This document shows, piece by piece, positions 1 through 62,000 of a stretch of 62,000 nucleotides of DNA (its first letter is position 1; every line of letters begins with the position of its first letter). The notes below the pieces were generated by a model. It did no database searches. It was not told where the DNA came from and saw only the letters and a list, made by a program, of their open reading frames with translations. A program made the translations under genes and the position numbers. Source of the DNA: Octopus vulgaris (Eukaryota); assembly GCA_951406725.2 (NCBI GenBank), contig OX597819.1, positions 25,254,001-25,316,000 of the forward strand, in the 5' to 3' direction.

Positions 1-667
1 CGAAAACGGGAGAGGGTGACTGAATTTGTAAAAGTATTTATATGAAATTAAATGAAAAATAAAGGAAAAAAAAAAAAAGGGAGAGAGAGGGAGAGAGAAT
101 GGGTAGACAGAGACAAAGAAGGTAGAAAGAGTCGATAAAAGAGAAAAAGAAAACTAAGGGAGCACTTTTCATTGTATAATGCATTATATACATGAACACG
201 GACAAATGTGTGTGTCTGTGTGTGTACGTGTGTTTGTGAGTATGTGTGTGTGTGTACGTGTGTTTGTGTGTGCGTGTGTATACTCTTCCAGCATGAAGTT
301 GCATTGAACTCTTTTATGCTTTTGTATCACATGAGCAAAAACCACACACAGATACACACACGACCACACACACACACACACATACACACACACATACATA
401 CATGCACACACATGCAGACGCGCACACATGCCTCACTCACATAATTTTGTGCATTTACTCAGTGTGTAAATTGATCACTACTTCAACAAGTGTAACGGAG
501 TCCATGTTTCACTGACGAGGTCATTAGACCGAAACATTCCTAGAGTTATCTCCCATACCTGTCAGACGATATTAGTAATTTACTAAAATCGTATTTCTTT
601 CGAATCAGCTCAATAATCCTCCACCCATTAAATATGTTTCTAATAACTTAACTACAAGTAACATTTT

Positions 668-916
668 ATTCTTTTAGCCGTTGCTTGTTTCAGTCATTGG
701 ACTACGACTACAGCGGGGCGCCGTCTCAAAGCGTTTTAGTCCAAGATATTGACTCCTACTCCAGTATTTATCTTAAAGCCTGGTACATATAGTATTGGCC
801 AGTTTTACCGAACCGCAAAGTTGGGGCAACTTAAACAAACCAACACCTGTTATCAACCAGAACAAACACATAGGTGCCATGCAGTGGGACTGAACCCACA
901 AATGTATATAAACATG

Positions 917-991
<75 letters not shown>

Positions 992-1223
992 GTGTGTGTG
1001 TGTGTGTGTACGTATATATCTATGTGTGTATATATACGTATGTTTGTGTATGTGTACGTACGACGAGCATCTTTCAGTTTCCGTCTACTAAATCCACTCA
1101 CAAGACTTTGATCGAACCGGGGCTATAGTAGAAGACATTTGCCCCAGGTGCCACGCAGTGGAACTGAACCCAAGATCATATGATTAGGATGCAAGCTTCT
1201 AACTATATAGACATGCCCGCGCT
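668..1223 (-). mobile_element. tRNA-derived SINE, family A (diverged; internal (CA)n)
   Basis: Reverse complement of the recurring body ...GGTTCAGTTCCACTGCGTGGCACCTGGGGCAAATGTCTTCTACTATAGCC...GAAACTGAAAG, with a central microsatellite and the 3' part ending ...GAAACAAG. Confidence 0.8.
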
Positions 1224-2274
1224 TATAAATTTCAAACTGGAAGAAGCTGTTGTGGTATGGAGTAGAAGGACGGCGTATCTTTTTGGCTAAAACGCTGTCT
1301 TGTAGAGAGCGATGCTTCTGATGGCATCCAAATAAAATAAAAATAAAAACAAACATCTCTTCATTTAGTCCCATAATCAGAAAACATCTCTTTCCTACCC
1401 ATATGCAAACTAATACAGTTCTCTCACAGCTGTTTTGCTGTATCTTTCTACCCGTGTCTCTCTTTCCTTCTCTCCTCCATCTCTCTGTCTCTCCTTCACC
1501 TCCCTGACTTTCTCTCTCTTTCTGTTCCTCTCTCTGACGAAAGTTTCTTCTTGGAAAGTCAGTCTTTTTCTTTGCTGAAAGAGAAAATCAATCTATTCCT
1601 TTGAAGTGTTTATAATCTCTAATTACCGACACAGTCTATCACTGTTTACCTCCGATCTTACTGTTTACTTACTTGATATAATTTCACATCTCTCATACTT
1701 TCTGTCTCTCCGTATTATTGCATTAGTGTCCTGTTATTATTTGACAATCAAACAAAATCTTCATTAACTTTAATAAAAATCGTTGTCATTGAAAGCGAAA
1801 TGAAAGAAAAAAAAAATTAAAGAAAGAACATAAAATCCCACATCAGCGTCCCAAAATAATGGGAATAGGGAAAATAAATGCGTATGTAGAGAGTTAATCT
1901 ATGAATAAACTAAAACACACACAAATACAGCGCTATTAATAATTATCTATCTACCTATTCACTTAAATTCGCACGTGTGTACATGTATATGTGTGCGTGT
2001 GTGTGTGTGTGTTTAACTGGATGACAGAGTACTTAGCATCAGAAAGGGAGATAATGAACTCCTTCAAAGAATTTATGTTAATTAAGACAACAATTATAAA
2101 ACCAGAATTAGAATCTCAAAGAACGCTTGGATGAATAATTGTGGACTTTCGTCGGCATGAAACCTTAGGTTTTATGAGATTATTAAGATCCATTACAAAA
2201 ACCACACACACACTCATGCACATATATATATCTGTATCTATGTATGTGTGTACGTGTGTATGTATATGTATGTT

Positions 2275-2306
<32 letters not shown>

Positions 2307-2418
2307 TACACATATGTGTCTATGCATGTGTGTCTCTATGTGTATTTGAGAATAAACTGAAGTAATTTCTGAAATATTCTGTAACATGGAGATCTTTAGA
2401 AGCAAGATTCAACGTGTA

Positions 2419-2461
<43 letters not shown>

Positions 2462-3791
2462 AATAAAATATATGTATGTATGTGAATGTGCATGCGTTAA
2501 CAAATTGGGAAGCAAATATTGCGTCTTTGTTTGTGGCAATACTGTTTTCAGAGCTGTCTCCTGTATCAAGTAAGACGTTGGCGAAGTTAGACAAGATCCT
2601 TGTAGATAAGGAGCCAGAATGCAAGGCTTCAGATGGGAATAAATGTCAACTTACAGACTATATGATGCACAAGAGAAGGCATCTTTTCCTTTCTTGCCAC
2701 AAATTTGGTTGTGGATAGTCCTCTCAACATAAAAAAAAAAAAAAAAACAGAAATCAATATATGTGGGCGAAAATATCCAGAACAAATTTATGAAACCAAT
2801 TCTTTCAAGAAGAAATATTTCGTAATTATCTCCCTTGCCAACATTCATCTGAGAGAACATTTAACAGTAAAAAAACAATCAACAATAACAACAATCAATC
2901 GTACAAAGAAGACCTGCTATGTCTTTCTTTTATATAGTTTTTATTTTTTTTTTATAATATTTTTATAGTCATTTCGCCTTGGGCCACAACAGTTCGTTCA
3001 GTTGTACGTCGGCAATTTCCGGTATCTGGGTCCAAGTTCATTATAATGTTTATTTCCATGGACTTTTTCATATGACCCTCATTTGTTTCTTTTTTTTTTT
3101 TTAATAAATATCGTTTTTTTTTGCATTTGTTTTGTTGATTTGGTGATATAGGGCGAGAGCGATAGAAAACATTAGTTTTAAAACTGATGTTTAATCAACT
3201 CAAAGAAGCAACGTTGAGGTTGTTTAGTCTGACGCGTTTACTAGTCAGCCAGCACCCGGTGTCTGCTTAAGAAACCATTACATTTTGTATTATCTACATT
3301 GTTATAAAATTTATAAATACATACATAAATAAATAATAAATGAATAAATAAAAATATGTAATTAAATACACGTCTGTATTTATTTTATTTTTGCATATCT
3401 TTTACTGATTTCAGTCATTGGAGAACAGCTATGCTAGTGAAGTCCTTTGATTCCTGTTTTACTCTACAGGACTCCCTATAGCCATTTGATGTTTAAATAG
3501 AATCCTACTGCATTTTTATAATTAAAGGAATTGTATAAAAGAATGGTTAAAATGTTTTGTGTTTGTAAGAAGTATTATTAATTTGATGCACATAACTTTT
3601 AACAACAAAATCTTATATGGACACCCAAGGATCATATGGACCCCAAAGGGTCATATGCCCTCCCCCCACCAAGGGCTATTTGGTCTCCAGTTGAGAACCA
3701 CTGGTTTCGACTATCCTATCGACCTATTACATATTTCAATCTGGTTCTTAGTTGATAGACTTCTGACAACCGGGCACAAGTCGACACTTGT

Positions 3792-3849
<58 letters not shown>

Positions 3850-3853
<4 letters not shown>

Positions 3854-4112
3854 GAGGGTGTGATGAAGATGAATAAACTGTCGTCTAAATTACGCAAAAA
3901 TGAAAATAATACTGACGTCTTATTTTAACAAATATATTTACCAAAATTACATAAAAATATCTTGAAATTCTAATGAGTAAATTTATTCAATAAAACTGCC
4001 ATTGACTTCAACCACGGCCTCCAGACGACTTCGGAATCTCCTTCAAATCTTCTGGACCGTCTCCCTGTTTAAGTTGATGAATGCTGCCATAATCCTTGCC
4101 TTCAGTTCATCT
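3850..4112 (-). mobile_element. Tc1/mariner (maT-like) 3' fragment
   Basis: Minus strand translates to DELKARIMAAFINLNRETVQKI*RRFRSRLEAVVEVNGSFIE*, matching the C-terminus of the maT transposase at 13328-14373 (..IEAVVEAEGGFIE*). Confidence 0.7.
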
Positions 4113-4349
4113 TAGCTTTATTTGCTTCGAGATTCGTTGTTCCAAATAGCTTTATTTGCTTCGAGATTCGTTGTTCCAAAATGAATTATTTCACTTTCAC
4201 GAAATTTCTAAATTCCTATGATATACCAACAATATATACCTTTTAGGAGTTCCGGTCATTTGAATTAAGATATGCTGGGATACCAACTAGAAGTGATTTT
4301 CTTTTAAGATCATCGTTTCCATCTTGTCTTTATTTCTATATACTCTTCA

Positions 4350-4583
4350 CTCTCTTTTACTCTTTTACTTGTTTCAATCATTTGACTGCAGCCATGCTGG
4401 AGCACCGCCTTTAGTCGAGCAAATCGACCCCAGGACTTTATTCTTTGTAGGCCTAGTACTTATTCTATCGGTCTCTTTTGCCGAACCGCTAAGTTACGGG
4501 AACGTAAACACACCAGCATCGGTTGTCAAGCGATGTTGGGGGGGGGGGAAACACAGACACACAAACACACACACACACACACA

Positions 4584-4629
<46 letters not shown>

Positions 4630-4816
4630 CGCATACACACACATATATACATATATACGACGGACTTCTTTCAGTTTTCGTCTACCAAATCCACTCACAA
4701 GGCTTTGGTCGGTCCGAGGCTATAGTAGAAGACACTTGCCCAAAGTGCCACGCAGTGGGACTGAACCCGGAACCATGTGGTTGGTAAGCAAGCTACTTAC
4801 CACACAGCCACTCCTG
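4350..4816 (-). mobile_element. tRNA-derived SINE, family A
   Basis: Near full-length copy: head CAGGAGTGGCTGTGTGGTAAG, B-box-like GGTTCAGTCCC, central (CA)n, tail (GTAAAAGA)n. Confidence 0.9.
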
Positions 4817-5531
4817 AATATTGATAATTATTTTATCGATCATTTGTTCCAATAACTAAATTATACAACACCGATTTACACATACATACATACATACATA
4901 CATACATACATACATACATACATACATACATACATACATTTTCAAACATGCGTACACATAATGTAAGCAAATAGGCTTCAGCACAGTTTTGCTCACCCTA
5001 AGTATACATACAGAGAACATGATGTCGTGCAGTGGCATTGTATCTGAAAACCACAAGATTGCTTAAACACATCAATTAATTTATGTTCGTCGTAGCTTTT
5101 CTTGTAAGAATGAAAGGCAATACAGAATACAAATGAATAATGGGATGGAATGCAAAAGAAATAATGTAAATATTCTCTAGAATCTTCATATTTTGTTTTC
5201 TTTTCATATTCCTATATCGAAAAGAATGTATATATTACTAAAGCAGAGTTTAAATAATATGCACCTGCTCGTATCGTTTATCAATAACGTTTACTGATGC
5301 TACACACTCGCTTACACACATATATACACACACACAGCAGACACACGTATACTCTAACACGTTCACATTTTCACTCATGCCTACACATACACACACACAC
5401 ACACACACACATACATGTGCTCACACATTTTCTCAAGCACAAATATATGCACATACACAACTATTAAAATGTTTAACAAAAGCCATCTTAATACTGATGA
5501 ATATTCTTTGTACACATTGTCAACAATTATT

Positions 5532-5941
5532 GACGTAGGAGTGGCTGTGTGGTAAGTAGCTTGCTTACCAACCACATGGTTCCAGGTTCAGTCCCACTGC
5601 GTGGCACCTTGGGCAAGTGTCTTCTACTATAGCCTTGAGCCGACCAAAGCCTTGCGAGTGGATTTGGTAGACGGAAACTGAAAGAAGCACGTCGTACATA
5701 TGTATAAATATATAAGTATGTGTTTGTATGTCTGTGTTTGTCCCCTCCCCAATATCACTTGACAACCGATGCTGGCGTGTTTACGTCCCCGTAACTTAGC
5801 GGTTCGGCGAATAAGTACCGATAGAATAAGTACTGGGCTTACAAAGAATAAGTTTTTGGGTCGATTTGCTCGACTAAAGGCGGTGCTCCAGCATGGCCAC
5901 AGTCAAATGACTGAAACAAGCAACAAGAGTAAAAGAGTAAA
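5532..5941 (+). mobile_element. tRNA-derived SINE, family A
   Basis: GACGTAGGAGTGGCTGTGTGG...GGTTCAGTCCCACTGCGTGGCACCTTGGGCAAG... ending AAGAGTAAAAGAGTAAA. Confidence 0.9.
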
Positions 5942-5994
5942 GCCACAAACGTACACATGACCGCCTATGATAACTGGTACTTATCAATTCCTGC

Positions 5995-6225
5995 AGCCTG
6001 TTCGAATTGTTACCGTAGCGGATAAAATGTTTAGCAGCATCTCTTTCGACTTTGATTCTTTCTGAGTTTAACTGCCACTAAGGTCGACTTTTGCCTTTCA
6101 TCCTTTCGGGGTCCATAAAATAAGTACCAGCTGAACACCGGAACTGATGTAATTGACCTCCTCCTCCTCCTCCTCCTCCTCCTACCTCAAAATTGCGGGC
6201 CTTGTGCTAAAATTAGAAAGAGCTA
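5995..6225 (+). mobile_element. SINE family B, diverged
   Basis: Core GGTCGACTTTTGCCTTTCATCCTTTCGGGGTC..ATAAAATAAGTACCAG shared with 27267-27497. Confidence 0.7.
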
Positions 6226-6326
6226 TCGATTTCCCAAGGGACATGCAAAGCAATTTCAAACATGAGGAGATCGGGGCTGAAAGAGTAAAGAGACAATCAT
6301 ACACACACACACGCACGCGCGCACAC

Positions 6327-6362
<36 letters not shown>

Positions 6363-6512
6363 GTACCCGCCAACACGCCCGCCAGCACGCCGCACGCCCA
6401 CACGACTACCCACCCGCCCGACCGCCCACACGACCGCCTGACCGCTCGACCACCCACCCACACACACACACACACGCACACGAGCATACACATACATTGC
6501 TGCGTTACTTAA

Positions 6513-6700
6513 TGTCGTATTTCGTCTACCGTTACGTTCCGAGTTCAAATTCTGCCGAGGTCGACTTTGCGTTTCATCCTTTCGGGGTCGATAAATTAAG
6601 TACCAGTTGCGCACTGGGGTCGATATAATCGACTTAAATTCGTTTGTCTGTTCTTGTTTGTCCCCTCTATGTTTAGCCCCTTGTGGGTAGTAAAGAAACA
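6513..6700 (+). mobile_element. SINE family B, 5'-truncated
   Basis: GAGTTCAAATTCTGCCGAGGTCGACTTTGC...GCCCCTTGTGGGTAGTAAAGAAA, highly similar to 27267-27497. Confidence 0.85.
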
Positions 6701-6864
6701 TATATACTCTACGTTACTTAATGTCGCAGGAGCGATAAAAGTGTACGCAATACATATCACAGAGGATATAGTTTTTTTCGTAAATTATAACTGAAGCTGA
6801 GAGTTTACCTGATCCCACGCCCGCGCGCACACAAACACCCGCACGCACGCACGCACACACGCAG

Positions 6865-6902
<38 letters not shown>

Positions 6903-6974
6903 GCACACATAGCACCAAAATTGTGAAACCTTTGAAACGCGTACTCTATAGATGTGCGACCGATAGTGTTTACA

Positions 6975-7273
6975 ATATTCGAGTTGCTTTTAATTCGAAA
7001 TTCAGCAACTTGGAAGCTTGGTTGGTTGGCCGGTTCGAGAATGGGAGTCTTGGTAGTCGGTCTTCTATGACAATTGAGTGTCCGCGCTAAGCTCGGCATC
7101 AATATGGTGCTGAAGAGGGAGCTCATCAGGACCAGGTTGTCTAAGGAGGGTCGCTTCGGCCCAGGGCGGATACGCAACAGGCAAAAGACTCTGTGTCGAG
7201 CTGTAGTGGGATCGCGCCTGTAAATAGTCGTCGGCTGGCAGCCTATCCGATATAATTGAACTCCAACCTTTTT
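6975..7273 (+). ncRNA. 7SL / SRP RNA copy (probably pseudogenised)
   Basis: Blocks matching metazoan 7SL: GTGTCCGCGCTAAGCTCGGCATCAATATGGTG, helix 6 CTGA-GAG-GGAG-CTC-TCAG, ACCAGGTTGTCTAAGGAGGG, helix 8 CAGG-GCG-GATA-CGC-AACAG, TAGTGGGATCGCGCCTGTAAATAG, and a TTTTT Pol III terminator at 7269-7273. The 5' boundary is approximate. Confidence 0.88.
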
Positions 7274-7295
7274 AGAAAGAGCCAAAAAAAAGAAA

Positions 7296-7365
7296 AAGGC
7301 GGTGCTCCATCATGGCCACAGTCAAATGAATGAAACAAGTAAAAGAGTAAAAGAGTAAAAGAGTA
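7296..7365 (+). mobile_element. SINE family A 3' tail only
   Basis: AAGGCGGTGCTCCATCATGGCCACAGTCAAATGAATGAAACAAG(TAAAAGAG)3, the family A 3' end. Confidence 0.85.
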
Positions 7366-7715
7366 TGTGCCACGCTACAGCATATCAGCGAACAGACTTC
7401 ACAGTATAGGCATATATGTCGTAGACCGGTGATTCAGTACGTTTCGAGGTGAACCGAGTAAATGATGCTGAAGAGCGGTAACGATAGCGAAATATCGATA
7501 CCTGTCATTCTAGTTTATATCGAGTGCGTTGTCTCGTCACCTCGGCGTCGAGTCGGGAGCTTTTCCAAGATGCTATACCATAGCATATAGGTGTATAAAC
7601 AAAACATATACACTATGTATAATGTACACATATGCACGCACGCACGCACGCACGCTTGCACAGATGAATACGCGCCCGCATATAGACACACGCACATACA
7701 CACACATGCACACGT

Positions 7716-7767
<52 letters not shown>

Positions 7768-7770
7768 TTA

Positions 7771-7987
7771 CGATTGGTTGCAGAAAAGTTCCTGGCTTTG
7801 TGTAAAAGAAAATACAGGAGGATCCATTAATTATGATTTTATCCAACATATTCCCCTCTCAGATTCACACACTTGTTGCGGTGGTTCTTCAGTTCTTTTA
7901 GGCACTGTAAATGAACTCGGAAGGTTGGGCCTCCAACCAGGCCTTTCGCAACACCTTTAAAGCCAGGAACTTTTCAGCAGCCCCTTG
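7771..7987 (-). mobile_element. mariner-derived MITE (~217 bp)
   Basis: TIRs (TA)CGATTGGTTGCAGAAAAGTTCCTGGCTTT and AAAGCCAGGAACTTTTCAGCAGCCCCTTG; the minus strand keeps the transposase C-terminus KCVNLRGEYVG. Confidence 0.8.
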
Positions 7988-8090
7988 TGTTTATTTGTTA
8001 TATGCGTCGTGGGTATGACATCAAACTGCATCCCGTGAGGAGGTTCCTCTTAGGATATATAAACATGTATACGTATGTGTACGTATATAT

Positions 8091-8236
8091 CTTTCAGTTT
8101 TCGTCTACCAAATCCACTCACAAGGCTTTGGTCGGGCCGAGGCTATAGTAGAAGACACTTGCCCAAAGTGCCACGCAGTGGGACTGAACCCTGAACCATG
8201 TGGTTGGTAAGCAAGCTACTTACCACACAGCCACTC
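8091..8236 (-). mobile_element. SINE family A, 5' half
   Basis: Reverse complement of the family A head and body. Confidence 0.85.
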
Positions 8237-8939
8237 TGGAGTTGTAGGGAGCGTGGACTTGTCTCTTAATTATTACTGTACTCGGATCTGTTCTCACCCG
8301 GAAAGGTAGTTCCAATCAGGTTTCCAACTATGGAATAAATAGATTTCCAAGAGGTAGAAGAGGTTTCCGTTACTTTTGACAAAGCCATGGGGAAGGCAGC
8401 TCTTTTTGGAGAAAGATACACCGACATAAAACTTGTAATCAAAAGAGTACCAGTCATCTTGCAATACTTGTCACTGGAATCCATAATAGCAGCCGAGAGA
8501 GTGGCAGAAGTATTGTACAAGCTTTTGTCACTTATTCAATGATGCACAGATGTCTCACTATCATTTCATTTCTTGATCCGTTTGTATTTTATAACGTGCA
8601 AAACAACCCCCGTCCAATGGACGGTGCTGAGCTGTCAAACATTTAAACCAAATTTTCTCAAAACAACTTGTCCGACCGTCCCATAGGCCTCCCCTTTAAG
8701 AAACACTGATTTAACCTAAATTTGAGACACCAACAAAAGAAGAAATAAAGATAGACTTTTTTCTATTCCAAAGAAAAGCGATTTTATTCACACAAATATG
8801 CAACTGAAGAGTTTAAAGTACCAGTAATGATAAGGCTGTTGACTGAGAGAACACAAACATGGTTTAAACAGTAAGCTTGGCAGGAAAGAAACGCGACTTT
8901 AAGCAGTACAAAAACAACAAAAAATGGAAGGTTCAGTTA

Positions 8940-9047
8940 TGTACAGGTTGACGGAAGAAAAGCAGGACAAAAATGGGATGGAGGATGCCCGAGATCCTAG
9001 AAGACAGACAGACAGACAGACAGACAGAACGGATTTTATATAATAGA
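8940..9047 (-). mobile_element. Non-autonomous Helitron-like 5' end
   Basis: Minus strand reads A|TCTATTATATAAAATCCGTT(CTGT)n, a TC start followed by a GTCT microsatellite; 3' end not identified. Confidence 0.5.
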
Positions 9048-9111
9048 TATATTACGGAGATGTACTTGCATAGGAAGTGACTTCTTCCGAGATCGTGTGC
9101 TGAAGATGATC

Positions 9112-9383
9112 GCGTGGAAGATGTTCGTAAGCCATTCAAAATCACACAAAAACCGTTAGTTTCACTTCAACATTTAGCTTTCATTTGTGTCAAAATATTT
9201 TCGTCGCTTTGAAACCGCGGCTTGTTTATTGACAAAACTTCGTGCTGCATATCAAAGTTTTGTCAGTGAACAGTTCGTGCTGTCAAAGCGACGAATATAT
9301 TTTGACACGAGTGAAATTTAAATGTAGAAGTGAAACTAACGTCCTTTGTGTTTTCTTAAATGGCTTACAAACATCTTCCACGC
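9112..9383. repeat. Imperfect foldback (palindromic) element, 272 bp
   Basis: GCGTGGAAGATGTTCGTAAGCCATT... is the reverse complement of ...AATGGCTTACAAACATCTTCCACGC; pairing continues to the centre. Confidence 0.85.
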
Positions 9384-9432
<49 letters not shown>

Positions 9433-9520
9433 CAGGTATGTCATATTTTCCGTTTGGTTTCTTTTTATTTAATCCTGAATATATCATTTATGTAACGCAT
9501 GTACTCATTAATTTTTTTTA

Positions 9521-9578
<58 letters not shown>

Positions 9579-9594
9579 TATATATATATATATA

Positions 9595-9982
9595 CTAGCA
9601 GTATCGCCCGGCGTTGCTCGGGTTTGTTTCGACCCGCTGGAATTGGAATTTTTGAAAAGTAAAAATTCTGCATTATGTAGCTTGTTATTCTCTTCAAGTG
9701 AACATTTTTCTGGTTGAAATACATCGAAAAGTGGCGACACAGCAGTGAAAAAATCGTAAAAATAGGGATTTTCATAGAAAAAAAGCACCTTTTTGATGTA
9801 AATAACTTTTGGTGTTAACATGGTCCGATTTGAAGTTCATCTTCTACGGAAGGAAGAGCAACCCTTCTATCATACTCTCAATTTTGGTCAACTTGCGCCG
9901 CAGGGTCTCGGAGGAGATAGTGTTAGTTGAAGGCTACCAAACCTGCCGCACACAGACAACTTCAGCTTTATATATAGAGAGA
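9595..9982 (-). mobile_element. Non-autonomous Helitron
   Basis: Minus strand begins TC(TC)TATATATAAAG and ends CCCGAGCAACGCCGGG (hairpin) CGATACTG-CTAG; it sits between A and T with no TSD. Confidence 0.8.
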
Positions 9983-10662
9983 TAACACACACACACACAT
10001 CAATACACATACATACACACACATACACATGTATGTATATATGTACATCTGTCCACTTCTTGCCATATTTTTATCCTTCACTTCCTACACACACACACAC
10101 ACTCACACACACACACACATACACGCACGCATGCACACTTACACACACACACATACACGCACGCATGCACACTTACACACACACACACACACACTTTCTT
10201 AGCTTACAATTTCTTTCTTTCAACAATTGACAACTGAAGTACGTTCGCCAATGAATACTACCAAAAGTTAGCGACAGATCTCTGTTTCCTTTTTTATGTT
10301 GAGGATTGGTTTAAGCATTAATAAGAGGAAGTAGCAGAATGTGTGATGTTGAATAAGAGTTGCAGAAAGAGGATATGATAGTGGTATACACTTGCAAAGA
10401 GAAAGTAGGAGAAAGTGTGGTAATAGCAGGAGTAAAGCATTTGAAATGAGAGAGGCAAATCGTAAAATATTGAGTTTTCTCGAATTTTTGCTTAATTGGG
10501 GGTGAAATTGAAAAAATGTATAAGCCATAATCCAATCGAATCTACTTCGAAAAATCATAGGTAAATTCCAATTGAAGAAATTCTATATTGTACAATTGTA
10601 TTAAAAACAAACATAGTCAGAGGCAGAGAAAATCTGCCTTTTATCATAAGAGATATAATATA

Positions 10663-10693
<31 letters not shown>

Positions 10694-10807
10694 AGAGAGA
10701 GATTTCTGTAACGTACCATCCACCCAATTGCACTGAAGCCTTCAGTCGCTTCCCGCAGCTATAGTGGAAAACATAATCGCCTAAGGAAATGCGTTTTATG
10801 TTTGTAA

Positions 10808-11036
10808 ATGACTGTGTAGTTAAGAAACTAGCTTTGCAATCCCGTAGTTTCGGGTTCAGTTCAGATGTGTGGCACCTCGACCGAGCGTCTTCTAATATAG
10901 TCCGGGGCCGGTCAATGCTTTGTTAAGTGAATTTGGTAGAAGGAAGCTGTGTAGCAGATAGTTTTCTGCACACATTTATACGTAAATGTGTGTGTGTGTG
11001 TGTGTGTGTGCATGTGTGTGTGTGTTTGTGTGTGTT

Positions 11037-11089
<53 letters not shown>

Positions 11090-11283
11090 GAGAGATTTGT
11101 TTTGTCCCCACCATCTTTGTTTACGCGCCTCCGTAACTTAACTGTCTGACATAAGCGAGTGATAGAATAAATAGCCCCCCCCCAAGAATTATTTGGATCG
11201 ATTTGTTTGATTAAACCCTTCTAGACGGTATCCCAGCATGGCAGGAGTCCTATGATTAAAACAAGCTAAAGATAAAAGATAAG
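10808..11283 (+). mobile_element. SINE family A, old diverged copy
   Basis: GGGTTCAGTTCAGATGTGTGGCACCTCGACCGAGCGTCTTCT... and CCAGCATGGCAGGAGTCC..AAACAAG tail. Confidence 0.7.
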
Positions 11284-11622
11284 ACATGAATATATTTGTA
11301 CATAATCTCTGAGTTTTTATCTCCATCACTCCCTCCCTTTCATTATCTCTGTCCCTTTCGCTTATTTGTCTTCATTCACTGCCCCCCCTCCCAACTCCAC
11401 CAGTAGAATAAATCCATTTCTTTATTTAGTTACATACATGAATTAAATACTTCCAGAAATAACAATTTCTTTCAAGAAACATTACGATTTAATCCTGTGG
11501 AGATATAGAATTATATACAGATGTAACTGAATTCATATATATATATATATATATTGATAAAAATGGTAAGATAACAAAAAGAAAGAAAGAAACTTCGATA
11601 TTACGTAAGATAGAGGAATTTA

Positions 11623-11659
<37 letters not shown>

Positions 11660-11666
11660 CATATAT

Positions 11667-11701
<35 letters not shown>

Positions 11702-11712
11702 CATACATATAT

Positions 11713-11760
<48 letters not shown>

Positions 11761-11766
<6 letters not shown>

Positions 11767-12002
11767 ATATATACATACAAACATACAAGCATACATATAT
11801 ACATACATACAAAAATACATACATATATTTACATACAAATAATTATATTTATGTATGTCTGCATATATATATATATATGTATATATATACATATATATAT
11901 GCAGACATACATAAATATAATTATTTGTATGTAAATATATGTATGTATTTTTGTATGTATGTATATATGTATGTTTGTATGTTTGTATGTATATATATAC
12001 AT
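11761..12002. repeat. Near-perfect palindrome of microsatellite-rich DNA
   Basis: 11761-11870 is the reverse complement of 11893-12002 with one mismatch; the centre is self-complementary. Confidence 0.85.
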
Positions 12003-12153
12003 ATATATATATGCATCATATATATATCATTATATAAAAGCATAATTATATATATATATATATATGTGTGTGTATGTCTGTCTGTGTGTTTGTGTATCGG
12101 TGGTACACAGGTATGTAAGTGTGTTCATATGTATATAAAAATATTCTTGGACT

Positions 12154-12186
<33 letters not shown>

Positions 12187-12366
12187 CAAGGGCACACACA
12201 CATACATACTCACACACTATTTAAAGATCATGTTTTAATGTTCTAAACATTAAAACGAATATATTTAACAGGGAATTATTGAATACAGGATGCGACATAA
12301 TCACATCCGATTTAAGAATAATTATGCGCAATGCACGTTATGTAATCAATAACTTATATATATATA

Positions 12367-12784
12367 GGCGTAGGAGTGGCTGTGTGGTAAGTAGCTTGCT
12401 TACGTACCACATGGTTCCGGGTTCAGTCCCACTGCGTGGCACCTTGGGCAAGTGTGTTTTACTATAGCCTCGGGCCGACCAAAGCCTTGTTAGTGGATTT
12501 GGTAGACGGAAACTGAAAGAAGCCTGTCGTATATATGTATATATATGTTTATATGTATGTCTGTATATGTTTGTGTGTCTGTGTTTGTCCCCCTAGCATT
12601 GCTTGATAACCGATGCTGGTGTGTTTACGTCCCCGTCACTTAGCGGTTCGGCAAAAGAGACCGATAGAATAAGTACTGGGCTTACAAAGGAATAAGCCCT
12701 GGGGTCGATTTGCTCGACTAAAGGCGGTGCTCCAGCATGACCGCAGTCAAATGACTGAAACAAGTAAAAGAGTAAAAGAGTAAA

Positions 12785-12787
<3 letters not shown>
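12367..12787 (+). mobile_element. tRNA-derived SINE, family A, full length
   Basis: GGCGTAGGAGTGGCTGTGTGG head through (GTAAAAGA)n tail. Confidence 0.92.
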
Positions 12788-12815
<28 letters not shown>

Positions 12816-12817
<2 letters not shown>

Positions 12818-13223
12818 CGCAAGTGTGGCTGTCTGTTAAGAACCACATGGTTCCGGGTTCAGTTCCACTGTGTGGCACATTGGGCAAGTGTCTTCTACTA
12901 CAGCCTCGAGGCAATCAAAACCTTGTGAGTGGATTTGGTTGGCGGAAACTGAAAGAAACTTGTATATATATATATATATATACATATGTATGTGTGTATG
13001 TGTGTATGAGTGTTTATGAGTGTGCGTCTGTGTTTGTCCTCCCCGCCATCGCTTGACAACCGATGCTGGTGTGTTTATGTCCTCGTAACTTAGCGGTTCA
13101 GCAAAAAATATGATAGAATAATTACTAGGCTTACAAAGAATATGCTCTGGGATCGACTAAAATCCTTTAAGGCGGTGCTCCAGCATGCCCAGAATCAAAT
13201 GAGTGAACCAAGAGAATAAAAGA
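12816..13223 (+). mobile_element. tRNA-derived SINE, family A
   Basis: Second tandem copy, more diverged. Confidence 0.85.
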
Positions 13224-13259
13224 ACAACACACACTCACACACACACACGTATACATATA

Positions 13260-14493
13260 CAGGGTACGTAAGGTATATGAGGAGATACCTTTTTTGGGTC
13301 ATTGCTGCATTGTTTCATAAAATAATAATGGCAGACCCTTAACTTACTCAAGAAATGAAGAGGCATGCTGTTATTGTTGTTATAAAGGCGGAGCATAGCG
13401 ATTTAGAAATATCTCGATATTTACAAGTTGCTAGATCTGTCGTCTATAAAGTTTGTAAGGAGCTAGAAGACTGAAGATGGAAACGCATCACCAGTATCAC
13501 AGCATAAAAAGCATTCTAAACGCTCTGAAATCATCTGAAGACATGAATTCATCCATTAAATTCAACAGACCATTGATTACAATCCTAGAAAGTCCATGAA
13601 GTCAATTGCAAAAGATCTCCATGTGCCAGAAGGAACAGTCAGAAATGTTGTCCACGAAGTCATCAGATATAAGTCTTATATGATGAGGAAAGGTCAATTT
13701 GTCAGAAAAAGCAAAAGAAAATCACTACATGAGATCTAAAAGGCTCTTAAACAAACTGAAAAATCCAGCGCAAGAAGATTTGATTTCGTTTTTCTCAAAT
13801 GAGAAAAACTTCGACCAAGATCAAAAAGTTAACAGAAGAAATGACAGATGGTTATGTGCAGACCCTTTTAAAGTTTCAAGTGTTATGCATACAAAATTTC
13901 CAGTCACTGTCATGGTTTTAGGAGTTGTCAGCAATGAAAGACATATGATACTACCTTATTTCTGTCTACAAGGCCTTAGAGTTAGCTCTGCCACCTATAT
14001 TGAGGTCATCGAAATAATTGTCAAGCCCTAGATAGTGTATGCAATGGAAGCCTAAAAGTGTTTTAGTAAGAGTCTGCACTATCACACATGGCTCTAGTAA
14101 CACAGGAATGGATGACCGAAAATTTTGATGATCCTATAACCCCTAACATTTGGCCTCCTAATTCCCCAGATCTCAATCCATTGGACTATTACATTTGGAG
14201 TATTACTGAGAGAGAGGTAAATGAACACGCCCAATAACACCAAAGATTCTTTGAAAGCTGCTATAGTCAAAGTAATGTCCAAAATGAACCGGAACCACTT
14301 GATCCGAGCATGTAGATGATTTAGATCTCATATAGAAGCAGTTGTTGAAGCTGAAGGTGGCTTTATTGAATAACATTACAAAGAAGAAGGTTTATTTTTA
14401 TCCTCATAGCATTTTTTAATAAATAAAGTTATCTCTTATAAGTTTTTTTTTTTTATAAGCATAAATCTGTCCTCAAATATATTACGCACTCTG
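13260..14493 (+). mobile_element. Tc1/mariner DD37D (maT) transposon, full length, inactivated
   Basis: TA-flanked imperfect ~28-bp TIRs (CAGGGTACGTAAGGTATATGAGGAGA vs CAGAGTGCGTAATATATTTGAGGACA). Transposase remnants FS(N)EKNFDQDQKVNRRNDRW, VMVLGVVSNE, WPPNSPDLNPLDY, EAEGGFIE*. There are 37 residues between the second and third catalytic positions. Confidence 0.9.
13328..14373 (+). pseudogene. maT/DD37D transposase pseudogene
   Basis: Several stops and frameshifts; first catalytic D reads N and second reads E. Confidence 0.85.
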
Positions 14494-14502
14494 TATATAT
14501 AT

Positions 14503-14665
14503 AGGCGTAGGTGTGACTGTGATAAGAAGCTTTCTTCCCAACCACATGGTTCTGGGTTCAGTCCCATTGCGTGGCACCTTGAGCAAGTGTCTTCTACTAT
14601 AGCCTCGAGCCGACCAAAGGGTTGTAAGTGGATTTGGTTGACGGAAACTGAAAGAAGCTTGTCGT
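14503..14665 (+). mobile_element. SINE family A, 5' half
   Basis: GGCGTAGGTGTGACTGTG..GGGTTCAGTCCCATTGCGTGGCACC, directly after the maT right TIR. Confidence 0.85.
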
Positions 14666-15599
14666 ATATATGTATATATATATAATTCAATGGTACAACA
14701 GTGTAAGAGTTTGCTTTGAGATATACTTAGATTGTGATTTCTGCAATGTGCTGCATAAATTGTCAAGTAGATGAGAGGCATCTTTGCCTCCACAAATTCA
14801 GTTGCAAAGTGTTGAGTAAAGTTATTTGGTTGCAGACCTCATTTAAGTCTTTTTATTATCACTGGGTCACACATAGTCCCCAGATGGTAACATTGATTTC
14901 AAGGCCTTCCCAGATGAGTGACTGGTTATTCAAAGACATTTATAGATTGTAAATTTATTCTGTTCAGTTAAATTTCAGTATAGTGGTCCTTTGCAAACTC
15001 CAGATGTGACATTTTCATTTCACCTTAGCCCTCACGTCACACATTTGTTAATGTTTACCTCAGTTGGGTGACGCCCTAACAATTGCTATAGTTCCATAAT
15101 GCATCTTACAGCTGTGCCTGTCACCTGGATGGTGAGGAATCCTACATTGGGAGTGGTAACGACTAGGGTAGGGTAGCAGACTGCTTATTGTGATCATTCG
15201 TCTTTTGGTTCCCTGTAGCTTTGCTCTCTTTTACAAACCCAGTGAACATACATATATTTCCTATTTCAAAGAAATTCAAACAATAGATATAAGACCCAAG
15301 TTAAAAACATTCCCAAGAATTCAACTTCTCTGCTTGACATTAAGACACCCACCCCCAATAGGGGCCTTAACTCACACATTTTAGAGCTCCATGACCTCCA
15401 TTTTTCAGGATCAAAATCCTTTTAACGGGTTCTATAAAACTGGAATTTTGGAATCTGTACATAAAAATCAGTAGTATAGGATACATGTGTCGTGATTATT
15501 ATTTCTTTAGGGTGTGTTAAGAGGGAAAGAACCCTCGTCTGCAATTTTGATGAAATTCAAATCATAGCTATTCCAGTTCATTACAGAAAATATAACAGA

Positions 15600-15652
15600 A
15601 AAGTCTACTTCTTCAATTGCATGTAACACGGACAATGCCGGTATCTCTGCTA

Positions 15653-15653
<1 letters not shown>
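15600..15653 (+). mobile_element. Helitron-like 3' end
   Basis: CACGGACAATGCCGGTATCTCTG-CTAG|T, a short hairpin plus CTAG resembling the ends at 9595 and 16202. Confidence 0.45.
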
Positions 15654-15688
<35 letters not shown>

Positions 15689-15689
15689 A

Positions 15690-16046
15690 TCCTTTTATTA
15701 ATTCATTTGTTTCAATCATTTGACTGCGGTCATGCTGGTGCACCGCATTCAAGTGTTTTTGTTGAACAATTCGACTCCAGGACTTATTTTAAGGCCTAGT
15801 ACTTGTTCTATCGGTCACTTTGCCGAATCGCTATGTTACGGGACGAAAAGACACCAACACCGGTTGTCAAGCGAAGTGGTGGTTGACAAATACACACACA
15901 CACACACACACACGACGAGCTTCTTTCAGCCAAATCCACTCACAAGGCTTTGGTCAGCCCGGGGGCTTCAGTAGAAGACACTTGCCCACGGCGCCTTGCA
16001 GTGGGGGTTGAACCCAGAACCATGTGGCTGGAAAGCAAGCGATGCG
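15690..16046 (-). mobile_element. SINE family A lacking its normal head
   Basis: Body and tail present; the tRNA A-box region is replaced by unrelated sequence. Confidence 0.8.
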
Positions 16047-16201
16047 ACGAACGACGGCTTCCACAGGGTCATAAACGATCCTTCGTCGGCTTCGACAATG
16101 AATATATCTCGTCGGCTGACCCACTGAGCTACTTACTCATTAAATGAACGTGTAAACGACTGAGTATCTGGCCATGAGTACACACCTACTTATATACTCT
16201 A

Positions 16202-16600
16202 CTAGCAGTATCGCCCGGCGTTGCTCGGGTTTGTAAGGGAAATAACTATATAAGCATTTTTAGAGAGTTATAGCCAAAAAATAGCAAAAAAATGCGTTAA
16301 AAATGGAAAAAAATGATGGTAAATTTTTTTAAAAGTCGTTGACTCATCGTAGACATTTTTAGAGAGTTACTTCCCTTATATAATAGCGAAAAAAATGCAT
16401 TAAAATGGAAAAAAATGAAGGTAAATTTTTTTTTTAAATCGTAGACTCATCGTAGACGCGCGCTAATACCCAGAAGGACTCGATATGAATCACGACTATA
16501 AGATACCCGGTTTTGGTTAAACTGTACCGCAAAATGTGGGAGTAGTTAGGAATCTAAATCGTAGGAGACTGACACACAACTTCACTTTTATATATAAAGA
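16202..16600 (-). mobile_element. Non-autonomous Helitron with internal ~105-bp tandem duplication
   Basis: Same 33-bp 3' end (hairpin + CTAG) as 9595; starts A|TCTTTATATATAAAAG; 16254-16353 and 16354-16456 are diverged direct repeats. Confidence 0.8.
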
Positions 16601-17417
16601 TATATTTCTTGTGTGCATATGAAAACCTGCGTACATATTTGTGCGCTCGCGCGTGTGCATGTGTGAGTATGTGTGTGCATGTAGGTAATTTAACAACTGT
16701 CTTTTTTTCTTAAAATATATTTTTAACGTTATTGATTCCTGGTTAGGTTTGAGGAACTTAATATTTCTTCCACAAAGCCTTTTCTAATCCATTTCTATTA
16801 AAAAAAGGTAGATTCATAAAAGCATTTGTATTGATTTTCATTATGGACACGTGTTCTTTTAATATAAGTTCACAGGCAGTATCAGCATCAAGGTGGAATT
16901 ATATGGTTTATAGGTAGAATCTAATCAATGTGCTTCCATAAGTTTTCATGAACTCGATTTCACTGTCAGGGATTCGGTCGGATCAAATCTGTGAGAAAAG
17001 GCAGCTGTTTATGATGCTGCACTGCAGGATCGAACCTGTAACTTTATGATTGCAAAGTGAAGTTATTCACCACGCAGCCATGTCTGCAATCGTAAGGTTT
17101 GGTAAAGGTAATTATTGCGTGACCTTATCAGAGAGAAGAGGGGTGGGGAGGAGAGAAGGGGAGGAAGAGGATGATGAAGACGAGGAAGAGAATGAAGAGG
17201 AGAGGAAAGATAAGGAGGAGAAGGATGACGAGGAGATGAAGGAGGAGGAGGAGGAGGAGGAGGAGAAGAAAATGAAGGAAAGTCTTGTGTAGAATTGTCT
17301 CTACACATTGTAGAGTAGTAGCAATATTTAATGCACACACACGCATATATATATATGTAGAGAGAGATAGAGAGTTAGATAGATAGAGAGAGATGGATAG
17401 ATAGATAGGTCGGTAGG

Positions 17418-17454
<37 letters not shown>

Positions 17455-18046
17455 CGTTAAATGCAACTACTCTTTGTGCACTTCTGTCGCTCTCTCCGAC
17501 GAAGGATCAAACCCGAAACGTCAGATTCCGCCTGTCTCCTCATATCATAGAAACATATCGACACGCATGAATATCCATCTATATAAATGTGTGTGTGTGT
17601 GTGTTTGTAAGTGTGTGTATCTGCGTGTGTGTGCATGTGTGTAGTGCATGTGCATGTATGTGCTGAATATATCTATCCTCGTGAGACACTGAATGCTGTG
17701 GTTGATCGTCGATTCAAGCTATTGCTGATAATAACAATGTGACCCTTAACAAATACCTAGATGAATGATGAATAAAAAAATTACGCTTGTTTTCTATAAT
17801 GGCGACATCTGTAACTGCAGTGAAGCAGGTTATATAATACTTAAACTATTGTGACTCAATGTTCTAAGTAAACATTACTTAAATAAACATCTACTATGAT
17901 AGACAATACGACAAGCTGTGTCTGCTCGGTGACAACTACAACGGCAACCGTTTCTTTTGAACTTGCTGATTGTAAAACAATCAACCGTTTCTTTTGAACT
18001 TGCTGATTGTAAAACATTTATGACCCTGTGGAAGTCGTCGTTCGTC

Positions 18047-18143
18047 GCATCGCTTGCTTTCCAGCCACATGTTTCCGGGTTCAAGCCCCACTGCAAGGCG
18101 CCGTGAGTAAGTGTCTTCTACTGAAGCCTCCGGGCTGACCAAA
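18047..18143 (+). mobile_element. SINE family A fragment, interrupted by MITE
   Basis: Reverse complement of 15950-16046. Confidence 0.75.
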
Positions 18144-18357
18144 GCGGGGGCTGAAAAGTTCCTGGTTTTAAGGGTGTCGCGAAAGGCCTGGCTGGAGGCC
18201 CAAACTTCCAAGTTCTTTTACAGGGCTTAGAAAAATTGAAGGACTACTGCAGAAAGTGTGTGAGTCTGAGAGGGGAATATGTTGAGTGAAATCGTAATTA
18301 ACTGATCCTTCTCTATTCTCTTTTACTCAAAGCCAAGAACTTTTCAGCAACCCTTCG
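18144..18357 (+). mobile_element. mariner-derived MITE, same family as 7771-7987
   Basis: GGGGGCTGAAAAGTTCCTGG ... AAAGCCAAGAACTTTTCAGCAACCCTTCG(TA); encodes KCVSLRGEYVE*. Confidence 0.8.
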
Positions 18358-18840
18358 TAAAACTATGAATAAGATAACCTTTTGGGGGGGACACTTGACA
18401 AGCTGGAAACAACAGCCAAATATTATGTCACACAATTTCATGTTACCATCATAAAACAGGAAGGACACGTCGGATGATAGTCATAAAGTACACAATAGTA
18501 ATAAGCGAAAAAACACACACAAACAAAAGAGACGTGAAGACTTTGACTGGAGCGTCTTTGATCATAGGATCTGCTTGTTTGATAAGGGCTACACAACAAC
18601 AACAACAAAAACAGAAACAACAACAACATTGACAACACCGATAAAAATAACTGCAACAATAACAACTACAATAATCCCTCGTCGTATCTCGGTTCATCTA
18701 TCGAGGTCCGCGTATTACGGTTCACTGATCGTGGTTTATTATCTAAGCTTACGTCGAATCCTCCTTGGTGTTATTTTGCCTTTATAATATTTATAAATAT
18801 ATACCAATTATTAAAAAAATATATATATATATGCAGTATA

Positions 18841-19003
18841 GGCGCAGGAGTGGCTGTGTGGCAAGTAGCTTGCTTACCAACCACATGGTTCCGGGTTCAT
18901 TCCCACTCCGTGTCAACTTGGGCAGCTGTTTTCTACTATAGCATCGGGCCGACCAAAGTCTTGTGAGTGGATTTGGTAGACGGAAACTGAAAGAAGCCCG
19001 TCG

Positions 19004-19040
<37 letters not shown>

Positions 19041-19246
19041 GTGTGTCTGTGTTTGTCTTCCCAACATCGCTTGACAACCGATGCTGGTGTATTTTCGTCC
19101 TCATCACTTAGCGGTTCGGCAAAGGAGACCGATAGAAGAAGTTCTAGGCTTACAAAGACTAAGTCCTGGGGTCGATTTGCTCGACTAAAGGCCGTGCTCC
19201 AGCATGGCCGCAGTCAAATGACCGAAACAAGTAAAAGTGTAAAGAG
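18841..19246 (+). mobile_element. tRNA-derived SINE, family A, full length
   Basis: GGCGCAGGAGTGGCTGTGTGG head to GAAACAAGTAAAAG tail. Confidence 0.9.
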
Positions 19247-19497
19247 TAGTGTTTTTACTTCGCAGATCTTCATCTATCGCGGGTTGAAGGGGGTTGGAAC
19301 GTAACTACAACGATAGCCGAGGGATTACTGTACACTGTAACACAGCAACACCGACAATAACCACAGCAACAACTGTAACAACTACAACAACTACAACAAT
19401 AACTACAAGAACATAAACAACAACAACAACACTAACAAACGTGTGAATTTCACATGAATTTCTGATTCATTTATGCCTAGAGTGAGTTTGGTCAGTA

Positions 19498-19918
19498 AGC
19501 GGCGGTGGAGGCAGCGGTTTTGGCGGCAGCGGCGGTGGCACCAGCGGTGGTGGAGGCAGCGGTGATGGCGGCAGCGGCGGTGGAGGCAGCGGTGGTGGAG
19601 GCAGCGGCGGTGGAGGCAGCGGCGGTGGAGGCAGCGGCGGTGGAGGCAGCGGCGGTGGAGGCAGCGGCGGTGGAGCGGCGGTGGAGGCAGCGGTGTTGGC
19701 GGCAGCGGTGGTGGGGGCAGCGGCGGTGGAGGCAGTGGTGGTGGCGGCAGCGGCGGTGGTGGCGGTGGAGGCAGCGGTCGTGGCAGTGGCGGTGGAGGCA
19801 GCGGTGGTGGCGGCAGCGGCGGTGGTGGCAGCGGAGGTGGAAGAAGCGGTGGTGGGAGTGGCGGCGGTGGTGGCAGTGGTTTTGGAGGCAGCGGTGGTGG
19901 TGGCGGCAGTAGTAGCAA
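19498..19918. repeat. GC-rich 15-bp repeat (GGCGGTGGAGGCAGC)n / (GGN)n array
   Basis: Direct inspection. Confidence 0.9.
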
Positions 19919-20124
19919 AACAACGACACCTATACCCGACAGAGCAATGAACACCACAGTTCCCTTTTAACCCCTAAAGCAACAGGGTTTTCATAGCCGG
20001 CACGTACACCTTTGATGAAAAGTTTGCTCGGGCAAAGTGGAGCTGGGGCAATACAACAACATGTGCACAAAAAACCAATTAAGTTTGTACTAAAATATCT
20101 AAAGAAAAAGGTAAAGAGTCAAAA

Positions 20125-20400
20125 GATTGCACCTAGAAAGTTCCCCTCCGAAGTACAAGTCTGAGCAAGGTTGTTTTGTGGAAGACCAGCAGCCACCCCT
20201 GCATACCAGCCTCTCTCCACGCCACCGATGTTATCAATGGAAAAGGCAAAGACCGATACAGCTTGGCACCCGTGACATCACAACTCATTTCTAGAGCCGA
20301 ATGAGCTGGAGCAACGTGAAATAAAGCGTCTTACTCAAAAACAGAACACAGAACCCGGTCCAGGTATCGAACTTACTACTTCATGATTGTGACCCCAACA
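20125..20400 (-). mobile_element. tRNA-derived SINE, family C (diverged)
   Basis: Homologous to 60890-61248 (GACCAGCAG.CACCC..GCATACCAGC..CTCTCCACGCCA; CAGCTTGGCACC.GTGAC). Confidence 0.8.
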
Positions 20401-20456
20401 CCTTATTTAAAATAGCATTATATATATACATACATACATACATATGTGTGTGTGTG

Positions 20457-20528
<72 letters not shown>

Positions 20529-20554
20529 AAAAAAGCAACAAGAATGGATTAAAA

Positions 20555-20642
20555 TCTCGGTACGATCGTTTCGTACGAGGACATCTTTAATAAGCTACAA
20601 AAAATGCAGTGAATACAGATGGCTCGTACTCGTCAGCCGAAA
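20555..20642 (-). ncRNA. Type I hammerhead ribozyme (left arm)
   Basis: Exact reverse complement of 21912-21999. Confidence 0.8.
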
Positions 20643-21911
20643 AAAATATCAGAGAATTCCCAAACATCAAAAGGGGTAGATACAAAAGAGGTTGTAAGAT
20701 TAACTGCATTGAAGAAAGTTCGATTCATGGAGATCCGATGAAAGGTTTTAAACCTATAGAATTTATGCATGTCTACATATAGCTCATATTGAATATTTGA
20801 TCAAGTTGTATGAAGAAATTTTCGGATACAGTCATGCAAAATTTCTGAAAATCCGAGTAAGAGGCAAAGTGACTGCCACATCATGTAGAGGAAAGTCTGA
20901 GTAAAAACATAGTGACTGTCATATCGTGTAGAGGAACAGATTGTTATTGAAATTTACAAGAATCGCAGATAAGTTCGATTTTTTGGAGATCTGATGAAAA
21001 GGTCTTGAACTTACAAAATTTGTGTATGTCCTTATAGTTCGTAATCCAGTTTTGTGGAGAGATTTAGGGTACAATCATGCGAAAATATCAGGGAGTCCGA
21101 ATGAGAAGCAAAAATGACAGTCTTATATTGTAGTGGTTCAGGTAGTTAATGAAATTTTCAAGAATCACAGAAAGAGGAGGAAGGGGGTAGGAATTTAATC
21201 AGTTACTGCTATTTAAGCTGTCAAAGAGAAAGGAAAGGGGAAGCTAAGGGGATGGGCACAATTTGATACTGACAAAAAAGTCTAAGTTTGTTTGGAACAA
21301 ATTCGAACTGAGGTCAACAATTTATTTCTTTATTTATAAATGTTACTATTAATAGATTGTCAGGTTACAAAGAGGTCATTAGAAAGGAAAGAAAAATGGG
21401 GTTGTTATTAAATGAAATTAAACTATTATATTATTATTATACTAAACTATAATACATACATAATGTTATTAAATGAAATTAAACAATTATATTAATATTA
21501 TACTAAACTATAATACATTACACTATATTATATTATATTATTTTGATATATTCCATCACAATACACTACGATAGGTCTGGTATTAGCAGAATTAATTTTT
21601 AAAAGTTTAAAAGAAATTAAGAGAATTAACTAACTAATATTTGTAATGGGATAAAAAATAGACTAAGAAATGGAGATAAAAATAGAGCAAAATTTAATTT
21701 ATTAATAATATGGTCCAATAGAAATAAATCAAATAATTTAAGTCAATAAGTATTAAATAGTACCATCAGAGAGAGAAAAATTATAATCATAGCTAGTTAG
21801 AACTTATCTTTCCAGTTAAATATATAATATACTATGTAGGAGTGATATGTAAGTCAAAATGAATTTTATGTAAAATAATTCCAGTATACAGTTATCAATT
21901 GAGATATATTT

Positions 21912-21999
21912 TTTCGGCTGACGAGTACGAGCCATCTGTATTCACTGCATTTTTTGTAGCTTATTAAAGATGTCCTCGTACGAAACGATCGTACCGAGA
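21912..21999 (+). ncRNA. Type I hammerhead ribozyme (right arm)
   Basis: Helix I TTTCGG(21912-17)/CCGAGA(21994-99); core CTGACGA 21918-24; helix II GTACGA/TCGTAC; GAAA 21982-85; palindromic helix III ACGATCGT; cleavage triplet GTA, predicted cut after 21993. Confidence 0.82.
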
Positions 22000-22146
22000 T
22001 TTTAATCCATTCTTGTTGCTTTTTTCCTATTTATAATCACCCCACTTGTCGTATGGTTAACACCATATAGATATCCGGTGCATCCTAGTTAAGGACCATA
22101 TTCATGTGAATTCTTTAGAATTCACTAGAATCTCAATTACTTAACC

Positions 22147-22195
<49 letters not shown>

Positions 22196-23258
22196 TAATA
22201 AGAAAAAGGCAATATTAGCCCATTAATATCATCTTAATCTTATCGGCAAGGCTCTCATGCAGATATCTCGGGGTAAGTTTTGGTTTGAGTGGCTCTGTGA
22301 ATCTTCAACTTTACTGGGCTTACAACAGCAATGATGAGAGAATTACTAGGTAGGTATACAATAAAGTGCACTAATAGGCGTAGGAAATTAACAGCATATA
22401 CAAAAATAAATTGAGGTTCATTTATTCATTAGTGAGAAATTACATCTATTTGTTAACGTAGTACAGTGAATTAAATGAAAGTTTCCAGTTGTAAGGGAGA
22501 TAACTCTCATGACACTATTAATAACGAGATGTTATCGTTCAGACAACGTCACAAATTTATGAAGTCTGCAGTGAAAGATTTAACGATTGTAACCTTTAGA
22601 ATTCAGATTACTCCGTCAAAAGTAATACTTATCTATTCACATTATTTTGAATAGTTCATTCATTATTTTGTAACGTCGACATTTTGATGATATGATTGTA
22701 TATTTTTAGAATGACATTGTAGGACAGGTATGCGAAGCTACATCTGGCCAGTTTGAACATGAAGCAGGTAGAATACTTGGGCCAGATGTGGCCGATTTAA
22801 GCACAAATGGGTTACATTTAGAAAACGTTTGGTACTGACCCAGGCCACATAATCGATCCTTGTAGGAATAAAGAATAGAAAAATATGAACGGAACCCTTG
22901 AAAACATAGTCGGACAACACTAAGAATGTACATAAGAATATACGTTTGAAATTTGGTTTTCTGCTCACCCGTTTTTTTTTTTTTTTTTTACCACAAGCCA
23001 CATTGCGGTTAAAGGACATGCTAGAAGTAGCAGCTAAGCCTGTTCAGATCACTCTCCACTACTTTCAAAATATGAAGGACACTGTATAATATAATTGCTG
23101 TAATTCACTTCGAGATGCAAAAATTGTTAGTATAACAATAATTTATAACTGTGGAAATAGACACGAAATTTGGTGGTCGTAGGTTCGATCTATCCTTGCA
23201 TATAAAAGCTAGGAAATGTATGGATACTCTACCAATTTTGCATAACCACTGACTTTTT

Positions 23259-23301
<43 letters not shown>

Positions 23302-23430
23302 GCTACCACCACCACCACCACCACCACCACCACCACCACCACCACCACCACCACCACCACCACCACCACCACCACCACCACCACCACCACCACCACCACC
23401 ACCACCACCACCACCACCACCACCACCACC

Positions 23431-23487
<57 letters not shown>

Positions 23488-23505
23488 GCTACTACTACTA
23501 CTACT
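23259..23505. repeat. Compound (CTA)n-(CAC)n-(CTA)n microsatellite
   Basis: Direct inspection; abuts the 3' end of the minus-strand LINE. Confidence 0.95.
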
Positions 23506-25085
23506 TCAGAGTAGGCCCATTCACACGATCCATTTTTCTCAATATTCATCCACCTTGCAACAAAATTCCTGGAGGGCAGTACTTCTATCTCTACCCTCAC
23601 TTTCCTTTTCAAGTGGGACTTAAAAAAGTCGATGAGGGCTCCGCCGAAGTGGAAAGTGTCTGTCTACAGTCCTTTCAGCCTCGTCTACCACACTACCTCT
23701 TTCGTTATAGCCACTAGGCAGAGGAAAATTGCCTTTCTCTCCCGGCCAAAAGAAGGCGGCGCGGCGATACTCCCAATGGATTCAGTTGACAACCGGATCC
23801 ATCCTACACGTGACAACAGCTGTTCGACAAAGCTCCACAAGTCAGTAACGCACGGACACTGGACGAGTGCATGCAGGACGGTTTCATCGCCCTACGTACA
23901 TCTCGGACAGGTCCATCTGAAAGCACTTCCATGTCTATAGAGCTTTCTCGAACCGGTAGAGCTCTCCGGTAGTATTGCCAGGCCAGTGATTTCTGGAACT
24001 TATCCATAGGCCCTGGCCCTAAAGTCCTCTGGAAAAGACCAGTCAATTGATCCCTCTCGACACCCAGAATTTCCCCGAATACATCGTCACTCTTTCCCTC
24101 TACTAATCCCCTATAGAACTCTATAGTAGAACTTCTACTGATCGCGTTGCTCGACTGGCAGAAGGCTGTGAGCGCTGGCCGACACTCTAGTTGCTAAGCG
24201 CCCTTTCTTGATCTGCGCTTGAACCAGGACTGCAACTCCGTCAGTGAGACGAGCTGCAGAAAGTCCCGTTTGACGAACGGCAACGGTACTTGCTCACCGT
24301 TAAGGAAACGCTGGAGATGACCAAGCCTCAGCGCATGTCTGCATATCCTTAGCCATGGCATGCCCAGTGCTCCACTTAACGGCTGTTGACAGCAGATGGA
24401 CCGCCTGACGAGCGGAACATGTCCCTTCCATAGGAAGTGGAGGAGCAAGCGCTCCAACTTTATCAGGCACGAAGTGGTGTAAAGGACGACGGTCAGGTGG
24501 TAGAAGATGACGGAAGCGATGTACGCATTCGCCACCTCCACTCGTCCTTTCAGGGACAGGCTCCTCTCTGCCCATTTCTGGGTGAGATTGGCTACCTCCA
24601 CCTAGTTCTAGTCCACCTCCAGGTGGACTAGAACAAATTCGCCGGGAAGGACGCGTTCAGCTTCCAATATCCTGGGCCCCGTCTATGGATCCGACGACTT
24701 TGAAATGTGGATAACTTATACTACTTCTATCTACATCTGGAAATCCTCTTTAGGCTTGCCCATGTTCACATTGGCTCATTTGGGAAATCCGGTGGGTACC
24801 TGTTAGCCAACTGGAAGTGACTGATCAGGCTGGCGAAGCTTTTACTCCCCCTCTCAGCTAATTCCACTCTATACAGGCGTGCGCCAAGATGGCGTTCCAG
24901 TCATTCACTAACATTAAAGAGCGTGATGTCCCAAGAGAAACCTCCAAACGTCTGAAGAAATCTGGCTGCCCCACCCCGTGGGACGTAAACAGCGACTAGT
25001 CTAAAGGCATCACATTCACTGTCGCTCACGTCCAGGACCACCAACTTACTCCCCAGGTCCAGGAACTTTGGAGGCAGGGGGTTCG
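23506..25085 (-). mobile_element. L1/Tx1-like LINE relic with RT domain deleted
   Basis: APE fragment (KLVVLDVSDSECDAFRLVAVY..DWNAIL), GPGYWKLNASF linker, then directly the post-RT region (KWAERSLSLKGRVEVANAYIAS..FLWKG; ETVLHALVQC zinc-finger remnant). Confidence 0.8.
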
Positions 25086-25552
25086 TAGATTACATCGACC
25101 GCAATAAGGATGAAAAACAAAGTCGACCTTGGCGGCATTTGAACCTTCGTTCTTTCGGGCGTAAAAATAAAAATAAAAATAAAAATAAATTTTATATATG
25201 GAGCGGGGGCTAGTCAATTATATCGGTTTCAGTGTTCGACTGGTAATTATTTTATCGACCCTGAAAGGGTTGAAACAAAAATCGACGTCCGCGGATTTGG
25301 AACTCAGTACTTAAAGACGGACGAAATGCCGCTTAGCATTTTATTTTGCCAGCTCGCCGCCTTTTTGCACGAGGCCAGCAATTTTGGGGGAAGTGTTAAG
25401 TCGGTTACATCGATCCTAGTATACAACTAGTACTTATTTTATTGATGAAAAACAAAGTTGACCTCGACAGAATTTGAACTCAGAACATAGAGACGGACGA
25501 AATGACGCTAAGCATTTTTCTCGGCGTGCCAACGATTCTGCCAGCTCGCCGC
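25086..25552 (-). mobile_element. Cluster of three SINE family B copies/fragments
   Basis: Heads GGCGGCGAGCTGGC on the minus strand ending at ~25361 and ~25552, plus a core fragment at 25086-25150. Confidence 0.8.
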
Positions 25553-25584
25553 TCTCAAGGAAATAAAAATAAGAATGATTGTGT

Positions 25585-25640
25585 GTATATATGACATACA
25601 TACATACATGCATACATGCATACATACATACATACATACA

Positions 25641-25674
<34 letters not shown>

Positions 25675-26057
25675 CATACATCCATCCATCCATACATACA
25701 TCCATACATACATACATACATACATACATACATACATACATACATACATACATACATACAAATATATTTAAGTTCGTATGTATGTATACATGTATGGATA
25801 TATATATGAATATATATGTACATATATATAGAAAAATATATGTATGTATGTATGTATCTATCTATCTATATATGCATATACATACACACATACATATATA
25901 CATACATACATACATCCATACATACATACATACATACGTACGTACCTACGTACATACATACACACAAACATACATTTGCACATACATACATACATACATA
26001 CATGAATACATGCATACATACATCATACATACATACATACATACATACATACATACA

Positions 26058-26091
<34 letters not shown>

Positions 26092-26206
26092 CAGACATAT
26101 ATACAAATATATTTAAGTTCGTATGTATGTATACATGTATGGATATATATATATGAATATATATGTACATATAAATAGAAAAATATATGTATGTATGTAT
26201 GTATCC

Positions 26207-26260
<54 letters not shown>

Positions 26261-26533
26261 ATATATATATCTATCTATCTATATACGCATATACATACAC
26301 ACACATATACATACATACATACATACATACATACATACATACATACATACATACATACGTACGTACGTACCTACCTACCTACCTACCTACGTACATACAT
26401 ACACACAAACATACATTTGCACATACATACATGCATACATGCATACATACATACATACATACATCATACATACATACGTATATACATACATATATACAAA
26501 TATATTTAAGTTCGTATGTATGTATACATGTAT

Positions 26534-26578
<45 letters not shown>

Positions 26579-27120
26579 TATATATGTACATATATATAGA
26601 AAAATATATGTATGTATGTATGTATGTATGTATCTATCTATCTATCTATATACGCATATACATACACACACATACATACATACACACACACATGCATACA
26701 TACATACATACACACACATACATACATACATACATACATATACACATATACACATATATACATACACACATACAAACATACATACATACACACATACATA
26801 CATACACACACATACATACATACATACACACATACATACATACATACATACATACATACATACATACATACATACATACATACATACATCCATCCATCCA
26901 TCCATCCATCCATCCATCCATACATACATACCTACATACATACATACATACACACTTGCATACATACATACATACATACATACATACACACACACATACA
27001 TACATACATACATACATACATACATACACAGATACATCCATCCATCCATCCATCCATCCATCCATCCATCCATACATACATACATACATACATACATTCA
27101 TACATACATACATACATGTA
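25585..27120. repeat. (CATA)n/(CATC)n/(TATC)n compound array with three nested ~345-390-bp units
   Basis: Anchor ACAAATATATTTAAGTTCGTATGTATGTATACATGTATGGATA recurs at ~25758, ~26103 and ~26496. Confidence 0.9.
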
Positions 27121-27266
27121 TAATCCAACAATAATAGACGTCACTCATAAGCAAGTATGCTTTGGTACTATGGTCTGTCTCTCTAAATGTCTTAAGGCCC
27201 AAATGTAGTCACGAATAGAAATATTCTTATTACCCTTGACCTAGCGGAACATCAAGGAGGCGTAGA

Positions 27267-27497
27267 GGCGGCGAGCTGGCAGAAACGTTAGCACACCGGG
27301 CGAAATGCTTTGCGGTATTGCGTCTGTCGTTGCGTTCTGAGTTCAAATTCCGCCGAGGTCGACTTTGCCTTTCATCCTTTCGGGGTCGATAAATTAAGTA
27401 CCAGTTACGCACTGGGGTCGATATAATCGACTTAATCCGTTTGTCTGTCCTTGTTTGTCCCTTCTATGTTTAGCCCCTTGTGGGCAATAAAGAAACA
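27267..27497 (+). mobile_element. SINE family B, full length
   Basis: GGCGGCGAGCTGGCAGAAACGTTAGC head, B-box-like GAGTTCAAATTCC, ends TGTGGGCAATAAAGAAA. Confidence 0.9.
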
Positions 27498-27508
27498 GAT
27501 AATACATA

Positions 27509-27554
<46 letters not shown>

Positions 27555-28494
27555 CTCTCTCTCTCTCTCTCTCTCTCACAGAATGAAGCTCGATATTATA
27601 TGTCTATCACCGAACTCATATATCAATACCTTTCTGGCACGTCCGTTTATTAGTATTTCTTTATCTTCCGTATATATTTGCTTCTTTTGTATTTCCTCAG
27701 TTATTAATCTTTGCTTTTCCTCTTTTCATTGCGAAATAGTAAAATACTTTAAAAACGAATGATGCAGTCTTGAGATGAAATATTTCTTAATTTCTTTCTG
27801 TTTGCAACAGTGTTGGCATTTTGCCCTTTGTATATTCGTCGTCGCTTTACGCCTACATATTCCTGCGGCTCATATTATTAATGTTTGTGTGCTTCAACCT
27901 TAACATTTTAGATGTCTCTACGTCTATACCTTTATCGTTAACACATTTGAAAGATGTATCTTCAATTGATAAGTGTGAAATATTTATAAGTAGGCACATT
28001 TTCTGTCTGGACAATTTGCCTTTATCGCTCTATAAAAATTTGCCACAAAATTTATGTGCGTTTGTCATTTTCAGACTCCCTCATTGTATAATATACCTTG
28101 TATCTTCTCCGCCAATTTTGTAGAATTGCAAGAAAGAGTTCCCAAAGCACAGAACTGTCATCTCTCTTGTGTTTGTTGATATATTTCCGTTTTATTTAAC
28201 TTGAAAAGAATGTGACAAACAAACTCTTTGTTATACTTTTGTGGTCTCAAGACAACCATGGCCTTACTTTTATTATAGCATTTAAGAAAGTACCTTGGAG
28301 TGAGAGAGAGGGAGAGAGGGAGACAGAAAGAGAGAGAGAGAAAGAAAGAGAGAGAGAAAGAGAAAGCAGGAGAGTGAGGAAGAGAGAGAGAGAGAGAGAG
28401 AGAGGAAGAGAGACACTGGTTTTCTGGTATCATCGACCAATAAATAATATCTGAACTTAAATATTTGTGGTGTTTCAACTGTTATTATCCCTGC

Positions 28495-28497
28495 AGC

Positions 28498-28538
<41 letters not shown>

Positions 28539-28556
28539 TATTATTATTATTATTTA

Positions 28557-28587
<31 letters not shown>

Positions 28588-28735
28588 AATTATTATTATT
28601 ATTATTATTAATATTATTATTATTGTTGTTGTTGTTGTTGTTGTTGTTGTTATTGTTGTCATTGTTGTTATTGTTGTTGTTGTTGTTGTTGTTGTTATTG
28701 TTGTCATTGTTGTTATTGTTGTTGTTGTTGCTGTT
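28495..28735. repeat. (TTA)n/(TTG)n microsatellite
   Basis: Direct inspection. Confidence 0.95.
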
Positions 28736-28899
28736 CGTCAATCGATACGTGTTGCTCATCGCCGCGTAAGTTTTGCTATTATTTATATTGTTATACATTG
28801 TTTTACATTGTACATTTGTTACTGTTACTTAGTTAAACAAACCAGGGTCTTGGAGAACTGGTTAGTTCTTTCCCATTTAGGAGCTATTTTTTTTGTTGC

Positions 28900-31800
28900 T
28901 AAAATCAAAGATGGCGAACAAAAACCGTCCATCCGCTGAAAATAACAGCGGGGTATCCGCAAGACAGAAGTGCCGAGTTGAACAAGACAGCGACTGTTTA
29001 GCAACAACAACAAGATTAACGCACGTGGAACGTATGAAAATGAATTCCCCTTACTTCTTTCTTCCCTTTTACCACCGCAGAAACAAGAGAAGAAAATCAC
29101 TAAAACATCAACAACACAAGCGAAAACACTTCCAACGCCACCGCTACCACCGTTGCCAGCAGCAGCAGCAGTAATAGTAGTGGTAGCAATATCAACAATA
29201 CGAGAGACAGTTAGGGCAGCAGCAACAGCGCTGGTAACAACAACAACAACAACAGCGATAGCAAAGGTAACAACAGCGATAGCAAAGTTATCAACAACGC
29301 CAATAACACCAGCCAAAACAATTACAACAACAGCAGCAGAAGTAGTAGGAGCTGCAGCAGCAACAACAGCAACGACAGCAACAACAACAATGCCCACGTT
29401 ACCAGCAACAACAAAAACACTTTCGCAGCGGCAGTAGCCAAAATGAGACCACAATTCAGCCTAGGTCTCACAAACAAAGATGAAATGTTTGCTCAAGTCT
29501 GGAAACTCACCAAACAAGAGCTAACCTGGGCAAATCTAACTATTCCGGCAGGAGCCATCGAAGAAGTGGAGAGAAGGGCAGTATATTTCATATGCATCTT
29601 AGGACAGAAGAAAAAAGTGGCTTTAATAGCACAAGCAGATATTGAAGCTGCGCTGAGATGTATCAGGAATGACACCGAATACATAGCGAGAAGCTGACAA
29701 TACGACACCGTTTCTATTCTTTTGTAAGTCAGAAGCCCTCGCTATGAAGCACTCAATGACTCCTTGCAAAACCATCTAGATCATAATGGGAAAAAGAACA
29801 GCTCGTGTCGCATTCCCAGGATTCCACCAGAACTTGATAAGTGGTGGGTTCTGGGATGCTTAATCGAGCAAGGGTCAGATACTGTCCCAATGGAGGTGAC
29901 AAAAACTGCCAGGTAGGACTAGTTTGGGGTTGACCTGGAGATACTTCTCCAGATCGGACCAGAAAACGCAAAAAAATCTTGGAGGGTAATACACATAATG
30001 ACTGAAGGCAAAAGATCACATTGTTTCGTTTGTGGAGAAACAACCCATTTTCGAGCTTCTGCCATCAAGTGATAAAAGGTGCAAGGGATTGAAGGTCTCC
30101 ACTGCTGCCTACGCCGAGGTAAAGACCACAACCAGCACCAGCACCCCGATCGTGAAACCTATATCGAAACTTTTAAAGTGGTTCCCCCACCACTAATTAC
30201 GGAAGTCGAACCACCCGAACTTAACGAGACACTGGAAGGTGAGTAAACCTTTCTTCTCTCTTTTTAGCTTGCGAACATGACCATATTAAGAGTAGGAAAT
30301 TTAAATGTTCGACGACTATCAGATCTTTGCATCTGTTAGTCTGCCGAGAATGGGAAATGGGGTGGCAGTGCTGTTAAGGAATGATCTGGATCTCGCGATA
30401 AGGTCGATCTTCGGGACCTTTGACGGTAAATTGGTGGACCTGGACTTGAGCAATAGTGAAGGTGGTGCCTTCAGACTGGTGGCCGTATACGCCCCTACCG
30501 GTGCCAAACGGCCGAATTTCTTTAGGCGTTTCGACGCTTTTCTGGGTACGTCTCACCCTTCACTGTTAGTGGGAGACTGGGACCGTATCTTAGACGCACG
30601 CTGGGATTGTGTGGAAATAGCTGATAGAAGCATGGGGTACAAAAGTCTCAAGTACCTGATCAGCCAGTTCCAGCTGTCTGACAAGTACCGACGAGATTTC
30701 CGTAATGCGCCAGTGTGGACCTGCACCAACCGTATCGGGTCATCTAGATCGTTTATAGTCAGGATTTTCAGTAGGAAAATAACCAGTGACTGTGTAAAAT
30801 GTTCCCATTTTAAAACGGTCGTCTATTCAGATCCAGAGTTTGTAATCTGTACGATAGGCCTAGATAAGACGCGTAGGTAAGGACCCGGTTACTGGAAGCT
30901 GAACATGTCGTTTCTGCTACGTAAGGCGTACTGGGACCGGGTCAACAATTTAGTTAAGCAAAAGTTGACAGGGGTGGGGATTGCCAACAACAAGTGGTGG
31001 GGCCTCTCAAAAGAGAGATTGAAGTAATATCGATAGGGTTTAGCAAAGAAGTGGCGTTAGAAAAATAGAAAGGGAGATGAGCTAGTAGCTAAGTTAGACG
31101 AGGCTATTTGTAGTAGCATTGCAACCAACCTGCTAGCAGCGAGAATGGCATTAGACTATTTCTTCAATGTGAAACAGGAAGTTTGCGTTGTCAGAGCTAA
31201 GGCGCGTGATCTGAGAAACGAGGGTACAAAAGCTGTTCGATGGACCCAGGTGGCAGAGGCACAGCGTGGTAAAACAACAATTCGGTTTTTGACGAACCGA
31301 GAGTGATACGGGCTGAGCGATTCCTGGCAGATGTGTGAGGCCTTACATCAGCACTTTGCTCAGTTGTTCGCGAGGAGTAGCGGGTGAGAGATGGTAGCGG
31401 ATTTCAGTCATTACATCGACGGCTTTCCACGCCTCTCGACGGCTTTCCACGCCTCTCGACGGCTTTCCACGCCTCTCGACGGCTTTCCACGCCTCTCGAC
31501 GGCTTTCCACGCCTCTCGACGGCTTTCCACACCTCTAGACGGCCGACGCCGAGCGCTGCGAAAAGCAGATAGTTTCAACCGAAATTCAAGATGCCCTTCA
31601 GGATGCCCTTTTCGGATGGTCTGCCCTATGAGCTTCACGGAAATATGCCAGACTTGTTCAATCTCCTCGAAGCGCTCTACTGCAACTGGCTGCAGAACGG
31701 GTGTGCTCCCAGTTCTGTGAGCAGGGGTGTAGTGACGCTGATAAAGAAAGACGAAAACAAGAGTGGTACACTAGATAACTTCAAGCCCATAACTCTGCTA

Positions 31801-32260
31801 AACACAGAGTTTAAAATTTTGGCGAAGGTGTTAGCGAAGTGGTTGGCGCTTGTCGTCAACGATTTGGTTGGGGAGGCGCAAATCTGTGCAATCCCGACCA
31901 AGTCCATTCGCGACAACCTCCATCTAATGCGATACATCATAGAAAGGGTAAGGTGTAAACCTGGGGCTCTGATCAATTTAGATACATCGAAAGCATTCGA
32001 TAGAGTCGACCATCTGTACCTGTAGGCTGTTATCAAAGCAGTTGGCTTCGGCCCCGTCTTCAGAGGTTGGATCGCTTGCAATGCACAGTGGCATCTGTTC
32101 AGTGGTCAAAGTTAATGGCCACCTCTCGGAGCAGTTTCAGATCTCCGGATCGGTCCGTCAAGGGTGCCCTTACACCTCCTTTCTGTACGTATTGACTCTT
32201 CAGCCTTTATTGCAGAAGCTGGTGCAGCTGCAAGGCATTCCGCTCGAACCTGGTCGCAGA
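28900..32260 (+). mobile_element. L1/Tx1-like LINE, decayed, 3'-truncated within RT
   Basis: ORF1 remnants with CFVCGETTH knuckle; APE (GVAVLL..RLVAVYAP..LLVGDWD..SDPEFV); GPGYWKLN linker; RT (DGLPYE..ITLLNTEFKILAKVLA..LINLDTSKAFDRV..SVRQGCP). Many stops and frameshifts; no YADD motif. Confidence 0.9.
31417..31536. repeat. 20-bp minisatellite x6 (CGACGGCTTTCCACGCCTCT) inside LINE ORF2
   Basis: Direct inspection. Confidence 0.95.
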
Positions 32261-32540
32261 AGATCTGGCATTTCAAGGCAGTTACAATACCAGTGATTAT
32301 AGGAGCACTTGGAATGATAAAAAAATAAAGGAACTGAAAATTATTTGAGGATAATCCCTGGCTCATCGTCTATGCAGAACGTGCAAAAGATTATCGTAAC
32401 TGGTACGTCACACGTGTTAAGAAGAGCAGTCCCACTGTGAATTTTCTTTCCTTTATTTCTTCTTCATTTTCTTTGTTTTCATTTTTTTCATTGTTTCTTC
32501 CCATCTTTTTCTCTCTGTCTTTCTTTCCCTTTTTTTATCT
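32259..32540 (+). mobile_element. R4/Dong-like 3' fragment
   Basis: KIWHFKAVTIPVIIGALGMIK..QKIIVTGTSHVLRRAVPL*, homologous to the end of the 34985-37243 ORF, followed by a pyrimidine-rich 3' UTR. Confidence 0.85.
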
Positions 32541-32694
32541 GTCACATGACTTTGTAAAAATAAAACGATCTGGTGTCCTTATTTTAATGGCTTATCAATG
32601 TATACAGGGAATGTCTTTGTCCTAGGTGTCGGGAAGACATTTGACAAGAAATGGAAACAAAATTGAAAGAAGTGGATAATGACAATGATTTCAA

Positions 32695-32892
32695 ATTTTT
32701 GCACAAGGCCAGCAATTTTGGGAGAGGGGATAAGTCGATATCATCAACCTCAGCATTCATCAGGTACTTATTTTATCACCCCGAAACGATGAAAAGCAAA
32801 GTCGACGGAATTGGAATTCAGAATGTAAAGACGGAATAAATGCCGCTAAGCCTTTTGTCCGGTGTGCTGACGATTCTGCTAGCTCACCGCCT
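32695..32892 (-). mobile_element. SINE family B
   Basis: Head GGCGGTGAGCTAGCAGAATCGTCAGC on the minus strand. Confidence 0.8.
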
Positions 32893-32893
32893 T

Positions 32894-32938
<45 letters not shown>

Positions 32939-32997
32939 AATAATAATAATAACAACAATAATAATAATAATAATAATGATAATAATAATAATAATCC

Positions 32998-33190
32998 TTT
33001 CTACTGGAGGTGCAAGGCCTGAAATTTGTGGGATGGGGACTAGTCGATTATATCGACCTCAGTGTTTCACTGGTACTTAATTTGTCAACACAGAATGGGT
33101 GAAAGGCAAAGTCGACCTCGGCGTAGCGACGGGCGAAATACCACTAAGCAATTCGTCTAGCGCTCTAACGATTTTGCCAGCTCGCCGCTT
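32998..33190 (-). mobile_element. SINE family B with (ATT/GTT)n tail
   Basis: Minus strand ends CCAGTAGAAAGG(ATT)n; the tail is the array at 32894-32997. Confidence 0.8.
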
Positions 33191-33212
33191 TAATAATAAT
33201 AATAATAATAAC

Positions 33213-33268
<56 letters not shown>

Positions 33269-33330
33269 TAACAATAATGATGATGATGATGATGATAATA
33301 ATAATAACAATAATGATGATGATGATGATG

Positions 33331-33430
<100 letters not shown>

Positions 33431-33445
33431 CAACAACAATAATAA

Positions 33446-36400
33446 GCCGACTACGGCTGCTATAATGGTACGATTATAATTGTAACGGCAATGATGGCCG
33501 TCTCCCCACGAGCCAATCAAAGCTAAAAAATGATAACATTATCGTAGCACCAAAATGTTTTTGGAAACTAAAAGGAAAACTAAATCAGTATACCAAATCG
33601 CTTGTCCTATGGTTAATCTGGAAGCGCGTCCTCCAGGGAAGAGCCAGCCTGGGATCGAAAAGTCATCAACTGGCACAAACTCTTCTCCGAATACGGACAT
33701 GGATGGTCACTTGAACGGGAAATCCCCCAAATCGAGCCCTCCAAGTTCACCACCACAACCACCACAGAAAGAAAAATGTAAGCGGAACAAATGGACCCGA
33801 GAAGAGTATAAAGAAGTAATATACGCTTATTACTATGCATTAGGTAGGCCATCTCAAGAGAGACACACCGCAAACTCTTACAGTATATGGAGAACACGGA
33901 ATCAAGACAGTAGGCCCTATTTGGACGAGAACAAATTAGCAAATGTGAGGAGGGATATCTTTAGAAATAACAGACTCACAGACAGTGAAATAAGCGCGAT
34001 CAAGCACGCAACGGAAAATGACATAAATATAAGACACAAAGGAAATGAAGAAGCAAATGAACAGTATAGCCCACCACGAGGCTTAATTGAAAGACTGCCA
34101 TCTGACCAAAGTACGCAAAGGCCTGAAGATACAAGAAATTCTATTGTACCTGTTAAAGATAGCCAGGAAAACGAAAGAACAACAGTAACTGAAGATCTCG
34201 CATTTGCTGAAGAACACAGAGAGTCTATAGCAGAAATGAGGCAGAAAATCCTGAATACGCTTGAAGTTGTAAGACATACAAGTATGAATGATAGAGAACC
34301 GCTTCATAAACTCTCAAATACAAACCAAAATAAAAAACAAATCCAAATTGGCAACTATGTAACAAATGAAATAATACGAGAATTAAAACCTGATTTTACT
34401 GAGTTAAATGAAATTATTTACGCTTCTGCTAGGGCAATTGAAACCAGCTGTATGCCCCCGAAAAAACAAAGAAAACAAAACCTGGGAAGAAATCAAACTT
34501 GGAGAAGTAAAATTGAAAAAGAGATTGAATTTATGAGAGGGGAAATATCAATATTAAATGAACTAATATGTGGAAATGATGTAAGATCCAGAACAGGAAG
34601 AAAGATGAAGAGAAAATTTGGATCCTCACCAAGAGAAGAACTGATATCAATAAAAGAAACGCTGAAACAAAAAGTCCAAGCAAAAGCCCAAAGAATACGA
34701 AGATTTGAGAAGAGAAACAAGTTTTACAAGCAAAATAAGCTGTTCACATCCAATGCCAAAAAATTCTACAGAGAAATAGGGAAGGAGAAAGTAACCGTTA
34801 AAGACCCCCCTCCCATGGAAGAAGTTCAAAACTTTTGGAAAAGGATTCGGAGTGACAAGAAGACGTACAACATAAATGCAGACTGGATTATACAAACTGA
34901 AGGATCCTACCAAAATTTATAACAACAAGCATGGGAAGACATCACAATAGCAGACCTAAGAAAGGCACTCACGAAGGCCCATAATTGGAAATCCCCGGTA
35001 AAGATAGGGTGCCGAATTTCTGGCTCGCATCGCTCCCGTGCGCACACGGTAAGCTAGTTCAGCTGCTCAATGGAATTATGAGAGACCCAAAGAAAACACC
35101 TGAATGGTTAGCAAGTGGCATTACTTACCTACTCCCAAAGAATAACGAAACCAACCTTCCAAAAAACTATCGGCCTATAACCTGTCTATCCACCACGTAT
35201 AAAATCCTAACATCTATCCTGGCGGAGAAAACATATGCATTCATGGAGAAGAACGATATTTTCCCCATTGAACAAAAAGGGTGCCGCCGAGGCTCTTACG
35301 GATGCAAAGATCAACTGCTAATCAATCGTATGATCCTTGAGAACTGTCACAACAAGCGCAGAAATCTCAGCACCGCATGGATTGACTATAAAAAGGCCTT
35401 CGACAGTATACCGCATCCATGGATCTTGAGATCGCTGGACATCTTCAAAATTTCCCCTGTGATTTCAAACTTCCTGAAGCACAATATGTCGTTGTGGAAT
35501 ACGAATCTCCAATTATACCAATCTAATGGAGTACTTGCCTCAGAAAATATAAACATCAACTCTGGAATTTTTCAAGGTGACTCAATTTCACCTTTAATAT
35601 TCTGCATAGCCCTAATACCCCTTACAAGTGAATTAAACAGAACAGGGTATGGGTATAAAATTGCCAATAAAAAAATAAGCCATCTATTTTATATGGATGA
35701 CTTAAAACTTTATGGTAAAGACAATAATGAACTTGAAGGCCTATTGCGCACCGTGAAATCATTCAGCGATGACATCGGGATGGAGTTTGGACTTGAGAAG
35801 TGTGCCAAGGCCACTTTCCAGAAAGGGAAAGTGAAGACCACAAATTCAGTCGTGTTAGATGTTGACACAGTCATAAGAGAGCTTGAGCAAGAACAAACAT
35901 ACAAATATTTAGGGATAAATGAAGGCTCTGGTATTCAGCATGCAAGCATGAAAGAGAAAATCAGGAAGGAATGTTATAGGAGAGTTCGTGCAGTCCTGAA
36001 ATCTGAACTAAATGCACGTAACAAGGTGTTAGCTATAAATTCCCTAGCAGTTCCAGTTGTTACTTATAGCTACAATGTGTTGAACTGGAATATGAGTGAA
36101 GTAAAGAATATAGATAGAAAAATACGCAAGCTGCTGAGTTGTAATAGGATGCACCACCCAAAGGCAGACGTAGATCGCCTTTACCTTCCCAGAGCCCAAG
36201 GAGGTCGAGGCCTGATCCAATTTGAACTAGCTTACAAAACAACCACAATTGGACTGGCCAAATATCTCGAAATATCGAATGACTGGATGCTAAAGCTCGT
36301 GGAAAATCACGAGAGGCGAAAGAAGCTTCATTCTATCATCAAGGAAAGCAAAAAATTTGCTATTGATCTCGTGCAGGATACCCAAACTGAACAACCCGAG

Positions 36401-37419
36401 GGAAGTACGGCAACTATTGCTGCAAAGAAGGTGAAAATGATGGCAATGAAAAAAGCGCACGAGCAATTGGCTGATAGGTGGGAGGAGAAACCTCTGCACG
36501 GCAAATATGTGACCCGCAGCAAACAAGCTGATGTTGACCAGAAGCAAACCCATCAGTGGCTGCGGAGCTCAGGGCTAAAAGCAGAGAGCGAAGGTTTCAT
36601 CCTGGCTGCTCAAGACCAAAGCCTATCAACCCGGAACTACCAGGCCAATGTGATGAAAAATGGAGCAGACCCAAAATGCCGATTCTGCAACGACATGATT
36701 GAAACAGTGGACCACCTTATCTCTGGATGTAAAGTCTTAGCACCAGTGGAGTATAAATTAAGACATGACAGAGTTGGCCAATATCTCCACTGGCTAATAA
36801 GTCGGCATTACAATATCAAAACTGCCGACAAGTGGTATAATCACCACCCTGAGGCTGTAACTGAAGGAGAAAATGTAACCATTCTGTGGGACTTTCCAGT
36901 ACATACAGACCGAACCATCAAGGCCAATAAACGAGATATTGTTGTGAAAGACCAAAACAATAAAGTTTGCTTATTGATCGACATGAGCATCCCCTGTGAT
37001 CATAATATCTCAGGGAAAGAGTTTGACAAGCTCAGAAAATATAAAGACCTACTCATTGAAATTGAGAAAATGTGGCATCTCAAGGCGGTTACAATACCAG
37101 TGATCGTAGGAGCACTAGGAATGATCAAGAATGGAACCGAAAATTATATGAGAATGATCCCTGGCTTACCATCCCTGCAAGAAGTGCAAAAGATTGTCTT
37201 AACTGGTACATCACACGTATTGAGAAGAGCGTTGTCGATGTGAGAACTGTTGCTGCTCATGCATTTTAATTTAACTTAAAAAAAAAATAAAAAAAAATGA
37301 ACGAACTACTGAGTTTGGTTTAATGGCCTACCAATATACACTATGAGTTTCTTTGCCCCAGGAGTCGGGAAGACACTCGGCAAGAAATGGAAGAAAATTT
37401 GAAAGAAGAAAAAAAAAAG
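33446..37419 (+). mobile_element. R4/Dong-like non-LTR retrotransposon (RLE class), near full length, flanked by (TAA)n
   Basis: One long ORF with RT, CCHC and restriction-like endonuclease; (AAT)n arrays at 33191-33445 and 37420-37445. Confidence 0.92.
33555..37243 (+). pseudogene. RT/RLE polyprotein (~1230 aa if repaired): stop at 34920-34922, 1-bp frameshift at ~34995
   Basis: RT motifs QKGCRRGSYGCKDQL, IDYKKAFDS, GIFQGDSISP, HLFYMDDLKLY, FGLEKCA, YKYLGI; CRFC..ETVDHLISGC; WDFPVHTD..NKRDIVV..LIDMSIP. The ORFs at 33555 and 34985 join through QQAWEDITIADLRKALTKAHNWKS(P)GKD. Confidence 0.92.
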
Positions 37420-37445
37420 TAATAATAATAATAATAATAATAATA

Positions 37446-37732
37446 GAGGTAACTAGAATGTGGAATCTGAAAACAGAAACAATTCCTATCATAGTAGGTG
37501 CATTAGGCATGATAAAAAATATTCAGACAAATACATAACAAAAACACCAGGACTTACAAACACATATAACATACAGAAAATTGCACTACTAGGCACTGCA
37601 CACATCCTACGCAGAACACTTTCCATACAATAACCATCAGAGCATCACAACAAATCACAGCACATACCCAAGGCACACAGAGCTGTGCTCGGTAGTGAAG
37701 TGAAAGCACGCTATAAAAATAAAACTACTGAG
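37446..37732 (+). mobile_element. Second R4/Dong-like subfamily, 5'-truncated 3' end
   Basis: EVTRMWNLKTETIPIIVGALGMIK..QKIALLGTAHILRRTLSIQ* with a different 3' UTR; (AAT)n on both sides. Confidence 0.85.
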
Positions 37733-37757
37733 TAATAATAATAATAATAATAACAAT

Positions 37758-38215
37758 GATACCAGACTAGCTCACATGGCTGCTGATCTTAACTGATTGG
37801 AAATGTTATCATGTACATTGTTTTGTTTTGGTATAAAAGAGGGCCTACAGCAAATATTCCGCTCAATACCTCAGGTTTGCATGTCAGTTGTTTGACCGTA
37901 ACCAGTTGAGCATGTCCCTTAGTGGCTGACGATATGTGCATCTCTGATCACGAGCAGAAGTAGTGGGGGAGCATCATAGCTGTGTGTTGAAAGGAATTCT
38001 TAGAGGTTTGGATAATTCACCTTTGTAAACATGGGTGGTTCGTTCAACATCCTTGAACAATCCTTATCTTGATATGAGATCACCATATCGCGCACATATG
38101 GTTGTGATGCATGTGCCTAGAGTACCCTTATCAGACGGGTAGTTATGATGTGTATACTAGGCTTCGTATATTTTACCCCAGTGTCAATTTGATGGCATGC
38201 GCTGCTCTCTCACTC
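37758..38215. repeat. (AAT)n-flanked non-coding interspersed repeat, copy 1 (84-bp internal deletion)
   Basis: Aligns with 38331-38888. Confidence 0.9.
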
Positions 38216-38247
<32 letters not shown>

Positions 38248-38330
38248 TAATAATAATGGTAATAATAATGATAATAATAATAATAATGATAATAATAATA
38301 ATAATGATGATAATAATAATAATAATAATA

Positions 38331-38888
38331 TGCCCTGATGCAGTACCAGGCAGTGGCTCTCATGGCTTCTGATCTTAACTGATTGGAAGTGTTATCATGT
38401 ACATTGTTTTGTCTTGGTATAAAAGATTGGCTACAGCAAATATTCTGCTCAATACCACAGATTTGCTTGTCAGTTGTTTGACCTTAACCAGTTGAGCATG
38501 TCCCTTAGTGGCTGACGATATGTGCATCTCTGATCACGAGCAGAAGTAGTGGGGGAGCATCATAGCCATGTGTTGTTGAGAGGGATGCTTTGGGGTTTGA
38601 ATAGTTCACCTCTGGAAACATGGGTGGTTCTTTCAACATCCTTAAACAACCCTTATTCGGGGACCGTTTGAGCGGGATGGGCTACTCAACCTGAAGAAAA
38701 TTCAAACTGGGCCCCACCTGCAAGGTCATGTGCTGTTTATCTTGATATGAGATCACCATGTCGCGCACATATGGTTGTGATGCATGTGCCTGGTGTACCT
38801 TTATCAGACGGGTAGTCATGATGGGTATATTGGGCTTCGTATATTTTACCCCAGTGTCACTTTGATGGCATGAACTGCTCTCTCACTC
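38331..38888. repeat. (AAT)n-flanked non-coding interspersed repeat, copy 2 (~560 bp)
   Basis: TGCCCTGATGCAGTACCAGG...CTGCTCTCTCACTC; a terminal 46-bp piece also occurs at 49236-49281. Confidence 0.9.
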
Positions 38889-38958
<70 letters not shown>

Positions 38959-39005
38959 TACCAAGTTACACTTTTGAAATAGCATAAGATATTTGTGTGT
39001 CTTTG

Positions 39006-39118
<113 letters not shown>

Positions 39119-39479
39119 GCACATGGCTGAAGTGCATAAAAGAATAAAAGACACACACACACATATATATATGTTTCTTTCATTCACTGATGTAATCTTC
39201 GTAATTATTATGCATTCAATTATTAGAAATTGTTTTTGGGCTGTCATTTGGAATATCGATAAACACCAGCTGCTGCTGCTGCTGCTTCCCTCATTGCTGC
39301 TGCTAGTGCTGCGGTTGTTTCTGCAGTTGCTGCCGTTGTGTTCTACGTGACAAAAATTAAAGAAAGAACAAAAAAAAAAAACAAAAAAAAGAAAAGAAAT
39401 CCAACTCTGATGACATTTCTGTTTATTGATTTCTGGTGTATAATATCAACCAGAGCAACCTCTGAAATAGCAAAATAGG

Positions 39480-39896
39480 AATGGTTACTGGGTTACAAGG
39501 GTTATCATCATCATCCTCATCCTCCTCATCATCATCATTATAGTAGACGCAGTCGTCGTCGTCGTTGTCGTCGTTATCACCCTCTTCATCACAGTCCTTG
39601 TCATCATCGTCTCATCAATATCATTGAAATCATCATCGTCATCATCATCATTGTCGTACATTTTCTTTCTCCCACTCCCCCTCCTCCTCCTCCTCCTCAT
39701 GATCATCACCGCGACTAGCATTGTTGTCGTCGTTGTCCTAATCATCGCCATCGCCGTCGCCGCAGCCGCCACACCCACTACCACCACCACCACTACCATC
39801 ACCACCACCACTTTCTTCTTCTTCTTCTTCTTCTTCTTCTTCTTCTCCATCATCATCATCATCATCTTCATCATCACCATCACCATCATCACCACC

Positions 39897-39962
<66 letters not shown>

Positions 39963-40260
39963 GTCATCATTATCATCATCTCCTGCTGCAGCATCGGTAC
40001 TTGCAGCAAGTTCAGCAGCCCGTCGTCGTCGTCCTTGTTATAATCATCACCATTGTCTTTATAATTGTTACAAATTCCAAAGTGTGCAACTACCACCCTT
40101 ACGATGCGCCATCCCCCACCATTACCACCACCACCACCACCACCACCATCACCACCATCACCACCACCGCCGTCAAAAGCTGTAGTACTACGATGGTCCC
40201 AAACACACTAGCAACAACATCAATCCTCATTCTCATCCTCATTCATTCCAGTTTTGGTTA
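39480..40260. repeat. Compound triplet arrays (CAT/CAC/CTT/CTC)
   Basis: Direct inspection. Confidence 0.9.
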
Positions 40261-40764
40261 CTGACGTTTCGGTATCACGTTTGACATCACAGAGAAACTT
40301 GATCCCTCTCTCTTCATCCCACTTTCTCCCCCTATTCTCCCCCCTCTCTCTCTCTCACACATGCTCATACACATTATTTCATACATGCACGCAAGGAACG
40401 CACCCATTCTTCTGTCTCTTTCTCGCTCTAACATACATAAAGTTTTGTTTTGTATGTGATTGTTCCAATCATTCTTACGTACGCACACCCATCTCTCATC
40501 GATCGATTCCTCCATCCATCTACCCATCCATCCACCCATCCATCCATCCATCCATCCATCCATCCATCTACCCATCCATCCATCCATCCATCCATCCATC
40601 CATCCATACATACATACATCCATCCATCCAGTCAGCCAGCCAGTCAGCCAGTCAGCCATCAACCCATCCATCCATCCATCTACTCATCTATACATCCATC
40701 CCTCCCTTCATCCCTCCCTCCCTCCCTCTCTCCCCCATCCATCCACCCAAAGATCCATCCATTA

Positions 40765-41233
40765 CACAATGGCATACATCCGCTCCTGTTGTTCAGAGTA
40801 AAGGTTGGCATCGATGGTTCGAGCCTCCAGAATGAACTCGTAGAGAATGATACCCATCATAATGCCACAAGAGACGTAGAACATCACCTCTTGTTCGAAA
40901 CATCCACGTTTGGTGGACAGTTTCCGAAAGCTGGACATTCCTTCACCACTGTTTATTCACGTTAGGATTGTGGAAAAAAATATCTCTATCGGATTATTAC
41001 ATGTTCCGATCCATGGATCATTTCCTACGCTTGCGAGGCTTCATCAACCAAGAGGACGTGGAAGATTCAGCGAAGGAGTCCTTCACCTCGAATGACAGCA
41101 ACTGGTATCAGAATGAGATCAAAGATCTGGCAGAAAGGTAACTTCAGACGGTGCAGCATGAAGGCCTCTACTTCGAAGCTAGGCTAAAGCAAATAAGTTA
41201 CCAAAATATTACAAAACTTTTGTGTCAGCACAA
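40765..41233 (+). mobile_element. mariner relic, internally deleted
   Basis: EDVEDSAKESFTSNDSNWYQNEIKDLAER*LQTVQHEGLYFE, followed by TIR-like CAAAACTTTTGTGTCAGCACAA(TA); left boundary uncertain. Confidence 0.7.
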
Positions 41234-41669
41234 TATTAATTATTACTGCAATAAGGAACAATAATCCTTTAATGAAAGATAATAGATAGCTGAGAATATC
41301 GATACACACACATAAACATACAAACACACAGACATACACACATACGCACACACATACATTCCCCCTTCCCCTTCCCCTCCTCTTCTCCCCTCTTCTCCCC
41401 TTTCTTTCTCCCCCCTCCCCTTACCCCCCTCTTCCCTCATCTCCTCTCTCTACACTACACCATACGACTTTACACATCACATCATATATACATACACACG
41501 TCCAGACCTCTCATACGCACTAATACTCTCTCATACACACACACACACTCTTCTCATACACACACACACACACTCTTATGTTGGAGCGAGGTCATTCAAC
41601 CCTATTATCTCCCCTAATTTCACTCTTGCGTCTCATGTTTGATCTTTGACTTCTGGCCGAAATCAGATC

Positions 41670-41910
41670 GCCATGTTGATTCGCTAGCCTCTGCACGCAT
41701 ATTTTTTTCTCTCCTTCTTTCTGTGTTTTTTCTCTGTGTATCTTTCTGTTGAAGAGCGTAGGCTCGAAACGTTAAAGACTTGTTTTATTTATATTTCCTG
41801 AGCGCCATACGAATACACTTGTTTGTTTGTATTCCAACTGCCTTCGTCTTTTGTTTATTTCCGTAAACCTGCCTTCGTCTTTTGTCTATTTTCATAAAGC
41901 TTCCCACATA
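41670..41910 (+). repeat. Penelope-type terminal-repeat family with hammerhead-like motif
   Basis: Reverse complement matches 59812-60015; contains TCTTT-CTGTTGA-A-GAGC-GTAG-GCTC-GAAACGTT-AAAGA. Confidence 0.65.
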
Positions 41911-42778
41911 CATATACTTTTGTCTGACACAGGGACAAAAGTAAAGCTACTAAGGTGGCCACACTACATATAATAAAGTGGAAAATAGTCGAAAAGGCAT
42001 CCACACCATATGTTTATGGATAAAAAAAATGTAAGCTATGCATCACTGAACGAACTCAAATCCCCTAACTCTAACTCTGCTGTATTCTAGAGCCGAAATT
42101 TTCAGCGGTTGTAAGCATATGGCAAAGTTCTTGATGGTGAATTGGAAAGTACCTCCCTCTCCGGATTGACTAATAGACTCTAAGGCACTATTCTTTCAGC
42201 CTTATATTTCACGATATAAGGAGGAAATAACTCTAATTCTTCCCTTTTGATTCTTTCTTATTTGCTTTTCGTTTTCCGGTTTTTCAACCTTCCACCTTTC
42301 ATATCTACTTCTTTCACGCCTTTTCTTGCTGTTTCTCTCATCCTATTCTATTTTTAGATCGTCATACTATGTGGGCAGAGTCGGATTATTGTGTTAGGAC
42401 GCCAGCCGTGATAAAAAAAAACAATGGTATGCTCTCAAAACATGAAACTAATGGTAGCACATAAAATCATGTATTGCATTTATTTAATTATATATATATA
42501 TATATGCATACACATATATATATATATACACATACATAAATATATATATATATATACATATATACATAAATATATATATACATATATATATATACATACA
42601 TACATACATACATACATACATACATACATACATACATGCATACATACATACATACATACATATATACATAAATACATACATGCATATATATATATCTAAT
42701 GAGGATAAAATTTCTTTCGAAAAAAATTTTATCAATGGCCAGCATATCAAAAAATACCATTAAAGGTTAAATTTATAA

Positions 42779-42971
42779 ATAATTCATAAATGAGGGCAAA
42801 GGAAAAAATTTCTAATGCCAAATATGCCGAAAAATTGGACATATTGTCCATTAACCATATTGTCCATTAACCATATTGCGTTTTGTGAAAAAATTATATG
42901 GTTAATGGACAATATGTCCAATTTTTCGGCATATTTGGCATTAGAAATTTTTTCCTTTGCCCTCATTTATG

Positions 42972-42977
<6 letters not shown>
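42779..42977. repeat. Perfect foldback / MITE-like element with 82-bp arms
   Basis: 42779-42860 is the exact reverse complement of 42896-42977. Confidence 0.9.
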
Positions 42978-43030
<53 letters not shown>

Positions 43031-43293
43031 CCTAGCAGGCAATAAAGGTAAGGAATTTTCAGAGAAGCACGCAACCCAAGTGTTCTGTTCTATCAACGCT
43101 GTCGGATTCCAAACTAATACCGAAATTCTTTAGGTGTAGAAAATACTCGTTTCACAGCGGTAAAACCGTTATGTGGGTGTAATTCAAGTAACAAGACAAA
43201 GAAATACTTTAACACATCTTTAATGATCAGTAAAGATGTGTTAAAGTATTTTCCTTGTCTTATTACTGGGATTATATACATACATACATAAAT

Positions 43294-43358
<65 letters not shown>

Positions 43359-43992
43359 TGTGTGTGTATGTGTGAGTGTGTATGTATGTGTATATATTTC
43401 TGTGTACATATGTGTGTATGTCATCATACATAAACCACACCCGGTGATAGAACCATGTTATTGGAAATTTGCAAAACATTTTTCTGTTCTGCAATCACTG
43501 CTTTTCACATGTTTGTGAATTTATAGTTCTACTACTGGGCTATTCAAAACATTTCCCATAGAATATTTTATACGTATCTTTCACAGAAACACTTCTATGC
43601 AAAATGTACTTTATCGATAAAGTTTGATTCATTGAAATTTGTTTGAATTTTTTCTATCTCCCCTTCTTGTTTGGAATTGATAGCAATTGCCACAAGACAT
43701 TTGCTTATGTTTTTTTTTTCTCTCGAAAAGAAGATAATTAAAAATTTATCTTTTATGGTAGTTGATGTTTTTCATTCGTTTTATTGTTCATATCAATGCC
43801 ACAAGCCACTCTGAGTGATTACTTTTTCAGTTCAATTTGATTTAAATCAAACAAATTACCTTAGGCCATAAGTGACATATACTTTGTATATGTTTAAATA
43901 TCACATCTACAGGTTCCAAGGTACGAATGTACTAATCTCTCCAACTGAAACATAAACAGGTGTCCACGGCTACCCAATTGCTTCCAGACAGT

Positions 43993-44497
43993 CATCATCA
44001 TCATCATCATCATTGTTCCACCGTGGTCGAGACAATGGAATTTACCATGCTACGCCAGACTTCACGGTCCATCATGGCATTACGGAGGTCCTGTCGCTGG
44101 ATGCCTGTATCCCTGGAGATTACATCAGGGTAGGAGAGTGTGCGCCCTCTGGTATTGCGAGTAGATGGCTTCCAGAGGAGAAGAGTAGAAATTACTTCTT
44201 TTTCAGCTCTACAACAATGTCCAGCAAGCTGGACTCTCCTACCTTTCACAAGAGATGACACAGGTGGTAGTTTCCCATATATTTGCATTTTGGTTGGATG
44301 GCGCTTCTACGAGAGATTTTGAGCTCTCATAAAGAGGCGAGTGTAGGTTCCATCCAACCGCCTCTCAAGCTTCTTTGATAATGTCCAGGTTTCTGAGCCA
44401 TATAGTAGAATTGGTTCGACAGTGGCTTTGAAGATTTCAAGTTTGAAGTCTCTACTTAGATTTGATGACCAGATCTTATCTAAACAGTATGCCAATT
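43993..44497 (-). mobile_element. RTE-type LINE 3' fragment with (TGA)n tail
   Basis: KIWSSNLSRDFKLEIFKATVEPILLYGSETWTL..LDGTYTR; RRVQLAGHCCR..DREVWRSMV..; ends TGATGATGA. Confidence 0.85.
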
Positions 44498-45584
44498 TCG
44501 GAGAAATCGCGCCTGTTTGAGATTATCTCCCTTCTCAGCGGAAGTTACTCGTAATTTCAACAAACCGTTTATTTATTCGTGTCTCAAAAAGGAAAATACT
44601 TTTCATAAGTCAAAAATTTAACTTGCATGGTTCATTTATCCTCACTTATCACTTATTTGTTAATCCCTGATCCGGGATAACACAGTGCACTCATTGTAAT
44701 TCGCATTACGCTTATCATAAATTTATTTCTGATAACACTGGCCGCAGATCAGTCGAAGATTATTCTTGGCCAACAAAAGCCCGCTCCATCAACCATCCGC
44801 AGTGCTCATAACAACTTGGAATCTCGGAAGGAAATCCATTTTCCCATATGTTCTATCATATCATTCAGTTATCACTAATTCCTTTAATGCAGCGTATTAA
44901 TATACATGTATTTAATAGATCTTCATTCGTCTTTATTACTCGTACGTATCTGTACATAAAAAAAAGGACAAGTCAAAAGAGCCTGGAGGATTGTGTGCAT
45001 GCAGTACAGCACAGAAGGAACTGGAGTGACCAAGCAAGTCGACCAGTGGCCACATTTGGCCGAATTAAAACTAATTAGAATCAACGTAGAATCAACTAAT
45101 TAGAATCGACGCCTCACATATTCTCACTATCCTTATCTAAGTTAGTCTTCTATTTCAGTTTCAACCTTATCCTAATCACTTTATCTCCGTATGGCTTCCA
45201 GTTAAGCTGGACTAGAGTGTTTTTCTAATATACATGTATGCGTGTGTGAGTGGATATGTATGTGTGAGTACGTACATGCACACATATGTTTGTGTGTGTA
45301 TATGTGCATGTACGTATACATGGTTGTGTTTGTACGTATGTAGACGTTATGAACGCAGGAGGTTTATGTCTATATATTATGAGACTATATATAGTTGCGT
45401 GTATATATATATATGGTTGCGTGTATTCTTTATCCTTTATCTTCATTTTGTTTTTCTACCTATTAGAATAAATTCCCTTTTATTCAACGGTTTTTCATAG
45501 CGTCTATTGTCATTAATAGCCGACGAGAATGCATCGTAGCTCTTCGCTCCGACATTCGAAACTCCGAACACTACAATGACATGG

Positions 45585-46083
45585 ATGTTTCTGGGTCTTA
45601 ACCCGTCGTCAGCCCAGGATAGTGAGATCTGCTGATTGAGGCGACTGTCACGTTAAGTTGACAGTATACAACCACTCTATTGCTCCACCACCGCTCAAGT
45701 CTCTTTGAGACATTTAGAAATTCAATATTTCTAATTACGGTGACCAGTGAATAGATTTCACTGTAAATATATATGTTTGTGAAGGCTAGATAGGCGCCTC
45801 AATCAGCATATCTCACTATCCTGGGCTGATGACGGGTTATGGCCTAGAAACATGCGTGTCCTCAGGTGTGAATCTTGGCTGGTAGGGATGCTTGTCCCCC
45901 CATTCACAAATTTAAAGACACAGAAAATGTGTCAAAGCCGAAGGAAGCGTTCGATGCTTCCTAGGGATAAACAGCGGTGGTGTAATTCCCATACGGGACT
46001 GTCAAGTTAATTTGACAGTATACAATCACTCTATCACTCCACCACCGCTCATGTCTCTTTGAGACATTTAAAAATTTAATATT

Positions 46084-46086
<3 letters not shown>
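45585..46086. mobile_element. Small composite element: inverted hammerhead-bearing repeats plus direct repeats (Penelope-like architecture)
   Basis: 45585-45643 is inverted relative to 45795-45853; 45644-45732 is directly repeated at 45998-46086. Confidence 0.6.
45820..45866 (+). ncRNA. Type I hammerhead ribozyme candidate
   Basis: Helix I CCTGGG/CTCAGG; CTGATGA 45826-32; C-GGGT-TATG-GCCT-A; GAAA; helix III ACA-TGCG-TGT; GTC cleavage triplet at 45858-60. Confidence 0.65.
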
Positions 46087-46130
<44 letters not shown>

Positions 46131-46149
46131 CATATATCTTTATGTGCGC

Positions 46150-46393
46150 GCGTGTGTGTATGTGTATGTGTGTGTCTCTGTTCTGTGTTTATCTCCCACC
46201 ATCGCTTTGATAACTAGTGTTGGTGTGCTTACGTCACTGTAGCATAGCAGTTCGGCCAAAGAGCCCGATAAAATAATTATCAGGCTTAAAAAAAATAACT
46301 ACTGGGGTCGATTTATTCGACTAAAAAATTCCCCAAGGTGGTGCCCCAGCATGACCGCAGTCTAATGACAGAAAAGTGAAACATAAAAAGATA
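46150..46393 (+). mobile_element. SINE family A, 3' half
   Basis: CCATCGCTTTGATAACTAGTGTTGGTGTG..GGGGTCGATTTATTCGAC..CCAGCATGACCGCAGTC. Confidence 0.8.
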
Positions 46394-46509
46394 GGGCTAC
46401 ATAGACATTCGTTTCTTTGAAACAGTTATAGTTGTTACATTTGGAAAAAGGAACGGCTACGTAAGGCTCCCACGTTGTCTTAGTTATGCTATAGAGTTGT
46501 TGAGAGTGG

Positions 46510-48500
46510 CAGTAGTGTGTTGTGATGAAGGTATCAGTGGGAGTGTGTGTTGTGATGAGGGTAGCAGTGGGAGTATATATTGTGATAAAGGTAGCAGTGG
46601 GAGTGTGTGTTGGGATGACGGTATCAGTGGGAGTGTGTGTTGTGATGAGGGTATCAGTGGGAGTGTGTATTGGGATGAGGGTAGCAGTGGGAGTGTGTGT
46701 TGTGATGAGGGTAGCAGTGGGAGTGTTTGTTGTGATGAGGGTATCAGTGGGAGTATATATTGTGATAAAGGTAGCAGTGGGCGTGTGTGTTGTGATGAGG
46801 GTAACAGTGGGAGTGTGTATTGTGATGAGGGTAGCAGTGGGAGTATTTGTTGTGATGAGGGTATCAGTGGGAGTATATATTGTGATAAAGGTAGCAGTGG
46901 GAGTGTGTGTTGGGATGACGGTATCAGTGGGAGTGTGTGTTGTGATGAGGGTATCAGTGGGAGTGTGTATTGTGATGAGGGTAGCAGTGGGAGTGTGTAT
47001 TGTGATGAGGGTAGCAGTGGGAGTGTTTGTTGTGATGAGGGTATCAGTGGGAGTATATATTGTGATAAAGGTAGCAGTGGGCGTGTGTGTTGTGATGAGG
47101 GTAACAGTGGGAGTGTGTATTGTGATGAGGGTAGCAGTGGGAGTATTTGTTGTGATGAGGGTATCAGTGGGAGTATATATTGTGATAAAGGTAGCAGTGG
47201 GCGTATGTGTTGTGATGAGGGTAACAGTGGGAGTGTGTATTGTGATGAGGGTAGCAGTGGGAGTGTTTGTTGTGATGAGGGTATCAGTGGGAGTATATAT
47301 TGTGATAAAGGTAGCAGTAGGAGTGTGTGTTGTGATGACGGTATCAGTGGGAGTGTGTGTTGGGATGAGGGTAGCAGTGGGAGTGTTTGTTGTGATGAAG
47401 GTATCAGTGGAAGTGTGTGTTGTGTTGAGGGTAGTAGTGGAAGTATGTGTTGTGAAGAAGGTAGCAGTGAGCAGTAGGAGTGTGTGTTGTGATAAAGGTA
47501 TCAGTGGGAGTGTGTGTTGTGATGACGGTATCAGTGGGAGTGTGTGTTGTGATGACGGTACCAGTGGGAGTGTGTATTGTGATGACGGTATCAGTGGGAG
47601 TGTGTGTTGTGATGACGGTACCAGTGGGAGTGTGCATTGTGATGAGGGTAGCAGTGGGAGTGTTTGTTGTGAGGAAAGTATCAGTGGGAGTGTGTGTTGT
47701 GTTGTGGGTAGCAGTGGGAGTGTGTGTTGTGTTGAGGGTAGTAGTGGAAGTATGTGTTGTGAAGAAGGTAGCAGTGAGCAGTAGGAGTGTGTGTTGTGAT
47801 GAGGGTAGCAGTGGGAGTATATATTGTGATAAAGGTATCAGTGGGAGTGTGTGTTGTGATGACGGTATCAGTGGGAGTGTGTATTGTGATGAGGGTAGCA
47901 GTGGGAGTGTTTGTTGTGATAATGGTAGCAGTGGGAGTTATTGTTGTATTGAAAGTATCAGTGGGAGTGTTTGTTGTGATGAAGGTAGCAGTGGGAGTAT
48001 ATATTGTGATAAAGGTAGCAGTGGGAGTGTGTGTTGTTATGAAGGTATCAGTGGGAGTGTGTGTTGTGATGAGGGTAGCAGTGGGAGTGTTTGTTGTGAT
48101 GAGGGTAGCAGTGGGAGTGTGTGTCGTGTTGGACGTAGCAGTGGGAGTGTTTGTTGTGATGAGAGTAGTAGTGGAAGTATGTGTTGTGAAGAAGGTAGCA
48201 GTGAGCAGTAGGAGTGTGTGTTGTGATAAAGGTAGCAGTGGGAGTATATATTGTGATAAAGGTATCAGTGGGAGTGTGTGTTGTGATGAAGGTATCAGTG
48301 GGAGTGTATGCTGTGATGAGGGTAGCAGTGGGAGCGTTTGTTGTGATGAGGGTAGTAGTGGGAGTGTGTGTTGTGTTGATCGTAGCAGTGGGAGTGTTTG
48401 TTGTAATGAGGGTAGTAGTGGAAGTATGTGTTGTGAAGAAGGTAGCAGTGAGCAGTAGGAGTGTGTGTTGTGATAAAGGTAGCAGTGGGAGTGTGTGTTT
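46510..48500. repeat. 30-bp minisatellite (GGGAGTGTGTGTTGTGATGAGGGTAGCAGT), ~66 units, higher-order structure
   Basis: Direct inspection. Confidence 0.95.
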
Positions 48501-48914
48501 GTAATAATGATAGCAGTGTGTGAGCGTATGTGCATGTGTGTGTGTGCGTGTGTGTATGTGTGTGTGTGTTGTAATGATAACGCTAATAACGTTGGTGATG
48601 GTTGTTACGCAGATTAATGTATGTTGGTTGGGGATGTTAGTTGTTATAAAAAACAGAGGCGGTGGTAGTTGCAGGGCTGAGTTCGGAGATGAATGGGGCT
48701 AGTGGAAATAGAAGTCGTTGTAACGTTGTTGTGGGATGAATATTGTGATGAATGAACGTGTTGACTTGCGTTAATCATATTGGTAGCTGCATTGGAAACC
48801 ATAGTAATATTTGTGAGCTTTTTGAAGGTGGTCGTAGAGTGACGACAGCTGTTATGATGTAGCGGTGGTAAGAGTAGTGGTTGTAATTACAATGGTGTGT
48901 TTTGAGATGAAGTT

Positions 48915-50935
<2,021 letters not shown>

Positions 50936-51412
50936 CAATCAGGACTCACGCCATTAGCCATAAAGAGTAATCTCTAATTCGAGCCTACTCTAAGCTACTA
51001 AGAATGTGTGTGACAACTTGAAGATCCACCCACCCACCACACGTGATAGACTGGCGGTTGCACGGGCGCGAAAGCTACGTTGTTATCCTCATTCCGTAAA
51101 CGGTGGCTTTTAACGGGTGGAGAGCTGAACCATTCTGGGGCACAGAGGATTCGCAATCTAGACAAGGTTCTGAAAGTTTACCACATCATAGTGGGTTACA
51201 CCATGGTCCCGCTGCTTTGTGGCAGAAGTAGAAAGAGTGAGAGAAAATCGTGGTGAAAGAGTACAGCGGGGTTCACCCTACCCCCGCTTGAGCTTCGTGG
51301 AGCTTAGGTGTTTTTGCTCAATAAACACTCACAATGCCCGGTCTGGGAATCGAAACCGCGTTCTTACGACCGCGAGTCCGCTGCCCTAACCACTGGGCCA
51401 CTGCGCCTCCAC
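50936..51412 (-). mobile_element. tRNA-derived SINE, family D, with (GAA)n tail
   Basis: Head GGCGCAGTGGCCCAGTGGTTAGGGCAGCGGACTCGCGGTC..GGTTTCGATTCCC (A and B boxes, TCG anticodon-like loop); ends GAGTCCTGATTG(GAA)n. Confidence 0.8.
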
Positions 51413-51758
51413 TTGCTGCTGCTGTTGCTTTTGTAGTCGTTGTTGTGTTGCTGGTGGCGGCGGTTGTTGTTGGAGGTGCTGCTAATGGTGTGGTTCTTGT
51501 ATTTGATGCTGTTATTGTGATGGTAGTAGTTATTTAGAAAATATCGAAGACGTAGTCATAGTGATTGTTGGAACGGTTGTAAACCTCATGTTGCTGTTTG
51601 TATTGCGGTGGTGGCGGTGGTAGTTTTGGTGACAGTACTAATGGTTGTGTTGCTGTTAATGTATTTCTTTGGTCAGTGCTGATCGATCGAAGATAACTAA
51701 AGTACACGGCAGCAGTAGTAGCAGTAGCAGTAGCAGCAGCAGTAGTAGCAGCAGTAGT

Positions 51759-51802
<44 letters not shown>

Positions 51803-54289
51803 TTATTTATCTTCAGCTCAGCTCTTCGAGATAAAGGTAGTAGTACTAGATACGGTGGAGGTGGACGTGATGGTCAAGTAGCTAACTTATATTCTTCTGC
51901 AATTGTCACTTAGAGTGTCCGCTTGATCTGAATCTCTTGGTATCTGAGATACAAGGAGGAAAAAAGCCATTCGATGGGCCCAGTTGACAGAGGCGTAACA
52001 TGGCAGCAAAGCAACGATTCGGTTTTTGGCAGGCCGTAATGGGCGCATGTTACTCGACTCCAAACGGAGATACTGAAACTGCGACATGTCCAGCATTTCA
52101 TTGACGATTAGCAGGTGCGGTTGCAGTTTGTTAGCCTCACTTTTCTGCAGCTCGTCTCTTTGACTGAGATGCAGTACTGGATCAAGCATAGACTGAGACA
52201 GGGTGTCTGGTGCCTAGTGTATCGTTAGGTAAAGACGCTAAAGTTTTCGAAGCAGTTGTCCGTGAATATCCTTTTCATCTTCGATTTTGAATGTAACGTT
52301 TAAATCTGATAAGTAGATGACATTCATAGCAGTATGTAGATGTATAACCAACGTACAGGAGGTGTAGTTTCCGAAATAGTTATCTTTAATATTCATCTAC
52401 TCGTTGATTTTATAAAGAAAATAAAAAGTGCTCACCTGAAGAGTAGATGAACTTTAGCGCTCAATTTCAATTAGTAGTTGTCCTGAGGAACAATGTGGCT
52501 ACATTGAATCCTAGATTTTGCATCGTGCTGCTGTTTCTTATAGAATTTAGTTATCAAGCAGCTGTTTTATACAACAGTTCATTTCCTTATTTTTCTCAGT
52601 CTGCTCAAGAGCAATGGTCCTGCAGATACAGATTACGACACCCAGTTCATATTATATACCTGACGTTCTGGAAGGTTACAATATGGCAATGTTTAGCAGA
52701 GATAATTGATGGGAATCAAAAAGTGGATGGGGGTAGTCAATTAGAGAGATCGTACGTACCCTTCATTCACTTTTGACACAAAATAATCTGATAATTATGG
52801 TTTTAGGTGACATATCAATATCCTGTTATAAGGCATGGGTTTCGTGAGTTTTTGTTTGATACTTTGTTTAACATCTTCTTAAAATGCTATGGCGTTTATT
52901 ATGTATAGTCCTTGTTGTTTACCTTAGATCTAGCCCGATCATGTAGAGCTATGATGAAAGATATTCCATTCATGACAATTCTGTTTTATTCAGACATTGT
53001 GTGTCTTGGTCTACATTGCTCTATATATCATTATAATTTGACGATTAGCAGGTGTGGTCACAGTTTGTTAGACTCACTTTTCTGCAGTTCATCTCTTTAA
53101 CTGAGCTGCAGTCCTGGATCAAGCGTAGACAGACGACCATGATTTCGAGAAGACTAATTCTAACAAATTGAACGATCACATAGAGACTCCCTCATTTGAG
53201 GGACTGATGCTGGAAGGATGTAATGTATTCGTCATCCTTTCACACACAGTTTGCAGTAGACTCTCAAGATTTTCCTTCCATTCAATTTCCTTGTCATTTA
53301 ACTTGTCAATTCTTCCCCGTATAGACTTCCAGGAGATTTCAGCTTGTACAGTTGATAAGTATATGTCATTTTCAGCTCTTACATCTATCTAATGGGATAT
53401 CTTTTACAGTAATGATTCTGCTTTATTATGTTCAAACTATGGCAGACAGATTTAGAATATTTCATGAACAGATTATTTAGTCATTTGCTTTCAAAATACG
53501 TAGGTTTGTATTTTCGACCTTCATCACTAGCAAGCTCCTGTTTCAAGTTATGCAGGCTATAACTTAAAATTCTAAATACAGGTTGTAATTTAAGATTTCA
53601 CGTTCCGTGTCTCCAAACAGTTCTAAGAATTCTTTTATTCATTTCTGAAGGTTAGTAAATGTATTAACTGTGTTACTATTTATATGTATTGTAACGTATC
53701 ATGTATAAATAAGTGAGGATTTGTGTATGCATGTATGTGTATGTGTGTATATGTATGTATGCTAGCTTGTATGTTTGTATGTATATATATGTAAGTATTT
53801 ATGTATATATGCATGGATATGTGTCTGTCTGATTGAACATACGTGTGTGCATATATATGTATTCATGAAAGAAATTCCAGCTTAGACTGATTTTCCTGTT
53901 TCATTATTTGCAATTTTTACAATTTTACAATTTAAGAATATTGAAATAAACTAGTACTTTCATGCACTACGCAACCACCAGGTTTATGTAGTGACAGTCG
54001 TGTTCCGCAATTGACAACTGTAGTGAAATCGTTGGGTTTATCCTTTAAATACCCCCCGATGTGCTTCAGCAGGCTGAATCTTACGAACTGTGTTTTGACC
54101 AATCAGTATGTGGCTTAGATATCACGGTTTGGTAAGCAAGACAACTGAGTTCTAGGGTAAGTATTTCGACCAATTAGTATGTGACTTAGACGTCACGGTT
54201 TGGTGAGCACGTCAAGGATAATTTACTCTGGTCGCACCTAAAGAAATAATTGTTTGGCTATATTTTGCAATGCTGTAAACAAAATTACT

Positions 54290-56320
54290 GTTTTCTTCGA
54301 AAATTTTCCCTTACACTCAATAATAATGTTAGGCCAAATACTAAGAAATCAGAGATATCTGCACTTAAACGCCTACAAAACGATAAAACAGAAATCATTA
54401 AGCAAGCAGATAAAGGGGGTGCAATTGTTATAATGGATGCAGAATACTACAGGGATTTAGTTGAGGACCAATTGTAGGACACAACATTCTTCTGTGAAAT
54501 ACCTGCAAATATAGACCACCGCATCATGAAAAAAGTCAATAACCTGGCTTAAAAACAATACAACTCACTCAACATTGACGAAAGAGACTACATTACCAAT
54601 TTCGAACCAAAACCCAGCAACTTCTATGGCTTACCAAAAATACACAAGTCAAAAGAAATTCAAACATGCAGTAAAGGAACAAGAAAGTGAGTGCTTAAAA
54701 TTACTACACCCGAAAGACCTAAAACTCAGACCTATTATAGCTGGTTCACTATGCCCTACATAGATACGCATACATACATACATACATACATACATACATA
54801 AATACTCACTTATGTATACACGATACGATACAATACATATAAATATTAACAGTTAATAAGTTTACTAACCTTCAGAAATGAATAAAAGAATGCTTAGAAC
54901 AGTTTGGAGACACGAGACGTGAAACCTTAAATTACAACCTGTATTTAAATTTATTGACATAATATTGACACCATTTTGAAACCATTATGTACCCACATGC
55001 CTAGTTTCATCCTGGATGATATCGACTTCCTGTCCCACCTTCCCAAAACAACGGAATCAAATTAACCTTTACTTAGTTTTGATGTAGTAAGCATTTCTAC
55101 CAATATTGCACATAATTTAGGAATAAAGGCGATTAAATACCGGGTGGAAAAACATAAAGTGATTCCCAGTAGATTCACGGTGCCATTTATATTAAACGCT
55201 GTCCAACTTATTCTTGAATATAACACATTCTTTTTCAATTGAAAGAACTACATTCAGGTTAGAGGCACAGCAATGGGAACGAGATTTGCTCACGTTTATG
55301 CGAACGCCGCAATAGGATATTTAGAAAACAACTCTATCAAAGAGTAGAGGAAATCTACGGCATTGAATTTAGAAGGTATATTGAAGATGCACGGAAGAGA
55401 TATCTTGACGATTGCTTCATAATCAGGACAAACTCTCTAGATAATCTGGAAGAATTTAATAACCTCCTGAACAACCTGCACCTAACTCCCCAATTACAAA
55501 GGAGATGAATAATAACAAATTACCATTTCTAGACATAATGATGATTAAAAAGTGATATCAACATCACCACTGATATGTACAATAAACACACAGACACGCA
55601 CCAATACCTGAACTTTAAAGCGTGCCATCTAGCACATAAAAAACGCAATATCCCATACTGCCTAGCCAGGAAAATTTGTACCATTGTGAAAGATGTAAAT
55701 ACTAGAGACAAACGCCTAACAGAACTCAAAGAATTTCTCCTTACACAAAAATGGCCTGTCTCTACTTATAGAAAATGGTATACAGCGTGCTATAGAAATA
55801 CTCATACAACGTAGGGCAACCCCCAAAAAGAGGAAAACAAGAACAAGTCACACTATTTATAGTGACACACAATCCGTGTCATCAAAATATCTTTAGCATT
55901 GCACAAAGCAAACTTACCGATCATTGCTCAAAGTAATAAATTAAAGGATATAATCACAGATCGTGCTATGATTCCAAGTAAAAGAAAGCCGAAGAACTTG
56001 AAACAATTATTAACAAAGGCAAAGATTGATCTAAGCAACAATGACGAATCATCAATCGCATCTAAATGCAATGATAATCGCTGTGGTACATGTCAATTAA
56101 CACACGCCGGTCAATATATGAACACAAAAATCAGAAGAATATTTTCCAATGGAAATATGAACTGCAAAAGCAGAAATTTAATTTACTGCATCAAATGCTC
56201 GAATTTTGCAGATATATACGTTGGTCAGACTGGAAATGCATTGCGGGAACTTCACCCAAGAGTAGGGTGTCATTCTTCTCTACAGTCCAATAGAGAAAGT
56301 GAACCCATTACTGCATGATA
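54290..56320 (+). mobile_element. Penelope-like element (RT + GIY-YIG), decayed
   Basis: KQADKGGAIVIMD, FYGLPKIHK, LRPIIAG, SFDVVS, GTAMG, RYLDDCF, LPFLDI, YNKHTDTHQYLNF, NLIYCIKC..YVGQT; many stops and frameshifts. Confidence 0.9.
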
Positions 56321-56789
56321 ATATAAAAAAGAATTGCTAATTCCCCTATACAGATAGATCGCTTATTACATAGAACTATCTAGCTAGATACATAAAAACA
56401 TAAATAGATTAGACAGATAGTGATAATAGATAAAAAGATTAATACATGCATATACATAGATTGATAAATCGAGACAGATGGAAAAATGAAAATATAAAGA
56501 GATTAATAAACAGTTATTCTTTTATTTGAGACTTGACGCTAATTGGTTCAATCTGCAAGATGTCGTTACAGAGCTAAAATTCTACTTTTGTATCACATAT
56601 TACATCACATATTAAGAATTTAATTCAACGTAAATAATACAAAAATAAATAGATAAAAAGATATATATATATGTATACATAATTTAATATACACAGTATT
56701 TAAATATGAGCTGCTATTAGTTTCATTCGGTGAGACTGTGAAAACACATTAAGCATTAGAATAAGTTCTCCTTCCGGGGGTCATATCGA

Positions 56790-56975
56790 CACCCAGGGTC
56801 GATTTTTTGGATTCTCTAGCATATATACCTGCAGATCCACTGCAGGAATACTCACTTTTGCCAGGTGAATGGACTGAAGCAACGTGGAATGAAGTGTTAT
56901 GCTCAAGAGCCCAACGCCCACTCCAAAAATCGAAATCACAATCTTACGATCAGGAATCCAACACCCTAACTACAC
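56790..56975 (-). mobile_element. tRNA-derived SINE fragment
   Basis: Minus strand GTAGTTAGGGTGTTGGATTCCTGATCGTAAGATTGTGATTTCGATT..CTTGAGCATAACACTT..CAGTCCATTCACCTG. Confidence 0.6.
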
Positions 56976-58825
56976 ACATACACACACATAAGAGAAGTAA
57001 ATGGAATTCACAAATCCAGAAGGATACCAATAAAACACCCAGTGTTAAACGAATTTGGTCAACTACAGCCAAGAATCAGATATCAATAAATGCAAGTAGA
57101 ATACGATTCCAAAATAATGCCTCATGTTTAACAAGTAAATCCAGAATATCGTTTAGAAGAATTTCAAGAAATTCGGAGTGTCAGACAACAAAGATCAGAA
57201 TGGAGAAAATCAAATGTTTAATAGGTAATTAAACTGTAGCAATAAACATTTTAGCCATTTTGAAATGTGGCGCGAATTGGCAATATGACGTAATGTCTTT
57301 GCCGAAGAATTATCATTTTCGTTTTTTTCCCATTGGTTAATATAACTGCTCATATAAAGATTCTAGAAGTTTCGAAAAGAATGTTTGTCCTGAATTTCGA
57401 TTCTTTTTGGTCAGGTTGAGCAGTTATAAAAGCCCTGGATTTGGGGAGAAACTTTAGTGTTCATTGGTGTCACATAACTCCACGTCACTCACTTTTTTGG
57501 AGGCATCGGTAAATTTTATGCCATGTCTACGTTAATCACAAATCTATTTTGATTTGTTGGTTAACGTATTAGATAGAAAGAAGAAATTAGCTAAGGAATT
57601 TATAGTCGTTTTTCTTCACGACGAAGTTATCTTTCTTTCTGTTAAAAAATATAAAATGTTATATTTGTATAATAAAACATAATTAAAAGGAAATGTTTCT
57701 CTTCACGTTTGTTTTTCAACTAAGCATAGATAAATATGCATTTCTGTAATCTTTGATTTATGTTTCTTACAGCGGTTTAAAGGATACGATTAAAATATTC
57801 AACATACATTGTCGTTGATGTAGCGTTCCATGCGTATATGTCTAGATGACGCTATAACTGCAGTTAGGGTTTTAGATATAATGATAACACTTGAGTATAA
57901 GTGACGTTGAATCATTATATTCTCCCTTACTCAGAGAAAAGCCTAAATAAATAATATAACCTAAGAGAAGGCTTAAGGTAGAATAACCGAAAACCGCCGT
58001 AACACCATATAACACCGACGATCGTTTTTGTTGTGTCAACATATTTAGATATAAAAGATATCAGTCAAATTAATATATCCGAAAATATATGTTAATACAA
58101 CGTTATCAAAGCAGTCCAAAATTGGTTAAATTCAATAAGATCTAAAAAAATATCTCTTGGAGACGAACACATACAAAAAGAACGTTAAGAAGAAGTGTAA
58201 CAGAAAAGTCATTTTAGTACTTGACTTTTGATGATGTCAGTAGATAAGGAAAATATAAGAATAAACATAGGAATTCTACCTTCCGACAATTAGAAACTTA
58301 GAAATTCGATGTCACAACAATTATCTATCTATTAAATATACTAAATATTTTTAAGAAAAATTATGCGTATTATGTTATATGAAAAGCAATTATAATTCAT
58401 GGGTTATAGAGAATTGAAGTATTTAAATGCTTTTCTATATTTGTGAGAACATTTCAATGTAAAATTACCTTTATAATTTAATAATATTAATTTAGAATTA
58501 ATTATATAATATGTATCCTCAAAGCAAAGATCACATTTGAAATTACCAGTACTGTACGGTGGTGCGTAACTAATAAGGGACAACTTTAAATCATACTTAA
58601 TGTTCCTATGCTTTAAGTTCCAAATGCACTTTTATATATACATAAGGTCCTGGGTGGGTAGAAAGATAGGGTATTTCCAATGCAGTACTCGACTCAAGCT
58701 TCAGGCAATCTACTCCAGACTAACATCGAAATTCTTCCGGTGTAGAGAATTGAAGTTTCACAGCGGTAAAATGGTTGCGTGCGTTTCGTGAAGAGTAAAA
58801 TATAATCTAAAGGAAAAGTTTAAGA

Positions 58826-59150
58826 AAGACTTTAAAACATTTTTAACGATCAGTTACACTTATCTCGGTACCAACTTTGCTTTCAATGCCAGTTAACGAA
58901 AAAAAGTCCAAGTGAAAATTTACGTAATATTTACGGTTTTAAATATTCATGGCACTTCTTCAGACCTGCATCAAAGATGTACTCTTACATTAACCTACCT
59001 TTGATGAAGGTCTGAGGAAGCGCCACTCTAATGTTTAAAATCGCAAATGTTACGTAAGTTTTCAGTTGGAACTTTTACGTGAACCGACGTTGAAAGCTAA
59101 GTTGGTACAGAGATAATTGTACCTGATAATTAAAGATGTGTTAAAATCTT
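58826..59150. mobile_element. MITE-like element with ~60-bp imperfect TIRs
   Basis: 58826-58886 is inverted relative to 59091-59150. Confidence 0.6.
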
Positions 59151-59171
59151 CCTTTGTATTTTTATTTGGAT

Positions 59172-59233
<62 letters not shown>

Positions 59234-59725
59234 TGTGTGTGTATGTGTGTGTATGTGTGTGAGAGAGAGAGAGAGAGAAACTGGGAAAAGTGTCAGGCAT
59301 TGTAAAATGTTATAAAGACGCCGTAAAAATGTCCTTAAGTAATTTCCTTCCTAGTTGACAAATAAAAACAAACAAAAATCAAATGAAAAAAAAACCAAAA
59401 AAACAAAGTCTACCGGCAATTATTAGTGACTCTCAAAGAAAAGGGAAGATAATTTCAAAGCAATTAACAATTAATCTTTCAAAGTTAATTGAACATGCTT
59501 CGATGAAGGAAAACATGAATTTTGTTAACAGTCAAGAAGCAAGGAATGTTTAAGCTTTCATTCCTATTGCTGTTTTATTTAAAACATTCTAATAATTGAA
59601 TTTCACGCATTGAATTAACTAGGTTTCCATTATTGTTTAGCTCCTAGTCAACACTGCCATGAACAATCTGAACTAAATTATCTTATGTAACCCTTCCCAT
59701 CTTCTGTTTTGATATATATATATAC

Positions 59726-59811
<86 letters not shown>

Positions 59812-59813
<2 letters not shown>

Positions 59814-60011
59814 CGGGAAGCTTTATGAAAATAAACAAAAGACGAATGCAGGTGGAATACAAACAAACAATTGTATTAGTATGGCGCTCAGGAATATAAA
59901 TAAAACAAGTCTTTTACGTTTCGAGCCTACGCTCTTCAACAGAAAGATACACAGAAAAGAAACACGGAAAGAAACAAGAAGAGAAAAAAATGCGTGCAGA
60001 AGCTACCGAAT

Positions 60012-60015
<4 letters not shown>
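59812..60015 (-). repeat. Penelope-type terminal-repeat family, second copy
   Basis: Reverse complement of 41670-41910, same hammerhead-like motif. Confidence 0.65.
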
Positions 60016-60070
<55 letters not shown>

Positions 60071-60361
60071 TATGTTTATTCCCTCCCTGCTTGAGGTTAC
60101 CGTGGTCTTTTCCGTAGGCTTTTCTTTCCGCGGATAAACCTAATCTTGCTTTTTACATTTTAAAAATTCTTCTGTGATATACGATCACTTTTGATCGGAA
60201 TTTTATTTTATTTTATTTATTTTCGAAAAGGAAAGCTCAACATTTGTATTTGTGCCCTCTGTGTTCAGCCCTGTGTGGCCAATAAAGAAAGTTATATAAA
60301 TATATATATATTTACATTATTTACATTGGACAGATATGTGTCCTCATCTTGTTTGTTGTTT

Positions 60362-60405
60362 ACACAACGTTTCAGCTGATTTACTCTCCAGTTTTCATCA
60401 GGTGT
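60362..60405 (-). ncRNA. Minimal hammerhead-like motif (degenerate helix II)
   Basis: ACAC-CTGATGA-AAACTG..CAGCT-GAAACGTT-GTGT. Confidence 0.45.
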
Positions 60406-60889
60406 CCTGGTAGAATTTTGAACCCTACCTTGGGTTCTCATTCCTAAAGTATCTTTTACTGACGTTATTATTAAAATATGTCCCTTACATATTTCAACTT
60501 CCAAAAACAAATTCGCTTCAGTTACTGTGGAGAAAACGTTCCCTCTTATGGCAAGAGGTGAAAAAAACACTATGTTTGCGCAGTGCTGTTCTCTATCAGA
60601 TTCTCAAACACGTTTCTAGTTCTTTAACAGTTATCAATGGGAAATACTGAAGAGAGATAACTCTGGCCAGGTTTTGAAGCCGTAGCTTGAATTAAAACAT
60701 AGTCAACAACATTGACTGGGTTACACTATTAGGCTTGCGTGGTCGAAAGAAATTCAGCAGGGTTTTATTCCCCTACCCCAGTAACTGCAGTGAATTTGTC
60801 ATTAGAAATTGAAAAATATCTGAAGGCTATTTTAACACTGACACTAGCGAACTTCCACCCACCTTATGCATATAGGCATGTTTACACTA

Positions 60890-61248
60890 ACAAAAAGGGT
60901 AAAGCCCCCCCCCGCTTCGGTTATAAATGACCATGAGATTGCACCTAGGAATTATCCCCCCAGAAGTACAGGCCCGGACAATGTTGTTTATGGAAGACCA
61001 GCAGTCACCCACGTATGCCAGCATCCCCTCTCCACGCCACACCACCAGTGTTATCCAAGGGAAAGGCAAAGGCCAATACAGCTTGGCACCAGTGACATCG
61101 CAATTCATTTCTACAGCTGAGTGAATTGGAGCAGCGTGAAATAAAGTGTTTTGCTCAAGAACACAACTCACACAGCCTGGTCCAGGAATCAAACTCACTA
61201 CCTCATGATTGTGAGCCTGGCGCTCTAACCACTGAGCCATGAGCCTTC
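60890..61248 (-). mobile_element. tRNA-derived SINE, family C
   Basis: Head GGCTCATGGCTCAGTGGTTAGAGCG..GAGTTTGATTCC (A and B boxes). Confidence 0.85.
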
Positions 61249-61369
61249 ACAATTTTTTAATGGTAATAATATTAAAATTTGATATGTTTATTTTGTAATT
61301 CTACTTTTAATACTTCGGCAGTTTACAGTGAAACTGTCAACAATACAAACCACTTTCAGTTTTTATTTG

Positions 61370-61815
61370 TTTAGGCTTTTGCTAAATTTTTCCAGCCATT
61401 GGAGTGCGGCCATGGTGGCGTATTGCCTTGAAGTGTTTAGTCGAACAATACCTCCTCTGTACTTAGCGTTTCGGCAAAAAAGACCGATTGATTAATTTAC
61501 CAGACTAAGAAAACAAAAAAACACCTCTGTACTTTCTCTTTTTAAGTAAGGTAATTAATCTATCGGTCCTTTTTTGCCGAAACGCTAAGTTATGGAGATG
61601 TAAACAAACCAACGCCAATTGTCAAGCTATGAGAAGACAAGCACAAAAAAACATACACACACACATGCAAGTATTCATATACAGACTAAATTCTACGCAG
61701 TTTCCACTTATTAAATTCATTCACAAGACGTAGGTCAACCTGGTGCTATAGCTGAAGCCACTCAACGAATTCAAAACTAGATGGCTGCGAACCAGATGTC
61801 TTAACTGCGCTGCTA
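61370..61815 (-). mobile_element. SINE family A, old degenerate copy
   Basis: GCGGCCATGG..TTTAGTCGAAC, CCGAAACGCTAAGTTATGGAGATGTAAAC, AAATTCATTCACAAG. Confidence 0.6.
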
Positions 61816-62000
61816 TGGCTGCATTGATCGATGAAGAAAGACAAAAAACGTAAAAATGGTTTGTAGCATAAAGACAATGCAGAGTCGAATAAATCGAGCC
61901 GAAGTATTTGACTGGTATCTTACATTATCATAGTTGGAAAGAATTACAGGTAGTCATCCTCTTCGGAATTTTGAAAGTTGATTGTGAAGACATTTTAACT

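What the first reader, a model, noticed from the sequence alone, without database searches (positions are those of the whole stretch)
20524..22030. 1.5-kb non-coding element capped by two identical, outward-facing hammerhead ribozymes
Seen: two 122-bp arms that are exact reverse complements, each holding a complete canonical type I hammerhead. It has core CUGACGA/GAAA, a 6-bp helix I, a perfect 6-bp helix II with a 45-nt insert that can pair further (CATCT/AGATG), a self-complementary helix III (ACGAUCGU) and a GUA cleavage site. The interior is AT-rich and ORF-free, with a diverged ~255-bp tandem duplication (from ~20716 and ~20971). (TA)n tracts flank it at 20470-20523 and ~22148-22190. Known: Penelope-like elements carry hammerheads in their terminal repeats, palindromic helix III allows dimeric folding, and retrozymes have direct or tandem hammerhead repeats. 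Inference: a transcript from either strand would be cut near the far end (after 21993 on +, at 20561 on -). A full-length transcript could also form a 122-bp panhandle competing with ribozyme folding, a built-in switch. Arm identity implies recent mobility of a non-autonomous ribozyme-bounded element with inverted geometry.
Basis: partly seen in the sequence, partly recalled or inferred. Interest (0 to 1): 0.9.

Follow-up and report, generated by a model that had tools for sequence, protein, structure and literature searches.

The report
Penelope-type hammerhead insertion with inverted repeats
The two mirror-image hammerhead ribozyme arms are real, but an insert bounded by inverted ribozyme-bearing repeats in a (TA)n microsatellite is the known footprint of Penelope-like retrotransposon integration, so this is an ordinary new example rather than a new kind of element.

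Summary
Arms 20519-20645 and 21909-22035 are 127-nt reverse complements with one mismatch. Each carries a complete type I hammerhead motif (21912-21999 on +, 20555-20642 on -). A full descriptor matches only these two sites and none of 200 shuffles. The predicted dimer is the classic double hammerhead. The interior is non-coding, with a real diverged ~255-bp tandem duplication.

Long helix II, G10.1-C11.1 and a small palindromic helix III are the published hallmarks of Penelope-like element (PLE) hammerheads. Inserts "bounded by inverted pLTRs", with 8-10 bp target duplications, (TA)n preference and non-PLE DNA mobilised in trans, are already described. PLE protein is reported to cleave and extend both DNA strands.

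The window also holds a decayed PLE (54250-56318) and a second, unrelated hammerhead locus (45415-46088) with the same inverted-copy geometry abutting (TA)n.

My best reading (about 0.7): one PLE-mediated integration of a non-coding, hammerhead-tailed RNA plus a 5'-truncated inverted copy. The inverted geometry is a by-product of integration, not a designed switch. A lone hammerhead of this type is expected to cleave poorly.

No other copies could be retrieved, because the source genome is not in the searchable collections. Novelty: new member of a known kind; interest low.

The parts
20468..20526 (.). Perfect (TA)29 microsatellite directly abutting the left end; likely target site. Its last 8 nt (20519-20526, TATATATA) are the left copy of a putative 8-bp target-site duplication.
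   Evidence: Only 2.0% of window positions lie in or within 3 bp of a (TA)>=6 tract.
20527..20645 (-). Left arm: inverted, 5'-truncated copy of the element's 3' terminus (pLTR-like). It is 119 nt and 100% complementary to 21909-22027.
20555..20642 (-). Hammerhead motif of the left arm, the mirror of 21912-21999. Predicted cleavage is 3' of the base complementary to 20561.
20646..21908 (.). Non-coding interior, 1263 nt, 28% GC (36% in the first half, 21% in the second). No ORF, no tRNA, no other copy in the window. Its orientation relative to the arms cannot be decided from this locus alone.
20716..21180 (+). Diverged tandem duplication of about 255 bp (units at ~20716-20970 and ~20971-21180), 74% identical with indels. 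It is older than the arms.
   Evidence: alignment A1
21403..21518 (+). 61-bp tandem repeat, 1.9 copies, 96% identical, in the AT-rich half of the interior.
21909..22027 (+). Right arm: 3' terminus (pLTR-like) carrying the sense hammerhead for + strand transcripts. It ends ...GCTTTTTTCC.
21912..21999 (+). Type I hammerhead motif. Helix I 21912-17/21994-99; core CUGACGA 21918-24; helix II 21925-31/21975-81 with a 43-nt structured insert 21932-74; GAAA 21982-85; palindromic helix III 21985-92; A17 at 21993 (cleavage after it).
22028..22035 (.). TATTTATA: right copy of the putative 8-bp target-site duplication, matching TATATATA at 7 of 8 positions. Only 1.2% of window 8-mers match that well.
22036..22147 (.). 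Unique 112 nt between the right arm and the next (TA)22 tract (22148-22191). Unresolved: ordinary flank, or an over-long 'tail'/extra fragment of the insertion.
   Evidence: no match elsewhere in the element or window

Best explanation
This is the product of one Penelope-like-element (PLE) type retrotransposition into, or at the edge of, a (TA)n microsatellite. A non-coding RNA of about 1.39 kb with a PLE-type hammerhead 34-42 nt from its 3' end was reverse-transcribed at the target.

PLE protein is reported to nick and extend both DNA strands. A second, heavily 5'-truncated copy (about 119-127 nt, essentially just the hammerhead and 3' end) was therefore laid down in inverted orientation at the other side. 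That gives outward-facing identical arms and probably an 8-bp target-site duplication.

The body is one of two things, not resolved here: (a) a non-autonomous PLE parasite or captured non-PLE DNA mobilised in trans through its pLTR-like 3' module, or (b) a copy truncated inside an unusually long non-coding pLTR.

The hammerhead is inherited PLE pLTR baggage. With one sense copy per strand and a 2-bp monomeric helix III, it should cleave poorly unless two transcripts dimerise.

Shown: the repeat, the motif, the non-coding interior, the (TA)n context, PLE remnants and a second locus with similar geometry in the window. Inferred: PLE mobilisation, a single event, and low ribozyme activity.
For: 1. 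The hammerhead has the published PLE/metazoan signature: long helix II (7 bp), a G10.1-C11.1 pair, and a small palindromic helix III/loop 3 that forces dimeric action (PMC4209133). The motif was verified, and the dimer minimum-energy fold (-60.4 vs 2 x -27.2 kcal/mol) is a double hammerhead with an intermolecular ACGAUCGU helix.
2. The geometry matches the published PLE anatomy: pLTRs direct or inverted, an inverted 5'-truncated copy at the 5' end, a 30-40 bp tail, and (TA)n preference (PMC8557442). It also matches inserts bounded by inverted pLTRs, 8-10 bp TSD or none, 0.9-1.5 kb captured spacers, and a host gene mobilised in trans between pLTRs (PMC3846280).
3. Mechanistic basis: purified PLE protein cleaves and extends both top and bottom strands (PMC11167929).
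4. The left end abuts (TA)29. The flanking 8-mers TATATATA/TATTTATA match 7 of 8.
5. The same window contains a decayed C-terminal-EN PLE at 54250-56318 with ADKGG, YLDD, thumb, a CX4CxxC linker and GIY-YIG. Its homologues carry PF01541.
6. A 55%-identical relative on a Tara scaffold (L001) has a minimal hammerhead with palindromic helix III about 160 nt (core at 849, stop at 689) past its stop, and the contig ends in TA repeats.
7. An independent hammerhead family at 45415-46088 shows a partial tandem plus an inverted copy, with both ends abutting (TA)n.
8. The interior has no coding remnant. It is therefore not simply the 3' end of an L001-like autonomous PLE, where the ORF ends about 160 nt before the hammerhead.
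Against: - No autonomous PLE carrying this particular arm sequence was found. The source genome is not in the searchable collections (best LINE RT hit 68%, best EN hit 55-69%), and an exact 22-mer of the arm gave 0 hits in viral, metagenome and prokaryote collections.
- The arms show no significant similarity to the other hammerhead-like loci in the window.
- The window's own PLE has lost its 3' end, so its hammerhead cannot be compared.
- The TSD is ambiguous in TA-rich sequence.
- The 112 nt between the right arm and the next (TA)n tract is longer than the published 30-40 bp tail.
- No Rfam support, though the controls show that test has no power here.
- Only two identical copies exist, so there is no covariation evidence for the fold.
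Confidence: 0.7

Rival explanations
1. One reading: a distinct class of non-autonomous, ribozyme-bounded element in which the inverted hammerhead arms are a functional design. Each strand's transcript is trimmed at its far end, and the 5'/3' panhandle acts as a switch competing with ribozyme folding.
For: Arms are perfect and each holds a complete motif. A full-length transcript is predicted to form the panhandle. The interior is non-coding.
Against: The geometry is fully accounted for by known PLE integration and recurs at an unrelated hammerhead locus in the same window. Any perfect inverted repeat forms a panhandle. A single PLE-type hammerhead with palindromic helix III is expected to be nearly inactive as a monomer. 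Hammerhead catalytic mutants do not affect PLE insertion in vitro.
Confidence: 0.08
2. A cut-and-paste DNA transposon or MITE with ~119-nt terminal inverted repeats and a TA or 8-bp target-site duplication. Its TIRs happen to derive from, or mimic, a hammerhead sequence.
For: Perfect TIR-like arms, a non-coding interior, and flanks compatible with a TA or 8-bp TSD.
Against: The termini (GGAAAAAAGC...) do not fit hAT (YARNG) or Tc1/mariner terminal motifs; this rests on established knowledge and reading. A complete three-helix hammerhead placed 34-42 nt from each terminus, where PLE 3' ends carry theirs, is unexplained by a TIR function. No second copy and no transposase remnant occur in the window.
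Confidence: 0.07
3. Two independent insertions of a very short (~120-130 nt) hammerhead SINE-like element in opposite orientations, flanking 1.26 kb of ordinary host DNA.
For: Both arms end at the same inner point, as full-length copies of a tiny element would. The interior looks like AT-rich intergenic DNA with local tandem repeats.
Against: No other copy of the arm occurs in 62 kb, so two copies 1.3 kb apart, 100% identical and exactly outward-facing, would be a coincidence. Only the outer ends look like target junctions.
Confidence: 0.05
4. An assembly artefact or local rearrangement: PLE tandem/inverted structures are known to mis-assemble, so the inverted arm could be a mis-join.
For: Craig et al. 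note that such structures 'often lead to problems in WGS assemblies'.
Against: The interior is unique and non-palindromic. The arms end cleanly at TA-rich junctions with a plausible TSD. [quoted passage not shown]
Confidence: 0.05

Closest known systems
Penelope-like element (PLE) insertions bounded by inverted pseudo-LTRs, e.g. Adineta vaga Pen2/Pen5/Pen6 and the trans-mobilised NRPS gene (PMC3846280); general PLE anatomy in PMC8557442
   Same: Terminal repeats in inverted, head-to-head orientation with both element 3' ends facing outward. One arm is a shortened copy. Arm length is in the 100-200 bp range. TSD is about 8-10 bp or unclear. Insertion is at a (TA)n microsatellite. The hammerhead lies inside the repeat near the terminus. 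The interior need not be PLE sequence.
   Different: No RT/GIY-YIG ORF lies between the arms. There is no direct pLTR partner. Homology of these arms to an autonomous PLE of the same genome could not be shown. The possible 'tail' would be 112 nt rather than 30-40 nt.
PLE-type and metazoan type I hammerheads with small palindromic helix III (Cervera & de la Pena 2014, PMC4209133)
   Same: Type I topology, CUGANGA/GAAA core, G10.1-C11.1, long helix II (7 bp), palindromic 15.x-16.x/loop 3, and a predicted double-hammerhead dimer.
   Different: Helix II is capped by a 43-nt structured insert instead of a short loop. [quoted passage not shown] Helix I is a full 6 bp. Core halves 35-50 nt apart have only been noted as 'HHR_half_core' in some Naiads.
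Metazoan non-LTR retrozymes (PMC7229834; 2026 preprint 10.64898/2026.07.22.740005)
   Same: Non-coding, AT-rich, type I hammerhead, thought to be non-autonomous derivatives of PLE pLTRs. Solo monomers exist.
   Different: Retrozymes are 170-400 nt units in direct tandem, so that two sense hammerheads excise a unit that is then circularised. Here the unit is about 1.4 kb with one sense hammerhead per strand and an inverted partner, so no unit-length excision is possible. The 45.4-46.1 kb locus in this window is closer to a retrozyme than the finding is.
L1 twin priming / 5' inversion
   Same: A second priming event on the other DNA strand creates an inverted segment at the 5' side of a retroelement insertion.
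   Different: In L1 the inverted piece is internal sequence, not a second copy of the 3' terminus. The enzyme is an APE-type EN rather than GIY-YIG.

Membership tests
Hammerhead ribozyme, type I | Conserved catalytic core C3-U4-G5-A6-N7-G8-A9 and G12-A13-A14, with an A15.1-U16.1 pair and an NUH cleavage triplet | tested here: met
   CUGACGA at 21918-24, GAAA at 21982-85, A21985-U21992, and GUA with H17 = A21993
Hammerhead ribozyme, type I | Three helices around the core, with helix I open | tested here: met
   Helix I is 6 bp, helix II is 7 bp plus an insert, and helix III is 2 bp plus a GAUC loop as a monomer or 8 bp as a dimer. 0 of 200 shuffles match the descriptor.
Hammerhead ribozyme, type I | Match to curated covariance models (Rfam hammerhead families) | tested here: inconclusive
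   No hit at E<=10. The same search also misses the hammerhead motifs downstream of PLE EN ORFs in L001/L007 and the 45826 motif.
Hammerhead ribozyme, type I | Covariation supporting the helices; self-cleavage | not testable with these tools
   Only two identical copies are available, and no relatives were retrieved. Cleavage needs a bench assay.
Penelope-like element (autonomous) | Single ORF with a telomerase-like RT plus a GIY-YIG endonuclease | tested here: not met
   The interior's longest stop-free stretch is 51 aa, and tblastn with PLE pieces gives no hit there. The element is therefore not an autonomous PLE.
PLE-type insertion (pLTR architecture, autonomous or trans-mobilised) | Terminal pseudo-LTRs, direct or inverted, carrying a hammerhead near the 3' terminus | tested here: met
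   119-127-nt inverted arms, with the hammerhead cut site 34-42 nt from each outer end.
PLE-type insertion (pLTR architecture, autonomous or trans-mobilised) | Microsatellite ((TA)n) target bias, variable TSD of about 8-10 bp, optional 30-40 bp tail | tested here: inconclusive
   The left end abuts (TA)29, and the putative 8-bp TSD matches 7 of 8 (p about 0.012 per 8-mer). The tail is not identifiable, and 112 nt of unexplained sequence lies on the right.
PLE-type insertion (pLTR architecture, autonomous or trans-mobilised) | Arm sequence homologous to the pLTR of an autonomous PLE in the same genome | not testable with these tools
   The source genome is absent from the collections, and the window's own PLE lacks its 3' end.
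Non-LTR retrozyme | Direct tandem repeats of 170-400 nt, each with a sense type I hammerhead, giving unit-length linear or circular RNA | tested here: not met
   There is one sense hammerhead per strand, the partner is inverted, the unit is about 1.39 kb, and the hammerhead unit is not tandemly repeated.
TIR DNA transposon / MITE | Terminal inverted repeats with superfamily-typical terminal motif and TSD | tested here: inconclusive
   TIR-like arms are present and a TA or 8-bp TSD is possible. The termini GGAAAAAAGC do not fit hAT or Tc1/mariner motifs, and no transposase is present.

The most novel reading that the evidence does not exclude
The locus is a full-length member of an undescribed family of long (~1.4 kb), non-tandem, non-coding parasites of Penelope-like elements. 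Its only cis requirement would be a ~120-nt 3' module containing a hammerhead with an expanded helix II. In this reading the inverted arm pair is retained because the panhandle gates ribozyme folding or feeds double-stranded RNA into small-RNA pathways.
Probability: 0.07. Interest if true: 0.55.

Novelty: new member of a known kind. Interest (0 to 1): 0.2.

Why it matters
As it stands, this is a clean, young textbook example of Penelope-type integration: an inverted 5'-truncated copy, a hammerhead in the terminal repeat, and a (TA)n target. It sits in an unidentified, microsatellite-rich animal genome; relatives of its LINE and PLE proteins come partly from marine samples. It is useful for repeat annotation and for marking such loci as prone to mis-assembly.

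Two details have modest specialist value:
- The inverted copy retains only about 119-127 nt. This delimits a candidate minimal 3' module that PLE machinery can copy.
- The hammerhead tolerates a 43-nt structured insert in helix II, so it escapes both Rfam models and standard descriptors. Censuses of PLE hammerheads therefore probably undercount this variant.

It does not open a new question about ribozyme-bounded mobile elements.

Tried and rejected
1. Rfam at gathering and E<=10 thresholds on the arms gave no hammerhead hit. I did not treat this as evidence of absence, because the controls showed the models also miss other PLE-associated and near-canonical motifs.

2. I searched for other copies with a gapped pattern and an exact 22-mer in viral contigs, metagenome contigs and genome contigs. 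All gave 0 hits.

3. I tried to reach same-species contigs through proteins. The window's PLE endonuclease piece gave only 40-69% relatives on contigs of about 1 kb or less. The intact LINE RT gave at best 68%. The source genome is therefore not in the collection and the organism was not identified.

4. The search for related loci with an EN alignment in metagenomes gave only 2 distant loci.

5. The hammerhead-like pair at 58800-59176 was considered as a decayed relative of the arms. I rejected this: it fails the full descriptor, position 17 would be G, helix I does not form, and its local similarity to the arms is not significant (p = 0.03-0.1). It looks like an unrelated palindromic MITE-like hairpin.

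6. I considered the interior as a decayed PLE ORF or tRNA-SINE and rejected both.

7. Pfam on the short PLE ORFs gave no hits because the fragments are too short. The domain call rests on homologues carrying PF01541 and on alignment A3.

8. The weak hammerhead-core strings at 512 and 37926 lack helix I/III and an inverted partner, and I dismissed them.

Full report
**Context.** The window is animal DNA. A metazoan SRP RNA gene scores 188.9 bits at 6986-7271. The sequence is very rich in simple repeats and carries LINE ORFs with RVT_1 and an APE-type endonuclease. The organism could not be identified: the best protein relatives of its intact LINE RT are 68% identical, and those of its Penelope-like endonuclease fragment are 40-69% identical, at least one from a marine (Tara Oceans) sample.

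- The repeat finder reports arms 20519-20645 and 21909-22035, 127 nt, 99% complementary, 1263 nt apart.
- Beyond the GG/CC at 20527-28 and 22026-27, the match is only TATATATA against TATTTATA. I take the arms proper to be 20527-20645 and 21909-22027 (119 nt, 100%), flanked by a possible 8-bp target-site duplication.
- On the + strand the right arm reads UUUCGG-CUGACGA-GUACGAG-[43 nt]-CUCGUAC-GAAA-CGAUCGU-A|CCGAGA. That gives a 6-bp helix I, a canonical core, a 7-bp helix II starting with G10.1-C11.1, the palindrome ACGAUCGU as helix III, and a GUA site with cleavage after 21993 (mirror 20561).
- A descriptor demanding all of these elements matches only the two arms in 124 kb of sequence and nothing in 200 dinucleotide shuffles.
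- The interior is 28% GC, with no stop-free stretch above 51 aa, no tRNA, and no other copy in the window.
- The ~255-bp tandem duplication is real at 74% identity. A 61-bp repeat and the two (TA)n tracts are also confirmed.

**The one negative.** Rfam's hammerhead models do not match the arms even at E<=10. I ran controls. The same search misses the minimal hammerheads that sit downstream of GIY-YIG ORFs on contigs L001 and L007. It also misses a near-canonical type I motif at 45826 in this window. The negative therefore has no discriminating power. Covariation cannot be assessed because the two copies are identical and no relatives were retrievable.

**Folding.**
- As a monomer, the minimum-energy structure keeps helices I and II and the paired insert, but mispairs core ACGA with UCGU. 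A hammerhead-compatible fold is 4 kcal/mol worse (-23.1 vs -27.2).
- Two copies co-fold into the classic double hammerhead, with an 8-bp intermolecular ACGAUCGU helix III (-60.4 vs -54.4 kcal/mol for two monomers).
- A full-length transcript pairs its arms (-221.8 kcal/mol for the duplex), as any perfect inverted repeat would.

**What it is.** The motif's peculiarities are those listed for Penelope-like-element and related metazoan hammerheads by Cervera and de la Pena (PMC4209133):
- a long helix II;
- G10.1-C11.1;
- a small palindromic helix III or loop 3;
- inferred dimeric action.

In that study single motifs showed no detectable cleavage in vitro, and dimers showed only weak cleavage.

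- Pseudo-LTRs 'may be direct or inverted'. [quoted passage not shown] Hammerheads lie in the pLTRs, a 30-40 bp tail may be present at one end, and (TA)n is a preferred target (PMC8557442).
- In Adineta vaga, whole inserts are 'bounded by inverted pLTRs' with 8-10 bp TSDs or none. Spacers of 0.9-1.5 kb of captured DNA occur. [quoted passage not shown]
- Biochemically, a purified PLE protein cleaves and extends both DNA strands, unlike R2 or L1, and hammerhead mutants do not affect insertion (PMC11167929).

Together these give a direct mechanism for two outward-facing element 3' ends.

**Local support from the window.**
1. A decayed canonical PLE lies at 54250-56318 (+). It has the ADKGG motif, YLDD, the thumb region, a CX4CxxC linker (the motif hypothesised to mediate microsatellite targeting) and a frameshifted GIY-YIG domain. 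Its homologues carry PF01541.
2. A 55%-identical relative on Tara scaffold L001 has a minimal hammerhead with palindromic helix III (AGUACU) about 160 nt after the stop codon (core at 849, stop at 689), and the contig ends in TA repeats.
3. A relaxed scan found a second, sequence-unrelated hammerhead locus at 45415-46088.
 - Its + strand hammerhead has helix I CCUGGG/CUCAGG, core CUGAUGA with the typical extra nucleotide, a 4-bp helix II, helix III ACA-UGCG-UGU, and a GUC site.
 - It lies in a partial tandem in which segment X (45645-45735) is repeated at 45998-46088.
 - It is preceded by an inverted copy sharing 72 nt at 88%.
 - Both ends of the locus abut (TA)n.
4. Only 2.0% of window positions lie in or next to a (TA)>=6 tract. 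Two hammerhead elements both sitting at such tracts is therefore not chance.
5. The 8-mers flanking the main element match 7 of 8, while only 1.2% of window 8-mers match TATATATA that well.

**Best explanation (about 0.7).** One PLE-mediated integration of a non-coding RNA with a hammerhead-bearing 3' end, plus a 5'-truncated inverted copy made from the other DNA strand.
- In the L001 relative the ORF ends about 160 nt before the hammerhead. Here 1.26 kb upstream is non-coding, so I favour a non-autonomous or trans-mobilised body. A copy truncated inside an unusually long pLTR is not excluded.
- Which arm belongs to the primary copy cannot be told from one locus.
- Identical arms show the insertion is young, or the arms are homogenised. 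The 74% internal duplication predates the insertion.

**Rivals.**
- A TIR DNA transposon (0.07).
- Two independent mini-insertions (0.05).
- Mis-assembly (0.05).

Evidence for and against each is given in the Rival explanations section.

**Comparison and novelty.**
- It works like, and is most simply filed under, PLE-type insertions with inverted pLTRs.
- It is not an autonomous PLE: the ORF test was not met.
- It is not a retrozyme in the defined sense: the tandem sense hammerheads test was not met.
- What is new is only the family itself, the long non-coding body, and the 43-nt structured insert in helix II. That insert hides the motif from Rfam and from ordinary descriptors. Widely spaced core halves have so far been noted only in passing in Naiads.
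- Verdict: new member of a known kind, with low interest.

**Limits.**
- No same-genome copies could be retrieved, and no autonomous partner was identified.
- There is no covariation evidence and no experimental evidence.
- The TSD is ambiguous in TA-rich sequence.
- The 112 nt at 22036-22147 is unexplained.

Noticed in passing
window 45415-46088: Second, sequence-unrelated hammerhead element. A near-canonical type I hammerhead lies on + (about 45818-45866, GUC site) within a partial tandem (segment 45645-45735 repeated at 45998-46088). It is preceded by an inverted copy with a hammerhead core on - (core start 45612). The inverted repeat is 45578-45649/45789-45860 (72 nt, 88%). Both ends abut (TA)n. 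It is retrozyme- or pLTR-like and is missed by Rfam.
   Followed up: yes
window 54250-56318 (+): Decayed Penelope-like element with several stops and frameshifts. It has the ADKGG motif, RT YLDD, thumb, a CX4CxxC linker, and a GIY-YIG domain frameshifted after GQTGNALRE. Its 3' end and hammerhead are lost in simple repeats.
   Followed up: partly
window 53568-53753 / 54769-54952: Inverted repeat of about 185 nt (86-91%), partly (CATA)n-like, bracketing about 1 kb that includes the N-terminal part of the decayed PLE. It could be another PLE inverted structure or an unrelated insertion.
   Followed up: no
window 58800-59176: Palindromic element of about 377 bp (arms ~177 nt, ~80% identical, 22-nt centre). 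Each arm contains CTGAnGA...GAAA strings and an exact GTACCGAGAT also present in the finding's arms. It fails the full hammerhead descriptor and has no significant similarity to the arms, so it is probably a MITE-like hairpin. Its right end is next to (TA)8(TG)n.
   Followed up: partly
window 6986-7271 (+): Full-length metazoan signal recognition particle RNA gene (RF00017, 188.9 bits, E = 5e-50). This shows the window is animal DNA.
   Followed up: no
window 33555-37243 (+): Apparently intact LINE with a 455-aa ORF1 and a 752-aa RT ORF (RVT_1, zf-RVT). The closest database proteins are only 68% identical. Thousands of relatives exist; one is annotated from the coral Oculina patagonica (58%).
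   Followed up: partly
window 30305-32025 (+): Second LINE fragment with an APE-type endonuclease (weak Exo_endo_phos hit) and the start of an RT (RVT_1).
   Followed up: no
window 19501-19952: Minisatellite with a 15-bp period, about 30 copies, GC-rich. It lies just upstream of the finding and reads as poly-proline/leucine in one frame.
   Followed up: no
window 46497-48535: About 2 kb of strongly GC-skewed (+0.65) tandem repeats giving long repetitive pseudo-ORFs (CDEGSSGSV-type). It starts about 400 bp downstream of the second hammerhead locus.
   Followed up: no
window 505-545 (+): GUUUC-A-CUGACGA-GGUC-AUUA-GACC-GAAAC: a hammerhead core with a 4-bp helix II and complementary GUUUC/GAAAC flanks, but no helix I. 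It has no inverted partner and is probably a decayed or chance motif.
   Followed up: partly
L001 849-890 (Tara Oceans scaffold TARA_SAMEA6053616_METAG-scaffold_180128): Relative of the window's PLE endonuclease (55% identity). It carries a minimal hammerhead downstream (CUGAAGA, bulge, CGUC-GAAA-GACG, GAAA, palindromic AGUACU), and the contig ends in TA repeats about 100 nt later.
   Followed up: partly
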